Assembly (NCBI GenBank): GCA_965208615.1
Contig: CBDBPB010000007.1
Span: forward strand, 384,001 to 448,000
Direction: 5' to 3'
Length of the DNA stretch: 64,000 nucleotides
Origin: Spirochaetota bacterium
GTDB lineage: Bacteria > Spirochaetota > UBA6919 > CBDBPB01
Every line of letters begins with the position of its first letter. Positions within the stretch are counted from its first letter, which is position 1. The notes below the pieces were generated by a model. The model worked only from the letters and a program-made list of their open reading frames with translations. It made no database searches and was not told the origin of the DNA. Below, in pieces: positions 1 to 64,000 of this stretch. Made by a program: the position numbers and the translations under genes.

Positions 1-1
1 A

Positions 2-1024
2 TATCAAAACTTATTGCTAAGGTCAATACCACAAAGTTTGTTAGCTGATATTTATAATTTGCTTTCTAGCGAGCTAGACCTAAGTACAAATCAGCTAATC
101 TATTCCAAGGTTGTTAGTTGTACTGGAGCGGCTACATGTAAGTTGGGGGTATGTTTTTCAAGAGAGCTGGTTAAGGAGATAACTAATAAACTTGAGAGGT
201 CTAAGCAAAACATTAAAACCCTTAAAACCCTTAACATAAAGCTTTCTGGATGCCCTAACAACTGTGGACAACACTCAATAGCAGACTTAGGTTTTTTTGG
301 TAGGGTAGGCAGGAATGATAGTGGGCTATACCCGGTTTATAGTATTTTAGTTAAGCCTAATAATGGAGGTGATGTTAATTTGGCAAAGAATATTGGTAAT
401 ATACCGGCTAAAGGGATTCCTGACTTTATTTTAACCCTTTTGGATGGGTATAATAAGTTAAAAAATAAACCTAAAGACTTTAAAACATATATTGCGAACC
501 TTGAATATGACAAGCTATTAGCATTATTGGATAAGCATTCTAATGTAGGCTCTTTTGATGATAATCCTAATGCCTATTATGACTGGGGTTCTGGGGATAG
601 ATTTTCTCTTGTGGGCAAGGGTGAGGCAGAGTGTTCAGCTGGATTACTTGATCTTGTTAATCATGATTTTCAGTCAGTTGAACGTTTAAGGGTTAGGTTG
701 AAAAGCTCGGCTAATCATTCTATGAATCTTAGAAAGATATTATTTCATAGTTTAAGGGCTATGGTCATAACCCAAAAGTTTGAGCCTAAGGATGATGAAG
801 TAATTCCAAAGTTTAAAGAGTTATTTGTCGATCAAAATATAATTTTGGATAAATATAAGCCACTAATCTTTTTTGCTGATAAAAACCCTAATAAAGATGA
901 TATTTTGAATAATAAACTAAATATATTAGAGTTTGCGTCTTACTTAAAAGATCTATATGATAATGTGGATGATCATTTGCGCTTTAAGCCTATAATGGCA
1001 AAAGAACAAACTAGTAAAAATTAA
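2..1024 (+). CDS. Nitrite/sulfite reductase (siroheme, 4Fe-4S), C-terminal part; truncated at window start
   Basis: Siroheme/4Fe-4S motifs SCTGAATCKLG and SGCPNNCGQH; frame is open back to base 2; helical C-terminal extension after YYDWG..GEAECSAG. Confidence 0.8.
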   Translation, partial: YQNLLLRSIPQSLLADIYNLLSSELDLSTNQLIYSKVVSCTGAATCKLGVCFSRELVKEITNKLERSKQNIKTLKTLNIKLSGCPNNCGQHSIADLGFFGRVGRNDSGLYPVYSILVKPNNGGDVNLAKNIGNIPAKGIPDFILTLLDGYNKLKNKPKDFKTYIANLEYDKLLALLDKHSNVGSFDDNPNAYYDWGSGDRFSLVGKGEAECSAGLLDLVNHDFQSVERLRVRLKSSANHSMNLRKILFHSLRAMVITQKFEPKDDEVIPKFKELFVDQNIILDKYKPLIFFADKNPNKDDILNNKLNILEFASYLKDLYDNVDDHLRFKPIMAKEQTSKN

Positions 1025-1051
1025 AGAGATTATATTATAATTAGGTTAGTT

Positions 1052-1083
1052 GGGTCAAAGGGTTGATAAAAGACTTTTGACCC
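1052..1083. terminator. Hairpin between convergent genes (likely bidirectional terminator)
   Basis: GGGTCAAAG...CTTTTGACCC inverted repeat. Confidence 0.55.
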
Positions 1084-1109
1084 TTATTTTATATTAGCTA
1101 TAATATATT

Positions 1110-2627
1110 TTAATAATCTCTATCTTTTAGTTTTTTACCTTTTTCTTTTTTAGAGAGTTCAATAAGTTCTTCTATGGAATATTTAGTCCTTTTTTTAGTG
1201 GATAGATCAATATCCTCTCTAAAAATAAAGCTTGCCATTGGATAATGATCAATAGCATTTTTTACAAGGCTTTGACCGTTTTTAAGGTAGTTCTCATTAA
1301 TACCGGTTGTATACATCATATATTTAGCATTTTCAGAGTTAACTCTAACATGGAGTGCCTGTATTATAATTTTATCTACTTTAGATGTTTTAGGGAGTTT
1401 AATATTAGCAGTCCAATTTCTGGCTTCTTTTGGCTTTAGCCTGTTATCAAAGAGTTTTTTAGCAATAGGCATCCACTCCCATCTTTGACCAATAAAGTGT
1501 TTTTTTTGTTTAATTAGCTTATTAGAACTGTCAAACAACTTAACCTGAATAGAGATAAACCGTTCAGGATCACCAGTTGGTAAGTCATGCCCAGCATTCT
1601 TGTTTTCAAACCAAATGTTAATGTTAACTTTATCTTTTATTATATCAACATTTTTTACCTTAACAGCTAAACCAGATATATAGCCTCTTTCTAAGAGTTT
1701 ATCATAGCGATCATACCATTTTGGTATACCTCCGCCAGTCCAGAAGTGACGTCTCGTTTTTCTAATGGGCAATCTATTATCAGGAACCAATCTTCTTTCT
1801 ATATTAGGCATATGGCAGTCAATACATTTTTTATCTTTATATGGTCCATTTGCTAATTCTTCACCAGTTTTAAACCAACAAACAAAATGCTTTGTTAGAG
1901 GCATATCAAATGGACTATGGCAACGATAACAAATACCCTCTAAAAATGTTTTACCTTTTGGCCCATCTTTATTTAGTTTAGGTTCATCCTTTTTGACAGG
2001 ATGAGGTGCTAAATCACTACCATGGGGTCCAATAATATAGCTATTATTTTTATCATCCTGACGTATATGGCATACAGCACAGGTTATAGCTTCTTTTTGC
2101 ATTTCTTTATCAAGCTTTGGATTATTAAGTTTTTCAATATCTCGTATATCGTGTTTAAAGTAGGACTCCCAAAGTGGAGTACCCTTAAGAAGTTGGAAAA
2201 CCTTAGTATTAGGGTCAATAATATATTCCCGTTGATTTTGTATTGGTATATGGCAGTTAAGGCATAGCCACGCAGGCGAACTGTATTTAGCTATTTCCGC
2301 CTGATATTGAATATCTGCTAAAGCAGTAGCATGTATACTGCCCTTCCACTCATCATAAATATCCTTGTGGCAGACAGCACAGTCTTTAGCTTTTACCCCT
2401 AAAGAAAGACCATTTTTATTTAGGGGTTTAAGGTTTTTAATAGCTACTATATACGGCTGTTTTTCAACATTAAATCTATTTTTCAGTTTCATATTACAGT
2501 TAGTATTTAGTAGAATTATTAATAAAACAAGTGAACTTAAATGTAAGTATTTTAGTGGATATAAATTAGTAGTAAAGCCTATCAAGTTCTTTAGCATTTT
2601 TACCTCTCTCAAATAGTACTGGAGCAT
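1110..2627 (-). CDS. Multiheme (penta-heme) cytochrome c, probably exported
   Basis: Five CxxCH motifs (CAVCH, CLNCH, CAVCH, CYRCH, CIDCH); N-terminal hydrophobic stretch ending in Cys; start codon uncertain. Confidence 0.85.
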   Translation of the reverse strand: MLQYYLREVKMLKNLIGFTTNLYPLKYLHLSSLVLLIILLNTNCNMKLKNRFNVEKQPYIVAIKNLKPLNKNGLSLGVKAKDCAVCHKDIYDEWKGSIHATALADIQYQAEIAKYSSPAWLCLNCHIPIQNQREYIIDPNTKVFQLLKGTPLWESYFKHDIRDIEKLNNPKLDKEMQKEAITCAVCHIRQDDKNNSYIIGPHGSDLAPHPVKKDEPKLNKDGPKGKTFLEGICYRCHSPFDMPLTKHFVCWFKTGEELANGPYKDKKCIDCHMPNIERRLVPDNRLPIRKTRRHFWTGGGIPKWYDRYDKLLERGYISGLAVKVKNVDIIKDKVNINIWFENKNAGHDLPTGDPERFISIQVKLFDSSNKLIKQKKHFIGQRWEWMPIAKKLFDNRLKPKEARNWTANIKLPKTSKVDKIIIQALHVRVNSENAKYMMYTTGINENYLKNGQSLVKNAIDHYPMASFIFREDIDLSTKKRTKYSIEELIELSKKEKGKKLKDRDY

Positions 2628-2713
2628 GGCAATTTAAAGCCGTGTACAGCTAAAGTTACTAGTATAGTAACAACAAGTTAGTTATTAAGTTAAAGAAAAT
2701 AATGTTTTAGATG

Positions 2714-2749
2714 TAATATACACTAAACTTTTAGCTTAGTGTATATTAT
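2714..2749 (-). terminator. Hairpin downstream of 2798..3670
   Basis: TAATATACACTAA...TTAGTGTATATTA. Confidence 0.5.
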
Positions 2750-2797
2750 AGAAGATCTTAAAATATCCTATTTAAGATATTTAAACACCTTTATTAC

Positions 2798-3670
2798 TTA
2801 AAAAGTTGGTTCTTTGCCTCTATTAGCAGGTACCCAATATGCAAAGAAATCACTTTTTCGTAGTTTTTTATTAAATCCGCCTTTAGCCATATTCCAACTA
2901 ATCAGAGTATGAGGAAATGCAGAACTAAAAGTTAATGTATCTTTAGCAGAACCATGTTTAACAACAACTTTATAGTTATCACCTTCATTAGAGACGCTTA
3001 CACTAGCACCAACAACTTTGGGATATTTATTACTATTAAACTTAGCTTTATTCCATTTTTTACTTCCAGGAGGATGATTACCAACTAGTGATTTAACCAT
3101 CTTAATATTATAGGATTTTTCATTTAGCCTAAATCTTAAGTATGCAGGAAGTGCATCATAAAAGGTATCAAAAGAATCGGCATCAATAGACTTAGTCATT
3201 TTACCATGATCATTCCAATAGGAGTGCCATACAAACTTACCGTTATCACCAGACTCATCATATCTCATAAAGTGAGCCCCACATCCGTCTTGACTGCCCA
3301 TAACATATTTAACTACTCTTCCTCTTTGATCAATAAACATATCAGCTTTAAAGGCGTAGTTATAAGTTCCTGTTGCAAAGATATCGTGGATAGAGAACTT
3401 TAATACGTAAGAATCAATATTTTTACCAGTTTTGTTATTTATGCCATTGTTCCATGGCTCTGTAACTAAGATCATCTGGCTATTTTTGGTAGTTCTAGCT
3501 TTGCCATACCATTTTAGGGCATAGTTATACCATTGCCATTCAGCCTTACCTTTTTTCCAGTGGCTATTTCCTAAAAAGTCTTTTGCACTAGCATTTGCAA
3601 CATTACTATTTAGCCCAAGAATGAGTATCAGACATAGTGTGGTACTTAAAAAAGTTAAAGTTTTGTTCAT
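2798..3670 (-). CDS. Secreted hypothetical protein
   Basis: Signal peptide ending ANA; 290 aa, Trp/Tyr-rich; GGGG SD-like sequence upstream. Confidence 0.7.
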   Translation of the reverse strand: MNKTLTFLSTTLCLILILGLNSNVANASAKDFLGNSHWKKGKAEWQWYNYALKWYGKARTTKNSQMILVTEPWNNGINNKTGKNIDSYVLKFSIHDIFATGTYNYAFKADMFIDQRGRVVKYVMGSQDGCGAHFMRYDESGDNGKFVWHSYWNDHGKMTKSIDADSFDTFYDALPAYLRFRLNEKSYNIKMVKSLVGNHPPGSKKWNKAKFNSNKYPKVVGASVSVSNEGDNYKVVVKHGSAKDTLTFSSAFPHTLISWNMAKGGFNKKLRKSDFFAYWVPANRGKEPTF

Positions 3671-3959
3671 TAAAAGCCCCCATATTTTATATTATTAAAA
3701 TAGTTACTATCGCTTTCATAAAGATTTATACTAAAAAGCGATTATACTATATTGGACTTTAAAAGTAACAAATTTTAATAGTAAGTCAAAACTTTATATA
3801 AAAAAAATTAAATATTTATAATATCTTTTTTCTATATAAAGAGTTATATGGTACATTTGTTATTTACATTATAAAGTTATCTAAAATATAAAGCTTAAGG
3901 TCTACCTATAGAAATATATATATTAAAAAGTATCTTTTTATAACAAAGGCTTTTTAACA

Positions 3960-4985
3960 CTATATTTTGGATGATAACTTATTAATTGCCCAAACGATAT
4001 ACGAGTTAATATACCTGTCATTATTGTTTAAGAGGGCTTTTAACATTGGAATATAACTATAATTACCTGAATTACCTGCCCCTATTATAACATTAAGCAT
4101 AAAACAACGAAAACCCCTACGCTTTATAGGAGAATGATTAAATATACTGTTAAAATCTTGTTCGTTTATACTAAGCCACTCACTAAGGCTCATTTGTCTG
4201 TTTGACTTAAGGTCAATAACGTTTGTGATAATAGGTTTTTTATTCCACGGACAAACATCCTGACAAATATCGCATCCAAAAACGTAACCACTAAATTTAT
4301 GCCTAAGTTTTTTAGGTATTCCAATCTTAGACTCTATTGTAAGGTATGATATACATTTTCTGGCATTCAGCTTATACGGAGTGATTGCCTTAGTAGGACA
4401 GGCCTCTATACACTTAATACATTTTCCACAATAGTTTTTAGCGGGGATATTAGGTATAAGGGGTATATCAGTGATAATTTCAGCTAAAAATATCCATGAT
4501 CCAAACTTTTTATTTATTAAACAAGTATTTTTACCTATCCATCCAATGCCGGCTTTTTGGGCGTAATACTTTTCAAGTATAGGTCCTGTATCGCAATAGT
4601 ACCTTAAACCAACACCAGGTACTAATTCTTTAATATAACTAGACAAAACCTTTAGTTTTTTAGTTATTAGCTTATGATAATCCTTATTCTGAGCGTATGT
4701 AGATATAATACCGCGAGTTATATTCTTATTGGTTTTGTTATAATAATTAAGACCGCATGATATTATACTTTTTGCACCAGGTAAAATGTTATTAAGGCTT
4801 TCCCTTTTATTAATATTCTTCGCCATATATGCCATAGTACCATAAAGGCCATGTTTTATCCAGTTTTTATAGTGACTAAAGTGATCACAACTAATATCGT
4901 TATAAATACCCACAAGATCAAAGCCAATATTAATAGCCTTTAAGCTGATCTTTTCTTCTAAAGCTATATTTAAGTTTTTATTCAT
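3960..4985 (-). CDS. queG: Epoxyqueuosine reductase QueG
   Basis: DYH, DTGPILEK, AGIGWIGKN, CGKCIKCIEACPT, CISYLTIE, GCDICQDVCPWN motifs. Confidence 0.95.
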   Translation of the reverse strand: MNKNLNIALEEKISLKAINIGFDLVGIYNDISCDHFSHYKNWIKHGLYGTMAYMAKNINKRESLNNILPGAKSIISCGLNYYNKTNKNITRGIISTYAQNKDYHKLITKKLKVLSSYIKELVPGVGLRYYCDTGPILEKYYAQKAGIGWIGKNTCLINKKFGSWIFLAEIITDIPLIPNIPAKNYCGKCIKCIEACPTKAITPYKLNARKCISYLTIESKIGIPKKLRHKFSGYVFGCDICQDVCPWNKKPIITNVIDLKSNRQMSLSEWLSINEQDFNSIFNHSPIKRRGFRCFMLNVIIGAGNSGNYSYIPMLKALLNNNDRYINSYIVWAINKLSSKI

Positions 4986-4993
4986 AATATAGC

Positions 4994-5506
4994 CTATTTT
5001 AATCTTAAACTAAGTCCCAATTGACAAAAGTATACCTCATTACATTTTTTAGCCAATAACTGCCCCATATCACCGGATAAATCAATAAACCGCCTTGCAA
5101 GACTATTATCAGGAATAATCCCTAATCCAACCTCGTTTAAAACAAAGATAATATGGTTATTTAAGGATAGTAAACCTTTAATATTACTTAAGATAGCCTT
5201 CTTAGACTTTTTATGGTATAACATATTGTTTATCCATATTGTAATACAGTCGATTAATATAACAGCTTTTGAGTTTTTAACAGCATCATATATATTAATA
5301 CCCTCTTCTATAGTTGCAAAGCGATCTTTCCTTTGTATTTTATGCTTTTCAATTCTTTTTAGCATATCACTGTCTTTTAGCTCGTTAGTGGCTAAGTATA
5401 TAGGCTTGTGATAAGGGGATAGCTCAAGGGCTTTAAGTTCGGCTAATTTTGACTTTCCACTTTTCATACCTCCAGAATATAGAATCTTTAAGCCAACACT
5501 TTCCAT
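4994..5506 (-). CDS. cobU: Adenosylcobinamide kinase / cobinamide-phosphate guanylyltransferase
   Basis: GGMKSGKS P-loop, RIEKHK, LIDCIT.W, NEVGLGIIP. Confidence 0.92.
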   Translation of the reverse strand: MESVGLKILYSGGMKSGKSKLAELKALELSPYHKPIYLATNELKDSDMLKRIEKHKIQRKDRFATIEEGINIYDAVKNSKAVILIDCITIWINNMLYHKKSKKAILSNIKGLLSLNNHIIFVLNEVGLGIIPDNSLARRFIDLSGDMGQLLAKKCNEVYFCQLGLSLRLK

Positions 5507-6396
5507 AATAATAGCCCAAGTAAAAATAGAAATATTAAAAGGTTTATCCTGTTATGATAAGATAATGCCTTGTATACATAAGCTTTTGAGATAATAATTT
5601 TATTATAGCCAAAGTATGGTTTATTTTTTAGTATGCCGTTGTAGTATGTATTACCACCAAGGGCTATGCCTAATGCACCAGCCATAGCAGATATGGGTAT
5701 ACCAGCATTAGGACTGTCATGTAAGTGGGCAAACTTAAATATATACTTAAGGGATGACAGTCTAAAACTAACTATGAAAATTATAAATCCAGTAATCCTT
5801 GATGGTATGAAATTAACAATGTCATCCAGCCTTGCAGAAAACCGTCCAAACTTATTATATTTATTAGTCCTATATCCCACCATGGAGTCTAATGTGTTAA
5901 TAGCCTTATAAATAAACATAGCCTCAAAACCAAATAACAACAAATAAAAAAGTGGAGCAACTAAACCATCACTTATATTCTCGCTATATGTCTCAATACA
6001 GGCCTTATTAATATCACTGTCATCCATATTGTTAGTATCTCTGCTAACCAGCATAGAAAGCTCTATTTTAGGGTTATTAGAGGTTAAGACGTTCTTCACG
6101 CTGTTATATAACATATTCCCTGCTATACCACTAGATGATATTATACCTAAAATAATAAGCTCAAAGTAGTCTGATCCAAGTTGAACAGCGTATTCTATAA
6201 AATAACTAAACAACAATACCAAAACCAATAAAGATAGGCTAAGGATAATCCCCCTAAAAAAAGAGTCTTTGTAAAATCTTTTTTCAAAGTATGTTATATA
6301 GTCTCCCATAAAGGATATGGGGTGTTTTATTCTAAGCTCTCCAATTATAAGATCGGTTAGGAATGCTAAAAGGCTGATCTCGGTATGAAAAAACAT
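5488..6396 (-). CDS. cbiB: Adenosylcobinamide-phosphate synthase CbiB/CobD
   Basis: VSRDT, ENISDG, YKAINTLDSMVGY, ARLDDI, SPNAG motifs; membrane helices. Confidence 0.95.
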   Translation of the reverse strand: MFFHTEISLLAFLTDLIIGELRIKHPISFMGDYITYFEKRFYKDSFFRGIILSLSLLVLVLLFSYFIEYAVQLGSDYFELIILGIISSSGIAGNMLYNSVKNVLTSNNPKIELSMLVSRDTNNMDDSDINKACIETYSENISDGLVAPLFYLLLFGFEAMFIYKAINTLDSMVGYRTNKYNKFGRFSARLDDIVNFIPSRITGFIIFIVSFRLSSLKYIFKFAHLHDSPNAGIPISAMAGALGIALGGNTYYNGILKNKPYFGYNKIIISKAYVYKALSYHNRINLLIFLFLLGLLLWKVLA

Positions 6397-6450
6397 GCTT
6401 TTATATTAGCGTTATATTCGAAGGATAATCTTAATTATTAATATAAATAT

Positions 6451-7011
6451 TTATGCCTTATGTTTTCTAAAGGTATAGGCCGCAATAAGTCCAGCAATAG
6501 CTCCAAATAAGTGTCCTTCCCAGGATACAAACGGATTAGAAGGAAAAATACCAGATATTATTACACTGCCATAAATCGTAATTACTATAGCTGATAATAT
6601 TATTGGTAATATATTCAATCTAAATACACCGCTTGCGATAATAAAACTAGCAAGTCCAAATACCACCCCACTTGCACCAATATGAATGCCTTCCTTACCA
6701 ATAAACCATACCCCAAGTCCGCTTATGATAATAATAATTAGAGTAGTTCTGTATGCCACATTATAATAATAAATACTGATCATGGTAGCCAAAAAAACTA
6801 AAGGAACAGTGTTTGAGATTAAATGATTTAAATTAGCGTGTAAAAATGGTGCTGTGAAAATACCTATTAATCCACTGGTATCTCGTGGTATAATACCATA
6901 AGAGGTAATATCGAAAGGTATAAGGTGAATGCTGTCGTTAATATAATCAACTAAGTGAACAAACCATAAAAGTCCAATTAAACTTACAACAATATTTAGC
7001 CTATCTCTCAT
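6451..7011 (-). CDS. Rhomboid family intramembrane serine protease
   Basis: PFLH..HL..N, GASG, WEGHLFG; multiple TM helices. Confidence 0.9.
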   Translation of the reverse strand: MRDRLNIVVSLIGLLWFVHLVDYINDSIHLIPFDITSYGIIPRDTSGLIGIFTAPFLHANLNHLISNTVPLVFLATMISIYYYNVAYRTTLIIIIISGLGVWFIGKEGIHIGASGVVFGLASFIIASGVFRLNILPIILSAIVITIYGSVIISGIFPSNPFVSWEGHLFGAIAGLIAAYTFRKHKA

Positions 7012-7085
7012 AAATATACACCGTGTTGTTATTTTGTTTATTTACTTTATAGAAATAATGATTGTATAATGAAGATTTATTGATT

Positions 7086-7108
7086 TTACGCCTTTATAAA
7101 AGGCGTAA
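7086..7108 (-). terminator. Intrinsic terminator after mgsA
   Basis: TTACGCCTTT-ATA-AAAGGCGTAA perfect hairpin just after the mgsA stop. Confidence 0.6.
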
Positions 7109-7115
7109 CTAGTAT

Positions 7116-7511
7116 TTATGTTGCTAACACCTCTTCATTCTTAATAAATAGAGGTGATGATATTATATAGTCTGCTGACTTACGATTACATGCAATAGGT
7201 ACGTCGTATAATACAGCAAGACGCAAGAGAGCTTTAACATCAGTATCGTGTGCTTGTACTGACATAGGATCCCATAAAAATACTACAACATCGACTTTTC
7301 CATCAGATATCATAGCACCAAGTTGTTGATCACCGCCTTCTGGACCGCTTTTAAGAAGGCTAACCTTAAGGTTTACCTCTTTCATAACTAATGTTCCTGT
7401 AGTTTTCGTTCCCCATAGCTCACATTTACTTAGAGTTCCCTTGTTAAATTTAGCCCACTCTACCATGTCTTTTTTTTTGGCATTGTGTGCAATAAGAGCA
7501 ATTTTTCTCAT
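7116..7511 (-). CDS. mgsA: Methylglyoxal synthase
   Basis: IALIAH, TTG, SGPEGGDQQ, WDP, HDTDVKALLRLA. Confidence 0.95.
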   Translation of the reverse strand: MRKIALIAHNAKKKDMVEWAKFNKGTLSKCELWGTKTTGTLVMKEVNLKVSLLKSGPEGGDQQLGAMISDGKVDVVVFLWDPMSVQAHDTDVKALLRLAVLYDVPIACNRKSADYIISSPLFIKNEEVLAT

Positions 7512-7794
7512 AAATTCCCCATAAAATTATACTAAATATTTTAAACTAATTACTATTTTAATAGATAATTAGTACAACTAATAATATATAAGTTAATTAG
7601 TTACATAAAAGATGGGCTAAATAAAGAATAATAACCAAATGCTATATTATTAAGTATTTTTAATCCCTATTTTAATATTTATATAAAAAGTTGTTTAAAG
7701 TCAACTTTCCTATATAAATTATATAGCAACATTAATAATTAGTATAGTTTGTTAACAGAGTGGAAGATTAAATTAGCTCTATTTACTTTACTAA

Positions 7795-8901
7795 TTAATC
7801 AAAGTCTTTGTACCAGTGTTGTTTTTCTTCTTTATCGATAGAATCGCTATTTTGAGAAGGTTTAATAGTTTTGTTAGGTACCATTGGTACTACGATTTTA
7901 ATGTGTTCTCCTTTTGTATGAGCTCCACTTTTGTCAATGGCAATAACATAGTATGACCTTGCGTTTTTTTTACGCTTAAAATAAATAACGGCTATTAAAT
8001 ATACCCCTTGTTTACCTTCATATACTGCCTCAACCAAGATAGCTTTTTTATGCATTTTAAAACCGCTAGAAGAAAACTCAATTTCTTTATAGTTTTTTTC
8101 ATTTTCTTCTTTTACCAAAAAAGACTTAAAAAGTTGTCTTTTACTTTGAAATTTAACTTTAACGCCAATATAACCATCAGACTGAACTTCTTTTAACTTC
8201 ACAATAGTCGGATGATCTTTTATAGTAATTGGTTTTTGGTTTAGAATAATCAAAATAGGATTATCTTTAAAAAAGCCTGCATAATCAGCATATTTACGGT
8301 TAAAAGTACGTATATTTATTTTAACTCCATCTCTTATTTTTACTATGCCATATATCTTTGAGTTACGGTATCCATATACAACATATTTTGGGATTCTTAT
8401 TCTAAAAGAGGTTCCCAAATAATAATCATTTACTGGTGTAGATGACAGTAAAAAATGCAATCCTTGTTTTTTACCAATGAGTCGACCTTTAAAAAGTCTT
8501 TTTTCATTTCCATTTATATGGTTATACCTAGTAGCCCTTAATCCGTATTCGCTTACTTTTTTTCCATTTTCTTTCCAGAAATAGTTTGTTAATAATATTG
8601 ACTTAATATTTTTTTTCTTACGAATAATAAGGTCTAGATAATCACCATCTTTTCCTCTAACCAGCCTAATATCATTTTTTGAGAGTCCAAGACTACCAGG
8701 ATGTTTAAATACTTTTTTAGGTTTAGACCTAGGCTTTTTATAGTATTTATCTACGTTGTTAATTTTATAATCATTATTATCATAGATATTGTTTACTTTT
8801 ACAGGAATATCATCTTGTACATCAACATATTTCGGGTATGTAGTTTTTGCTAATCCAGCTATAAGGATTAGGATTAAAATCGATTCTATAGTTTTACTCA
8901 T
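7795..8901 (-). CDS. Exported hypothetical protein
   Basis: N-terminal hydrophobic segment; 368 aa; GAGG SD upstream. Confidence 0.7.
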   Translation of the reverse strand: MSKTIESILILILIAGLAKTTYPKYVDVQDDIPVKVNNIYDNNDYKINNVDKYYKKPRSKPKKVFKHPGSLGLSKNDIRLVRGKDGDYLDLIIRKKKNIKSILLTNYFWKENGKKVSEYGLRATRYNHINGNEKRLFKGRLIGKKQGLHFLLSSTPVNDYYLGTSFRIRIPKYVVYGYRNSKIYGIVKIRDGVKINIRTFNRKYADYAGFFKDNPILIILNQKPITIKDHPTIVKLKEVQSDGYIGVKVKFQSKRQLFKSFLVKEENEKNYKEIEFSSSGFKMHKKAILVEAVYEGKQGVYLIAVIYFKRKKNARSYYVIAIDKSGAHTKGEHIKIVVPMVPNKTIKPSQNSDSIDKEEKQHWYKDFD

Positions 8902-9083
8902 AATAATTCCTCATATTTATTTTAATTAGCTATAGTTAGCATCGATTAACTTTAAAAATGATAAACTAATAATTTTTCCATTAATTCATCGGCATATAAA
9001 TGCAAAATTCAAACTTCTCCCAATTCTATGAAAAACATATCTTCTATAAAAAGAATATTTATTATAATAATGCCTACAATTAG

Positions 9084-9782
9084 TTATTGACTACTTACCA
9101 CATAAGTAAAGACATACTCTTTATAAAAATAAGCTTTGATTGATAAAGTAATTTCATAATTCTTTTCAGAAAAATATATTTTTAATCTATTATCTTTTAT
9201 ATCGACCAGTTTAGCTTTTTTTAATACCCTCATAAAATGAAAATCTTTTAAGTATTTTGAAACTAACTCTTTAGCAGACCATATCATGGTTAATAATTTT
9301 ATCATACTCAAACTATTTTGCTTTTGCATTATAAGTTTTTCTTCAGCAGGAGTTAAATAATATTTAGTTAATCTTAGGATTTTATTACTAACTTTTTCGA
9401 CATCAACGGCAATTGGATGAACATCTACGGCACAAAAAATGTAATCTTTTCTATGAGAAATAGAAAAATGTATATTTTCAGTTTTTTTGTTACTAACCAA
9501 AAGAAAAGGAGTTCCATTTTTATGACGATTAATACTTATTTGTCTAATATCGAATGCATTATCTTTGCTTAAGTACTTGCTAATACATAATTTTACTAAT
9601 ACACGTCCTCCTAAGAACTCAAGTTTACTTTTTTTACGGCTATAATTATAATATAAAGCTTTTTCGTCATTTGTTAGCATGCTAAACAAATATAGGTGAT
9701 TATAATTAGCGAAATCAATATGCCAAATGTTAAAGTTAGAAAGATCGGCTTTTATATTATTTATAAGTTCATAAAATGTCAT
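9084..9782 (-). CDS. 4'-phosphopantetheinyl transferase (Sfp type)
   Basis: NGTP, FSISH, AVDVE, WSAKE motifs. Confidence 0.85.
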   Translation of the reverse strand: MTFYELINNIKADLSNFNIWHIDFANYNHLYLFSMLTNDEKALYYNYSRKKSKLEFLGGRVLVKLCISKYLSKDNAFDIRQISINRHKNGTPFLLVSNKKTENIHFSISHRKDYIFCAVDVHPIAVDVEKVSNKILRLTKYYLTPAEEKLIMQKQNSLSMIKLLTMIWSAKELVSKYLKDFHFMRVLKKAKLVDIKDNRLKIYFSEKNYEITLSIKAYFYKEYVFTYVVSSQ

Positions 9783-9862
9783 TATTATTATGGATAATTA
9801 TCAAGTTCTAAGCAACCTCTAAAGAGTTGATCATTCTATTATATTTAGTTAAAAGCAATAAT

Positions 9863-11356
9863 CTATTTTGATATTAACTGTCTATAATATGATCTTACTT
9901 TTTTTATGTGAACAGAGTTAGGATATTTATTTATATACTGTTTTAGTAGGGTTATACTTTTATATTTTTGTTTATTCGACTTATATATATTTGCTAAAGC
10001 GATATACGGCAAATATAAGGACTGATTTTCTTTGATTGCTTCGTTAAGATATTTTATAGCATCATTTATTTTATTAAGCTTGGTATAAATCATTCCTTTG
10101 TAGTATTTTAGTTCAGCTTTTTTATTTATGTTGCTTATCCAGCTTAACACTTCTTTAGCCTGATAAAGGTCATTAACGTAATAATAAACTACGCCTTGGT
10201 GGAAGTACTCTAAATCTTTTGATTTTTTGACTCTATAAAGTTGAGCTAAGAGTTCTCTAGAATTAACATCTTTTGGCTCTAGCGCTAAGGATTTCTCGAA
10301 GTACTTTATTGCAAGTTCACTTTTTTTAAGCTTAGAATATGAGTTAGCGGCCACAACGTGAAGGGGATGATTATTTGGAAATATTTTTATTCCTGATAGT
10401 GATATCTTAAGAGCATTTTTATATTGTTTTTGTCTAAGGTGTATTTGGGATAAGTCATAAACAAATTCACTTTCTTTTGGATAGCGGTTAATAGCTATTT
10501 TAGCTTCATTTTCAGCTTTATCATACGTAGCATTCTCAATTAGTATAGCAAGATAAAGTTTTAATAAGCTTTTATTTTTACGGAAGGACTTAATTTTTTT
10601 AAGATTTTCTATTGCTTTTGGATAGCTTCTTTCTAAGAAATACCCTTTAGCAAACATTGTATAGCCTTTAGTTTTTTTATTTATTTTCATAAGGGTTTTA
10701 GCAAGGCCAATATAGCCCCTATGGGAGTATGGATTAGTATTTATTAGTTTATTGAATAGCTTTATAGCCTTATTATAATTCTTAATATGATGGTAACTAT
10801 TTGCTAAGCCAAAAACTACAGACTGATGATTAGGATTAATATTATAAGCTTTTTTAAAGGCGTTTATAGCATTAGGATATTCTTTTCTTTTTAGATAAAT
10901 ACTTCCTAGGTTAGTCCAGGCAATAACATTATCCTTAAGGAGGTTAGTTGTAATTTTATGGTTTTTTAGAGCGAGATCTAAGTTGCCTAACCTTTGATAA
11001 ATATAACCAACCAGAGAATGAAGTTTAGCTTTTTCTTGAATATAGTTTTTATTATTTTGCTTTATTGATTTTATGGCTTTTTTAAGGTGGACTAATGCTT
11101 TTTCATATTTACCAAGATAGAATAGCGATTTAGCCATAAGAGAGTTTATTTTATAATTTCTATTATTTTTTGGTACCTTTGAGAGTAGGGCTAATGCTTT
11201 ATTAAACTTATGGTTTTTAATCATGGCCTTAGCATTCTTGATAGTCTGTTTTGATGGTATATTTAATTGTTTTGCCTCTGCAGATGGGCTTTGACAATAG
11301 CTTATGGGTATTATCATAAATATTATTAACAAGTTATAAATATATTTTATATTCAT
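9863..11356 (-). CDS. TPR-repeat protein, putative lipoprotein
   Basis: Many TPR-like repeats (AWTNLGSIY..., VVFGLANSY...); signal peptide with ISYC; coupled to metG by TAATG. Confidence 0.85.
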   Translation of the reverse strand: MNIKYIYNLLIIFMIIPISYCQSPSAEAKQLNIPSKQTIKNAKAMIKNHKFNKALALLSKVPKNNRNYKINSLMAKSLFYLGKYEKALVHLKKAIKSIKQNNKNYIQEKAKLHSLVGYIYQRLGNLDLALKNHKITTNLLKDNVIAWTNLGSIYLKRKEYPNAINAFKKAYNINPNHQSVVFGLANSYHHIKNYNKAIKLFNKLINTNPYSHRGYIGLAKTLMKINKKTKGYTMFAKGYFLERSYPKAIENLKKIKSFRKNKSLLKLYLAILIENATYDKAENEAKIAINRYPKESEFVYDLSQIHLRQKQYKNALKISLSGIKIFPNNHPLHVVAANSYSKLKKSELAIKYFEKSLALEPKDVNSRELLAQLYRVKKSKDLEYFHQGVVYYYVNDLYQAKEVLSWISNINKKAELKYYKGMIYTKLNKINDAIKYLNEAIKENQSLYLPYIALANIYKSNKQKYKSITLLKQYINKYPNSVHIKKVRSYYRQLISK

Positions 11357-13383
11357 TAGCTTACCTTAGCCCCTTCTTTTATATAGCTTACTGGTGAGAT
11401 TATAGTTAACTGCTCATCACTACCGGCGCATAATATCATACCATTGGATTCCTCACCCATTATCTTTGTTTTTTTAAGGTTATTAACGACTACAACTTGT
11501 TTATTAATAAGCTCATCCGGCATATAGTGATTAGCTATACCAGATATTACTTGTTGTATATTATCATCGATTTTGATTTGTAATTTTAATAACTTTTTAG
11601 ATCCCTTTAGTTTTTCACATCGGATAACAGTTCCAATTTTGAGATCAATTTTATTAAAGTCGTCTATGGATATAGTATTTTTATTGTTAGTTTGTTTTGT
11701 TATTTGTTTATGGAACTCGTTTAACACCTTTTTTATTGTTTTATCGTCAATTTTAGAAAATAAAAGATCAATATTGCCAATTTTACTATTTTCTTTTATT
11801 TTTAGGTTTTTTATGGAGTCCCATGATATCTTATTGACCTCACCACTTTCACCTATCATATTCCACATTTTTTGGCTGGACTCTGGTATAAATGGATAGC
11901 TTAAGGGAGAAATAGTTTTAATAATCAGAATACAGTTGTGAATTACAGTACTACACCTATTTTTATCTATTTTGATAAGGTTCCATGGTTTTTGGTGATC
12001 AAAGTATTGATTACCCATACGGGCGTAGTCTATTACGTGGAATATTGCTTCTCTTACTTTAAAGTTTGACAGGGCATCTCCTATTATAGATGGCATAGTT
12101 TTTATAGTATTTATTATGTGGTTATCCGTGTTATCCAGTTTTGATTGTGGTGGTATTATGCTGTTGAAGTTCTTTTTTATAAAAGTTAGAGTTCGGTTTA
12201 TGAAGTTACCTAATACGTTATTTAGTTCTGAGTTATTTTTTTCTTGTAGGTTTTTCCATGAGAAGTCTGAGTCTTTAGTTTCTGGAGACATGGCAGCCAG
12301 ATAATATCTTAATGAATCGGATGAAAAATGTTTAATGTAGTCATCCACCCAAACAACGTTACCCTTAGAGGTTGATAGTTTTTCACCTTCTATAGTTAGG
12401 TGTTCATTAGCGGGTACATCGTATGGCAGGGTATAATTGCTTTTTTGTCCCATTAATATTGCTGTCCAGACTATTATGTGGAAGGGTATATTATCTTTTC
12501 CGATAAAGTGTACTATTTTACAATCTGGATTCAACCAGTAGTCTTTCCACTTATCAGGATTATTTATATTTTTGCTCCACTCTATGGTAGAGGATATATA
12601 ACCGATTGGAGCATCGAACCAAACATAAAGAACTTTACCATCAGCATTATTTAGTGGAACTTTTACTCCCCAGTCAATATCACGGGTAATAGCTCTTTCA
12701 TTTAGTCCTTCTTTTATCCACGATAGAGCAAACTTTTTTACATTACTTTTAAGGTTATGTTTATTATTAAGCCATTGTTTTATTTTATCTTGGAACTTAT
12801 CCAAGCCCAAGAACCAGTGTTTAGTATTTTTTAGTATAGGACTATTATTACAGTTTTTGCATTTGGGATTAATTAGTTTTTCAGGTTCTATCCATTTACC
12901 ACATTTAGGACATTCATCACCTCTTGCCTGTTCAAAACTACAGTTTGGACATACTCCCTCAAGAAAACGGTCTGGGAGAAACATTTTATCATGTTCGCAA
13001 TAAAACTGCTTAACTGTTTTTTCTGATATATATCCATTTTCTTTTAGCCTTAAAAAAAACTCTTTGGATAGTTCATGGTGTATTGGCCTTGCTGTACCAG
13101 AAAAGTTATCAAAGTTAATATTTAGTTTTTTAAAGCTATTTAGCATATTAAGATGATAATAGTCAACGATTTTTTGTGGTTCTACTCCATCTTGTTTGGC
13201 TCTTAGGGTAATAGGTACACCATGTTCATCGCTACCACAAATATATATAATATCATTACCCTTCATTTTGTTGTATTTTACAAATATATCAGCTGGTAGA
13301 TATGCTCCTGCTATATGGCCTATATGTATTGGTCCATTGGCGTATGGCAAAGCACTTGTTACTAATATTTTTTCTTTATTCAT
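11356..13383 (-). CDS. metG: Methionine--tRNA ligase with C-terminal tRNA-binding domain
   Basis: ALPYANG, HIGH, Zn knuckle, KLSTS, OB-fold tail GEESNGM. Confidence 0.98.
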   Translation of the reverse strand: MNKEKILVTSALPYANGPIHIGHIAGAYLPADIFVKYNKMKGNDIIYICGSDEHGVPITLRAKQDGVEPQKIVDYYHLNMLNSFKKLNINFDNFSGTARPIHHELSKEFFLRLKENGYISEKTVKQFYCEHDKMFLPDRFLEGVCPNCSFEQARGDECPKCGKWIEPEKLINPKCKNCNNSPILKNTKHWFLGLDKFQDKIKQWLNNKHNLKSNVKKFALSWIKEGLNERAITRDIDWGVKVPLNNADGKVLYVWFDAPIGYISSTIEWSKNINNPDKWKDYWLNPDCKIVHFIGKDNIPFHIIVWTAILMGQKSNYTLPYDVPANEHLTIEGEKLSTSKGNVVWVDDYIKHFSSDSLRYYLAAMSPETKDSDFSWKNLQEKNNSELNNVLGNFINRTLTFIKKNFNSIIPPQSKLDNTDNHIINTIKTMPSIIGDALSNFKVREAIFHVIDYARMGNQYFDHQKPWNLIKIDKNRCSTVIHNCILIIKTISPLSYPFIPESSQKMWNMIGESGEVNKISWDSIKNLKIKENSKIGNIDLLFSKIDDKTIKKVLNEFHKQITKQTNNKNTISIDDFNKIDLKIGTVIRCEKLKGSKKLLKLQIKIDDNIQQVISGIANHYMPDELINKQVVVVNNLKKTKIMGEESNGMILCAGSDEQLTIISPVSYIKEGAKVS

Positions 13384-13399
13384 TTGTATATATACTCCT

Positions 13400-14842
13400 T
13401 TATAGTCTTATAGAGTCGGCAGGTTTTTGCATGGATGCTTTTTTAGCAGGAAAATAAGATGCTAATAACGATACAAAGATTGCTCCAACGCACTGTAATA
13501 AAATATCTGAATAGTTAAACTGGTATGGAAAGGTTTTTAAGTAAAACACACTGGGATCCATAAAATAAAACTTATTAGGATAATTAAGATTAAGAGCCTC
13601 GCCAGCTATACTAAAAGTAAAGGTCATTATGCCATTTATGATAACTTCAATAAAGTTAATAATTTCCTTTAACGAAAGGGTTATAAGAAAGCCCATTAGA
13701 TTACCTAAACTAATTCCGATAAAGCTTATAAAGAGTCCTTCAAAGACAAATATTAGTTGTATGGTTTTAGGCTTAGCTCCAATGGCTTTTAGAATGGCAA
13801 TTTCTTTATACTTATCCATTATAACCACGTGTAGGGCAATAAAGATAGTTAAAAAAGCTGAGAGTACTAAAAAATAAAGAAGGAACTTCATCATTTTTTT
13901 TTCTTGAGCAAAGTCTTTAAATATGCCTTCTTCTAATGTATTTGTGACTAACAGGTTGGGGTATTCTTTTTTAATAAGATCAATAGCCTTATAGGCTCCA
14001 TATTTAAAGTTTATGCCAATGTTAGTGGGTATTTTATTAAGTCCAAAGACATTTTCTATAGCCTTAAAATTAATAAATATGAGGCTTTTATTAAATTTAG
14101 CATAATCAGCTGAGTAGAAGTTTTCAACGGTCAAAGTTTTAAAGTTCTCTGGATCAGAGTCGAGGATAATATCCCCTTGGGGTATAAGGAGTTTTATTTT
14201 ATCCCCTTTGTATACGTTTATATATCTACTAAGTGCGTCTCCTATAACGATGCCGTTTATTTTCTTTATTTGAAATAGGCTATTATTGCTTTTTTTAATA
14301 CTATATTCCTTAAAGTCTTTTTGATATAGGTTTTTAGTTGCATCAGAGCCTTTGAGACTTGGTAGTTTTTTAAAGTGTTTTAATTTAATATCTTTTTCAG
14401 TTTTATTTATATAGTCAAAAAAGCTATGTTTTGAGATGATTTTAAAAGTTTTGGTAAAGTTGTGATTTAATAAAATATCTTTATTATAAAATGCTTTAAC
14501 TGTTACAAAACGTATAGTTTCACCTTTATCAATACTAATAAGACCCTTGCTTTCAAAGAATGGGATAGCTAATTCAACGTTAGGCATAGCTCTTAATTTG
14601 TGTAGAACTTCGTTATAGTAGTTAAGATGATAATATTTATCTCTAAGTTTGTATTGGAAGTCAGCACCTATAACTTTTTCTTTTATACTCTGATGGAACC
14701 CATTAATAACCGACAGAACAACTATAGGAATTGATATTGCAAGGGTTACAGTTAAAATAGAAATTAATAATAGCTTGGATATAAAAAGATTGTCTTTTTT
14801 TGACTTTAAGTATCTGCAGGATATAAATATTTCAAAGTTCAT
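13400..14842 (-). CDS. Lipoprotein-releasing ABC transporter permease LolC/E family
   Basis: RYLKSK, LSVINGF, EIAILKAIGA, YFPAKKAS..PA..IR FtsX-like motifs. Confidence 0.88.
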   Translation of the reverse strand: MNFEIFISCRYLKSKKDNLFISKLLLISILTVTLAISIPIVVLSVINGFHQSIKEKVIGADFQYKLRDKYYHLNYYNEVLHKLRAMPNVELAIPFFESKGLISIDKGETIRFVTVKAFYNKDILLNHNFTKTFKIISKHSFFDYINKTEKDIKLKHFKKLPSLKGSDATKNLYQKDFKEYSIKKSNNSLFQIKKINGIVIGDALSRYINVYKGDKIKLLIPQGDIILDSDPENFKTLTVENFYSADYAKFNKSLIFINFKAIENVFGLNKIPTNIGINFKYGAYKAIDLIKKEYPNLLVTNTLEEGIFKDFAQEKKMMKFLLYFLVLSAFLTIFIALHVVIMDKYKEIAILKAIGAKPKTIQLIFVFEGLFISFIGISLGNLMGFLITLSLKEIINFIEVIINGIMTFTFSIAGEALNLNYPNKFYFMDPSVFYLKTFPYQFNYSDILLQCVGAIFVSLLASYFPAKKASMQKPADSIRL

Positions 14843-14914
14843 AACCTATGATTAATTTTAAGATAAACCCCACATTAATATACAGATGACTAAATAAAGA
14901 ATATTTTAAGGAGT

Positions 14915-14941
14915 TAGCCAAATAATTAGTTTATTTGGCTA
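14915..14941 (-). terminator. Hairpin after oxidoreductase operon
   Basis: TAGCCAAATAA-ttagt-TTATTTGGCTA. Confidence 0.55.
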
Positions 14942-14960
14942 TATTGATCAGCTAATTATA

Positions 14961-16541
14961 TTATTGTATAATACCAGCCATTTCTTGTAGATGTCTCCAG
15001 TGATTTAAGCGTTCTTTTTGAGTTTGAATAAGGACTTCTGATGGATTCCCATTTTTATCAAAGTGTTTAGCAAAGCGTCCTTCGCTTTTGGCAAAGCGTA
15101 TAAAGTCAACTACTTCCCCAGTTTTTGATAGGGTATACCAATCTTTTTCTTTAGCAGGGTTACCCTTTAGATCAAGCCTATCACTAATTTTATCCCCTCT
15201 TCGTGGGTCATAGGTATATATAGGGAATGCTCTAGAGTCGGTAGCTAGTTTTGCCTGATGCATGGACATATCATCAGGTACCCCATGTTCGGGCTGACAA
15301 GTGTTATATACGCTAATAAGGGAAGGCCCAGGAAATTCATTAGCCTCCATAATAGCCTTATAAAAATGATTAATATGTGCGGGAGTGCTTTGAGCAACAT
15401 ATACATTAGGATGCATCATGGCTAATAGGCCAATTTCTTTACGTCTTTCGGTTTTGCCGGGTATAGCCTTACCATGGTATGATAATTTAGCATCCTGTCC
15501 CATATAGCTAGCGCTAGAAGTTTGTCCACCAGTATTTGAGTATACTTGAGTATCCAAAACGATTATGTTAACATTCAAATCAGATGTTAATAATCTTGAA
15601 AGAGGCTGAAATCCAATATCTAATAGTGCACCATCACCTCCAACAGCCCAAACTTTTTTATCTTGCCATCCAATGGAATCCCATCTTAGTCTAACGCCTA
15701 TAGCGTCAGTACATACATTTTCAAATAGAGAGTTAGTCCAGGGTACTTTAAAAGGATTATATGGATAGGTAGAGCCATAAACAGTATTACACCCAGTAGC
15801 CGCTATAATACCCATACTATTTTCGCCGTATACAAAGCCAGTAGCCGCTAATAGCATTCTAAGAGCAGTTACCTCACCACAGCCCATACATGAACCAGCA
15901 CCTCCAACATATAATAAGGTTCTATAGGCTAACATCATATCAACCAATGCCTTTTCACTAATATATTCAGCAGGTGTTTCTGGTAGTTTTTCGTAAAAGC
16001 TCCAAATCTTTTTGAACTCTGGTATGTTAGAGTCATCTTTTTCTATCATCTTAAGGGCATTGTTATTACCACAAACCTCTACACACTCAGCACAACCCTT
16101 ACACTTAGTAATATCCATAAATATACCAAAAAGTCCACCTTCTTTACCTTTTCGCTCAGGAGTCTTAAAAAACTTACCTGTTTCGGCAAACTGAGCCTTT
16201 AAAAGGCCTTGATCAGCATTAGGTTCTTTTTCTATCATATCAGGTAGCTTTGACTTAGGAACAACCTTACCCAAAATAGCAGTATCAGGACACTGAACAA
16301 CACATTCCATACAGCCAACACAATTTTCAGCAATAAACTCAGGAATGTCAGGGGCAATATAGCTAAAATCCCTTAAAGAACCAGTAGCAGGAGCTATTAA
16401 ACTCCTTGCAGTGGTAAGGTCAGCTTCTAAGGTATGTTCTCCAATTCCTTTATTATATGCATCTACAACACGATTATTAAAATCATTAACGTCTATAATT
16501 GTATTATCAATAGCCTTATTTGGTGATTTATTTTTACTCAT
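14961..16541 (-). CDS. 2-oxoacid:ferredoxin oxidoreductase, ferredoxin + TPP-binding (delta+beta) subunit
   Basis: CVGCMECVVQCP, CKGCAECVEVC, GSCMGCGE, GGDG, DTQVYSNTGGQ. Confidence 0.92.
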   Translation of the reverse strand: MSKNKSPNKAIDNTIIDVNDFNNRVVDAYNKGIGEHTLEADLTTARSLIAPATGSLRDFSYIAPDIPEFIAENCVGCMECVVQCPDTAILGKVVPKSKLPDMIEKEPNADQGLLKAQFAETGKFFKTPERKGKEGGLFGIFMDITKCKGCAECVEVCGNNNALKMIEKDDSNIPEFKKIWSFYEKLPETPAEYISEKALVDMMLAYRTLLYVGGAGSCMGCGEVTALRMLLAATGFVYGENSMGIIAATGCNTVYGSTYPYNPFKVPWTNSLFENVCTDAIGVRLRWDSIGWQDKKVWAVGGDGALLDIGFQPLSRLLTSDLNVNIIVLDTQVYSNTGGQTSSASYMGQDAKLSYHGKAIPGKTERRKEIGLLAMMHPNVYVAQSTPAHINHFYKAIMEANEFPGPSLISVYNTCQPEHGVPDDMSMHQAKLATDSRAFPIYTYDPRRGDKISDRLDLKGNPAKEKDWYTLSKTGEVVDFIRFAKSEGRFAKHFDKNGNPSEVLIQTQKERLNHWRHLQEMAGIIQ

Positions 16542-16597
16542 AACATTTATCCTCGCTTCTATAGGGTTTTGTATAGTCTAACCTAAAGCATAAAACT

Positions 16598-18601
16598 CTA
16601 AATATAACACTGATCTCCAAGTACTACCCTTGCTTTACTGTCCTTGCATCCATTTTTAAGACAGTCTTTATCGGCATTTATGAGGTCTCTTGGAATTTCA
16701 AAAACTTCGTTATAGCCTCTGGTAACAGCATTCATATTATCTTTTACAACCTGTTCACCACGCTTACCAAAGTACTTTCTGATTATTTTTTCAACACCTT
16801 CAAATATTTTATCTTTGGTAATACCAAACTCCTTTTCGTAAGGAGTAGATTTTAAAAATACCCCAAGAAGAACTATACCCTGCATTCTTTGTACTAAGTC
16901 TGCCTTAGTAGCACAGTCTCTCGCAATTTTAATAGTGTCTAAACCAAGAACTCTTATATTCTTTTTATATATAATAGCTTTTGCATAGTCTGGTATTGTT
17001 TTCCATAGGTTTTCTGGGCCTTCTTCTGTGGTGTGGACAAATAATAATCCATTTTCTTCTAGGCCAACTAAGGGATTACCGGCATGAAAAGCATTGGCAT
17101 CATTTAATGGAACAAAGTTTATACGGTCTAATTCATTGTGAGTTCTAATTTTATCAGGGGATACAGCTAAATAATAATTAGTAGGTAGTCCCTTTTTCTC
17201 AGAGCCATACTTTGGATAAGCCTGTACAAAAAAACCAAAGAGTTCAGCCACTACACTGGCTATAACTTTATTAGTTGTAACAGAACCGTATCCACCAACT
17301 GAGTGACCACGCATAGCAAAAAAGCCTTTTGTTCGAGGATCAACATCATTAACGCTTTCAATAGCGTATTCATGTTTAATTCCGATGGTAAAATATCGTT
17401 TTCCATTGGATTCCATATTTTCAAATACTGCTCTAATATCCTTAGGGGTAACATCACGACTTCCTAGTCCTGCACTACCAGAAAAAACAACTGGTATTCT
17501 ATCTATTTTAGGATAACCTTCAGCTCCGACTAGTGCATCCGTAAAAGAAGCTTTAATATCGGTAGTTAACGGATTAGACTGCCCCATAGGGTTATCCATT
17601 CTTTCAATAACAGATATAGCCTTAACATTCTTTAGAGCCTCAACTATATCCGCTCCTGGGAAAGGTCTAAAACATGAAATGTTTAAGGCACCTACTTTTT
17701 TACCCTCTTTTTCTCTTAAGTAGTCTACAGTTACCATTGCAGTCTCAATAGTGGAACCCATAGCTACCACTGCATATTCAGCATCATCCAATTTATACTT
17801 TTCTATTAAGTCGTATTTTCGACCAGTTAGTTTATGATATTCACCCATAGCCTCTTTTATTGTTTTCTCAATTTTTTCATAATAGTTCCTTTGGGCGATT
17901 TTACCTTTCATATAGCTGTCTTGATTTTGGACAACACCACTGGCAACAGGATTATATACATCCATGAGGTTATATATTTTATCTTCTGCCCTACCAACAT
18001 AGTTTTTCATTAATTCGGGTTCTGGTAAGAATACACTTTCAATGGTATGACTTGTAATAAAGCCGTCTTGGATATTCAAAAAGGGTATATGAGAGTTTTC
18101 TGATGCTCTTCTACAAATTAATGCAAAGTCAGCTATTTCTTGAGCATTTTTTGCAAATAGCATAGCCCATCCACAGTCTGACACGCCCATTACATCATCA
18201 TGCCCAGCGTGTATGTTAAGAGAGTGAGAGGTTAAAGCTCTTGCCGCAATATTAAATACCATAGGAAGACGTTTTCCAGATATAGTATATAATACTTCTT
18301 TCATAAGTATTAGGCCTTGACCTGATGTGAAGTTAGATACTCTTCCTCCGGCCAATGCAAAGCCTTCACAAGTACTTGCAGAGCTATGCTCTGACTCTAA
18401 CTCGATAAATTGTATATTCTCATCCCACAGATTTTTTTTACCATTGGCAATTTCCATTTGTACACCAATAGCCATATTTGTGGAAGGAGTAATAGGATAA
18501 GCACAAGCTGCCTGAGTTATATGTGATTCCACCCAAACAACAGAACCAGTTCCATCTGTAGTTGTTTCTATACCTCGATAAGGAAAATCCCCTGATGACA
18601 T
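16598..18601 (-). CDS. 2-oxoacid (pyruvate):ferredoxin oxidoreductase, alpha+gamma subunit
   Basis: YPITPST, ESEH, FTSGQGL, GGYGSV, YGSEKKG; ATG at 18601 has GGAGG SD. Confidence 0.92.
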   Translation of the reverse strand: MSSGDFPYRGIETTTDGTGSVVWVESHITQAACAYPITPSTNMAIGVQMEIANGKKNLWDENIQFIELESEHSSASTCEGFALAGGRVSNFTSGQGLILMKEVLYTISGKRLPMVFNIAARALTSHSLNIHAGHDDVMGVSDCGWAMLFAKNAQEIADFALICRRASENSHIPFLNIQDGFITSHTIESVFLPEPELMKNYVGRAEDKIYNLMDVYNPVASGVVQNQDSYMKGKIAQRNYYEKIEKTIKEAMGEYHKLTGRKYDLIEKYKLDDAEYAVVAMGSTIETAMVTVDYLREKEGKKVGALNISCFRPFPGADIVEALKNVKAISVIERMDNPMGQSNPLTTDIKASFTDALVGAEGYPKIDRIPVVFSGSAGLGSRDVTPKDIRAVFENMESNGKRYFTIGIKHEYAIESVNDVDPRTKGFFAMRGHSVGGYGSVTTNKVIASVVAELFGFFVQAYPKYGSEKKGLPTNYYLAVSPDKIRTHNELDRINFVPLNDANAFHAGNPLVGLEENGLLFVHTTEEGPENLWKTIPDYAKAIIYKKNIRVLGLDTIKIARDCATKADLVQRMQGIVLLGVFLKSTPYEKEFGITKDKIFEGVEKIIRKYFGKRGEQVVKDNMNAVTRGYNEVFEIPRDLINADKDCLKNGCKDSKARVVLGDQCYI

Positions 18602-19018
18602 CCGCTTGACCTCCAACAAAGTTAGGTAATATTTATAAAATATTATATTTTAAACAAGTTTATAAAAATATAACACCCCATCCTATTAGTTGACTAACTT
18701 TTATCTATAATTAAAAGTTTAATTTCTATAACATATTAAGCTTTTAATCCTTTATGTAAGGCAACTAATTTAGCTATGATTGGTATTAAATTATATAATT
18801 TTGTTTATTAGGTCAAACAATTTTTTTTATTTCTAAATAGTTAGCTTTTTTTATAAATCATTTAATGAACTTTTATATATCTTTTTAACTTGTATATCTA
18901 AAGTTAAGCCTTTATTATAAAACTTATTGACAATTAAAAAAATCATAGGTATTTTAGCATAATATCGATAATATTAATTTATAATTATAACTATTTTAAG
19001 ATTCTAACATAGAACATT

Positions 19019-19492
19019 ATGAAAAGCAATAAATTAGAATATTTTTATCCTATACTACTAATGATTTTTACATTAATTTTTTTATACTTCTTTATTTTTG
19101 GTGATAATGGTTATTATGCTCATAAAAAAAAGTTAAATGACTTATATAATTTAAAAAAAGCTAATAAGAAGCTTTACTCTAAAATATCTTATTATAAAAA
19201 AAGAATAAAAAATCTAAAGAGAATGAATATGACTACCCTGGAAGAAGAAGCTAGACAAATCCCACTTAAAAAAAAGGGAGAGTATATTGTTAAACTTTAT
19301 GACAAAGAATGGATAAAAAACCTTGTACTATCTTATGAAAGGCAGATGAATAAAGAATTAAGAACCTCTAAGGAGCTAAATAGCTTTACTTTTAAGTATA
19401 AGATGATATTTGTATTATCAATTAGTTTACTTTTGGCATTTATTTTAACATTTATATTGCCCAAAATAGCACTTTATAGAAAGCATATCTAA
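19019..19492 (+). CDS. Septum formation initiator (FtsB/DivIC-like) with extra C-terminal TM helix
   Basis: TM + FGDNG + coiled coil + EEEAR..L.K.GE. Confidence 0.75.
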   Translation: MKSNKLEYFYPILLMIFTLIFLYFFIFGDNGYYAHKKKLNDLYNLKKANKKLYSKISYYKKRIKNLKRMNMTTLEEEARQIPLKKKGEYIVKLYDKEWIKNLVLSYERQMNKELRTSKELNSFTFKYKMIFVLSISLLLAFILTFILPKIALYRKHI

Positions 19493-19496
19493 ATAA

Positions 19497-20504
19497 TCAA
19501 TATTTTAAATATTCTGGTACATTAATGTTAAGTAAGTTATATACTTTTATAATTGCCCTTTTAGTTACTTTTATTAAGAGTTTAGCTATATATAGCTTGC
19601 TTATTAGTGGATATAACTTTGAGTATAATTTCCAGTGAAAAGGTCTACGATAATAGCTAGTATATTTTTTTGTTAACTTTTTATCAGTAAATGGTTTATC
19701 AGGTAGGTAAAAAGGTTCAGATATTTTATAGTTAAGATCATTTACCAAAATAGTAGACTTAGGATTAAGTCCATGAGTACCATCATTATCAAAGCCAATA
19801 CTATTTACAAGAGACTTAATAGGACATAGACAAAGACCATTTTCTATGTGTTGAAAGTAAAAAAAAATAGTAGCCCAACTGTCGACTACTTTGCCTTCAA
19901 TTACGTTTTTAAATAAGGTACCCCAAAAAGGTAGTTTAAGTACTTTTTTAATTTTCTTTAGGTCTACAATATCACTAAAGTTAGATTCGAAGTCAGCTTT
20001 TTCCCATCTGTCTTTCCAGGTAGCAAATCCCCAACATATCATAATAGGGTTAAAATATACTTTTTCTTTATTATAGTGTTTAGGAATAGGAAAAGCACAG
20101 GGGGGTGGGCTATAACCACTTATAGAAAAGACATTTTTGGTATTTTCATATTTATTTAGTGCACTATTTATGTATTCCAAAAAATATGGATGGGTTAGTA
20201 CATCATCCTCTACAACTATAAAGCGATCATAGTGTTTTAAGATATCTTTTACTCCATTACAGTAGTTTTTAGATAATCCAAAGTTTTTAGTCCGTTCTAT
20301 TATGGTTATTGACTTAAACCCCTTAATAGTTTTTATATATTTTCTTACATTATCTACTTTTTCTTTATCTTCATTTGTTTTAGGGCAGTCAGAGTATATA
20401 AATACATCACTTTTGTCAGCAAGTTTACTTTTTAGTAAGGCTTCTATAACAAGTTTAGTTGCTTTTGGTCTTCTAAATACAAATATTATAATAGGTGCAA
20501 GCAT
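19497..20504 (-). CDS. Glycosyltransferase, GT-A fold
   Basis: FVFRRP, N.GL, VEDD, CWGFATW..RW, DSW, N.IGFD..GTH. Confidence 0.88.
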   Translation of the reverse strand: MLAPIIIFVFRRPKATKLVIEALLKSKLADKSDVFIYSDCPKTNEDKEKVDNVRKYIKTIKGFKSITIIERTKNFGLSKNYCNGVKDILKHYDRFIVVEDDVLTHPYFLEYINSALNKYENTKNVFSISGYSPPPCAFPIPKHYNKEKVYFNPIMICWGFATWKDRWEKADFESNFSDIVDLKKIKKVLKLPFWGTLFKNVIEGKVVDSWATIFFYFQHIENGLCLCPIKSLVNSIGFDNDGTHGLNPKSTILVNDLNYKISEPFYLPDKPFTDKKLTKKYTSYYRRPFHWKLYSKLYPLISKLYIAKLLIKVTKRAIIKVYNLLNINVPEYLKY

Positions 20505-20574
20505 ATTACCCCTCGAATTAATTGTTAAGTAAAATAATATTGTAAAATTATAGAAAAGTCAATGTTATAGTAGG

Positions 20575-21756
20575 TTATTTAAAAGAGCCTATAGATTTTT
20601 TATTTTTAAATGACTGCCAATGCTTTATAGTTTTTTTCAATGTTTTTAGTTGGGTTTTTTCGTTACCATAAAAAGAAATACATACTTTTTTTTGATCTTT
20701 TTTATGTGTTTTAAGTATTTCTACAATCTCTCCATTAAGATTTATGTTGATTGTTTTTTTAGCAAGTTGAAAAATAATATTAAAAATAAGCTTAGAACCT
20801 ACATACAATCTCTCATCCAATTTCTTGTTTGTTAAAAAGAACTTTAATCCTCCAAGACCAATATCTAAAATCTCTTGCTCCATATCAAAGTTTATTAATG
20901 TTTGTATTTGTTGCATTTTTTGCATGATCTCATAACTAACAAAGTTTAAATGAGCTACAGTACTAATAATATCAATGGGATCATTAGGGGAGTATACTTT
21001 TATATATCCTAAAGGTATATCCTTACTCTCCCTTCTATACATAACAGGGTATATCAATATTGAGTTAATTTTTTCCTGACTAAAATAGTGCATTTGTTTT
21101 TCTAGGTTGGTACCCAATAATATACCATAATTAATTAAGTTTTCATTATCAAAGAAATAACTCTCTTTCTCTCTAGTATACTTTAAATATAAAAGCTTTT
21201 TTTTAGAGAATACTATGTCGAGTAGTTTATCCTCTTTTAGAGAGTCTGCATCAAAGCATCCCGCGCTAATATTACTATAAAAAGGGGATAGGATTCTTTC
21301 ATAGTCAATAAATATATTCTTTACAGAAATAGGTATGCTATGGGGATCAAAAATATAGTTTTCTAGTCCTGATAGTTGTTGTACGCCAGATATAATAACT
21401 TCTTTATTATTTACCGTATACCTAGTTTGATCTCTTGTAGAAGAGGCAATACTGGCATTTATAGGCTCAACAATATGACGTCCTATTGCAATGTTATCAA
21501 TATACTTGAACTTAATTTCTATATGCTTTTCTGCTATGGCATATAAAGTTAATGACTTTTCTATTAAATAGTCAAATGGTAAAAATACTTTAAGGTTATC
21601 ATTATAAACATGTTGTATATTAACGTGTACCTTACGTGGATAGCCTTTTAAGTATAATTTTTTATTATTAAGGAATTTATTTATTATATAGATTACCCGT
21701 TTTTTTCCGGTAATCGAAAGTCTTTTTCGTTTATTTTTATTTATGATATTAGTCAT
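20575..21756 (-). CDS. DUF1577/PilZ-like protein (spirochaete type)
   Basis: RDQTRY, SILIYPV..PLGYI, ILDIGLGGL PilZ-like motifs. Confidence 0.65.
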   Translation of the reverse strand: MTNIINKNKRKRLSITGKKRVIYIINKFLNNKKLYLKGYPRKVHVNIQHVYNDNLKVFLPFDYLIEKSLTLYAIAEKHIEIKFKYIDNIAIGRHIVEPINASIASSTRDQTRYTVNNKEVIISGVQQLSGLENYIFDPHSIPISVKNIFIDYERILSPFYSNISAGCFDADSLKEDKLLDIVFSKKKLLYLKYTREKESYFFDNENLINYGILLGTNLEKQMHYFSQEKINSILIYPVMYRRESKDIPLGYIKVYSPNDPIDIISTVAHLNFVSYEIMQKMQQIQTLINFDMEQEILDIGLGGLKFFLTNKKLDERLYVGSKLIFNIIFQLAKKTININLNGEIVEILKTHKKDQKKVCISFYGNEKTQLKTLKKTIKHWQSFKNKKSIGSFK

Positions 21757-21780
21757 AGTTACTCCTGAACAACTAAATTA

Positions 21781-22779
21781 CTATTTATTTTTACATTTAT
21801 AATTAGATGTAGTTTTAGAGAGTCTGGAAAGAGATGCTAAAATACGTTTAGCCTCTCTAACAGGTTTAGCAGGAAAACCAAGGACTAACTCATCACTTTT
21901 AATAGATTTAGTTACAGTACTTTTTGCCATGACTAAAACTCTATCTCCTATAGTAATATGATCAACAATTCCAGCTTGTCCTGCAATGGTAACGTCATTA
22001 CCCAAATGAGAACTACCTGCTATTCCGGCTTGTCCTGCTATATAGCAGTTTTTGCCAATAGAACAGTTATGTGCAATCTGGACTAAATTATCTATTTTTG
22101 TTCCTGAGCCAATAAATGTTTTTCCAATAGTAGCCCTATCTATGGATGTATTAGAACCTATTTCTACATTGTCATCTAACTCTACAATACCTAAATGAGG
22201 TATTTTATATCTTTTATTATCTGTATCATAATAAGCAAATCCATCAGAGCCAATAACCGCTCCAGAATGAATAATGTTATTCTTACCAATAATGCATTCT
22301 CTTTCTATGACCACGTTTGCATGGATAGTAGTTTTTTCTTTTATGTGAACCCCTTTACCAATAAAACAATGGGGGTATATTATAACATCATCATCAATAA
22401 TAGCATTGTCCATAATAGTAGAGTAAGCCATAATAGTAACGTTCTTACCAAGACTAACATTACTATCTATTATGGCAGTTGGATGTACTTCTTTATCAAA
22501 GTCAACTTTTTTTTTAAAGTAGTCTAGTATTTTAATAAAGGCTAGTTTGCCATCCCTTACCCTAACAATATTCTTATTTATAAAATTATAATCAATATCA
22601 CTAGATAATAGTAATGCAGAGGCTGGAGAATTAATAACAGTGGATAAATAGCTTTTATTCTCTATATATACTATAGTGTTTTTTTTAGGCTCTTGTGGGG
22701 ATGATATACCATAGATATTTGTATTTTCATTTCCAAATAGTTTACCATTAACCAAATGTGCTATTTCTTTTAGAGTCAT
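21781..22779 (-). CDS. lpxD: UDP-3-O-acylglucosamine N-acyltransferase
   Basis: Hexapeptide repeats, GSDGF, IDRAT, TKIDNLVQIAHN, GFPA. Confidence 0.97.
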   Translation of the reverse strand: MTLKEIAHLVNGKLFGNENTNIYGISSPQEPKKNTIVYIENKSYLSTVINSPASALLLSSDIDYNFINKNIVRVRDGKLAFIKILDYFKKKVDFDKEVHPTAIIDSNVSLGKNVTIMAYSTIMDNAIIDDDVIIYPHCFIGKGVHIKEKTTIHANVVIERECIIGKNNIIHSGAVIGSDGFAYYDTDNKRYKIPHLGIVELDDNVEIGSNTSIDRATIGKTFIGSGTKIDNLVQIAHNCSIGKNCYIAGQAGIAGSSHLGNDVTIAGQAGIVDHITIGDRVLVMAKSTVTKSIKSDELVLGFPAKPVREAKRILASLSRLSKTTSNYKCKNK

Positions 22780-23837
22780 TGTTTGCCGACTTCTCCTTTT
22801 ACAATCTTTTGTATAACCTTAGGTATACCTCCTAATATTTCGATATTAAATAGTGTTTTTAATTTGGGATAGGTTGATATATAACTTTTTATTTGTTTAA
22901 CTTCGTCTACCTCGCCATAGTATGTTAATACATAGCTTTTTAGCCACATGGCAAAAGGTTCTACTAGGTTTATGTTTTTTATATTAGGGTTTAATATTTT
23001 TAGTATAATTTTACTATATTCATAGGCAAAAACACCTATAGCCCTCTCTTTTGTGATACCTTTGTAATAAATAATAAGTTTTTCATTGACTGAGTAGCCA
23101 AGACTATTATGATTATTATAATGCGGATTTAACATATTGAAGTCTAATTCTTTAGTTTGACAATTGTAGTGATTTTTAATGGCAAACTGTTTATTAATAA
23201 ATGCCGTAACCATATTATTTAAATTGCGTGCATCATTAGGGGTAATAGTTCTTTTACTGCACGACTTACAAATAATATTTTGTCCTATTTCAAAGTATTC
23301 TTTTTCTGGTATGGGTATCTTACAAACCGTACAGGTTTTTGCGTTATTATAACAATTCTTACAATATGTTCCTTTAATATACTTTATTCTGTATGCCTCT
23401 TTGGCAGTAATATGAGTTTTACAGCAGTCACACATTTTATTCACTTTGCAAAGACTGCAATATAAGCTTTTTAGTTTAGGGCCAACTTGTTTTGCAGGCA
23501 TACCGCAGTTATCGCAGGTAAAAAGACTTTGATAGCATCCAAAGCAATATATAATATCTTTTATATAAGAGTAAAAGCTAAAGTATTTACCCTTAATCTT
23601 ACCCCCACAGCTGTGGCAGATTTTTAGAAACTCTTTATTTTGTTTAAATACAAAGTCAATAACCCTAATCTTTTCATCAGTATTAAGTATTTCTTTATCA
23701 CCAATAGAGTTAATAAGATCATTGGAGGTATTTATATTAGTATTAAAAAGCTTATTATCTTTATTTTTTTGTTCTTTTTTTAAAGGTTTGCTAATTTTTT
23801 TAAACTTAAATGGTCTAACTTCTTTTTTCTTATCCAT
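22776..23837 (-). CDS. Multi-zinc-finger (LIM-like) protein with degenerate DA1-like C-terminal domain
   Basis: Eight CxxC pairs; AYEYSK..VEPFAMW resembles the HExxH..EEG region; ATGA overlap with lpxD. Confidence 0.55.
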   Translation of the reverse strand: MDKKKEVRPFKFKKISKPLKKEQKNKDNKLFNTNINTSNDLINSIGDKEILNTDEKIRVIDFVFKQNKEFLKICHSCGGKIKGKYFSFYSYIKDIIYCFGCYQSLFTCDNCGMPAKQVGPKLKSLYCSLCKVNKMCDCCKTHITAKEAYRIKYIKGTYCKNCYNNAKTCTVCKIPIPEKEYFEIGQNIICKSCSKRTITPNDARNLNNMVTAFINKQFAIKNHYNCQTKELDFNMLNPHYNNHNSLGYSVNEKLIIYYKGITKERAIGVFAYEYSKIILKILNPNIKNINLVEPFAMWLKSYVLTYYGEVDEVKQIKSYISTYPKLKTLFNIEILGGIPKVIQKIVKGEVGKQ

Positions 23838-24171
23838 AATGGATATACTATTACAAATTTACTATTTTATCAAGTATTAATATTATAGTATAAAGCTATA
23901 TTACCCCTTATTGCGGCATATACTAATATTTTTTTTTACGTTGTTAGGGTGGGGGTAGATATATGTTATAAAATATCGGTTTATTTTTTAAATTTAATTT
24001 AATTTTGTATTAAAAAAAGTTTTTTTGTTATGGATAAGAGCTATGCTAAAGTCGATGGTATAAAGTAACGAATATTGTTATATTTTTTAACATAAAAAAA
24101 ATAACTTTAGTTAAAATAGTTTTTATTATTTTTGTCAAGATTTGCTAACAATATTATTTGCGGATAAACAA

Positions 24172-24843
24172 ATGAAAAGAATATTAATAGTTATATTAAT
24201 TTTGTTATCTTTAGTTAGTTATGCTAAGCACTTAAAGCTTTCATCGAAAAAGGATATTGAATATTATTTTAAAAAAGGGAAGTCAGCATTAAAGAAAACT
24301 AGGTTTAGCGAGGCTATTAATTATTTTTCACAAGCAATTGAGCTTAATAGTAGTTATAGCCAATGTTATTATTATAGGGGTCAGGCTTTTCTTTTTACAA
24401 AGAGCTATTATAATGCGGTTAAAGACTTTAGTCAATTTATTAATAGAAATCCTAATAGTGCAAGGGCTTACTATAGTAGAGGGTTAGCTAATTTTTATGC
24501 TAAAGAGTATAAACAAGCCATAAGCGATATGACAAAAGTAAAAAAGTTAAAACCAACTCTTATTAACATTCATAATATTAGGGGTCAGTCACTTCTTAGG
24601 CTAAAGCAATATAAATACGCTATAATAGATTTTAGGGTATTTATTAATTATTATCCCCTAAGCTATGCCCCTGTATACCTTCATTTATCTACAGCCTATA
24701 AAAACATTGGTGATACTAAAAATGCCATAATATCCTTAAAGAACTACCTTAAACTTAGCAAGAACGAAAGGATAAGAGAGTTAGTTAAGAAACAGCTAAA
24801 AGAACTTTCATCTAAGGTTAGAAAGTCCTCAATAAGAAAATAA
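24172..24843 (+). CDS. Exported TPR protein
   Basis: Signal peptide MKRILIVI..SYA; TPRs (YYYRG, AYYSRG). Confidence 0.85.
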   Translation: MKRILIVILILLSLVSYAKHLKLSSKKDIEYYFKKGKSALKKTRFSEAINYFSQAIELNSSYSQCYYYRGQAFLFTKSYYNAVKDFSQFINRNPNSARAYYSRGLANFYAKEYKQAISDMTKVKKLKPTLINIHNIRGQSLLRLKQYKYAIIDFRVFINYYPLSYAPVYLHLSTAYKNIGDTKNAIISLKNYLKLSKNERIRELVKKQLKELSSKVRKSSIRK

Positions 24844-24931
24844 CCCCTATAAATTACAAACACATGTCTATATGTCTTTACATGGCATCGGCTAACTTAT
24901 GGTTATTTAAGAAGAAATTTATGTTCTAAAT

Positions 24932-24959
24932 TAAAGTAGCCATTTTTTATAGCCGATAT
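24932..24959 (+). promoter_or_regulatory. Sigma28 promoter of flagellin
   Basis: TAAA-N16-GCCGATAT, matching the SigD/FliA consensus, upstream of flaB. Confidence 0.85.
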
Positions 24960-25259
24960 TGTATTTAGAAAAAAATAAGTACATCTAAAAAACAATAAAA
25001 CACTTCTTTATAAGATCCAAAGGAGGAGCGCACATTGGGTATTTATAATAGAGTTAAATGTTGCCCTAAAACCATTAGAAAGCTTCTATTTATTATAATC
25101 CATCTAACAAAGCTAAGAAGGTTTATCTTGAGGAACAATACAATATGCTTTTTTAAGGCATATTTTACTGTTGCTTAAGCCAGAACAGTTACGTAGAAAT
25201 AGGTCGTTTATTTTCTTCTTGGCTGACATAACATTAACTTATGGCTAAAAGCAGCAAAT

Positions 25260-25301
25260 ACAGAAGGATCTGGATGAAAACTAAATCATGGAGGGTGATT
25301 T
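25260..25301 (+). promoter_or_regulatory. Putative CsrA sites at the flagellin RBS
   Basis: GGA motifs (AAGGAT, TGGATG, CATGGAGG) just upstream of and overlapping the SD, as in CsrA-regulated flagellin leaders. Confidence 0.5.
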
Positions 25302-26333
25302 ATGATTATCAATCATAACTTAAGTGCTATGTTTGCCGAGAGACAGTTTAAAATTAACTCTTCTAATCAACAAAAAAATATAGAAAAGCTGTCTAGCGGT
25401 TTACAGATTAACCGCGCAGGTGATAATGCGGCGGGATTGGCAGTATCAGAAAAAATGAGGGCACAAATTAGGGGTTTAAATCAGGCTAGTAGGAATGCTC
25501 AGGATGGTATTTCAATGATACAAACTGCTGAAGGTTGGCTTCACGAAACTCAGTCAATTTTACAAAGAATGCGAGAGCTTGCTGTTCAGGCGGCAACTGG
25601 AACCTATACTTATGAAGATAGGGTTCAGATTAATACAGAGATCTTGCAGCTTGTTGACGAAATTGATAGAATTGCTTCTCAGGCAGAGTTTAATACTTTA
25701 AGACTCTTAAGAGGAGGCTTTAGAAGGGAACCGGTTTCAGCGGAATTTGATAAACTAATCGATCCCACTAGGCAATACGATCCAGTTAAGGCAAATTCTA
25801 ACCCTAATCCACCAATAAGGCCAATTGAGCCTTATACTGATGACCCTACTCCTCATGTTCCTTTAGTGAGGTCGGCAGAAAACTTTAATAAAGAGCCGTT
25901 TGGTGGTGTTTTTATTCATGTTGGTCCTAACTCGGATCAGCGTGAAAGGTTCTTTATAGAAAACCTATCTGCATATTCTTTAGGTTTAGCGGATGGAACT
26001 CCTACAGTTGATGCACATGATAGGAAGGTTCATGTTAATTTTCTGTCGCAAGATGGTGCTAATACTGCCATTGCTAATATTGATTCTGCAATGTTTAAAG
26101 TTGCAAGGCAAAGGGCTGATCTTGGAGCATATCAAAATCGACTTGAACACACAATTAGAGCCGTAGACAATACTGCTGAGAATTTACAAGCTGCTGAATC
26201 TCAAATAAGAGATACTAATATGGCTAATGAGATGGTTGACTTTGTTAAGAATCAGATATTATCTCAAAGTTCTGCCTCATTATTAGCACAGGCTAATATG
26301 CAGCCACAAGCCGTATTAAGGGTATTGGGCTAA
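25302..26333 (+). CDS. flaB: Flagellin (spirochaete class B filament core)
   Basis: MIINHN, EKLSSG..INRAGD.AAGLAVSEKMR, RADLGAYQNRLE, AESQIRD; Pro-rich central insert. Confidence 0.95.
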   Translation: MIINHNLSAMFAERQFKINSSNQQKNIEKLSSGLQINRAGDNAAGLAVSEKMRAQIRGLNQASRNAQDGISMIQTAEGWLHETQSILQRMRELAVQAATGTYTYEDRVQINTEILQLVDEIDRIASQAEFNTLRLLRGGFRREPVSAEFDKLIDPTRQYDPVKANSNPNPPIRPIEPYTDDPTPHVPLVRSAENFNKEPFGGVFIHVGPNSDQRERFFIENLSAYSLGLADGTPTVDAHDRKVHVNFLSQDGANTAIANIDSAMFKVARQRADLGAYQNRLEHTIRAVDNTAENLQAAESQIRDTNMANEMVDFVKNQILSQSSASLLAQANMQPQAVLRVLG

Positions 26334-26416
26334 ACAGAGGATTCGTATACCAGTAAATAGAATAACGACCTTTCTATTATTATATGGATGATGGTATATG
26401 GATTTCAATTTTAAAA

Positions 26417-26457
26417 AGCTGATCTACTAAGAAAGGTAGATCGGCTATATTTTTTTA
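26417..26457 (+). terminator. Intrinsic terminator after flaB
   Basis: AGCTGATCTAC...GTAGATCGGCT followed by a T-run. Confidence 0.7.
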
Positions 26458-26827
26458 TATGGTCATGTTCTTTATTCAGCTATCTATTATGAATATTATT
26501 TTTAATCTATCTCCACATCATATTCTTACTAATTATTTCAATAAAATAATAGTTTTTCTTTCATAACTAAGTTATCATAAAACGTCATTTTAAATGTTTA
26601 CCTATACAAAAAAGTATCTATATATTAAAATACCCTTACCATTCCAATATCAAAAACTTAATAACAACAAATATAAAAATAATATGATGGCTTAGAAGTA
26701 TTTTACAGTAATTCACTAAAATGACTTATAACAATTTATAGCTATTTTATTATTTTTTTAAAGTAAAGAATAAAATACTGTTAGTATTCAAAGTAATATT
26801 TTGCCAGTTTGTCATTGAGGTAAAATC

Positions 26828-27511
26828 ATGGATCAGACAGATAATATAAAAACATTAGTTGATATGATTAGTAATTCAGAAAGAGATGAGGCCAGTATTT
26901 TTGTTGACAAGTGGATAAGCTCTTATGGAGTTAATGGGCTACTTGTAAACCTTTTAGAACCGACATTAAGGTTAATAGGCAATATGTGGAGTGCTCAAGA
27001 GTTTTCTTTGGCTCAAATATATATAGCTTCAAAGATATCAGAAGACTCATTACAAAAGTATACTAGCTCTAAAGAAGCAAATAAAAAAGATATTTTTACG
27101 AAAGGTCCTGTAGTTATTGGGAATATTGAAGATGATTATCATCCACTGGGTAGAAAGATAGTTACTACAATTTTACAGGCTAATATGTGGAAAGTCTATG
27201 ATCTTGGTATTGATGTTGAGGCAAAAAGCTTTGTAGATACCGCTATTGAAGTTGAAGCTAAGATAATAGGTACTTCTGCTATGATATATACCACAGCTGA
27301 GAATATTTTAACTGTGAGAGAAGAAATTGATAAACGGGGTTATAGTGGTAAAATACAACTGGCAGTAGGAGGAGCTGTTTTTCGTCTTACTCCTAATTTA
27401 TATAAGGAACTTGGTGGTGATGGGACTGCTAATAATGCTATAGATGTCCCTGAACTATTTAACAACTTATTAGATAAAGCAAACAATTTTACAGGAGTCC
27501 CAAATGAATAG
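26828..27511 (+). CDS. Cobalamin-binding (corrinoid) protein
   Basis: Cap domain (IGNMW...LAQ) + GNIEDDYHPLG (DxHxxG), DLGIDV, VGGA. Confidence 0.92.
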   Translation: MDQTDNIKTLVDMISNSERDEASIFVDKWISSYGVNGLLVNLLEPTLRLIGNMWSAQEFSLAQIYIASKISEDSLQKYTSSKEANKKDIFTKGPVVIGNIEDDYHPLGRKIVTTILQANMWKVYDLGIDVEAKSFVDTAIEVEAKIIGTSAMIYTTAENILTVREEIDKRGYSGKIQLAVGGAVFRLTPNLYKELGGDGTANNAIDVPELFNNLLDKANNFTGVPNE

Positions 27512-28523
27512 TAAAGAAAGAGTTTTTGCAACAGTCATGGGTAAACCAGTAGATAGACCACCGTTCACTGCATTACTTAGCCTTTATGGTGCAAAACTAA
27601 TAGGAGCTCCTTTAAAAGAGTATTATAATAATCCGAATTTATATGTAGAGGGTCAGTCTGCTGTAAGAAGTATATTTAAGCCAGATATACTTTTTGCACC
27701 GTTTTTAATGGTATTTTTAGCTGAGGCTTTTGGTGGTAAAGTAAAGTATTTTGATAATAGTCCTCCTAATCTTTTGCATCCTTCTAATAGTTCTGTAGAG
27801 GAGTTTTTATCTATGGACTTTCCACAAGTTGACTTAAACCCAAAGATATTATATATTCGGGAGTCAATTAGAAAAATGCACTCTCTATATTCTAGTGATA
27901 CTGCAATAGCAGTTGCTATGCTAAGCCCTATAGAAATACCTTTTATGATATTTGGTATTGACAAGTGGATGGAGATCATTCTTTTTGATAAAGCTGGTGT
28001 AAAAAAAGTATTAGATAAGACTATTACCTTTTTTATAGACTTGGCAAATGCTTTATTTAAAGATGGGGCAGATTTTGTAGCATTACCGTCTCCACTATTG
28101 GTAAGAGAAATAACAACTAACGATCTTATAAAAGATGTGGCAAACCCAATTTATAAAGAGTCTTTTTCAAAGCTTAATGGGCCAGTTGTAATACACCATG
28201 TGGGTGGGACAATTGTTAACTCCATAAATCTATTTACTGGGCTAGCCAATATGTTGGGTGTAGTTATAGACCATAAAGAAAGTTTACCACTAGCAAGAGA
28301 TGTACTTGGCCCAAATGTTGTTTTATTAGGAGGACCTGATGGACCTAATATTCACCGTTATAACAAAGAGCAAGTAATATTTAAGTGTAAGGATATATTA
28401 AACGATCGTATAAACGATTCAAAGTTCATATTAGCTACTACAGGTGCGGATGTTGCCATTAAAACGCCAGAAGACAATATCCATGCAATGAGGGAGGCGG
28501 TAGAGTTATTTAGGGGTAATTAA
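27504..28523 (+). CDS. UroD/MtaA-family protein (methylcobamide methyltransferase-like)
   Basis: MNSKERV..G.PVDRPP N-terminus, AEAFG, TPEDNIHAM; usual H-x-C and GC ligands appear as HVG and GA. Confidence 0.85.
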   Translation: MNSKERVFATVMGKPVDRPPFTALLSLYGAKLIGAPLKEYYNNPNLYVEGQSAVRSIFKPDILFAPFLMVFLAEAFGGKVKYFDNSPPNLLHPSNSSVEEFLSMDFPQVDLNPKILYIRESIRKMHSLYSSDTAIAVAMLSPIEIPFMIFGIDKWMEIILFDKAGVKKVLDKTITFFIDLANALFKDGADFVALPSPLLVREITTNDLIKDVANPIYKESFSKLNGPVVIHHVGGTIVNSINLFTGLANMLGVVIDHKESLPLARDVLGPNVVLLGGPDGPNIHRYNKEQVIFKCKDILNDRINDSKFILATTGADVAIKTPEDNIHAMREAVELFRGN

Positions 28524-28526
28524 ATT

Positions 28527-29117
28527 ATGGATAAACCTATAAGTTTTATAGTTTGTGGTGTTTTTCGTCCAGAGATAAAAGCTCTACAAGAAAAACGTTT
28601 ACTTGACTTTCCTATTAAATATCTGGACTCTAACTTGCACATGAAGCCTGAGGTGTTGTGTAATAGATTAGCTAAACTCTTAGATAAGCGAGCTAATGAA
28701 GATAAAAAAGTTCTTTTGACCTATGGGGAGTGCCATGCTCACATGATAGATCAAGAATCAGAAGAAAATGTAATTCGTTTAGAAGGGGTTAACTGTATAG
28801 AGATATTTCTTGGTACAGAGAAATATAGACAATTGCTTAAAGAAAAAGCTTTTTTCTTACTTCCAGAGTGGGTATTACGATGGAAAAAGATTATTAGTAA
28901 AATACTTGATCTTGATAGTAAATCAACAATTGAGATAATCAAAGATAGTCATTCTAAATTTGTTTATATTGATACTGGGGTCTTACCTATACCAGAAAAA
29001 GAAATAAAAGAATGTTCTAAATATTTTGACTTACCTTATGAGATACTTAACATCTCTCTAGATAATTTTCTTAATTTACTTAATAAGGCTTTAGGAGAAT
29101 TGATAGAGAGTGGATAA
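28527..29117 (+). CDS. DUF1638-family protein
   Basis: IVCGVF..EI, LH..P, YGECH, NCI..FLG, YIDTG. Confidence 0.8.
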   Translation: MDKPISFIVCGVFRPEIKALQEKRLLDFPIKYLDSNLHMKPEVLCNRLAKLLDKRANEDKKVLLTYGECHAHMIDQESEENVIRLEGVNCIEIFLGTEKYRQLLKEKAFFLLPEWVLRWKKIISKILDLDSKSTIEIIKDSHSKFVYIDTGVLPIPEKEIKECSKYFDLPYEILNISLDNFLNLLNKALGELIESG

Positions 29118-30907
29118 TGGATATAAAGGCTCTACAGCTTAAGCATGCCTTTTCCACTATGACTATAGATGTTATCAATGAGGTACTAAGCTATTCAGAA
29201 AATTTATCTCATGTAATAAGCTCACTTTCAGGTAGCATTAAAGAGTTAAGTGGTTCTAAAACTATTATTATGATGCAATACATCAGCAAAAAGGATAAAG
29301 TTGAGAATCGACTTTTAGGTGTAACTCCCAAGCGTTTTAAAAAGCTATTTGACCTAGAAGAGATGTCAGAAATACTTACCTTAAGTTATGATTTGTCAGC
29401 AATAACAATATGCGACTATAAAAATAATGATAGATTATCCATTTTATTAAACAAAATTGGATATCCTTTATCCACTATTTTACCTTTAGAATTTGGAACC
29501 TTTAAAATTGGGACGGTTTTTATATTAGGTGTCCATGAAAAATATTTAAAAGATACTCTACAACTACAAAAATCATTGGCTAAGACTATAGCTATTGTTT
29601 TACGTAATTCACTTTTGATAGAGGAACAAAAAGATAATATTCAAAGACGTAAAGAGGCTGAGGCTGAATTAAGAAAGAATCAAGAGAACCTTGAAGAAAT
29701 AGTCAAAAATCGTACTGTAGATTTAATTAACATTAACCATGAGTTAGAACAAGTAATTATTGAACAAAAGCAGGCAGAGAAAGCTTTAAAAGAAAGTGAA
29801 GAAAGATATAGACGCTTGACTGAAAATGCACGTGATATTATTTTTCGTGTAACACTACCAAATGGTATATGCGAGTATATAAATCCGGCAGTGGAGAATA
29901 TATTAGGCTATACTCAAGAGGAGTTTCATAAAATTCCATTTTTTATAGCTAAAATAATACATCCAAATTGGAGAGACTATTTAAGGAAGAGTTGGGCTAA
30001 CTTAATTAATGGTACGCTCTTGCCATTTTATGAGTATCAGGTTATAGATAAATTTGCTAAGGCTAAGTGGTTACACCAGCGTAGTGTTATAGTTTATGAC
30101 AGAGATAATAAGCCTATTGCTCTTGAGGGTATTATGACTGATGTTACTGAGCGTAAACAGGCTGAAGAGGAGGTTAAAAATCTTAATAATAATCTTGAAA
30201 AAATGGTTGTTAAGCGAACCGAACAACTAGAGCTTAATTATAAAGAGTGGGAGGCACTTTCTTATTCTATCTCCCACGACCTAAGAGCTCCATTAAGGGC
30301 TATTGACGGATATAGTCAGGCTATAATAGAGGATTACGGCGATAAGCTGGATGGTATTGCTAAAAACTACCTTGAACGCATGAGAAAAGCAACTCAGCGT
30401 TTGGGTATAGTTATGGATGAGCAGTTAAAACTTTTTAAAATATTAAGAAATGACTTAAATAAAAAAGATATTAGTCTTAGTGATATTGTCAATAAGGTTA
30501 TAAGTAATATTCAGACTAGCTTTCCCAAGCGGAATATCAATTTTATTGTCCTTAGTAATGTTCTTGTAGTAGGAGATCCAGGGCTTATTAGGGTTGTTAT
30601 GGAAAACCTTTTGTTTAATTCATATAAGTTTACTAAGTATTGTGATAATCCTGTAATAGAGTTTGGAATGGTAAAAATAAAAGAAAAAAATACTTATTTT
30701 GTTAAGGATAATGGAATAGGGTTTGATATGTCCTTTAGTAATAAACTATTTAAGCCTTTTCAGCAACTACACATATCTGATAAATTTGAGGGTTATGGTG
30801 TTGGTCTTGCAACTGTAAAGCGTATTATTGATCGTCATGGAGGCAAGATTTGGGCAGAGTCTATCATAAATAAAGGGGCAACTTTTTATTTTACGTTAGA
30901 TAGTTAG
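29117..30907 (+). CDS. Cytoplasmic GAF-like/PAS sensor histidine kinase
   Basis: SEERYR-PAS-DVTERK, H-box SHDLRAPL, NLLFN, DNGIGF, G.G.GLA; no TM helix. Confidence 0.95.
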   Translation: MDIKALQLKHAFSTMTIDVINEVLSYSENLSHVISSLSGSIKELSGSKTIIMMQYISKKDKVENRLLGVTPKRFKKLFDLEEMSEILTLSYDLSAITICDYKNNDRLSILLNKIGYPLSTILPLEFGTFKIGTVFILGVHEKYLKDTLQLQKSLAKTIAIVLRNSLLIEEQKDNIQRRKEAEAELRKNQENLEEIVKNRTVDLININHELEQVIIEQKQAEKALKESEERYRRLTENARDIIFRVTLPNGICEYINPAVENILGYTQEEFHKIPFFIAKIIHPNWRDYLRKSWANLINGTLLPFYEYQVIDKFAKAKWLHQRSVIVYDRDNKPIALEGIMTDVTERKQAEEEVKNLNNNLEKMVVKRTEQLELNYKEWEALSYSISHDLRAPLRAIDGYSQAIIEDYGDKLDGIAKNYLERMRKATQRLGIVMDEQLKLFKILRNDLNKKDISLSDIVNKVISNIQTSFPKRNINFIVLSNVLVVGDPGLIRVVMENLLFNSYKFTKYCDNPVIEFGMVKIKEKNTYFVKDNGIGFDMSFSNKLFKPFQQLHISDKFEGYGVGLATVKRIIDRHGGKIWAESIINKGATFYFTLDS

Positions 30908-30937
30908 CTTATAGGCTTATTTTTTAATAAAAAGGGT

Positions 30938-33900
30938 TTATTTAATTGTTTGAACTTCTACTCCCTTAACGTCTTCTTCTCTTTCATACTGATTTTGCCA
31001 ATATGCTCTATTAGACCTTTGTATTGCACTTCTTTTTTTTGATATACTCCCTAGTTCGTTAATCATGATTGGTTTTCTAATTTTTAGTTCTGTTTTTGGT
31101 TTAATAGGACTTTTTATAATTGGATATTTACCTCTATAAAAGCAATAATGATTATTTTTTTCTCCGACTACCAAAGCTATATTACTTAGATTATCTGTTT
31201 CTGCACTGCCTCTAAGATCAGTAACAGCCCTTTTATACTGACCTTTTTTACTGCCGATAAACCTTATATTAACTCCCTTAACAAAACGATTTTTATTATC
31301 CAAAACAGTTATACGCACACGTCCAGATATAGTTTTTTCAATGACATCCAGTGTAAGGTTGCTTTTTAGTATAATCCCAGATCCCTGAACCTCATCAGAC
31401 TTGAATACTAATAAATATGCACCAACCTTTTTTATTGGCAGTTTAATACTAGTCTTAATTGGAGTATGGGGGATATATCTAGAAAGGCTGTATTTTCTTT
31501 GGAAGAATGGTTTTATACCGGATAGATTTATCTTTGTAACTTTAGTAAGGTCTTTTTGTTTTAGGGCCAAAATAGTAAAATTAACCTTATATAGTTTTAG
31601 CATAACATTTTTTAGTCCTTTGAATGTTAGATCGATTTTACTAATTTCTTTTTCTTTTATCTGTGTAACTTCTTTTAGGAGTATTTTTTTTTCTTTAATA
31701 AACTCAATACTTCTTTTTGCCTCAACAAACTTATTTTTAACTTTGTTATACTCTCTAAGAGCCTTGATAAACTTTTTTTGGTAGTGGTATATTTTAGCTA
31801 ACATTAGTATAGCGAAATATTTATTATCACTTTCTTTTTTTAGGTTTAGCTCACCGGGGAAAAGGTCATAGGAAACTGATTTGGCAAAGTTACGCGCTTT
31901 TAGATAGTCCCCTTTTTTAAATAGGGCATGAGCGGCTATAAACTTGTATCCATCTAGGAATCTACTATTTTTATATCTCCTTGAATATAGTAAGGCCTTA
32001 TTAATTGTTTGTTTATAGTTTTTGTGATCAAGGTATAGGTTTAATAGTGTAAAGGCTACCTCATCGGCGTTATAGCTTTCTGGGTAATAAATGAGATAGG
32101 TTTGGAATATATTTTTAGCCATAGTAAAAAGCATATTTGGCTTTAACTTCTTTACCTTTTTACTTTTAAGTTCGGTATACCTTAGGTATATGTTCTGAGC
32201 AAAGGTGTAATATGTTTTTAGTACCAGTTTATAATCTGGATAATCCTTAATAAGCTGGTTTATAAGGTTATAGGCCTCTAGAACTTTATTTAAACTACTA
32301 AGAGTACCTGGTATAGCGACTTCTTGTAAAAAATAGCTTTTGATTGTACCGTTAAGAACCTGTATAGCTCTTTCATCCTCTTTTATATTGTGATAACTAT
32401 CTGCAATTTTGAGTACCTTTTCAAAAGGTATAATTAGTTTAGGATAGCGTTCTTTCAAAAGCTCGAAAAACTTTACCACTTCATTATGATTATTATTGGC
32501 TAAGCTAATGTATAAAAGCATAACACAGGATTCTTTGTAATACTTATCCCTTAAACGGTGTTTAGTAAAGACTTTATTTAATAGATCCTTACTTTTTTTA
32601 TAATTGTTATGTTCGAAGTAATATTTACCTATGGTATAAAGTTCATCTGGCGATAGATTATAGCTTTTAAAGGTATTATAATCCGGATTTAATATGGATA
32701 GCTTTTTAACTTTGCCTAATATAATCTTATTGTAATTACTTATAGGGTATACCTGGGTTGGCAGAGTTTTATAATGACCCCTAAATCTGGATATAAGCTT
32801 ATAATTAATATAGATATACCTCTGTTTCGGCGATCTACGTTTAATATAAAATATAAGTTTATTTTTATCTTTTCTATAATAGGAATATTGACCGGATACC
32901 GTATCTTGAACAAAGGTACAGCCAGCTGGAATGTTATCCTCCATTATGAAATAGGATTCCTTTATATTACTATTTAGGTATAGCCTTATAGAGACAGGGA
33001 AAATTATATGTTGAGCAGTATTTTTTAGCTCTTGGACAGTATAAGAATAATACTCTCTTTCTATGGTGGAATATCCCCTGGAAAAAGGTTTACTATTTAT
33101 ACTATATTTGGGATATTTAATAGTTTTAGTCAAGCTACCATATTTCGTTAATTTTTCACGTACTATAGGTTGAAAATGGCTTAATACTCCTGAATAGAAT
33201 ATTTCTCCTTTACCTTTAATAGATATTTCGAGTTTATTTTTATTTTTTATATTTTTGTTTATGTTTATAGTTTTTGGTGGATTAATACCTGTTATTTTTT
33301 TATTTATTATAGTTTTATTATTCCACTTTATTTTTAGGTTAAAATTAGTTTTATATGGTTTTTGGTGGATTAGATATGTCGAAATACATTCTGAAAAGAG
33401 TGCTAAGAACTCTTGGCTAACGTATTTTAATTTGTTAAGGTTGTGGAATAGCTTGACTAGGTATGGTTTTGATTTAAAAGTATATTTTTTAAGCTTTAAA
33501 AAAGATAGCATACTAAGGGCAATAACCTCACTTTTTGAGCCTAAAAAGTCGAGATATGTTTTTTTATTATTAAAGCCATTATTTTTGATTTTATTTTTTA
33601 TGATTACTAATAGCTCTAGAGCTTCTGCATTACGATTCATGTTATGGAGTGTTAAGCTAAGGAGGTTTAATCCTCTAAGGGATAGTTTATGTCTATTTCG
33701 ATATAACCTATTAACGTATGGATAACTGGCTTTATTATTGGATGATAGGGCATATAATATAAGAACTTTATTTTCTAAGTCATTCCTTGTTAGTTTGTAG
33801 AAAGCATTATTAAGGTATTTACTAGCCCTATTTAATATAGATTGTTTTAATTTAAACCCTATATTTTTTGCTTTACTAAGGGCGTAATATACTAAAGATG

Positions 33901-36900
33901 AGATAATTAGATCATCTTTACCTCTATTATATACCCAGCTCCATCCTCCATTTTGTTTTATAGTTGAGGATAAGAAGTTAATTTTTTCTATTATTTCACG
34001 TTCAACATTGTTTATCTGGGATAGTCTATTGGATTCATATAGATTAAGGTATTTTAATAAAGAAAGTTTAGCTATCAAATGGCTGGCAATATGATTTTGG
34101 AATAAAAAGTTAGAGTTATCAAACATTCTATCCACTTGAAAAAGTGCTTTATTCAGTGCGGAATATATAATTAACTTAAAGTTGGAATGTTTAGTTGTTA
34201 AATTCTTTATATTAATCCACTGGGTTTTTTTAGTTTTAACATATCCCCTTACTTCTTTATAAAAATACGATCCCCACTTTCTTACAGGGATTAAGCGTTC
34301 TTGACTATCGTATGGACTAATACCAATTATTCTAATCGGATTATCTTTATTATTAGCTATAAACTCTTTTGACTCAAATGGATAGCTTTCTTTAGGTTTT
34401 ATAGAAAACTTATATATATTAGTATTTTGGTTTATATTAATTTTTAGATCGCCTTTTAGTTGGCTATTTGAGGCATTTATTAGGTTGCCGTCTATGGATA
34501 ATTTATCCCCTTGGACTAACTCAGAAGGGGTTTCAATATGGGTGATAAAGTTTTTTCTTGCTATTATAGTTTTTTGTGCAATTCCGAATCTATGATCCTT
34601 ACTGGATGATATAACAATAATACGCCATTTTGTATTTGTTTTTGGAAGCTTAACTTTTATTTTTGCAATACCGTTTTTATTAGTTATAATTCTGCTTTTA
34701 AAGAAAGCAATATCTGGGAATAGTTTTCTTATAGTTGGTTCTATTTTGTCATAAGCGGCAGTGGGTCTACTTTTAGATGGCTTATATTTAAATGATTGTT
34801 TAGGGCCTCCATTTTTAGCCATTAATCGTCTAGTCTTTTTTTTAAAGGATATATCATCCATTTCTTTTTTTATTTCTTTGCTTATTTTTATAGTTTTGCT
34901 AAGATATTTATAGGGAGTGGAATGTCCGTAGCTATGTTTTGGATATTTATGTTTACGGTAAAAATAACTTTTAATATTTTTTATTTTGGTTTTAGCGATT
35001 AGGAGTACTCCCTCATCAATTAGGGCTACTGATGATTCAGAGATAATCCCCTTATTATTTAGCTTATAGGTTTTTAGGCTAAGGTTAAGGATATCATTTG
35101 GTTTATATACTTTTTTATTGGTTTTTATATTTATATTTATTTTGTGATCTGTGTTAAATTGTTTATCCGTATAATATGTATTTTCTGGTTTTAGTAGTGT
35201 GGCACATAACTTAAAGTTTGGGACAAGGTTTTTATTAAGTTTTAGGTTAATATTATTATTCCCGGCTTTTATTTTTATAACCTTGTACTTAATAATAGTT
35301 TTACCTTTTAGGATTAACAGTACTAGTCCAGATTTTCCTTTTGAATAGAGGTTTATATTTACTTTTTTGGATGTGTTAAATACCTTATTTTCCGATAGGA
35401 TAAATAGTTTATCCTTTTCTTTTTTGTTAAGTATACGGAGCTTAATTTGCCTGCGAACTGGTATATTATTATATCCTATACCCTCTATTAACAGATTATA
35501 TATACCTCCTTTATTTATGTTTAGTTCTATTTTAGCTTTACCAAGTTGTGTTTCTAGTGGTTTTTCTAGTATAAGTTTTTCTTTTTGATTTTCTATAATA
35601 AATAGTTTGGCATTTAGTTTTTTGGATAGACCTTTATTAAATAGGTTTAGAGTTTTAATGTATACCACAGCTTTTTCAGAGGGCAGATAAATATCTTTTT
35701 TACTTTTTAGTGATATAGAAAAATCCCTTATAATGATTGGTATACTTTTACTAAAGACCTTTTTACCTCCTTCAATATAAGCCTGTACTCTTATTTTAGT
35801 TTTACTACCATATCGCACTGTGGGAATGGATATATTTAATATACCGTTATTATTTAGTTTTTTGGATATATAATTTTCATTTTCTATTTTGTAGAAGACG
35901 TTTTTATTATTAGCGGTCAACCCGAATAGATGTTTACCTATTATTTTAAGTTTTACTATATCCCTTGGATAGTATACTATTTTATTGGTTTCGAATATGA
36001 TTTCTTTTTCTGGTTTGGTGTACTTTGCAATTTCTATTCTTTTTTTGAATACTATAGACCTATTTTTTAGGTTTTGGATTATTAATTTAATATATCCTAT
36101 ATTTATGGTTTTAGCTAGTATAAGTTGCCCTGATATTGTACCATAGGTGTTTTGGCTTAGTATTTTTTTATATATTTCTTGGCCGGAGGGGGATATTATT
36201 TTTATTAAAAAGCTATTATACTTAATTTTTTTAAGTATTCCATTTTGTTTTAATCTAACTATGGCTTTATACGCCAGTCTATCTCCTGGTTTATAAATTG
36301 GTTTATCGCTATATATATATCCTAAGAATTCCGTTTTATATGATTTTATTAGGTTACTGGTAGATAGTTCTGTTCCTGCATAGTGTCCATTTTTGTTTAC
36401 TAGTATTTTTAGGTTATTTAGGTTAAGTTTTTTTTCTTTTTTGGAGAATTGGTAGTGTAATACTCCGTTATTATTGGTTTTATTTTTTAGTATAATTTTT
36501 TTACCATTGCTGATAAAGACCTTTGAGCTTGAGGCACTTACTTCTTTTAATAAGTTTTTTGAGTAAACGAATATCTCATTTTGATTAGCCTGACTAGTTA
36601 TGGCAATATCGCTTATTAATAGCAGGCTGGATGCCTTAAAAAGGCCGCTGGTAACTGATATAATGTATGCACCTTGTTTTTTGAGGTTTAGTTTTAGGTT
36701 TAGTTTAAAGAGTTTGTATTTTTGATAATCTTTTATTTTGTGGATAAGTGATTTATCTGGTTTGATTAGGAGTATATCTAGATTATGGATTTTTTTTAAT
36801 GAGTGATGTCTTTTAAAATACTCTTCTAGGTTTATTCGGTAGATATTTACGTTAAAGTTTTTTATATTTCTCAGTTTTACGTTAATATAGGGTTTTTCTT

Positions 36901-38429
36901 TGCTGGTGAAAAGTTTTTTAGTTTCTAGATGTAACGACTTTTTCTTTAGTATTGAGAGTTTATTTCTGGCTTTTTTTCTCCATGGATATAGTCTAATTTT
37001 TTTAAGTATTTTTATAGCTTTATCGAATTGATTTTTATAATTTATATATACTTCAGCTGTATGATAGAGTCCTTTATGTGCGTTGCTATTATTTGGATAT
37101 TTTTTAAATAGTTTATTCCAGATGTTAATGGCATCATCCATATTTTTTTTAAGTAGTTTTATTTGTCCTAGTTTAAATATTATTTGCGGATTTCTATATT
37201 CTATTGGATACTCTCTTAGGAAGGATATATATAGTTTTTCTGCTTTATCATATTTTTTTAGATTTAGGTAATAATTAGCTTTATTAATTTTTATATTTAT
37301 GATTTGTTTTTGTATTTTTTTGCCATAGTGGATGGTTTGGATAATCACTTAAGAATTTATTAAGGTATGTAAGGCTTTTATCGAACTGATTTTCTTTTAG
37401 ATATATTTGTCCTATTATCTTAAAGGCTATGGGAGCTTTATTATGTTTGGGATAGGTATTTATAAAATAGTTTAGTTCTTTTAGACATTGTTTGGTTAAT
37501 TTTTTAAATTGTTTATAGCTTAAGCCGATTTCATAAGCACTTATTGGAGCCAATTTATGTTTGGGATATTTATTAATTAGCATTCGTAGATATTTAACTC
37601 CTAGTTCGAGGTTATTTTCATTTTTGGGATTGGGTATGTTATAGGACTTAGCTATACTATAAAGGATTTTAGGGGATAAGGTATTATTGTTTGAGTTATT
37701 TTCTTTTTTTAATACTTTAAGGTAATGTGTTCTACTTTTGTATGGGTATCCCATTATTCCTTCTATTTTTCCTAGATAGAAGTTAGCATTTTTTATTAGT
37801 TTAGACTTAGGGAATTCTTTAATAAATTCTGTTAATAGTGATTTTGCTTTGTAATAATTTTTTAGGTGATAATAGCATAAGGCTATTTTATACTGGATTT
37901 CTTTTATATTATTTTTATTAGCACCTATTTTCATTCCTCGTTTATAGAATTGGATGGCTTTTTTGTAGTTATTTTTTCTTTTATTTTTTTGGAAGGATAT
38001 ATTTTTTGCAAGGTCCAAGTATATTTGACTTAATTTATATCTTCTTTTGGGGTTTAGGATATATTTTAGACCATTTTGCAATATGGGATATGCTTTATCA
38101 TATTTTTTTTGTTTTATAAGGATATTAGCTTTTCTAAACTTAGCTTTTTGTATCCACTTTGAATCTTTAAAGTTATTAACAAGGTATTCATAAGTAGTTA
38201 TAGCTTTATTGTATTGTTTATTATTTTCAAAGCTTTTAGCTAACAGATATGTGATTTCATCTTTTTGTTTAAAGGATTTGAAGTTTTTTTGTATTAGGTT
38301 TATGGCTTTTTTATATTTTTTATTTTCTATATTATTAAGGGTTTTAGAAAGATAAGTATTACTTTTAGCAAAGACTATTGAGCTTATTACAAGGACTAGT
38401 ATTAGTAATAGTAATTTTTTTATTTTCAT
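30938..38429 (-). CDS. Giant TPR + alpha-2-macroglobulin family protein, split by a +1 frameshift at T7 37315-37321 (ORFs 37284..38429 and 30938..37348)
   Basis: Signal peptide + TPRs; MG2 motif YSDKPIYKPGD, RKLFPDIAFF, GGWSW, DNIPAG; removing one A gives a continuous 2496-aa frame (..LWQKIQKQ..). Confidence 0.85.
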
Positions 38430-38585
38430 TTATCCCCCGTTAATAAAAGGCATAATAATAATATCTTTGTGTAGTTAAACAGATTAAGTTTGGTTATTGT
38501 TTAAAAAATTATTATTGTATACTAATAGTCTTATAAAGCAGAGTTATTATTTAGCAAGTTGAGTTTTATTTTATGAAGTTATGTC

Positions 38586-40088
38586 TTATATTGTTTTTGC
38601 GTATTCTATAGCTTTAATAAGAGCCTTAGCTTTATTTTCTGCTTCTAAAAACTCAAGCTCTGGTTTTGAGTCATAAACAATTCCTCCGGCAGTTTGTACA
38701 TAGGCTATATTATTTTTAATTACCGCAGTTCTAATTATAATACAGCTATCCATATCGCCGTTAAATGAGAAGTAGGCAACTCCACCACCATATAATCCAC
38801 GTTTAGTTGGCTCTAATTCTTCTATGATCTCCATGGCCCTAATTTTTGGTGCACCTGTTAGTGTACCTGCTGGAAAACATGCTTTAAAGGCGTCAAAGGC
38901 ATCTTTATCGTCGAACATAATACCCTCAACCTCGGATACTAGGTGCATAACGTGGGAGTATTTTTCGCAATACATCAATTTTTGTTTATTATTTTCTTTG
39001 GTAAGCCTTACTGAACCATATTTACATACTCTAGCAATATCATTACGCCCTAGGTCTACCAGCATAATATGTTCAGCTTTTTCTTTTTCATCATTTTTTA
39101 ATTCATTTTCCATATTTCGCTCATCTTCCATAGTTCTACCTCTACGCCTTGTACCTGCAATAGGTCTAACCACGACTCTATTTTTATTTTTACGTACAAG
39201 TAGCTCTGGTGATGACCCTATAACTTCAATGTTATCAAACTTTAGGTAAAACATATAAGGGGAGGGGTTTATAGCTCTTAAAGCTCTATAAATATTAAAG
39301 TGGTTAATGTTATTTAGGTTTATAGAAAGGCGTCTGGATATTTGAACTTGGAAAATATCCCCTTTGACTATATATTCCTTAGCTTTTATAACCGCTTCTT
39401 TAAACTTATCCTCACTTATATTAGCATTTACAGGCTGAGGTGATGGATTAGTAATACTTTCTTTTATTTTTATAGGAGTTTTTAAAAGTTTAAGTTTAGA
39501 CTTTATATGTTCGACACCTTTTTGATAGGCGGATTCAACGGACTTTATTTTATTTTGTTTAATATTCAGGTTGTATACAATTTTAATTTTATGTTCAACG
39601 TGGTCGAATATTATAATTGAGTCAGTAAACATAAAGGATAGATGGGGTAGATCAAGGTCATCGTCATTATTATTCGGAATTCGTTCTATATACCTAACGG
39701 AGTCATAGCTAAAATACCCAACAGCTCCACCATAAAAATAGGGTAGGGAAGGGGGCTGATAAGGTTTATATTTACTTAAGTAGTTTTTTAGTGTTTTGAT
39801 GGGGTCATCAGATTCAAAGTATTCAGTTTGATCAATATTTTTAATAATTTTACACTGGTTGTTTTTAGCTTGGAATATAAGATATGGGTTAGAGCCAAGA
39901 AATGAATATCTTGCAATTTGTTCTCCTCCTTCGACCGAGTCTAACAAAAAGGCATATTTATCCTTATTAATTTTCATAAATGCTGAGATAGGAGTTTCAA
40001 GGTCAGCGAGTATTTCGTGATATATTGGTATGAGGTTATAGTTTTTGGATAGTTTTAGGACTTCGTTTAAAGATGGGAGTACAGTCAT
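38586..40088 (-). CDS. trpE: Anthranilate synthase component I
   Basis: ETP, LLDS.EGG...RYS, NPSPY, GSSPE, PIAGT, EHIMLVDLGRND, GAPK.RAMEII. Confidence 0.95.
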   Translation of the reverse strand: MTVLPSLNEVLKLSKNYNLIPIYHEILADLETPISAFMKINKDKYAFLLDSVEGGEQIARYSFLGSNPYLIFQAKNNQCKIIKNIDQTEYFESDDPIKTLKNYLSKYKPYQPPSLPYFYGGAVGYFSYDSVRYIERIPNNNDDDLDLPHLSFMFTDSIIIFDHVEHKIKIVYNLNIKQNKIKSVESAYQKGVEHIKSKLKLLKTPIKIKESITNPSPQPVNANISEDKFKEAVIKAKEYIVKGDIFQVQISRRLSINLNNINHFNIYRALRAINPSPYMFYLKFDNIEVIGSSPELLVRKNKNRVVVRPIAGTRRRGRTMEDERNMENELKNDEKEKAEHIMLVDLGRNDIARVCKYGSVRLTKENNKQKLMYCEKYSHVMHLVSEVEGIMFDDKDAFDAFKACFPAGTLTGAPKIRAMEIIEELEPTKRGLYGGGVAYFSFNGDMDSCIIIRTAVIKNNIAYVQTAGGIVYDSKPELEFLEAENKAKALIKAIEYAKTI

Positions 40089-40376
40089 TTTTTCAGCCTT
40101 TTTTTTAATTCGTCGAATATTTGATCTGGAGTGATATTATTATAGCCTAATATAACAAGGCAGTGGAACCATAAGTCAGCCATTTCATGTATAATTTCTT
40201 TATTATCATTATTTTTACAGGCAATAATTACTTCGCTTGTTTCTTCGGCAACTTTTTTAAGAATTTGATCTAGTCCATTTCTTATTAGTGTTGTGACGTA
40301 TGAGTTATTAGGCATTATTTTTTTTTCGATTTATGATAATATCATATATATCATTTAATATATTAGAGTTAGTCAT
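40085..40376 (-). CDS. hisE: Phosphoribosyl-ATP diphosphatase; +1 frameshift in T9 at 40318-40326
   Basis: SY...L, KKVAEE..E, EMADL.FH; upstream frame MTNSNILNDIYDIIINRKK joins IMPNNSY if one A is removed (96 aa). Confidence 0.88.
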
Positions 40377-40506
40377 ATTATCGGCAAAAACTGTGATAGT
40401 GAGTTTATTGTATTAGTCTAATAATTAACAGAGTTATTTATTAGACTAGTTTAAAATAAGATAATATATTTAAATATAATATTCAAAATGATTTTATTAT
40501 TTATTG

Positions 40507-40881
40507 TGTTAACGAACGTTTTAGCAAATATAACAAAAAACGTTTTAGCAGACATTTTGTTAGTGAAGGTTTTAGTATGTTATTGTAAGGGGGAGCTATT
40601 AGTTTACTTTTTATACAGGCATATTTTTTTTGAAGTTTTACATATAAAGTCAATATATAATATTTAAATAATCTGCTCTAAGGCTTTATGGAACGGCAAA
40701 TCCGTTATCATTTAATAAAGGTCTATAATCCTTAGTCTCAGCAAGGGATTCTTAATAGCTCTCGTAGTGATGACTACTTGCATAAAAAGTGATATTTTGT
40801 GTTCATTGCTAAGGCATTTAAACAGCACTGTTATTAAACGTTCTAATAAATATAACAATAAACGTTCTAAGGGAATTTTGT
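40507..40881 (+). repeat. Prophage left end: two ~54-bp imperfect direct repeats containing putative transposase-binding sites
   Basis: 40507-40560 and 40829-40881 both start TGTTA and hold two AACGTTYTAR sites 24 bp apart; a third variant site at 40566. Confidence 0.7.
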
Positions 40882-41065
40882 AAGGAAAAACTCCTTAAAA
40901 TGTACCTAAAATTTACATAAAATTAAGGGAAAAAAAGTGAATTTTAGGTAAAAAAGTGATAAAATCAAAGAAATTATAAAAATATTATAAAAGATTTTAA
41001 GGGAAAAAGAAGAAAAATAAGGATATTTTAAGAATTTTTAGAGAGGAAAAAGACTATTTATAGCC

Positions 41066-41851
41066 TTAAATAGCCTTAATATGACTTAGCTTACTTCTAA
41101 GCCTAATAATTGCTTTTGCATGTATCTGAGAAACTCTTGATTGAGATATGTTTAATATCTCTTTGATTTTTTTTAATTTTAAATCTTCATAATAATATAG
41201 AATAAGCACTTTTTTTTCTTTTTCAGGCAATTCTTCAATTATTTTTGCAATAACTTTTTTAACCTCTTCTTTGCCTACCATTATATCTGGGTTAAAAGAG
41301 TTAGGGCTTTCTATTGTTTCAATAATAGAGACTTTACCACTATCATAACCTAAATACCATGCATCATTAACAGATATTAATGATGTTCTGCATATTTTTA
41401 ATAGTGTTTGCTGAAAGTCGTCTACGGGGATTCCTAATTCACCAGCAATTTCTTCATCTGTGGGAGCTCTGCACAATCTGTTTTCTAAAGTATTAACAGC
41501 AGATTCAATTTCTTTAGCTTTCTGTCTTATTGATCTCGGTACCCAGTCAATAGAACGTAGCTCATCATATATTGCTCCCCTTATTCGTATAAACGCATAA
41601 CATTTAAATTTAATATCTCGAGATGGATCAAATTTTTCAATAGCATCAAGTAAACCAAAAACACCATACCCAACTAAATCGTCAAAATCAATATCTTGAG
41701 GCAGCAAGATTCTATTTGCAACTTTATTTGCAACATATTTTACTAAAGGAAGATATTGTATAATAAAGTTTTCTCTTATTGTTGGGTCTTGTGTTTTTTT
41801 ATACGTTTTGAACATATTTTTTTCTTTTTGATTAAGCATTTTTGTACACAC
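41066..41851 (-). CDS. fliA: Prophage-encoded FliA/WhiG (sigma28) family RNA polymerase sigma factor
   Basis: YLPLVKYVA, DDLVGYG..GLLDAIEKFD, IRIRGAIYDELR..DWVPRS, L.YYE.L, SRVSQIH; overlaps gemA stop; ATG at 41839 is an alternative start. Confidence 0.92.
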   Translation of the reverse strand: MCTKMLNQKEKNMFKTYKKTQDPTIRENFIIQYLPLVKYVANKVANRILLPQDIDFDDLVGYGVFGLLDAIEKFDPSRDIKFKCYAFIRIRGAIYDELRSIDWVPRSIRQKAKEIESAVNTLENRLCRAPTDEEIAGELGIPVDDFQQTLLKICRTSLISVNDAWYLGYDSGKVSIIETIESPNSFNPDIMVGKEEVKKVIAKIIEELPEKEKKVLILYYYEDLKLKKIKEILNISQSRVSQIHAKAIIRLRSKLSHIKAI

Positions 41852-42251
41852 CTTTTAGAGCCTCAATCAATATGGATGCTTGTTCCTTAGATAATCTATC
41901 ATAGGGCTTTTTAACAATTTTATTAGAGAAGTTACTAAGTTCTTCTTCATCCCATTTTAGTTGATAGCATAGTTTTAATATTTTTCTTTTTTGGCCTGGA
42001 CTCATAAGGGAAATTATATTCCCTTTTGAGTTTGGGGATGGCTTAGTATTTCTATATCTACCCTTTGAGGCGTTATATTTTGATATTAATGTCTCTATAA
42101 TCTTGTAAGCCTCCTGCCTTGTCAATTGTCTTATTGACTGCTTTCCACAAAGACCATAGATTATCTCGTATAAAGCCTCTTTGGGTAGCCTAACTTCATT
42201 TGTGCAAGCCCATATTTTAGCTATTTGTCTATTGCTAATACTATTTGTCAT
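41832..42251 (-). CDS. Mu gp16/GemA-like protein (DUF1018)
   Basis: QIAKI..., GKQS...LT..EA...IE.L, Q.RKI, L...QAS.LIEALK. Confidence 0.8.
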   Translation of the reverse strand: MTNSISNRQIAKIWACTNEVRLPKEALYEIIYGLCGKQSIRQLTRQEAYKIIETLISKYNASKGRYRNTKPSPNSKGNIISLMSPGQKRKILKLCYQLKWDEEELSNFSNKIVKKPYDRLSKEQASILIEALKGVYKNA

Positions 42252-42624
42252 TTGCTTTTACATATAGCCTTTCGCTTGTGGATGTGTTAGTTATGTCAAC
42301 CAGAGCCCTTACATTACCTTTTAGAGCTTCCTTACCTTTTTTGGTTAGGGTATATCTCTCACTTATCCAGCTGGAGGCGTTCTCTTTTGTTATAGTCCCC
42401 TTTTCAATAGCGTCTTTTAACGTTATTGGATCAATGAGTGTGTATTTAGTCTCAGCAAGGCTTACCCTGCCTTTGTTGGTATTTATGCTCTCTCCTCTAA
42501 CCATAAAGCTAATAACCTTTTTGCTTAGGCTGTTATAGCTATTTTCCATGGCCTTAAGAGCTTTGTAGCACTTGATAAGCTTTTTAACTTCTTTAATTTT
42601 GTCTTTTTCCATGTTAAAAATCAT
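42241..42624 (-). CDS. Phage hypothetical early protein
   Basis: AAGGAG SD; coupled to gemA-like gene. Confidence 0.65.
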   Translation of the reverse strand: MIFNMEKDKIKEVKKLIKCYKALKAMENSYNSLSKKVISFMVRGESINTNKGRVSLAETKYTLIDPITLKDAIEKGTITKENASSWISERYTLTKKGKEALKGNVRALVDITNTSTSERLYVKANDK

Positions 42625-42640
42625 TTTACTCTCCTTGTTT

Positions 42641-43489
42641 TTAGATGTGTTTAAAATGTTTATTAGTCAAAATATTAGACCCAGCATTTTTGGCTATAAT
42701 TAAACCTTCTTTTAAAAGTTTGTTTATCTCCAAAAAGGATGATTGGCGTTTGGCTATCTCTTCAAAGGCGGAATTGTCAATACAACTGATATTAAGTTTA
42801 TTAGTCTTTGCAATATGTTTTATATACTCTCTGCACTCATCAGGGGTTGCAATGCTGGCTATTGATAGACATTCTATTCTATTGTTGATTTCTTTGTTAT
42901 TAGGCTCATTCAACAATGTGGATAGCTTGTTCTGTCCTATCAGCACTATACTAATAAGCCTGCTAAAGCCATAAGTACTCTCCCAAATGCTTTTTAAGGA
43001 AAACAGATTATCCTTGTTCATTCTGTGAGCCTCATCCACAATAAGGACGGCCTTCTTATTCTCTTTAACCAAAGAAGTTAGTATATGCTTTACCTGTCTT
43101 ATAAAGGCCTCATTTGATCTTGTTGTCTTTGTGCCAGGCTGAATGTCAAATAAAAGAGCTTCGTATATTTGTCTTAGTCCTACTTTGATAAACTCATGAT
43201 TTTCTATATTGCATATTATTGTTGAACTGTCATTTTTATAAAAGTCAGCCAAATATCTAACGAGGTATGTCTTGCCAGAGCCTGTCTCACCGGTTATAGC
43301 AATGAACTTCTTATTCTTAATTGCGTTGAATATAAAGGCGAATGCAAGTCTAAAGCCTTCAGATAAAAATATATCCTTTTCATTTTCTATTTTGTTGATA
43401 ATACTAATGTTATCAATAAGTTTGTTAATGCTATCTTCAGTTCCTTTTTTTAGTTTTGGAACAGCTCTTTCTTTCATTTTGGTAATCAT
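42641..43489 (-). CDS. MuB-like / ExeA-type AAA transposition ATPase
   Basis: Walker A GETGSGKT, Walker B IVDEAH, LIGQ; follows transposase. Confidence 0.88.
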   Translation of the reverse strand: MITKMKERAVPKLKKGTEDSINKLIDNISIINKIENEKDIFLSEGFRLAFAFIFNAIKNKKFIAITGETGSGKTYLVRYLADFYKNDSSTIICNIENHEFIKVGLRQIYEALLFDIQPGTKTTRSNEAFIRQVKHILTSLVKENKKAVLIVDEAHRMNKDNLFSLKSIWESTYGFSRLISIVLIGQNKLSTLLNEPNNKEINNRIECLSIASIATPDECREYIKHIAKTNKLNISCIDNSAFEEIAKRQSSFLEINKLLKEGLIIAKNAGSNILTNKHFKHI

Positions 43490-43507
43490 AGTAGCGCTCC
43501 TTATTTG

Positions 43508-45106
43508 TTAGGCTGAGTCAGCCTCTTTAACTTTTCTAATTAGAGAGTTAAGTTCACTTTCATATATTTTATTTCTATCACCAAAGAGGTTCTCAAGAGT
43601 CAGCTCAACAGCAGTGGTTACTTTTATATCATTGCTTGCTAAGTATATACACGCTGACTCAAAGTCATGGGCAGTCTGATTGATATTTCTTTTAATGTTA
43701 AAGTTTACTACATTTGGTTTTTCGTATTGCTTTTTGCTTACTTTTTCCAGCCCTGATACCATCTCGATTCTGGTTGTATAACTACCTGTGGTAACGTTTT
43801 TATAGCTTTCAAGTTCTTTCTTAAGCTTATCCTTTTTGCTTTCCGGCATTTGTTTAAAAGCTCCAAAAGGTATTATATCCTCTCCATAAATATCAATATT
43901 AAAAGCCTTAATTTCTTTTCCTTCCGCAATAATGTTAATCTTGTCTCTATCCCTAATATCCTCTTCCACTTTTACTTTTTTGCCTATGCTGTTTGACAAA
44001 ATATTCCTATAAGTTTTGGCTTGATATGTTTTACCATTCCACTTAATGGTAAAGTTGGGCATCAAAAGCCTTGAGTCCCATTTAGGACAAAGGCTCATAA
44101 AGCTTTTGTAATCAGGAGGCATCACAACTGTTAGATGCTGTAGATGGCTGTAAAACAATGTATTTGGGGCAATATCTGTTACTGAGTGAGTCCTGCTGTT
44201 ATATTCATTAGCTATTGCATTTACCATTTGGTTATACTGTTTTAGGGTAGTGATTTTCTCAATGCGGGTTATGCTCGATCTTTTCTCCAAAAACTGTATA
44301 GACCTTTCAATCATGCCCTTTGCTTGGGGGTTGCCAGGTATATGGGTTAGAAGCTCAACATTCAACTCTTTTAAGGTTTTATTGACAACTCCGCTTCTGT
44401 GGAACATAGAGGCATTATCAGTATAAATATACTTTGGCAGTCCTGTTTTGCTAGTTACCTCATAAAACTGCTGTAACCAAGTTTGGGTGGACTCATGAGT
44501 ATCCACTTTAAACCAGACCTTCCTACTGAACATATCCTGGAATGCCATGAACACAAGTTTAGTCTTTTTATTAGACCTATTCTTATTCTCAGACATTGGA
44601 CTAATATATTTAACAACAGAATCGTTATTTTTTTCATGGCTGACATACCACTGAGTAGCCCTTGTGGAATCCCACTGTAGAACTTCTAAAGGGTAACTTG
44701 TAGTTAGTCTGAGGCTTGCTTTTTTAAGTTTAGACTTTCTGCCAAGCTCGTCATCCCTTAGCCATCTTCTTAGTGTGGATGGATGAATTGGGGACTTTAT
44801 TAGCTGTCCATTTTCAATTTCTCCTTTTATGGTGCCGTCTATTATAAGGTCTTTGATTGCCTCTTCTGCTGGACGCTTATAGGTATTGACTAAAAGGACA
44901 AGCTTGTGGTATACGCTTTCTGGCAGTATTTTTTCTCCCTTATCTGATCGCTTATTCCTACGTCTGTATCCATATTTTCTAAGTTGTCTGTTTACGGATT
45001 GAGGGGTAACGCCATATTTTTTAGCAAGTTCTGGTATAAGGCTTAGGCCTTGCGTGGTTAGTATGTCTATTATGTCTTCCCATTCAGAATTAGTCAACCG
45101 TGGCAT
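43508..45106 (-). CDS. Mu-like DDE transposase (rve core)
   Basis: N-terminal HTH, LQWDS, QDMFSR, YTDNAS, NPQAKGMIERS, YN...HS. Confidence 0.92.
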   Translation of the reverse strand: MPRLTNSEWEDIIDILTTQGLSLIPELAKKYGVTPQSVNRQLRKYGYRRRNKRSDKGEKILPESVYHKLVLLVNTYKRPAEEAIKDLIIDGTIKGEIENGQLIKSPIHPSTLRRWLRDDELGRKSKLKKASLRLTTSYPLEVLQWDSTRATQWYVSHEKNNDSVVKYISPMSENKNRSNKKTKLVFMAFQDMFSRKVWFKVDTHESTQTWLQQFYEVTSKTGLPKYIYTDNASMFHRSGVVNKTLKELNVELLTHIPGNPQAKGMIERSIQFLEKRSSITRIEKITTLKQYNQMVNAIANEYNSRTHSVTDIAPNTLFYSHLQHLTVVMPPDYKSFMSLCPKWDSRLLMPNFTIKWNGKTYQAKTYRNILSNSIGKKVKVEEDIRDRDKINIIAEGKEIKAFNIDIYGEDIIPFGAFKQMPESKKDKLKKELESYKNVTTGSYTTRIEMVSGLEKVSKKQYEKPNVVNFNIKRNINQTAHDFESACIYLASNDIKVTTAVELTLENLFGDRNKIYESELNSLIRKVKEADSA

Positions 45107-45107
45107 G

Positions 45108-45869
45108 TTATCTCCTAATAAGCCTGTCGTCCCATCTGACTCCCCATGCAGTCTGGACGCTTTTTATAGTTGTTACAAGACTTGACAGCAAATCAGTAGC
45201 CTGTCTTTGTTCTATATTTATTATGCTTGCTTTTTGTATGCTGAAAACAGCTTCGTTTATGAGGTCTTGGGCTTTTTTAAGATTCTCTATACAAAGCTTG
45301 TTAGGGTTTTTCAGGTCTTCTATTTGACCTTCAAGCTTTTCGATTTCTTTATCTTTTTCACTAAGCTGGACTTTGCCGAGTTCAATTTGTTTTTCTTTTT
45401 CTATTCTTTTTCGTTTTTCAATCTCTTCGCCCGCCTTAGCTTTTTCAGCCATATTCAGCACATCTCTTTTTGAGAGTTCGTTTACATCTTTTCCTTCCAG
45501 TTTTCCAGTTTTCATTGCTTCATCAAAAAGATCATCAGGAAGTTTGGCAACGGCTTTGAAAGCAAAAGCCTTCATATCAATTATCTTGTTTTTATAAGGG
45601 TAGTATCTTTTTGCTATTTGCATATAACTCTGAGCCGTACGTTGAGAAAAGCCGCAAGACTCTTTTACCCATAAACCAAATTCTCCATGATCAAGTCGTT
45701 CTTTAGCTAGAATTAAATGCCTTCCTAATTCGATTATGTTTAGGAGAGTTTGTGTGTGGAGCTCTTTTATGATACCAGCTGTTCTGTCAGGATCAAAAAT
45801 AAGTCCGTCAGTTAACTCATCAGTTGTTAATTCATTAGTTATAATATCAGTTGTAGCTAATTCGTTCAT
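45108..45869 (-). CDS. DUF3102-domain protein
   Basis: IELGRHL..AKE.LDHGEFG.W....GFS.RTAQ.YM.IA; usual position before Mu transposase. Confidence 0.85.
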   Translation of the reverse strand: MNELATTDIITNELTTDELTDGLIFDPDRTAGIIKELHTQTLLNIIELGRHLILAKERLDHGEFGLWVKESCGFSQRTAQSYMQIAKRYYPYKNKIIDMKAFAFKAVAKLPDDLFDEAMKTGKLEGKDVNELSKRDVLNMAEKAKAGEEIEKRKRIEKEKQIELGKVQLSEKDKEIEKLEGQIEDLKNPNKLCIENLKKAQDLINEAVFSIQKASIINIEQRQATDLLSSLVTTIKSVQTAWGVRWDDRLIRR

Positions 45870-46881
45870 AACTTCCTCCTTGATGGTTGATTAGACTTGT
45901 CAGTTTGCTTTGTACCCAAAGTGGGACGTCATTTGACCTCTCTATTTTTTTTAGATACCCAGTAGTAATTTTTAACTTATCAGACAGCTCTTTTCTATTT
46001 ATGTTTAGCTTGCTTAGGCAGTCTGATATATAGTCAACTGTTTGATTACTGCTTTGTTCTAGCGGTTTGGATGTTTGTTTAGGCTCGCTAGAAAAAACTG
46101 CTTGTCCCCCTTTCCTGTTTACATTATGGAGGTTATTGGCTTTATTTTTATCGAAGGGGGTTATTTTTGTTACAGGAAGAGAGACAAGCAAATAACAAAA
46201 CGATAATGGAATTATACTTAGTAAAATGGATATAAAAGCTTTATTAAACATGCTTACAACAGTTGCTGGAATACCAGTTCGCTGGTCTAAGGAGGCCAAT
46301 ATGGTTTCTTTTTTGGTTTTTAGTGCTATAGGTTTTAGATTGGATAGTTTAGCCTGTTCCTTTGTCCAAGTTTGATTTAAGTTCTTAATATCGTTATTCA
46401 GTCTATGGATCATCCATCTTGAATCAGTACTTTGTATTTTATTTATAGTTTGATATTTAGCTTTTATTTGTTGTTCTATACTGCCCATTCTTTTTGATAT
46501 TAACTCTTTATTTTTGTATGAGTTTTGATATTTAGCGTTATTGTTTATGGTGATGGTTTGGATTTCTTTGTTTTTGTTAAGGGATAGGCTTGTCATAACA
46601 GCGAAGTTAGCAAAGCTGGCAAAGGCAATTAGCACGGCTGATATTGTACCAAACACGGTTTTTGCTAATCTTTTGTTTGACTTGAACAAAAACACATGGC
46701 TTATTATTTCTAATATTAGGACGGCCGCTAAAGTGGATATGCCTAAGGATACGGAGTTCATTTCTTGGATAAATAGTTCTTTTTGGATGAGAAATATTAA
46801 AATTATTACAGCTATTAAAATTGTTATTAGTAAATATCTCCATAATGTTTTCATTTTTTCTCCCTGTTTTGTTTTAGCCAT
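45847..46881 (-). CDS. Membrane protein with coiled coil and C-terminal XRE-like HTH
   Basis: Three N-terminal TM helices, coiled coil, fourth TM, LNINRKELSDKLKITTGYLKKIE. Confidence 0.65.
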   Translation of the reverse strand: MAKTKQGEKMKTLWRYLLITILIAVIILIFLIQKELFIQEMNSVSLGISTLAAVLILEIISHVFLFKSNKRLAKTVFGTISAVLIAFASFANFAVMTSLSLNKNKEIQTITINNNAKYQNSYKNKELISKRMGSIEQQIKAKYQTINKIQSTDSRWMIHRLNNDIKNLNQTWTKEQAKLSNLKPIALKTKKETILASLDQRTGIPATVVSMFNKAFISILLSIIPLSFCYLLVSLPVTKITPFDKNKANNLHNVNRKGGQAVFSSEPKQTSKPLEQSSNQTVDYISDCLSKLNINRKELSDKLKITTGYLKKIERSNDVPLWVQSKLTSLINHQGGSYERISYN

Positions 46882-47039
46882 TTATCCTTTAGGACAACAG
46901 CTTTTAAAGTTTTATAAAGCTTGTTTTTTTCATCATCATCCATGCGATGGTATTTATTTATCACTCCAATTATATAATCTCGTTCATGTTTTGTTAGCTT
47001 AGGCAGTTCTGATAACGGTATAGACTCAAAATGCTTCAT
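46851..47039 (-). CDS. Phage hypothetical protein
   Basis: 62 aa; TAATG coupling to upstream gene. Confidence 0.6.
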   Translation of the reverse strand: MKHFESIPLSELPKLTKHERDYIIGVINKYHRMDDDEKNKLYKTLKAVVLKDKWLKQNREKK

Positions 47040-47527
47040 TACGCTAACCTCTTGAACTTATTTGGTCTTATATGCAGTTCTTCAGCCCATTTATGCAATT
47101 CTTTGTTCGAAAAGACTGCTTCTACTTGAGCTTCATTGACTATACCAAATATGTTTTCCCAGTTAAGGCCTGCTTTTCTTAATCTTAGCTTTATCAAGGC
47201 TATATATTCTTTTTTTGATAAGTATGAATAGTTATTCTGAACAACTTTGTGAAGGCAGGTTTTCAGAAATTCAGACTCGCTAAGTCGTTTGAGATCGTAT
47301 TTTTTATGACAAAACGCAGATCGGATTTCATTTTCGAGTAGATTTAGCTTTTTCAAAAAAGCAACTACGTCATTGTGTCTTTTGTTTTTGGTATTAAGAT
47401 ACTTATAGGCTGTGGCAGAACTGACGCCAAAGTGCAACATGATGTTTTTGATTATGTCCTTTTTTTTAAGAATTTTTCTTCTTTCGTTATATGAGTGTAT
47501 CTCTATGCTGTTCATTTCACACCTCAA
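47039..47527 (-). CDS. Phage protein with N-terminal HTH-like motif
   Basis: IMLHFGVSSATAYKYL; likely start ATG 47515 after GAGGTG. Confidence 0.6.
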   Translation of the reverse strand: MRCEMNSIEIHSYNERRKILKKKDIIKNIMLHFGVSSATAYKYLNTKNKRHNDVVAFLKKLNLLENEIRSAFCHKKYDLKRLSESEFLKTCLHKVVQNNYSYLSKKEYIALIKLRLRKAGLNWENIFGIVNEAQVEAVFSNKELHKWAEELHIRPNKFKRLA

Positions 47528-47553
47528 ACGCCAGCACTTGCTGGCGGGAATAA

Positions 47554-47734
47554 CTACATTTTTCTTATCAGATTGATTGTATCTAGAACGTCTTTTTCAG
47601 AGTAATGACCCATTATTTCTCTCTCAGCTTTCTTTAAAAGAGACTCAAATCTGCTCTGTAAGAACAGGCATCGTTTTTTTTAAACAAAGAGCACTTTGAA
47701 GCATGTTTTGGACTTCGCTTGACAATACTTCCAT
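47554..47734 (-). CDS. Small phage protein (59 aa) with +1 frameshift in T8 at 47674-47681
   Basis: GGGGG SD; MEVLSSEV..CLKK joins RCLFLQSRFES..RKM if one A is removed. Confidence 0.5.
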
Positions 47735-47777
47735 GAACTTCCCCCTTCTTTTTTTTATAACTCAGGCATGCCTATCG

Positions 47778-47913
47778 CTAAGCGGGATCTGCAAACAGGG
47801 CTGGGTGCTGGCTTATAAGTTCTACAGCCCTATCTAAAACTGACAAAGCTAAGCACAACTTTAAAAGCTAATTGCTCTATTTCTTGTTTTCCAGCTAAGT
47901 ATTTGTTATTCAC
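47778..47913 (-). pseudogene. Frameshifted paralog of the 49-aa genes at 48391 and 48563
   Basis: GTG start after GGGAG; KQEIEQLAFKVVLSF, then in another frame SVLDRAVELISQHPALF, aligning with KKEIENKAFII..ILKKAMEMIRENPMLF. Confidence 0.5.
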
Positions 47914-47923
47914 TGCCTGCTCC

Positions 47924-48151
47924 CTATGGCTCTACTAATACTTTAGATTTTCTTCTTTTCAATCTTGGGTGATAGTATTTTTTCTGGAACTCAATTAGGC
48001 TGTCTTTTTCTATTAACCAAACAGTCCCGCCTGCTAAACGGGAACCAATTCGCTCTTCTCTGCAAAACTTTGTAATAGATGACTTTGGGATGCCTGTCCA
48101 TGCGGTAGCTTCTGACACGACAAAAACATCATTTAAATTAATTTTTTCCAT
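47924..48151 (-). CDS. Excisionase-like HTH protein
   Basis: VSEATAWTGIPKSSITKFCR..RI......WLI...L. Confidence 0.7.
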   Translation of the reverse strand: MEKINLNDVFVVSEATAWTGIPKSSITKFCREERIGSRLAGGTVWLIEKDSLIEFQKKYYHPRLKRRKSKVLVEP

Positions 48152-48244
48152 AAACTTCCCCCTTTTTTTGTACTCCCCTCCAGCCTATCGCTTGTCATTG
48201 TGTTGTGTTATAGTTACCTTTGTGTAAAATATCTGGAGGTAACT

Positions 48245-48394
48245 ATGACAGAAGACAACGACCTAAAAAGCATTCTCATCGAGATATCTCAACAGCTAAA
48301 TGACATTAAAACTCTTCTATCAGAGCATCTCCCAGCCCTCTCAGAAAACTCTAAGAAGCTTGTCAAGAGATCAGCTATGAAGCCAAGAATTTAG
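48245..48394 (+). CDS. Counter-oriented small protein (49 aa), moron-like
   Basis: GGAGGT SD; extended -10 TGtTATAGT at ~48206-48214; coiled-coil-like sequence. Confidence 0.6.
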   Translation: MTEDNDLKSILIEISQQLNDIKTLLSEHLPALSENSKKLVKRSAMKPRI

Positions 48395-48540
48395 TTATCA
48401 AATAGTATTGAATTAGCTTCTATCAACTCTTTGACTCGCCCTAAAGTAGACAGGGCGAGCTTTTTTGGCATATCAGACATTTGGAGCATTATGGTATAAG
48501 CCCCTTCTTCACGACGTTTTGTATCTTCTTTGTTTTCCAT
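48391..48540 (-). CDS. Small phage protein (49 aa)
   Basis: AGGGAG SD; MENKEDTKRREEGAYTIM..ELIEANSILFDN. Confidence 0.6.
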   Translation of the reverse strand: MENKEDTKRREEGAYTIMLQMSDMPKKLALSTLGRVKELIEANSILFDN

Positions 48541-48562
48541 GTTTGTCTCCCTTTTTATTTTT

Positions 48563-48712
48563 TTATTCCGAAAAACAAAAGAGCATAGGATTTTCTCTTA
48601 TCATTTCCATTGCTTTCTTTAGTATAGCAACAGAATCGCAAACTGATTCTGTTGAAAAGCCAATAGCGATTATAAATGCTTTGTTCTCAATCTCTTTTTT
48701 AGACAGCTTCAT
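48563..48712 (-). CDS. Small phage protein (49 aa), paralog of 48391..48540
   Basis: ATGA overlap with upstream gene; MKLSKKEIENKAFII..EMIRENPMLFCFSE. Confidence 0.6.
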   Translation of the reverse strand: MKLSKKEIENKAFIIAIGFSTESVCDSVAILKKAMEMIRENPMLFCFSE

Positions 48713-48945
48713 ACTACCTTCCTCGCTGGCCTGAAGGGATACTCGTTGCCTCCACTCCGAAACGTCACAAACAATCTGTTAAGATTGTGATAATGCCAGT
48801 ACTCATAAGGCATTATCCCCACATTGTTTCTTAGATGCCCGTTATCCAAAACGGATTTATAGGTTATTCCATGATAAACTATTTCTAACTCATCAGACAA
48901 AGTACTGCAATGATAATCTTTTGCAGACGGTTTAATAGCATACAT
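48709..48945 (-). CDS. Phage hypothetical protein
   Basis: AAGGAG SD, 78 aa. Confidence 0.6.
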   Translation of the reverse strand: MYAIKPSAKDYHCSTLSDELEIVYHGITYKSVLDNGHLRNNVGIMPYEYWHYHNLNRLFVTFRSGGNEYPFRPARKVV

Positions 48946-48956
48946 TTTATTCTCCT

Positions 48957-49904
48957 TTAGTTTGTAGTTGCAAATCTAACTGGAAAATTATCTTTTATTT
49001 TGTGTTTAATGTTGTGTTTAACGCTATTAGCTTTAAAGTCGCTATTATCATCAGCCCTCTCTATTTGGCAAAAAGACATATTGTCTAATTCACGCATAAG
49101 TTCTAAGTTCTCTCTTTTTTTAAGCTCTTGTATGCACTTATAGATTATCAATTTTCTTTGATAAAACTTCTTATCTGCTTTGTCCGTGCTAAAAAGAGCA
49201 GTGAAGTGATGATAACAGTCAACTGCAAGCTCTTTAGAGTTTTCTATTTTGTAATTTTGAAACCAAGCAAGGATATGGATAGCTGGAAAACATAGGCTCT
49301 TTTTTAGCTTGTTGCTAAAGTTAGGCACTAAAACATTAGTCACAGGAATATTAGCTTTTTTGATAGCCCTGTATGCCCTTTGTGAGTCAAGATTAAGGAC
49401 CTGACAAACATTATTAACAACTAATAAAATCTCTTTTGAGATCTTATTGCGAAGTGCTATAAAGACTTTGTCTGACTCATAAGGAATGGCTTTAAGGTCG
49501 TAAGACATACTATAATGAAATGTTCTTGGCTTTTTTGGCTTAACTTTGCCCAAAAAGTGCTCGGCTAATACTTTGGCTGCTTCGTCTTGATACAATTCAA
49601 GCTTTTTTTGGAGTTCTGGCTTAACTTTATTTATGTTGATTGTTGTTAGCCACAGTGGAATTAAATCGTGGCGAATGCAAAACATGTCTTGTGCTGTGAC
49701 TGCTCCTCTTGTCGGTATTGGGATAATCACAACACCTTTAGATAAAGTTCTGTTGTTTTTGATTTTTGTATATTGTGCAGGATAGTCAATCCCTAAAGCC
49801 TCACAAATGAGCTTGAGAGGAGTGCAAATGTCATTAGTTTGCCTGTCCAGCACTGCTGTTATTTTATCACCGTAAAAATCGATTGTAGATATTTCATTTC
49901 TCAT
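48957..49904 (-). CDS. Antirepressor (P22 AR N-terminal domain) copy 3, with a second degenerate AR-like domain
   Basis: IDFYGD..., ICEALGID..Q..KI, MFCI...PLWL..I...KVKPE, YQDEAAKVL. Confidence 0.85.
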   Translation of the reverse strand: MRNEISTIDFYGDKITAVLDRQTNDICTPLKLICEALGIDYPAQYTKIKNNRTLSKGVVIIPIPTRGAVTAQDMFCIRHDLIPLWLTTININKVKPELQKKLELYQDEAAKVLAEHFLGKVKPKKPRTFHYSMSYDLKAIPYESDKVFIALRNKISKEILLVVNNVCQVLNLDSQRAYRAIKKANIPVTNVLVPNFSNKLKKSLCFPAIHILAWFQNYKIENSKELAVDCYHHFTALFSTDKADKKFYQRKLIIYKCIQELKKRENLELMRELDNMSFCQIERADDNSDFKANSVKHNIKHKIKDNFPVRFATTN

Positions 49905-49908
49905 TTTC

Positions 49909-50899
49909 ATTCTCCCATCCGAAAAACTTGTCAAGGCGTTTATAGTTTTAGCTCTTGCACAAAGCCTTTCTTGCGTGCTGTTGCCAGATTTGGGCTGTTC
50001 TTTGCCCTATCCCAAGCTTTTTGTAAAACTCTAATTTTTCTCCATGTTCAAAGTTTTTATTGCTTAGATACATGCCTATCGCTAAGCGTATTGCATTTTG
50101 TGTTGCTCTGCTCATGTTGCTTAAAACTGTCTCTATGTCTTTATCATTTGCATTGCTATTAGCAAGACGAATGAAAGCCTCAATAGTATTGTCTTTGGCT
50201 CGACCCAAAAAGTGCTCGGCTAATACTTTGGCTGCTTCGTCTTGATACAGTTCTAACCTAACTTGAAGGCCAGACTTCACCCTGTCTATATTAATTGTTG
50301 CAAGCCATAATGGCAAAGAGTCTTGGCGGATATAAAACATGTCCTGCTCTTTGACTGCTCCTTTTGTCGGTGTTCGTATAACACGAACACCTTTTGATAA
50401 TATTCTATGTCTCTGGATTTTCTCATATTGTCCACTAAAACTAAGACCTAAACGATCACAGATAGGCTTAACAGGAGTATAAATATCATTAGTTCTCTTA
50501 TCTAAAATCCCTGTTACCCTATCTCCATAAAAGTTAATAGTTGATATTTCATAATTATTATTCATTGTTATTCTCCCATCCGAAAAACTTGTCAAGGCGT
50601 TTATAGTTTTAGCTCTTGCACAAAGTCTTTCTTGCGTGCTGTTGCCAGATTTGGGCTGTTCTTTGCCCTATCCCAAGCTTTTTGTAAAACTCTAATTTTT
50701 CTCCATGTTCAAAGTTTTTATTGCTTAGATACATGCCTATCGCTAAGCGTATTGCATTTTGTGTTGCTCTGCTCATGTTGCTTAAAACTGTCTCTATGTC
50801 TTTATCATTTGCATTGCTATTAGCAAGACGAATGAAAGCCTCAATAGTATTGTCTTTGGCTCGACCCAAAAAGTACTCGGCTAATACTTTGGCTGCTTC
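49909..50899. repeat. 330-bp near-identical direct repeat (49909-50238 and 50570-50899)
   Basis: Offset 661 bp; two mismatches seen. Confidence 0.9.
49948..50565 (-). CDS. Antirepressor (P22 AR N-terminal domain) copy 2
   Basis: YTPVKPICDRLGL...Q..KI, LPLWLATI..DRVK, YQDEAAKVL; C-terminus shared with copy 1. Confidence 0.85.
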   Translation of the reverse strand: MNNNYEISTINFYGDRVTGILDKRTNDIYTPVKPICDRLGLSFSGQYEKIQRHRILSKGVRVIRTPTKGAVKEQDMFYIRQDSLPLWLATINIDRVKSGLQVRLELYQDEAAKVLAEHFLGRAKDNTIEAFIRLANSNANDKDIETVLSNMSRATQNAIRLAIGMYLSNKNFEHGEKLEFYKKLGIGQRTAQIWQQHARKALCKS

Positions 50900-51220
50900 T
50901 TTTTGGTAAAGGTAGAGCCTGTCTCTTAGTTCTGGCTTGACTTTGTTGATGTTGATTGTTGTTAGCCATAGTGGAACTAAATCGTGGCGAATACAAAACA
51001 TGTTTTGTTTTTTGACAGCACCTCTTGTCGGTGAGACCATAATGGTCACACCGTCGCTTAAAACAGGATGGTTTTGTATTTTTCTAATTTGCTTGTTTGA
51101 AGCAATTCCAAAAATCTCACAAATAGGTCTGACAGGAGTGTAAATGTCATTAGTTTGCCTGTCCAGCACTGCTGTTATTTTATCACCGTAAAAATCGATT
51201 GTAGATATTTCATTTCTCAT
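50609..51220 (-). CDS. Antirepressor (P22 AR N-terminal domain) copy 1
   Basis: YTPVRPICE, PLWLTTININKVKPE, YQKEAAKVL; GGGAG SD; overlaps the Ner/Cro gene end. Confidence 0.85.
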   Translation of the reverse strand: MRNEISTIDFYGDKITAVLDRQTNDIYTPVRPICEIFGIASNKQIRKIQNHPVLSDGVTIMVSPTRGAVKKQNMFCIRHDLVPLWLTTININKVKPELRDRLYLYQKEAAKVLAEYFLGRAKDNTIEAFIRLANSNANDKDIETVLSNMSRATQNAIRLAIGMYLSNKNFEHGEKLEFYKKLGIGQRTAQIWQQHARKTLCKS

Positions 51221-51398
51221 TTTCATTCTCCCATCCGAAAAACTTGTCAAGGCGTTTAGAAGTCATTTTGTCATGTATATAAAAATGCACTGCGTGATAA
51301 GTTATCCCTAATGTTTTAGCTGCTTCTTTCTGAGTCATCCCTTTATCAATTAACTTTTTTTTACAATGTTTGATTTTCTGAAGGTTTTCAGCAGACAT
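51210..51398 (-). CDS. Ner/Cro-like HTH early regulator
   Basis: GMTQKEAAKTLGITYHAVHFYI; divergent from repressor; AAGGAG SD. Confidence 0.85.
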   Translation of the reverse strand: MSAENLQKIKHCKKKLIDKGMTQKEAAKTLGITYHAVHFYIHDKMTSKRLDKFFGWENENEK

Positions 51399-51484
51399 TA
51401 ACAGCTCCTTTAATCAATTTTTTATTAATGTAATTTGAATTTCATTCGATTTTAAATTAACTTAATATTAATTAAGTTAATTAT

Positions 51485-51513
51485 ATTATACGGATAAATT
51501 ATCCGTAAGTCAA
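51485..51513 (-). promoter_or_regulatory. Early sigma70 promoter with palindromic operator in its spacer
   Basis: Minus strand TTGACT-N17-TATAAT; TACGGATAA-A-TTATCCGTA palindrome 51489-51507; second IR 51455-51482. Confidence 0.8.
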
Positions 51514-51554
51514 GTGTAATTTTGTTTTTTTATCCTTTTTTTTTGAGTATTTAT

Positions 51555-52001
51555 ATGTTTGGCGATAGAGTAAGGAAAGTACGAAACATATTGAAGCTGA
51601 ATCAGTCTCAGCTATCTAAAGCAATAGGGATAGATAGCAGTCGTTTAAGCCGCGTAGAAAATGATAAAGAAAAGTTGACAATAGAGCAATTGGATAAATT
51701 ATCAAGACTAAAGAATATTAATCTGCACTGGCTATTAACAGGAGAGGGTGAGATGTTTTTAGGCTCTAAGGATAAAAATAAAATGGAAGAGAGAGTCACA
51801 TATCACGAAATGAGCGATGCCGAGATCAGGCTGTTAAAAGAGATCATAATGCTCTCAGAAGAAGCTTGCATAGATTTAGAGATTAGGGTTGACCCAAAAA
51901 CAAAAGCAGAAAAGATAGTAAAGCTTTTTCTACACTATCATAAAGAAGAGATAGCAGTAGACAAACAAACTATTGGCACTATATTAAAACTTGTGTCGTA
52001 G
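51555..52001 (+). CDS. Prophage repressor (XRE HTH)
   Basis: GDRVRKVR..LKLNQSQLS..IGI....SRVE, NLHWLLTGEGEM. Confidence 0.9.
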   Translation: MFGDRVRKVRNILKLNQSQLSKAIGIDSSRLSRVENDKEKLTIEQLDKLSRLKNINLHWLLTGEGEMFLGSKDKNKMEERVTYHEMSDAEIRLLKEIIMLSEEACIDLEIRVDPKTKAEKIVKLFLHYHKEEIAVDKQTIGTILKLVS

Positions 52002-52174
52002 TAACCAAGAAATGCAAGCTTATGAGATAATATTACTTTATATTGATAATAAACATTAACAACGCTATCCTTAACCATTATGACTCTGTCTACTCCTTTT
52101 AGCTTCTCTTTTTTTCCGATTTTCTCTTCAAATTCTTTTCGCACTTTTTTTCTCTTACTGTTATTTTCGCCCAT
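51938..52174 (-). CDS. Phage hypothetical protein, convergently overlapping the repressor
   Basis: AAGGAG SD; 78 aa. Confidence 0.45.
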   Translation of the reverse strand: MGENNSKRKKVRKEFEEKIGKKEKLKGVDRVIMVKDSVVNVYYQYKVILSHKLAFLGYYDTSFNIVPIVCLSTAISSL

Positions 52175-52495
52175 CGGTTTTCTCCTTGTATAAATCAGTC
52201 TTTATAAACTATATTAAACAAAGGGTAATGTTAATATCTTAGACTTAAAGTGAGAAAAAATAAACTTATTTTGAATTTTGACAGGAAGTTAGTCGTATAG
52301 AACAGTAATAAAATTGCTTTTATGACAGCTATATTAATTCAAATGCGTACACCCCGCACGCATTTGACCCTGTGTTTATGATTTTTACTTTTAGGTAAAG
52401 TAGGGTTAAAAAATACATATAATAGGAAGAAAGTCAGTTTTAAATGCGAAATCGTTTCGCATTTGTCATTACGGTGATTTGAATATCGCTTTCTA

Positions 52496-52675
52496 TTATA
52501 GATTTGATTTTTTTAACAAATATTTTTCTATACTGTCTTTATAGAGAAATATTTTTTTCTTACCAGGTTTATATCCTTTAATTTTACCGTCTTCAAGCAG
52601 TTCATAAAGCATGTGTCTGCCTATCTTGTATATCTCAGAAGCTTCTTTAACAGTCATAACATTTTTACTTGTCAT
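52496..52675 (-). CDS. Excisionase-like HTH DNA-binding protein
   Basis: MTVKEASEIYKIGRHMLYELLEDGKIKG....I......IE.YL. Confidence 0.8.
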   Translation of the reverse strand: MTSKNVMTVKEASEIYKIGRHMLYELLEDGKIKGYKPGKKKIFLYKDSIEKYLLKKSNL

Positions 52676-52717
52676 ATATTCTACAATTACGTCAATTTCT
52701 ATTAAAAAAAACAACTA

Positions 52718-52760
52718 TTTTAGCTGTTTTAGAGGTTTTAGCTGTTTTAGGCAGTTTTAG
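52718..52760. repeat. Five TTTTAG direct repeats at 9-10 bp spacing upstream of the late operon
   Basis: Copies at 52718, 52727, 52736, 52745, 52755. Confidence 0.75.
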
Positions 52761-52797
52761 GTTTGCCTAAAGTCTTTTCTATTCATAACTTTTTTGT

Positions 52798-53316
52798 ATG
52801 GCGTACTCTGATTTAATTAAAGAGCAAGCGTTTAGTCTCTTTTGCATAGGCTATTCGTTTGCTAAAATAGCAAAGAAGCTTAAAATTGAAAATAAAAAAG
52901 AATGCAAAAACATAAACAGCAAGACAGTCAAGACGTGGGCAAAGAGGTTTGATTGGGAGAATGAAAGAGAAAAAGGTAAAAAAAGTGCTATAGAAAACAG
53001 AAAACAAAGCATAGTTAATTTAATAACACAAGTTGCAAAGCAAACGGAAAAGCAAATCATAAAATGTCTTGAAGAGATAGACAAAAAAGAGTTCAGCAGT
53101 AAGGAGGGCGGGATATATGCTACAATAGCCCTTCTGAATAAGCACTTAGAGCTTGCTGGCAAAAATGTAATAATAAACATAAACAACAAAGAGGATGTGG
53201 CCCTTTTGCTGACAGCTATGCAGAGCATACCCGAGCTAAACAATGCTATAGAAAAACATAAAAGCGTGATAGGAAAAAAATTAAAAGAGCTACAAGCTGA
53301 AAATGAAGAGGCATAA
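52798..53316 (+). CDS. DUF1804-like / small terminase-like HTH protein
   Basis: MAYS...KE.AF.L...G.S...IA..L..TVKTW....DW; first late gene. Confidence 0.65.
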   Translation: MAYSDLIKEQAFSLFCIGYSFAKIAKKLKIENKKECKNINSKTVKTWAKRFDWENEREKGKKSAIENRKQSIVNLITQVAKQTEKQIIKCLEEIDKKEFSSKEGGIYATIALLNKHLELAGKNVIININNKEDVALLLTAMQSIPELNNAIEKHKSVIGKKLKELQAENEEA

Positions 53317-53319
53317 ATA

Positions 53320-53607
53320 ATGACAGTCGCTGAAGAAAGGCTAAGAGAAGCTGAAACAGACATTAAGCTATTACAAATTGGTCAAACTGAAATCAAAAAA
53401 GATTTGCAATATGTTAAGCTGGCTGTAAACGAGCAAAAAGATACTGACAAGGAGATCCTTGACAAGCTCGATGAACATAGCATATCGCTTAACACCCTTA
53501 CCAATTCAAGAACATTAGGGAAACGCATTATGGAAATTGTATTAGGGGGTTTATTGACAGGTTGTTTAGCACTTATTGCATGGTTTGCAAGAGAGGCGCT
53601 TAAATGA
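53320..53607 (+). CDS. Coiled coil + C-terminal TM protein (lysis cassette, XhlA-like)
   Basis: Coiled coil followed by IVLGGLLTGCLALIAWF; precedes endolysin. Confidence 0.55.
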   Translation: MTVAEERLREAETDIKLLQIGQTEIKKDLQYVKLAVNEQKDTDKEILDKLDEHSISLNTLTNSRTLGKRIMEIVLGGLLTGCLALIAWFAREALK

Positions 53608-54080
53608 ATTGGACCAACTTTTCCATAAACGAAATTGTTAATCCTTTATTCGATGACTGCCCTTATAGCTGGATTGAACTATCCGGCGAAGTTAAAAGGA
53701 ACCTGATTCATACAATGGACTTGGTTCAAGAGTTGAGAAGTCATATGGGCTTAGGAATAAGGCTTAATAGCACATACAGACCTAAAAGCAAAGGGGCTCA
53801 CGGCTCTGGCAAAGCTGTTGACTGTCAATTTTATCTTGATGATACGTCGGCCTATCTTCGGGCTATGAACTGGCTTAAGCAGGGATGTTCTCAAACGGGT
53901 TTTAGAGTCATAATGGAGTGGAGCGGTAGGCCAGATGGTATTCCCTGGTTCCACGTAGACAGAAATTATAAAGATTATGGAGCTAAAGTTTTAGTAGTGG
54001 GCTATCCTACTGATGGAGTGCCCGGCAATAAAATGGAATATGCCTATTGGACAGGAGGTTTGCCGGGAGATTATGTATAA
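53604..54080 (+). CDS. Endolysin, peptidase M15 family
   Basis: NSTYRP, AHGSGKAVD, WFHVD zinc motifs. Confidence 0.85.
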   Translation: MNWTNFSINEIVNPLFDDCPYSWIELSGEVKRNLIHTMDLVQELRSHMGLGIRLNSTYRPKSKGAHGSGKAVDCQFYLDDTSAYLRAMNWLKQGCSQTGFRVIMEWSGRPDGIPWFHVDRNYKDYGAKVLVVGYPTDGVPGNKMEYAYWTGGLPGDYV

Positions 54081-54294
54081 AATAAGTAGGAAGTTTTGGC
54101 TTGCAGTAGCTTTAATAATTTCAGCTACCATACTGCTCATATATAATATAATAAACAGCGATAACTGGGTGCACGTTGTGGAGGTCATTGGGGCTAGTTA
54201 TATTGCGGGCAATGTGGCTCACAGTGCTGTTAGCAGTATGAGGTTTATGAGAGTTGAAAAAAGAAGAGTAGATATAGATGATGTTGAAAAGTAA
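54073..54294 (+). CDS. Holin-like protein
   Basis: SRKFWLAV, two TM helices, YIAGN; GGGAG SD. Confidence 0.7.
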   Translation: MYKISRKFWLAVALIISATILLIYNIINSDNWVHVVEVIGASYIAGNVAHSAVSSMRFMRVEKRRVDIDDVEK

Positions 54295-54341
54295 GGATAA
54301 TTTAATAAAAAATATAACTTTTAATTTAAGGAGTAAAAACT

Positions 54342-54449
54342 ATGACAAGCGTCAAGAGAATACTTGGTCAACTAGCTAAGCACTGGAAAATAATTGCCCT
54401 TACCGTAGGAGCTATTTGTTTAGCTGTACTATTGCTATACGCAGGATAA
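54342..54449 (+). CDS. Small membrane peptide (35 aa)
   Basis: AAGGAG SD; MTSVKRILGQLAKHWKIIALTVGAICLAVLLLYAG. Confidence 0.55.
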   Translation: MTSVKRILGQLAKHWKIIALTVGAICLAVLLLYAG

Positions 54450-54464
54450 CAATAGGATAGTACG

Positions 54465-54752
54465 ATGAAAAAGCTTATAATTATCGCAATAGCTATTATT
54501 ATAGCTATTGCTATTTTCTTTATAGTAAATAAGGATAACCATTTAAACGACTACTGGCACAATCTTATAGAGAGAAAAAAAGAAATTAAAAAAAAGAAAG
54601 AAGATAATAACTCAAAGATTGGAACAATTAAAATAAAACTAAATGAGCTTAAAAAAGAGGAAATAGAATTTGAGAAAAGTAAAAAAGTTCGCTCTAAAGT
54701 GGATATTAATAGTCTCCTTAGGCGTTATAAGCACTATAGCACAGGCAAGTGA
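54465..54752 (+). CDS. N-anchored coiled-coil protein (i-spanin-like)
   Basis: N-terminal TM, charged coiled coil; lysis cassette position. Confidence 0.55.
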   Translation: MKKLIIIAIAIIIAIAIFFIVNKDNHLNDYWHNLIERKKEIKKKKEDNNSKIGTIKIKLNELKKEEIEFEKSKKVRSKVDINSLLRRYKHYSTGK

Positions 54753-55182
54753 TGAAAATAGTCACAAAAAAGCCGCTATAGACTTGTATAAAGGTCTTGA
54801 GGATGCCAATAGAGTCATAATAGAACTAAGACAAGTTAATTATAGCCTTAGAAAAAGGTATAAGGCTTTGCTAAAGCAGAGTATAGAAATTACTAATGAG
54901 CTTATTGCCGTAAGAACTAAGCTAAACAGCAGTCTGGATAAGCAAACCTTTTGGATAAAGGAATACGAAAAGTTAAGAAATAAAAAGCTTGCTCACAAAT
55001 GGATAAGCATGTCCATTAATTTTGGAGTAAGCCATGACAGGCTGAAAACTGAGGCCTCTGTACGCCTTAGTCCTTTTAAGGCTTTGAAAAGCTTTAACTT
55101 CTTCCTGACAGGGGGATATGAGTATATATATAAACATAAAGGGGATTTTTATTGGTTAGTCGGCATTGGATATAGTTTATGA
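54670..55182 (+). CDS. Secreted coiled coil + C-terminal beta-strand protein (outer spanin-like)
   Basis: GAGG SD before TTG; signal peptide ending AQA; overlaps the upstream gene in +1 frame; ends WLVGIGYSL. Confidence 0.55.
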   Translation: MRKVKKFALKWILIVSLGVISTIAQASDENSHKKAAIDLYKGLEDANRVIIELRQVNYSLRKRYKALLKQSIEITNELIAVRTKLNSSLDKQTFWIKEYEKLRNKKLAHKWISMSINFGVSHDRLKTEASVRLSPFKALKSFNFFLTGGYEYIYKHKGDFYWLVGIGYSL

Positions 55183-55194
55183 TATGGGCTTGCA

Positions 55195-56601
55195 ATGGAT
55201 ATAGTAAAAGAGTTTTTAAAACAAACAGATATACCAAAAGCCGCAAAAGAAAGGCAAAATTGGATAATAGAGAACTTGAAAGACTGTCTTGATAAGCCTT
55301 ATAAGTTATACCCTTATCAAAAGGCCTGGTTAAACGATGATAGCAGGTTTAAGATAATCTTGAAAGCCAGGCAGATCGGCTTTAGCTGGACAATAGCTTT
55401 AGAAGCATTATTTGAGTGCTTTTTGTTAGGACATAATTGCTTGATAGCCTCAGCCAGTCAACAGCAAGCTGACGAGGTTATGGAGAAGCTAAAAGATCAT
55501 TACTGGTCCTTAAAAGAGCTTTTTTCTGGTTTAAAAGAAAAGGGTGATAGCAAGTCTGAGCTTAAGATAAACTTCATGACAAAAGATAATAGCTTGTCTA
55601 AAACATACAAGAAGATAATCAGCTTGCCTGAGAATCCACGCACTGTTCAAGGGTTTACTGGCACGGTGTTTTTGGACGAGTTTGCTCATCATCAACGAGC
55701 TGATAAGATGTACAAGGCGTTGGTTCCATCTATCACTCGCTCAAAAGATTTTAAGTTGAGAGTTATTAGCACTCCAGCAGGCAAATCTGGCAAGTTTTAT
55801 GACCTCTGGACAGGTAATAATGACTTTAGGAAATGCAAAGTTAATATACACGATGCTATAAGACAAGGCTATAAGGTTGACATTAATGAGCTTAAGCGTA
55901 ATTTAAGTTCTGATGACTTTGCTGAGAGCTACTTATGTGAGTTTTTAGACAGCAATTATAGTTATTTTAGTTTAGATTTAATAGAAGGTTGTGTATCTGA
56001 AAGATTGAATAGGTGGGACAACAGGCAAAGAGGAGATTTCTATTTAGGCGTAGATATAGGCAGGAAGAAAGACTTAACTGCTCTTGTTTTGTTAGAGAGG
56101 CTGGAAGAGACTTTATACATGAGAGATTTGATAACTCTTAAAAACAAGAAGTTTGAAAAACAAAAGAAAATAATAGAAAAGGTAATAAACAACTACAAAG
56201 TAAGAGTGTGTGCGGTGGATAGCACTGGTTTGGGCATGCAACTTAGCGAAGAGCTTAAGAAGGCTTATGGACAGAGGATAGAGGAAATTAGTTTCACGGC
56301 AAATATAAAAGAAAAACTGGTTACAGATTTAAAAATAGCTTTTGAGGATAAGGCTATAAAAATAATGCCTAACAAGGAGCTTATAGAGGATATACATAGC
56401 ATAAAACGTAGTGTCACAAGTGCTGGCAATGTGAGATACGAGGGTTCAAACAAAGACAGTCACGCAGACAGGTTTTGGGCATTGGCTTTGGCGAATTACG
56501 CTACAGACCTAAGCTCTAAAGGCAAAATAGAATGGCAAGGGATAGGGCAGAGAGTTTTTAATAGTGCCAAAAGGTTTGTAAGAGGTGGCTATGGCTCTTA
56601 A
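55195..56601 (+). CDS. Terminase large subunit (Mu gp28-like)
   Basis: PYQ..W, KARQIGFS, LDEFAH, ISTP.G, GVDIGR..D, DSTGLG, HADRFWALALA. Confidence 0.95.
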   Translation: MDIVKEFLKQTDIPKAAKERQNWIIENLKDCLDKPYKLYPYQKAWLNDDSRFKIILKARQIGFSWTIALEALFECFLLGHNCLIASASQQQADEVMEKLKDHYWSLKELFSGLKEKGDSKSELKINFMTKDNSLSKTYKKIISLPENPRTVQGFTGTVFLDEFAHHQRADKMYKALVPSITRSKDFKLRVISTPAGKSGKFYDLWTGNNDFRKCKVNIHDAIRQGYKVDINELKRNLSSDDFAESYLCEFLDSNYSYFSLDLIEGCVSERLNRWDNRQRGDFYLGVDIGRKKDLTALVLLERLEETLYMRDLITLKNKKFEKQKKIIEKVINNYKVRVCAVDSTGLGMQLSEELKKAYGQRIEEISFTANIKEKLVTDLKIAFEDKAIKIMPNKELIEDIHSIKRSVTSAGNVRYEGSNKDSHADRFWALALANYATDLSSKGKIEWQGIGQRVFNSAKRFVRGGYGS

Positions 56602-59560
56602 AATTGGGCAAGAAATAGTTAGCATAGCAAGGCAGGGCTGGGACAACACAGTTAGTAATCCTGACAGGATTTTAGAAGAAAATAATGGTAGAGTAGATGG
56701 CGAGCTTTTAGGTGTATATGACAAGATATTAAGGGCAGATGCACATTTATATAGCCTGTTCCAAACTAGAAAGCACATGATACTGGGTAAATCTTTTGAA
56801 ATACACAGTGCAAGCGAGGACAAGAAAGACATAGAGATAGCAGACTTTGTGAAATATCAGCTCAATGATGTATTAGATGATTTCACACAGGATATGCATG
56901 AGCTTTTAAGTTGCCTGCAATACGGATACTCTGTATCAGAGTTCATTCTATCCGCCAACAACAATAGGATTATGATAGACAAAATAAAGTTCAAACATCC
57001 TAATCATTTTGCCTTCTCAGAGCAGGGAGAGCTTTTGTGGAACAAAGAAAATAGTGCTGAAAAGATAATATTGCCAAGTTACAAGTTTATAGTTCATTCT
57101 CACAATGCCAATGATGAGAACCTTTATGGCGAATCACTTATAAGCGAAAGGCTTTACTGGCTTTACTGGTACAAGCATAACATCTGGCAATTCTTAGTTA
57201 GCTTTATAGAGCGTTTTGGCAGTCCTATTCCTGTCTTTAAATATCCAACAAGCACGACTGAAGAAGAACACAGGATAATTGACGAAATGATGCATAATTT
57301 TCACGACCAGCTTGCTATGAAAGTGCCAACCGAAGTGATGCCTGAACTTTTGGAATGGAAAAGCTCAGGCAATAGGGCTGTACACGAAGATGCTGTAAAA
57401 CTTATCAACTCAGAGATGAGCAAAGCGGTTTTAGGCCAGACTCTCACAAGCGAGACTCAAGATACAGGCAGTTTAGCACAGTCAAAAGTCCATGAAAATA
57501 TATTAGACAATATAATAAAGTTTGATTGTATGAGTCTTGCAAATACTATCAACAATCAGCTAATAAAGCGACTGGTCGCTTGGAACTTTAAGACAGATAA
57601 ATACCCTTTTTTAAAGTTCAAAACAGAGCCTGATACAGACCTAAAAGCCCTTGCTGAGCGTGATGAGATACTAATTAGAATGGGAGTTAAAATCCCACAA
57701 GCTTATTTTCATGAAACCTACAACGTGCCTGTTGAAGAGGAAAACAAGGACAAAAAGGAAAAGAAAGATAAAGAAAGCAAATTAGACAAAGAAGAAGACA
57801 TAGACGAACACGAAGGGCTAAAGTCTTTTTCTGAAAAAGAACTAAACGAAGACGAGCTTGTTTTAAGCCAGCAAAATGAGCTTGACAGATACATAGATAT
57901 AGCTGTAGGAAAGGCTGTCAACGCTCAAGAGCAGTTTAATATTAAGCTCAAAAAGCTTATTAAGAAAAGAGAGTCTTTTAAGAGTTTAAAGTCTTTTGTT
58001 AAAAAGCTTTTTAGCAAAACTGACAGCAGTCTTGAGGATAGCATTTACAGAGAAGATATAGAGCCTTTGGCAGAGGTTTTAGGCGACATTATGTTTTGGG
58101 TATACAACCTAGGACATGCACATGCTTTGGACTACGAATCTATTATAGACTTTGCAGAAGAGGATATTTCCTTTCCTGAGGCCATAAATCATTTTAAAAA
58201 CAAGGTTCCAAAGACTCATGACGAGTTTTTGACTGAGAGGGATAAGCTGGGTGACAAAGCATTTTACATAAGTCGTGTAAATAATAAGAAAGTGGTAGAG
58301 GGGGTGCATGAGCGAATAGCAAAAGGTATTAAAGAGGGCAAGTCCTTTTACAATATGAAGAAAGATATAAATACCTATTTTGACAAACTAGGCGTCACAA
58401 GACTAAACAGCTATCATCTTGATACGGTTATTAGGACAAACGTTTTAAGTGCCTATAGCGCTGGACGGCTTAAGCAGATTAGCACACCTGAAGCAAGAAA
58501 AGCCTTCCCTTACTGGCGATACAGTGCGATTATGGACAGGAAGGTTCGTCCAGCACATAGAAAACTTCACGGGCTTGTTCTTAGAAACGATGACCCCAGA
58601 TGGGCTAACATCTATCCACCTTCTGGGTTTAACTGCAGGTGTACTGTCACAACTGTTAGACAAGGTTATTTTAAGCAAAAAGGTTTACCAGAACCAAAGA
58701 AAGGTGAGCTAAGCTTTAGTTATCACAATAAGGATGCCTTGGCAAAGGTGCCTATAGAAAACCCTAAAGGGCTAATTAGAAAGGGCAAAGGCGGGTGGAA
58801 TAGTCAAATAATAAAAGAAAAGGACTTTGACTTTCCACAAAGGGATAAGGGTTTCAAAAGCTCAAAAAATGTATTTGGCATTGATAAAAACATTCACGGT
58901 GATCCTAAAGGGTTTGGCTTAGCTCAATCTAAAAAGACTAAATACACTAGGCTAAAACATGTTAAAATAGATAGCTCTAATGGCGTGGAAAAGGCTTTAA
59001 TAGACTTAGACAGTCATGTTAAAAATAATTATCCAGCAAGCATTTTTAAAACTTATAAAAAGCTTAAGCTTGAGGTGCCAAAAGGCATAAATACAAACTC
59101 AAAAGAGCTTAAGTTACTATTCAATGCAGTAGAAAAGGTTTTAGCAATAGTCAAACACATCAATAAAAATATTCTTGAAAGCTTAAGTAGCATAAGATTT
59201 ATACCAGAACGGATAGGCAATTATAAACATAATATTTTAAAAAGCTCTATAAATGGTCTTTATGAAAATAATAGCATCCTACTTTTCAGAAGACTAATGG
59301 AAACTAAAGATGTTAAAGAGGCTCATTTTATGGGCACATTAAGACATGAACTTGGACACCACGCACATTTTTTATCTCTTGGTTTATTGCCTAAAATGAC
59401 TTATGAGCAAGGAGAGCTATTTGCCCAAGCTATGGACGATTACTTTTTAGGAAAACTAAATATATCTAAAGGCTATTTCAATAAGCTAAAAAGAGAACTA
59501 AATATGACAGACAAAGAAATGAATGAAGTATTTAAAAGATTAAAATTAAAGTTTAATTAG
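56585..59560 (+). CDS. Portal (DUF935/gp29) fused to MuF (gpF) head morphogenesis domain and a HExxH C-terminal extension
   Basis: YGYSVSE, ERFG.P, SKAVLGQTLT, VHE; then FPEAI.HF, RTN..SAY.AGR, D..VRP.H, YPP.GFNCRC; tail RHELGH. Confidence 0.9.
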   Translation: MAMALKIGQEIVSIARQGWDNTVSNPDRILEENNGRVDGELLGVYDKILRADAHLYSLFQTRKHMILGKSFEIHSASEDKKDIEIADFVKYQLNDVLDDFTQDMHELLSCLQYGYSVSEFILSANNNRIMIDKIKFKHPNHFAFSEQGELLWNKENSAEKIILPSYKFIVHSHNANDENLYGESLISERLYWLYWYKHNIWQFLVSFIERFGSPIPVFKYPTSTTEEEHRIIDEMMHNFHDQLAMKVPTEVMPELLEWKSSGNRAVHEDAVKLINSEMSKAVLGQTLTSETQDTGSLAQSKVHENILDNIIKFDCMSLANTINNQLIKRLVAWNFKTDKYPFLKFKTEPDTDLKALAERDEILIRMGVKIPQAYFHETYNVPVEEENKDKKEKKDKESKLDKEEDIDEHEGLKSFSEKELNEDELVLSQQNELDRYIDIAVGKAVNAQEQFNIKLKKLIKKRESFKSLKSFVKKLFSKTDSSLEDSIYREDIEPLAEVLGDIMFWVYNLGHAHALDYESIIDFAEEDISFPEAINHFKNKVPKTHDEFLTERDKLGDKAFYISRVNNKKVVEGVHERIAKGIKEGKSFYNMKKDINTYFDKLGVTRLNSYHLDTVIRTNVLSAYSAGRLKQISTPEARKAFPYWRYSAIMDRKVRPAHRKLHGLVLRNDDPRWANIYPPSGFNCRCTVTTVRQGYFKQKGLPEPKKGELSFSYHNKDALAKVPIENPKGLIRKGKGGWNSQIIKEKDFDFPQRDKGFKSSKNVFGIDKNIHGDPKGFGLAQSKKTKYTRLKHVKIDSSNGVEKALIDLDSHVKNNYPASIFKTYKKLKLEVPKGINTNSKELKLLFNAVEKVLAIVKHINKNILESLSSIRFIPERIGNYKHNILKSSINGLYENNSILLFRRLMETKDVKEAHFMGTLRHELGHHAHFLSLGLLPKMTYEQGELFAQAMDDYFLGKLNISKGYFNKLKRELNMTDKEMNEVFKRLKLKFN

Positions 59561-59733
59561 AGGATATAATGATCAGTTTCTTTTATTTCAACATCTGGAT
59601 AATGGTTAACTATTATATCATGTTGCTCTTCTTTGCCATAAGAGGCAAAAGCTTGTTTAATTTCAAGGCTATCTTTAAGGTAATCTTGAACAGCATCATT
59701 AAATGTTTCAATATCAAAGTTTGTAATGTGCAT
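59557..59733 (-). CDS. Counter-oriented small acidic protein (58 aa) after MuF
   Basis: AGGAG SD 7 nt before ATG 59733; convergent 4-bp stop overlap. Confidence 0.55.
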   Translation of the reverse strand: MHITNFDIETFNDAVQDYLKDSLEIKQAFASYGKEEQHDIIVNHYPDVEIKETDHYIL

Positions 59734-59787
59734 AATGCATCTCCTAATACTAAGATAACACAGTTTTTTAAAGGAGGCAAGTAAAAA

Positions 59788-60732
59788 ATGAGTAAATGGA
59801 GACATATTTTTAAAGCTGGAGACTATCCTCAAGGAAAGTTTACGGGTGGAAATATAGACGCAATAGTAAGCAAGTTTAATAAGGAGTCCGCAGGTGTGCC
59901 TATCACAATCGACCACAAAAAAACAGGGGTTGCCTATGGCTGGGTGGATAAGCTAAAAAGGCAAGACGATTACTTGTGTGCAGAGTTTAAAGATATACCC
60001 AGCGAGTTTGCAAAAGTTTTAGAAAAAAGACTTTTTAATAACGTTAGTGTTGAGATAGCACCAGGCGACAGACTCAGAGCGGTTAGTTTTTTAGGAGCTA
60101 AAGTCCCACAAATAAAAGAGCTTGACGCTCTTAATTTTAATGAAGATGAAAATATAATATCTATCGATTTTGAAGAACATTTTAAGGAGGAAAATATGAA
60201 CGATGAAGGATTAGAAAAGCGTATAACGCAGTTAGAGGGGGAGTTAAAACGTGAGCAAGAGAAGGCTAAAGAGTTTTCAGAGCAAAAAGAAAAAACAGAA
60301 AAAGAGCTAAAATCCCTAAAGGAGGAAAACGCTCTTAGAGAAAAGAAAGTAAAAAAAGAAAAGATCAAAGCTTTTTGTGAAAAGCAGATTAAAGAAGGCA
60401 AACTATTGCCAGCTGAGTTAAAAAGCACAGAAGAGTTTATGGATAGCCTTGATGACACAAAAATTATGGAGTTTAGTGAAGATGACAAGGTTAGCAAAAA
60501 GACTCAGCTTGACAAGTACATAGGCTCTAACAACAAAGAAAAAGTCTTGGAGTTTAAAGAGGTTGTTAATGACAAAGCAAAAATACAATACAATTTCACT
60601 AATGATGGTGATAGCAAACAGTTTTCTGAAGTCAAAAAACGATGCAAAGAGAGAAATATAGCTCTTGGTGACAAAGAAAAAGTTGCAGGCGTAGCTGTAG
60701 AAGTATTAGAGGAGGAAAATAATGACATATAG
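59788..60732 (+). CDS. Mu I-like prohead protease/scaffold
   Basis: IF.AG, PITIDH, AYGWV..L, VSVE, V.FLGA..P.IK.L; coiled-coil tail. Confidence 0.88.
   Translation: MSKWRHIFKAGDYPQGKFTGGNIDAIVSKFNKESAGVPITIDHKKTGVAYGWVDKLKRQDDYLCAEFKDIPSEFAKVLEKRLFNNVSVEIAPGDRLRAVSFLGAKVPQIKELDALNFNEDENIISIDFEEHFKEENMNDEGLEKRITQLEGELKREQEKAKEFSEQKEKTEKELKSLKEENALREKKVKKEKIKAFCEKQIKEGKLLPAELKSTEEFMDSLDDTKIMEFSEDDKVSKKTQLDKYIGSNNKEKVLEFKEVVNDKAKIQYNFTNDGDSKQFSEVKKRCKERNIALGDKEKVAGVAVEVLEEENNDI
60196..60732 (+). CDS. In-frame internal scaffold protein (Mu Z-like)
   Basis: AAGGAGG SD 5 nt before in-frame ATG (MNDEG...). Confidence 0.6.
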   Translation: MNDEGLEKRITQLEGELKREQEKAKEFSEQKEKTEKELKSLKEENALREKKVKKEKIKAFCEKQIKEGKLLPAELKSTEEFMDSLDDTKIMEFSEDDKVSKKTQLDKYIGSNNKEKVLEFKEVVNDKAKIQYNFTNDGDSKQFSEVKKRCKERNIALGDKEKVAGVAVEVLEEENNDI

Positions 60733-61066
60733 AATTGAAAGAGCCACGAAAGTAAAAGCGAGTGTTGATCTTGTTAAGCACAGGTTTGTAGGTTATGATG
60801 GAGCTTATGCCAAAAAAGATAAGCCCTGTCTGGGCATCAGTGAGAGTAATGGCAAATCAGGTGACTGGATTACAATAGTAAATGGCGGGAGCTATCTATT
60901 AGAAGTGGAATCCAACGTGACTGTAGGACAGGAGCTAACTGCGGGGACTGACGGCAAAGCAAAAATAGCAACAGGCAAAGACTATGTTCACGCCGTCAGC
61001 AGAGACAATGCTCAGACAGGAAATACAATAGAAGCAGAACCAGTTAAATATAAATTAGGAGGATAA
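60722..61066 (+). CDS. Capsid cement/decoration protein (DUF2190-like)
   Basis: RFVG, LGI, G.....V.G, V..G..L....DGKA; precedes capsid. Confidence 0.75.
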   Translation: MTYRIERATKVKASVDLVKHRFVGYDGAYAKKDKPCLGISESNGKSGDWITIVNGGSYLLEVESNVTVGQELTAGTDGKAKIATGKDYVHAVSRDNAQTGNTIEAEPVKYKLGG

Positions 61067-61067
61067 T

Positions 61068-61991
61068 ATGCCAGTTAATTTAGATCACAAACATTTAGTA
61101 CACAAAATGTATACAACAATAGCACAAGGTTATAGCAACAAAGCCTTTGTTGGCAGGGAAATGTGTACTTTAACTCCTGTTCAGTCCTTAGTAGGAAAAT
61201 ATTACGAGTTTGGCAAGGCTCGCTTTCGTGACGTAGGAGAGAAGATAAATAGACCTCTAAATAGTCCTCCTCAACAACACGAGTGGACTCCACCAACAGA
61301 AAGGTCTTTTGGGCTTACAATACAGTCCCTCGAAGTGGCTGCTGAACAAAAAGCAATAGATGAATATAAGAGCGTTGACAACATAATACAAAGCCAGCTC
61401 GATGAAAAGCTCGAGCTAATAAGACTTAGAGAAGAGATAGACATAAAAGATACTCTTCTTAACGCTGACAGTTATGAAAGACAGCATTCTAAAACTCTTA
61501 CAACAAAATGGACTGACAAAACAGATATAGCAAAAGAGATTGACTCTATGTCGAACATGATATTAGGGAAAGTCGGGGTTGTACCGAATCGACTTTTATT
61601 ATCTAATGATGTTTATACAAAAGCTTTTAAACCTAACAAAACTATACTAGAATCTATAAAGTATAGCCAAAAAGGTATACTTACAACTGATTTAATAGCA
61701 AGCTTTTTAGGCTTGGACAGAATTGTAGTTGGACAAGGCCTATACGAAACCTCTGGCGGCAAATTAGAGTTTTTGTGGAAAAACTGTCTTGTTTTGGCAT
61801 ACGTAGAGCCACAAAGCAAAAATCGAAACAAGCCGACCCATACAAGACTGTTTCAGTTAGATAAACACCCCACGGTGATTAAAGGCAACCCCTCTTATCG
61901 GGATATACAGCTCTACAGACTTGAGGACGCTAAACAGATTGCTATAGTTGATAAAAAATGCGGGTTTCTTTTGAAAGATGTGGTAGCGTAA
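61068..61991 (+). CDS. Major capsid protein
   Basis: TTIAQGYSN..FVG, G..PN.L, C-terminal GFLLKDVV; synteny. Confidence 0.85.
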   Translation: MPVNLDHKHLVHKMYTTIAQGYSNKAFVGREMCTLTPVQSLVGKYYEFGKARFRDVGEKINRPLNSPPQQHEWTPPTERSFGLTIQSLEVAAEQKAIDEYKSVDNIIQSQLDEKLELIRLREEIDIKDTLLNADSYERQHSKTLTTKWTDKTDIAKEIDSMSNMILGKVGVVPNRLLLSNDVYTKAFKPNKTILESIKYSQKGILTTDLIASFLGLDRIVVGQGLYETSGGKLEFLWKNCLVLAYVEPQSKNRNKPTHTRLFQLDKHPTVIKGNPSYRDIQLYRLEDAKQIAIVDKKCGFLLKDVVA

Positions 61992-62432
61992 ATGTACTTA
62001 ACCTTTGACGAATACATAGCTCGCTCTTATGAGAGTGAGACCGAAAGGATGGCAAGCGAGCATGAAAAGCTTGATGGGCTTGGTGATAAAGAAAAGGGCA
62101 TAGTCTTGCTTTGCATAAAAGATGCGTCAAGTGCGATAGATAACTATTTAAGAGATAGATATAGAACGCCCCTTTCGCCAGTTGCTGACTCAATAAAGCG
62201 TATATGTTTTCAGCTGAGTCGTTTTCACTTGTTTGAGAAAAAGAACATCTTAAACGAAGAGGCTTTTCTTGTTTATGATAGAGCTATTGCAGAGTTAAAA
62301 AAAATAGCAAAAGGTGATATAAAATTAGATGCAATTGAAGCAAAAAGACAAGGGTCAAGCAAGGCAGGGCGAATAAGCTATGTGAAAGGTAAAAGCATGC
62401 TTGCGAGGGCAGAAAAATGGGAATATCGATAA
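61992..62432 (+). CDS. Mu gp36-like head-tail connector (DUF1320)
   Basis: DAS..ID.YL..RY..PL, C....R..L, Y..AI..L..IA.G...L. Confidence 0.85.
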   Translation: MYLTFDEYIARSYESETERMASEHEKLDGLGDKEKGIVLLCIKDASSAIDNYLRDRYRTPLSPVADSIKRICFQLSRFHLFEKKNILNEEAFLVYDRAIAELKKIAKGDIKLDAIEAKRQGSSKAGRISYVKGKSMLARAEKWEYR

Positions 62433-62842
62433 GCGTAAATGGCATGACAGAGCTGGAAATAGCTTTAGGAAAAGCCATTAACTCTATAAAAACAAATAAA
62501 ATGCTAAACGAAATAGGCACAGATCTTGTAGACAGCACAGTAGAGCGATTTGAAACTGAAAGTGATGCAGAAGGCAGAGTGTGGGTAAATAGCCCTGCAG
62601 TCATGGCTATAAAGCGAAAGAGGGGGGATACAAAAGTCTTAGCTGTAACAGGAAGGCTTAAAAATAGTATCACAAAGCAAGTTAAAATGAAAAGCCTTAA
62701 AGTTGGGACTAATGTAGAGTATGGAAAATACTTACAGGAAGGAACAAAAAAAATGAAGGCTAAGCCTTTTTTGGGTATATCAGATGAGGATAAGGAAAAT
62801 ATAAAAGACATTGTAAAAAAGCATTTTGGGGGAATCTTTTGA
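62417..62842 (+). CDS. Mu gpG-like virion morphogenesis protein
   Basis: IG..L..ST..RF, TGRL..SI, VGTN..Y, PFLGIS. Confidence 0.88.
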   Translation: MGISISVNGMTELEIALGKAINSIKTNKMLNEIGTDLVDSTVERFETESDAEGRVWVNSPAVMAIKRKRGDTKVLAVTGRLKNSITKQVKMKSLKVGTNVEYGKYLQEGTKKMKAKPFLGISDEDKENIKDIVKKHFGGIF

Positions 62843-63390
62843 AAGCAGTTAAAGACTTTGTTAAAAGCAAGTTGGTTGAAGTTGGCTTTAACAAAAAGAA
62901 TATCTTTTGTTTTGAACCTTTGGACGAAAGCCAAGCCCTTAAAAACTTAGACTCAGCCTACTTTTACAACGAGAGTTCTGATATTGAGAGTGGTAAAAAA
63001 GGGCTCGGGGCTTGGGCTGAAAAAGAAACTTTAAAAAACATAAAACAAAATATAACTCAAAAAACAGTTTTAAACTTAAAACTCTTTATGACAATAGAAA
63101 CTCTGCATAGCAGATTAGATAGCTTTGTAGAGAAGCTCTATAGCCCAACTGCCCAAAAATCCTATATATTAAGAATAATAGACGCTAAAAACAAAAATAC
63201 AACTATCTATGACGTAAAAAGTGCTAAAAAGAAAATCGGCAAACAAATTAGTGTAACTGCTGCAGAAGTAGACTTAACGCTTAATATAGAGCATAGCATT
63301 GTTTATGAAGAAGAAGAAAAAGCAATAGATAACATTAAAATCACCCCAATAATTAAGGAGAATGAAAATGAACAAGAAAAAAGAAAATAA
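62839..63390 (+). CDS. Putative tail completion/terminator protein
   Basis: Synteny between gpG and sheath; coupled start. Confidence 0.5.
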   Translation: MKAVKDFVKSKLVEVGFNKKNIFCFEPLDESQALKNLDSAYFYNESSDIESGKKGLGAWAEKETLKNIKQNITQKTVLNLKLFMTIETLHSRLDSFVEKLYSPTAQKSYILRIIDAKNKNTTIYDVKSAKKKIGKQISVTAAEVDLTLNIEHSIVYEEEEKAIDNIKITPIIKENENEQEKRK

Positions 63391-63577
63391 AGAAGCGTCG
63401 CAAGCAAAAGATGACAAAGTTAAAGTCGTTGACTTTCTTAATAAAAAAAGTGTTCGTCATAATAGGCATAAAGGGTTTGCTGTTTATTTAAAAGTTGGCC
63501 TTCATGACAAGATTGACACTGCTTATTTGGAAAAGCAATTTACGGAATACAGTTCTATACGAGGAGGTGGGCTGTGA
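63368..63577 (+). CDS. Small phage protein before sheath
   Basis: AAGGAG SD; GTGA overlap with next gene. Confidence 0.55.
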   Translation: MNKKKENKEASQAKDDKVKVVDFLNKKSVRHNRHKGFAVYLKVGLHDKIDTAYLEKQFTEYSSIRGGGL

Positions 63578-64000
63578 GCGATAGTAAAATACAATTCAGA
63601 ATCAAAGAGAGTGACCGAAGTTCATTAGTTAGTGGTAATGACGGTATTTTTGCTAAGCTTGGGCGAGGGTATGACATAAAGGACAAAGAGAATAGCACTT
63701 TGTATAAAGACAAAGGAATAGCAACAAAGGCTAAACCTAATATAGCTTATGAGGTTGCATCTGCATCAGCTGCAAAAGAGTTATTTGGCGAAGGTTCTGA
63801 GCTTTATAAATCATGTTTATTGCATTTTGTATTAGGGGGAGCCCCTTTACACTGTGTTATGCCTGAAAATAATATACCGTCTAAAGTTGTCTCTGAAGCC
63901 TCCACCAGAAAGGGCACTGCAGTTCTTGAAATTAAAGAAAAAACAAATATCCAGAAAGATGGGCAATATACTATCAAAATTATCACAGCTGGGGGATTTA
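63574..64000 (+). CDS. Probable tail sheath protein, N-terminal part (runs off window)
   Basis: GGAGG SD, GTG start, open frame to window end (AKELFGEGSEL..., YTIKIITAG). Confidence 0.6.
   Translation, partial: MSDSKIQFRIKESDRSSLVSGNDGIFAKLGRGYDIKDKENSTLYKDKGIATKAKPNIAYEVASASAAKELFGEGSELYKSCLLHFVLGGAPLHCVMPENNIPSKVVSEASTRKGTAVLEIKEKTNIQKDGQYTIKIITAGGF

Follow-up and report, generated by a model that had tools for sequence, protein, structure and literature searches.

A tandem array of three P22_AR_N genes with a recombination mosaic behind cro/ner of a predicted Mu/B3-like prophage

How do three neighbouring phage genes come to share long, nearly identical segments while their central parts differ, and what might they act on? 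The question is raised by a locus in the window (the whole stretch of 64,000 nucleotides analysed here), in which three adjacent ORFs with a P22_AR_N domain, AR1, AR2 and AR3, lie on the minus strand downstream of a cro/ner gene (Table 1). A preliminary description of this DNA had reported three P22-AR genes in a row, each after the same 34-bp leader made of the cro 3' end and a ribosome-binding (SD) sequence, and our analysis bears this out for the minus strand. The reading frames of all three genes are intact, and the cro/ner stop overlaps the AR1 start (ATGAGAAATGA). By PHROG assignments (transposase A and B, terminase, portal and major head protein), the prophage around them is predicted to be transposable and Mu/B3-like. 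A second element in the same genome is 98.5% identical over 41842-47041 of the window; there, the array and the rest of the slot are absent and cro abuts a 62-aa ORF. The cro genes of the two elements are 47% identical. The slot that holds the array is a variable, accessory part of the early operon and follows cro/ner directly.

Table 1. Features of the array and its surroundings (positions in the window).
Feature	Position	Strand	Description
AR1	50609-51220	-	203 aa; P22_AR_N + short C-terminal module C_s (~85 aa, predicted HTH-like)
AR2	49948-50565	-	205 aa; P22_AR_N with own 5' end and centre, then C_s
AR3	48957-49904	-	315 aa; P22_AR_N + long unrelated C-terminal part
Degenerate second P22_AR_N-like segment in AR3	49260-49508	-	residues 133-215, starts M-S-Y
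cro/ner-like HTH gene	51210-51398	-	62 aa; weak HTH_3/HTH_26 matches; phrog_1468
Leader copy 1 (34 bp)	51225-51258	-	inside cro
Leader copy 2 (34 bp)	50570-50603	-	non-coding spare of cro tail + SD
Leader copy 3 (34 bp)	49909-49942	-	from repeat search
Constant block, copy A	50570-50899	-	N-domain end + C_s + intergenic bases + next leader
Constant block, copy B	49909-50238	-	330 bp, 2 mismatches vs copy A
5' block common to AR1 and AR3, AR1 copy	51134-51258	-	125 bp, 1 mismatch
5' block common to AR1 and AR3, AR3 copy	49818-49942	-	125 bp, 1 mismatch
Early promoter Pe	51485-51513	-	TTGACT-17-TATAAT, 11/12 matches, upstream of cro
Perfect 17-bp palindrome	51490-51506		between Pe hexamers
CI/Xre-type repressor, divergent	51555-52001	+	148 aa, without S24 peptidase domain
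Remainder of accessory slot	47041-48956	-	orf78, two orf49, HTH_17 orf75, orf162

The array alternates diverged centres with near-identical segments, namely the leader, the 125-bp 5' block and the 330-bp block that holds the C-module and the next leader. The leader is an exact repeat of 33 nt (34 with the preceding T) ahead of each AR gene, and its copy 1 consists of the last 11 cro codons (KRLDKFFGWEN) and the ribosome-binding site GGGAGAAT. Because the repeat unit begins inside these codons, every copy inherited the same ribosome-binding leader. No further copy was found elsewhere in the 2.46-Mb genome, even with 6 mismatches allowed, and none resembling it was found after AR3 or at the right edge of the accessory slot. 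Both longer blocks agree with what had been read from the letters: the one shared by AR1 and AR3 is exact over 117 of its 125 bp, and the one shared by AR1 and AR2 leaves a single residue (T/A) different between their C_s modules. Divergence is about 27% just upstream of the latter block, compared with the two mismatches inside it. The differing centres noted earlier were also recovered, at 73–75% identity to each other. A third block, put at about 45 bp before, is present in AR2 and AR3 as 46 exact bp (49549-49594 vs 50204-50249) and codes for the motif that is best conserved in the domain family.

In order to judge these blocks we used a permutation test with 137 variable sites in 394 three-way aligned columns and 10,000 permutations; the 330-bp block falls outside the aligned part. 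In the AR1/AR3 block, 25 concordant sites follow one another, a run length that 0 of 10,000 permutations reach; in the AR2/AR3 block 5 do (p = 0.10), which is not significant alone. In pairwise comparisons the centres have dS of 0.78–1.96 and dN/dS of 0.20–0.39; they are old and under purifying selection. However, AR1 and AR3 have no synonymous difference in codons 1-32, and dS is 0 in the shared blocks against 0.8–2.0 in the centres. Since such blocks adjoin such centres, the mosaic requires recombination or gene conversion, and the earlier proposal that the array was assembled from recombination modules holds to that extent. Moreover, the relationships are incongruent, as the 5' end unites AR1 with AR3 and the C-module unites AR1 with AR2, and the two junctions between units have the same sequence. 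In a tree of the centres, a group of 8 that contains AR1-3 and P0009 has low support (58/54).

A mosaic of this kind could also come from the assembly itself, if alleles of different strains or prophage copies had been concatenated or collapsed, a danger that the preliminary description had pointed out. Logan contigs do break exactly at the block borders, and short-read data alone cannot order the units, because the repeats exceed the k-mer and break contigs. In run X1, which is probably the genome's own source sample and whose contigs, at a depth of only about 3-4x, cannot prove linkage across repeats, the depth is 2.9–3.8 for the unique centres, 3.1–4.0 for the flanks and 5.8–6.7 for the shared blocks. 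In a strain mix, the depth of every allele would be some fraction of that of the flanks; the centres instead come close to the flank depth, and the shared blocks to about twice that. By k-mer depth, the array is not a strain-mix artefact. The genome has no other copies that could have been merged, its second element is without AR genes altogether, and the assembly consists of 9 contigs, this one being 480 kb long. An assembly artefact of either kind is therefore most improbable. The only joint listed is at 49443-49475, in contigs of run X3, which also contain pieces that resemble AR3 but differ from it. A loose end at 50732 in run X1 was rejected as a variant junction; it has an 18-nt identity with 47767-47784.

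For the three ORFs, Pfam P22_AR_N (PF10547) matches with E-values of 5.6e-29, 3.6e-25 and 1.8e-29 (89–103 bits; curated cut-off 30.7 bits), and it is the sole Pfam family at E<=0.01, P22_AR_C being absent. PHROG 524, 'anti-repressor Ant', matches them with E-values from 1e-27 to 1e-34. For AR1-3, "antirepressor" is a family name and a predicted function. The predicted structure of AR1 (pLDDT 83.7) has 21 BFVD matches at E<=0.001, to Ant-N, Bro-N and 'Repressor domain protein' entries, and weak Foldseek matches to the PDB (E 0.07–0.2). Its residues 1-92/120 align (VIA-align) with Dachshund (Z 8.8), Ski-like (7.9), CpGV Orf22-N (7.4), DdrC-N (7.2) and Mbp1 (5.9). As modelled, the fold of the N-domain is of the DNA-binding Bro-N/KilA-N type. 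In C_s, residues 147-203 match HTH domains of sigma region 4, Mu C, DeoR and ParB weakly, with Z of 4–5.7, a range common for small helical parts, so the module looks HTH-like in the model. No usable ESM Atlas match was found for C_s, and PDB sequence searches with it returned nothing meaningful.

The C-terminal part of AR3 is of another kind. Its second segment scores 19.7–21 bits by our own HMM, and 22.4 bits against at most 8.3 in 2000 shuffles. Beyond residue 125, the AR3 model has a pLDDT of 40–77 and is predicted to be helical, and the second domain is for this reason not confirmed by structure. A word search with the C-terminal part found 0 relatives, and the ESM Atlas gave leads at 0.88–0.90 only, to ORF6N, Rha and Bro proteins.

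AR1-3 all stand behind one strong promoter, Pe, and a scan found no minus-strand terminator-like site inside the array, in keeping with the single promoter assumed before. The leader contains TTGACA without an acceptable -10, and scan sites there reach only 9/12. With the repressor's own promoter in charge of them, the AR genes cannot set off induction while repression is complete. Co-resident prophages had been named as a source of further targets, and candidates do exist: the genome has three related repressors (43–48% identity to that of the window), in which the HTH parts are diverged, the C-terminal halves are conserved and no peptidase domain was found. With three heteroimmune repressors of this sort in one genome, a predicted multi-target antirepressor role is plausible. 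A complex prediction of AR1 with the window's repressor scored 0.00 in both runs, which speaks neither for nor against an interaction.

In P22, P1 and P4, the antirepressor has its own regulatory region with an antisense or immunity RNA, and P22 ant is located in a separate immI region. Here, the AR genes follow cro behind Pe in the early operon. An Rfam search of 46500-53000 gave no family at E<=1 except two chance miRNA hits, and no C4, IsrK or other immunity RNA. AR1-3 have the N-terminal domain family of P22 Ant (P22_AR_N + P22_AR_C; PHROG 524), but P22_AR_C is absent, the C-module is short and putatively HTH-like in AR1 and AR2 and a long orphan part with a degenerate second N-domain in AR3, and there are three copies instead of one.

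A close comparison is with the Bro network of domain-swapping proteins, as presented in the accessible part of PMC10111431. Like its members, AR1-3 combine a predicted N-terminal winged-helix-like domain (Bro-N/KilA-N/APSES-like fold), whose fold matches include baculovirus Bro, with interchangeable C-modules: C_s follows the N-domain in AR1 and AR2, an unrelated part of 190 aa follows it in AR3, and C-termini of many kinds occur among the relatives in our alignment A1. As a pattern, the swapping of domains is well known for Bro-network and antirepressor-like phage proteins. The array differs in that its units have a common leader, taken from the upstream gene, and in that two C-modules and three N-cores (plus one decayed) stand in one locus with recombination tracts visible at base level, which makes the locus an intermediate state of swapping at base resolution. 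The crossover points are the conserved end of the domain (YQ.EAAKVLAE.FLG) and the leader copied from cro.

Tandem paralogs that recombine at a conserved region are reported for the lpl cluster of Staphylococcus aureus, where, in the portion of the paper available, the unit reaches from the 3' part of an ORF across the spacer into the 5' part of the following one (Tsuru and Kobayashi 2008, PMC2568036). The 330-bp block likewise spans the 3' part of an ORF, the spacer and the next 5' end, and each paralog of the array has a conserved segment with incongruent relationships on either side. However, the lpl genes are host lipoprotein genes compared over many genomes, whereas the array is one phage locus in one genome, and its rearrangements are for that reason inferred and not observed. 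Accessory genes at fixed slots between core genes, mainly in the early arm, and a variable repressor and Ner are described in the excerpt on Pseudomonas Mu-like phages (Cazares et al. 2014, PMC4378225). The array also lies in an accessory slot of the early region; the slots in that excerpt hold zero to six mostly short unrelated ORFs, and a tandem paralog array is not described in it. The trans-acting antirepressors of the Salmonella prophages Gifsy and Fels, according to the part of Lemire et al. (2011, PMC3121763) at hand, act on non-cognate, non-cleavable repressors, and one of them is controlled by the repressor of its own prophage. In both cases the repressors are non-cleavable, and a single cell harbours several related prophage elements that are heteroimmune. 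The same text presents those antirepressors as small proteins, mostly under LexA control, of which each prophage has one, encoded away from the immunity region; for AR1-3, antirepressor activity is a prediction.

We consider it probable that the locus consists of tandem paralogs, three genes with four domain copies in all, which encode Bro-network P22_AR_N proteins, have been patched by recombination and stand behind cro/ner of a Mu/B3-like prophage. The array would have begun with one illegitimate join of a C-module end to the cro tail; a single origin is indicated by the identity of the two inter-unit junctions. It could then have grown by unequal crossing-over and been patched at conserved segments, either through gene conversion or through exchange with allelic phages by recombination. 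The three proteins would be made early, after derepression or infection, and their different centres (the helix-helix-wing part of the winged-helix-like fold) may confer different target specificities. The likeliest targets would be the non-cleavable CI-type repressors of the own prophage and of two related heteroimmune elements in the genome, and lytic growth might be locked in or related elements cross-induced. The homologous repeats may give occasional deletions of 655, 661 and 1316 bp, as a by-product and not as a dedicated mechanism. If AR1-3 do have different repressor or DNA targets, the array would be a compact example of a prophage widening its regulatory reach amid several related elements. 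A more far-reaching idea, which we think unlikely, regards the array as a polylysogeny toolkit, in which each core neutralises one of three non-cleavable repressors (the own one, that of a 6-kb early-region element on contig 3 and that of a remnant at C7:165-171 kb). The C-module and the cro-tail leader would be a portable linker for gaining or losing cores by homologous recombination with related phages, and the repertoire would track the repressors met in the host population. The match in number between three ARs and three repressors is numerology.

The proteins might also not be antirepressors at all. In this alternative, which is possible though less probable than the array reading, they would be Bro-network proteins that bind DNA and act as early regulators or in exclusion or defence, like the satellite repressor CapR or KilA-N defence proteins, with a centre that reads different DNA sites and C_s as a second DNA-binding HTH. 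The winged-helix-like matches of the N-domain model (Dachshund, Ski, Mbp1, DdrC), the HTH matches of C_s and the 'Repressor domain protein' names in BFVD all point this way, and the available part of PMC10111431 describes Bro-network proteins as DNA-interactive and one of them as a repressor. Given a DNA-binding-like N-domain fold and a C_s that resembles small HTH domains, direct DNA binding would be as natural a reading of the models as antirepression. However, Z-scores such as those of C_s are common among small helical parts. P22 Ant, the founding member of the family, binds a repressor, and the repressors here leave room for an antirepressor because they have no self-cleavage domain.

That the array is a dedicated accordion or cassette system appears quite unlikely. 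The constant segments would be recombination sites, by which variants are excised, lost, regained and reshuffled at a useful frequency, possibly via circles of 655, 661 or 1316 bp. Such a system would fit the alternation of constant segments (leader; C_s + leader, 330 bp at 99.4%) with variable ones, the identical junctions and the spare copy of the last 11 cro codons in each unit. However, Pfam and PHROG scans of the 29 ORFs in 38586-61991 revealed only a Mu-type transposase and no integrase or site-specific recombinase. The leader, which is missing after the last gene, at the right edge of the slot and in the rest of the genome, folds as RNA or DNA no better than shuffles (z 0.1–1.4), and neither does the 5' block as RNA. 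All long repeats are direct, the inverted pairs being five of 20–28 nt at 71–90% that do not bound the units. The assembled contigs gave no joint within the array and no sign of active excision, of circles or of reshuffling, though rare variants drop out of contigs, and any direct repeat of 100–330 bp recombines via RecA without being a system. From the accordion-like cassettes of the preliminary description, a recombination mosaic behind one promoter remains; no recombinase, integron-like or invertible feature accompanies it. Recent neutral amplification, with redundant copies heading for loss, would account for the near identity of the 330-bp and 125-bp blocks. It is very unlikely, because saturated synonymous divergence stands beside dS = 0, and the centres have dN/dS of 0.2–0.4 with three intact frames. 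If AR1-3 were redundant, the array would be an ordinary unstable duplication.

Phage genes of this kind are known, but the layout of the array is rare. AR1-3 are the only AR-type copies in the whole genome, and a search of 400 further genomes from the phylum returned no P22_AR_N domain, which makes the array its sole occurrence among the 401 searched. No relative above 44% identity was found in any collection searched, and the nearest outside match in a word-based protein search is 40–42% identical. A blastn search against phages gave no match, single-protein searches of genome contigs and viral contigs gave no related loci, and 0 of 60 relatives matched our own AR protein. Metagenome contigs searched with alignment A2 (4 rows) contained none; four metagenome loci that match a degenerate DNA pattern for AKVLAE[HY]FLG were rejected as chance matches, since 0 of 4 encode the domain. 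Among phage records, at most 4 of the 283 matched have more than one domain copy. A profile search with A2 yielded 13 distant loci, 12 of them with one copy within ±7 kb; the distant locus L022 has two copies, 1.2 kb apart.

Three genes with the P22_AR_N domain (AR1, AR2 and AR3) lie in tandem behind a cro/ner-like gene, whose stop overlaps the AR1 start; their start codons are the same as those picked by a gene caller, and all three products match PHROG 524 'anti-repressor Ant'. The 34-bp leader is present in exactly three copies (51258-51225, 50603-50570 and 49942-49909), with no further copy in the genome even when 6 mismatches were allowed. Leader copy 1 is the last 11 codons of cro, ending in the ribosome-binding site, and copies 2 and 3 are non-coding spares. 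The 330-bp AR1/AR2 block covers the end of the N-domain, the short C-terminal module (C-module) and the intergenic bases, and reaches into the next leader. All figures of the preliminary description for the genes, leader and shared blocks are correct. Its placing of the array behind one promoter is also borne out, as the region's top promoter match, Pe, lies upstream of cro/ner and no minus-strand terminator-like site was found within the array. The repressor-cro intergenic region contains two perfect palindromes (51457-51506), which are candidate operators.

Coordinates of the AR array, its surroundings and related elements
Feature	Position	Strand	Remarks
AR1	50609-51220	minus	203 aa; Pfam P22_AR_N E 5.6e-29
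AR2	49948-50565	minus	205 aa; Pfam P22_AR_N E 3.6e-25
AR3	48957-49904	minus	315 aa; Pfam P22_AR_N E 1.8e-29
AR1/AR3 block	51134-51258 vs 49818-49942		125 bp, 1 mismatch (117 exact)
AR1/AR2 block	50570-50899 vs 49909-50238		330 bp, 2 mismatches
AR2/AR3 block	50204-50249 vs 49549-49594		46 bp exact
cro/ner-like HTH gene	51210-51398	minus	62 aa; upstream of AR1
Promoter Pe	51513-51485	minus	TTGACT-17-TATAAT
Palindrome	51490-51506		ACGGATAA-T-TTATCCGT; between Pe -35 and -10
Palindrome	51457-51480		TTAACTTAAT-TAAT-ATTAAGTTAA
CI/Xre-type repressor gene	51555-52001		divergent from array
Mu-type transposase A	43508-45106		PHROGs
Mu-type transposase B	42641-43489		PHROGs
Early-region element (L009)	C3:9839-15823		6 kb; 98.5% identity to window 41842-47041
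Remnant (L010)	C7:165224-171000		outside window; third repressor

A permutation test with 137 variable sites yields high significance for the AR1/AR3 block (matched by 0 of 10,000 permutations) and none for the AR2/AR3 block (p = 0.10). The latter codes for YQDEAAKVLAEHFLG, the most conserved motif family-wide, and is weaker evidence than its appearance suggests. An isolated exact 18-nt identity is shared between the C-modules of AR1 (50732-50749) and AR2 (50071-50088) and a non-coding stretch of the accessory slot lying 2.3 kb downstream (47767-47784; E 6e-5 when 2 kb were compared with 2.4 kb). It may have been left behind by a further unit or be fortuitous.

AR3 residues 133-215, a segment beginning at an in-frame M-S-Y, match an HMM of the N-domains from 30 family members, as a second domain of AR3 and the fourth of the array; the score is 22.4 bits, and none of 2000 shuffles exceeded 8.3 bits. 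Two domains are likewise found in the family member P0010. In AlphaFold, AR3 is modelled poorly past residue 125, and the model does not confirm the second domain there. Short contigs of run X3, from another sample of the same study, exactly match parts of AR3 (49310-49597) and beyond these differ in sequence or lack 31 nt (49443-49475), indicating that related but differing AR3 versions exist in nature.

Over the centres (codons 33-105), the three pairs have dS values of 0.78-1.96 and dN/dS values of 0.20-0.39, whereas codons 1-32 of AR1 and AR3 have zero synonymous differences. This contrast shows the AR cores to be old, functional lineages, and the shared blocks to be tracts of recent recombination or conversion; a neutral duplication seems very unlikely. 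The junction from C-module end to leader is identical at both inter-unit joins, which points to a single original illegitimate join, then unequal crossing-over. We consider it fairly probable that this is a tandem paralog array, kept mosaic by recombination and co-expressed with cro: the paralogs would have arisen by duplication of a unit starting with the cro tail, homologous recombination at leader, domain end and C-module would maintain the mosaic, and expression of array and cro together from Pe would yield regulators differing in specificity. The structural pattern is close to that of the S. aureus lpl cluster, in which the conserved unit likewise reaches from one ORF's end across the spacer into the start of the next (PMC2568036). 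Of the accordion-like cassettes proposed earlier, the recombination-built mosaic holds, given the dS values and shared tracts, and a dedicated cassette or accordion system is unlikely; the contigs, which cannot reveal rare joints, gave no deletion joint inside the array. The concern that strains or alleles had been mixed is not borne out by the depth of Logan contigs, assembled independently from run X1 (probably the source sample; low depth): 2.9, 3.8 and 3.7 at the unique centres, 3.1 and 4.0 at the flanks, and 6.7 and 5.8 at the two shared blocks. By these depths every AR variant occurs once per genome and the shared blocks occur twice, contrary to what a strain mixture would give. These three AR copies are the only ones in the genome (2.46 Mb in 9 contigs), and linkage of the units rests on the deposited assembly, since the Logan contigs break at the repeats; an artefact is extremely improbable.

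As for function, the AR1 model (pLDDT 83.7) has 21 BFVD matches at E<=0.001, to Ant-N, Bro-N and 'repressor domain' proteins. Its residues 1-92/120 match winged-helix-like domains in solved structures of Dachshund, Ski, CpGV Orf22, DdrC and Mbp1 (Z 5.9-8.8), and residues 147-203 have a weak likeness to three-helix HTH domains (Z 4-5.7). The AR proteins differ from the P22 Ant type proper in both C-terminal domain and regulatory setting, and a tentative alternative is that they regulate by binding DNA directly or act as exclusion factors. The variable centre falls on helices and a hairpin of the modelled fold and would be expected to set specificity, for protein or DNA. Antirepressor action on the three non-cleavable repressors is plausible, and there is a precedent: a Salmonella antirepressor is under its own prophage's repressor and targets another prophage's repressor (PMC3121763). 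Potential co-resident targets were indeed found, as the genome has three related repressors. Compared with the window's, the contig 3 repressor is 48% identical in a repressor alignment (45-47% by BLAST) and that of L010 43% (41-42% by BLAST), with HTH parts diverged and C-terminal halves conserved. Pfam found no peptidase domain in the window's repressor, and the alignment shows none in the other two. The main interest of the array is that it captures Bro-network module exchange at the base level, in this three-repressor setting.

PF10547 was not found in 400 other sampled genomes of the phylum, with a positive E. coli control. Exhaustive HMMER search gave 4084 family members, among which only P0009 (44% identical, from a 1366-bp contig) combines N-domain and short C-module outside this genome. 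In the phage collection, 287 match places fall on 283 records, which leaves no more than 4 records with multiple copies. Among 13 distant loci, 12 have one P22_AR_N copy; the sole two-copy locus (L022:5895-8677, an IMG/VR contig) has both genes on one strand, separated by 1.2 kb.

PHROG matches also include a prophage sigma factor and, on the plus strand, lysis, terminase, portal, protease and major head genes, in agreement with a Mu/B3-like, transposable prophage. Two related elements exist elsewhere in the genome. L009 contains only a repressor, cro (47% identical to the window's), five early ORFs and transposases A and B, with host genes as neighbours (a beta-lactamase-fold protein and an NHL-repeat protein), and looks like a mini-Mu-like derivative or truncated prophage; its immunity region differs from that of the window. 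L010 has late-gene pieces with 63-92% protein identity to window 53320-55182 and a DUF3102 protein, and no transposase was found in the 18 kb examined. On contig 3, cro is directly followed by a 62-aa ORF (window counterpart 46851-47039). Window 47041-51209 (~4.2 kb), comprising the array and five small ORFs, is an accessory slot, because homology to contig 3 begins exactly at the start codon of this ORF, where no leader-like remnant was found; it resembles regions of genomic plasticity in Pseudomonas Mu-like phages, as described in PMC4378225. The sigma-factor gene (41071-41804) has 86.8% DNA identity to contig C4 36420-37147. At the left edge of the prophage early arm (40461-40829) sits a 200-390-bp sequence with ~45 copies on 7 of 9 contigs (74-96% identity), either a dispersed small repeat (MITE-like) or an end-associated element.
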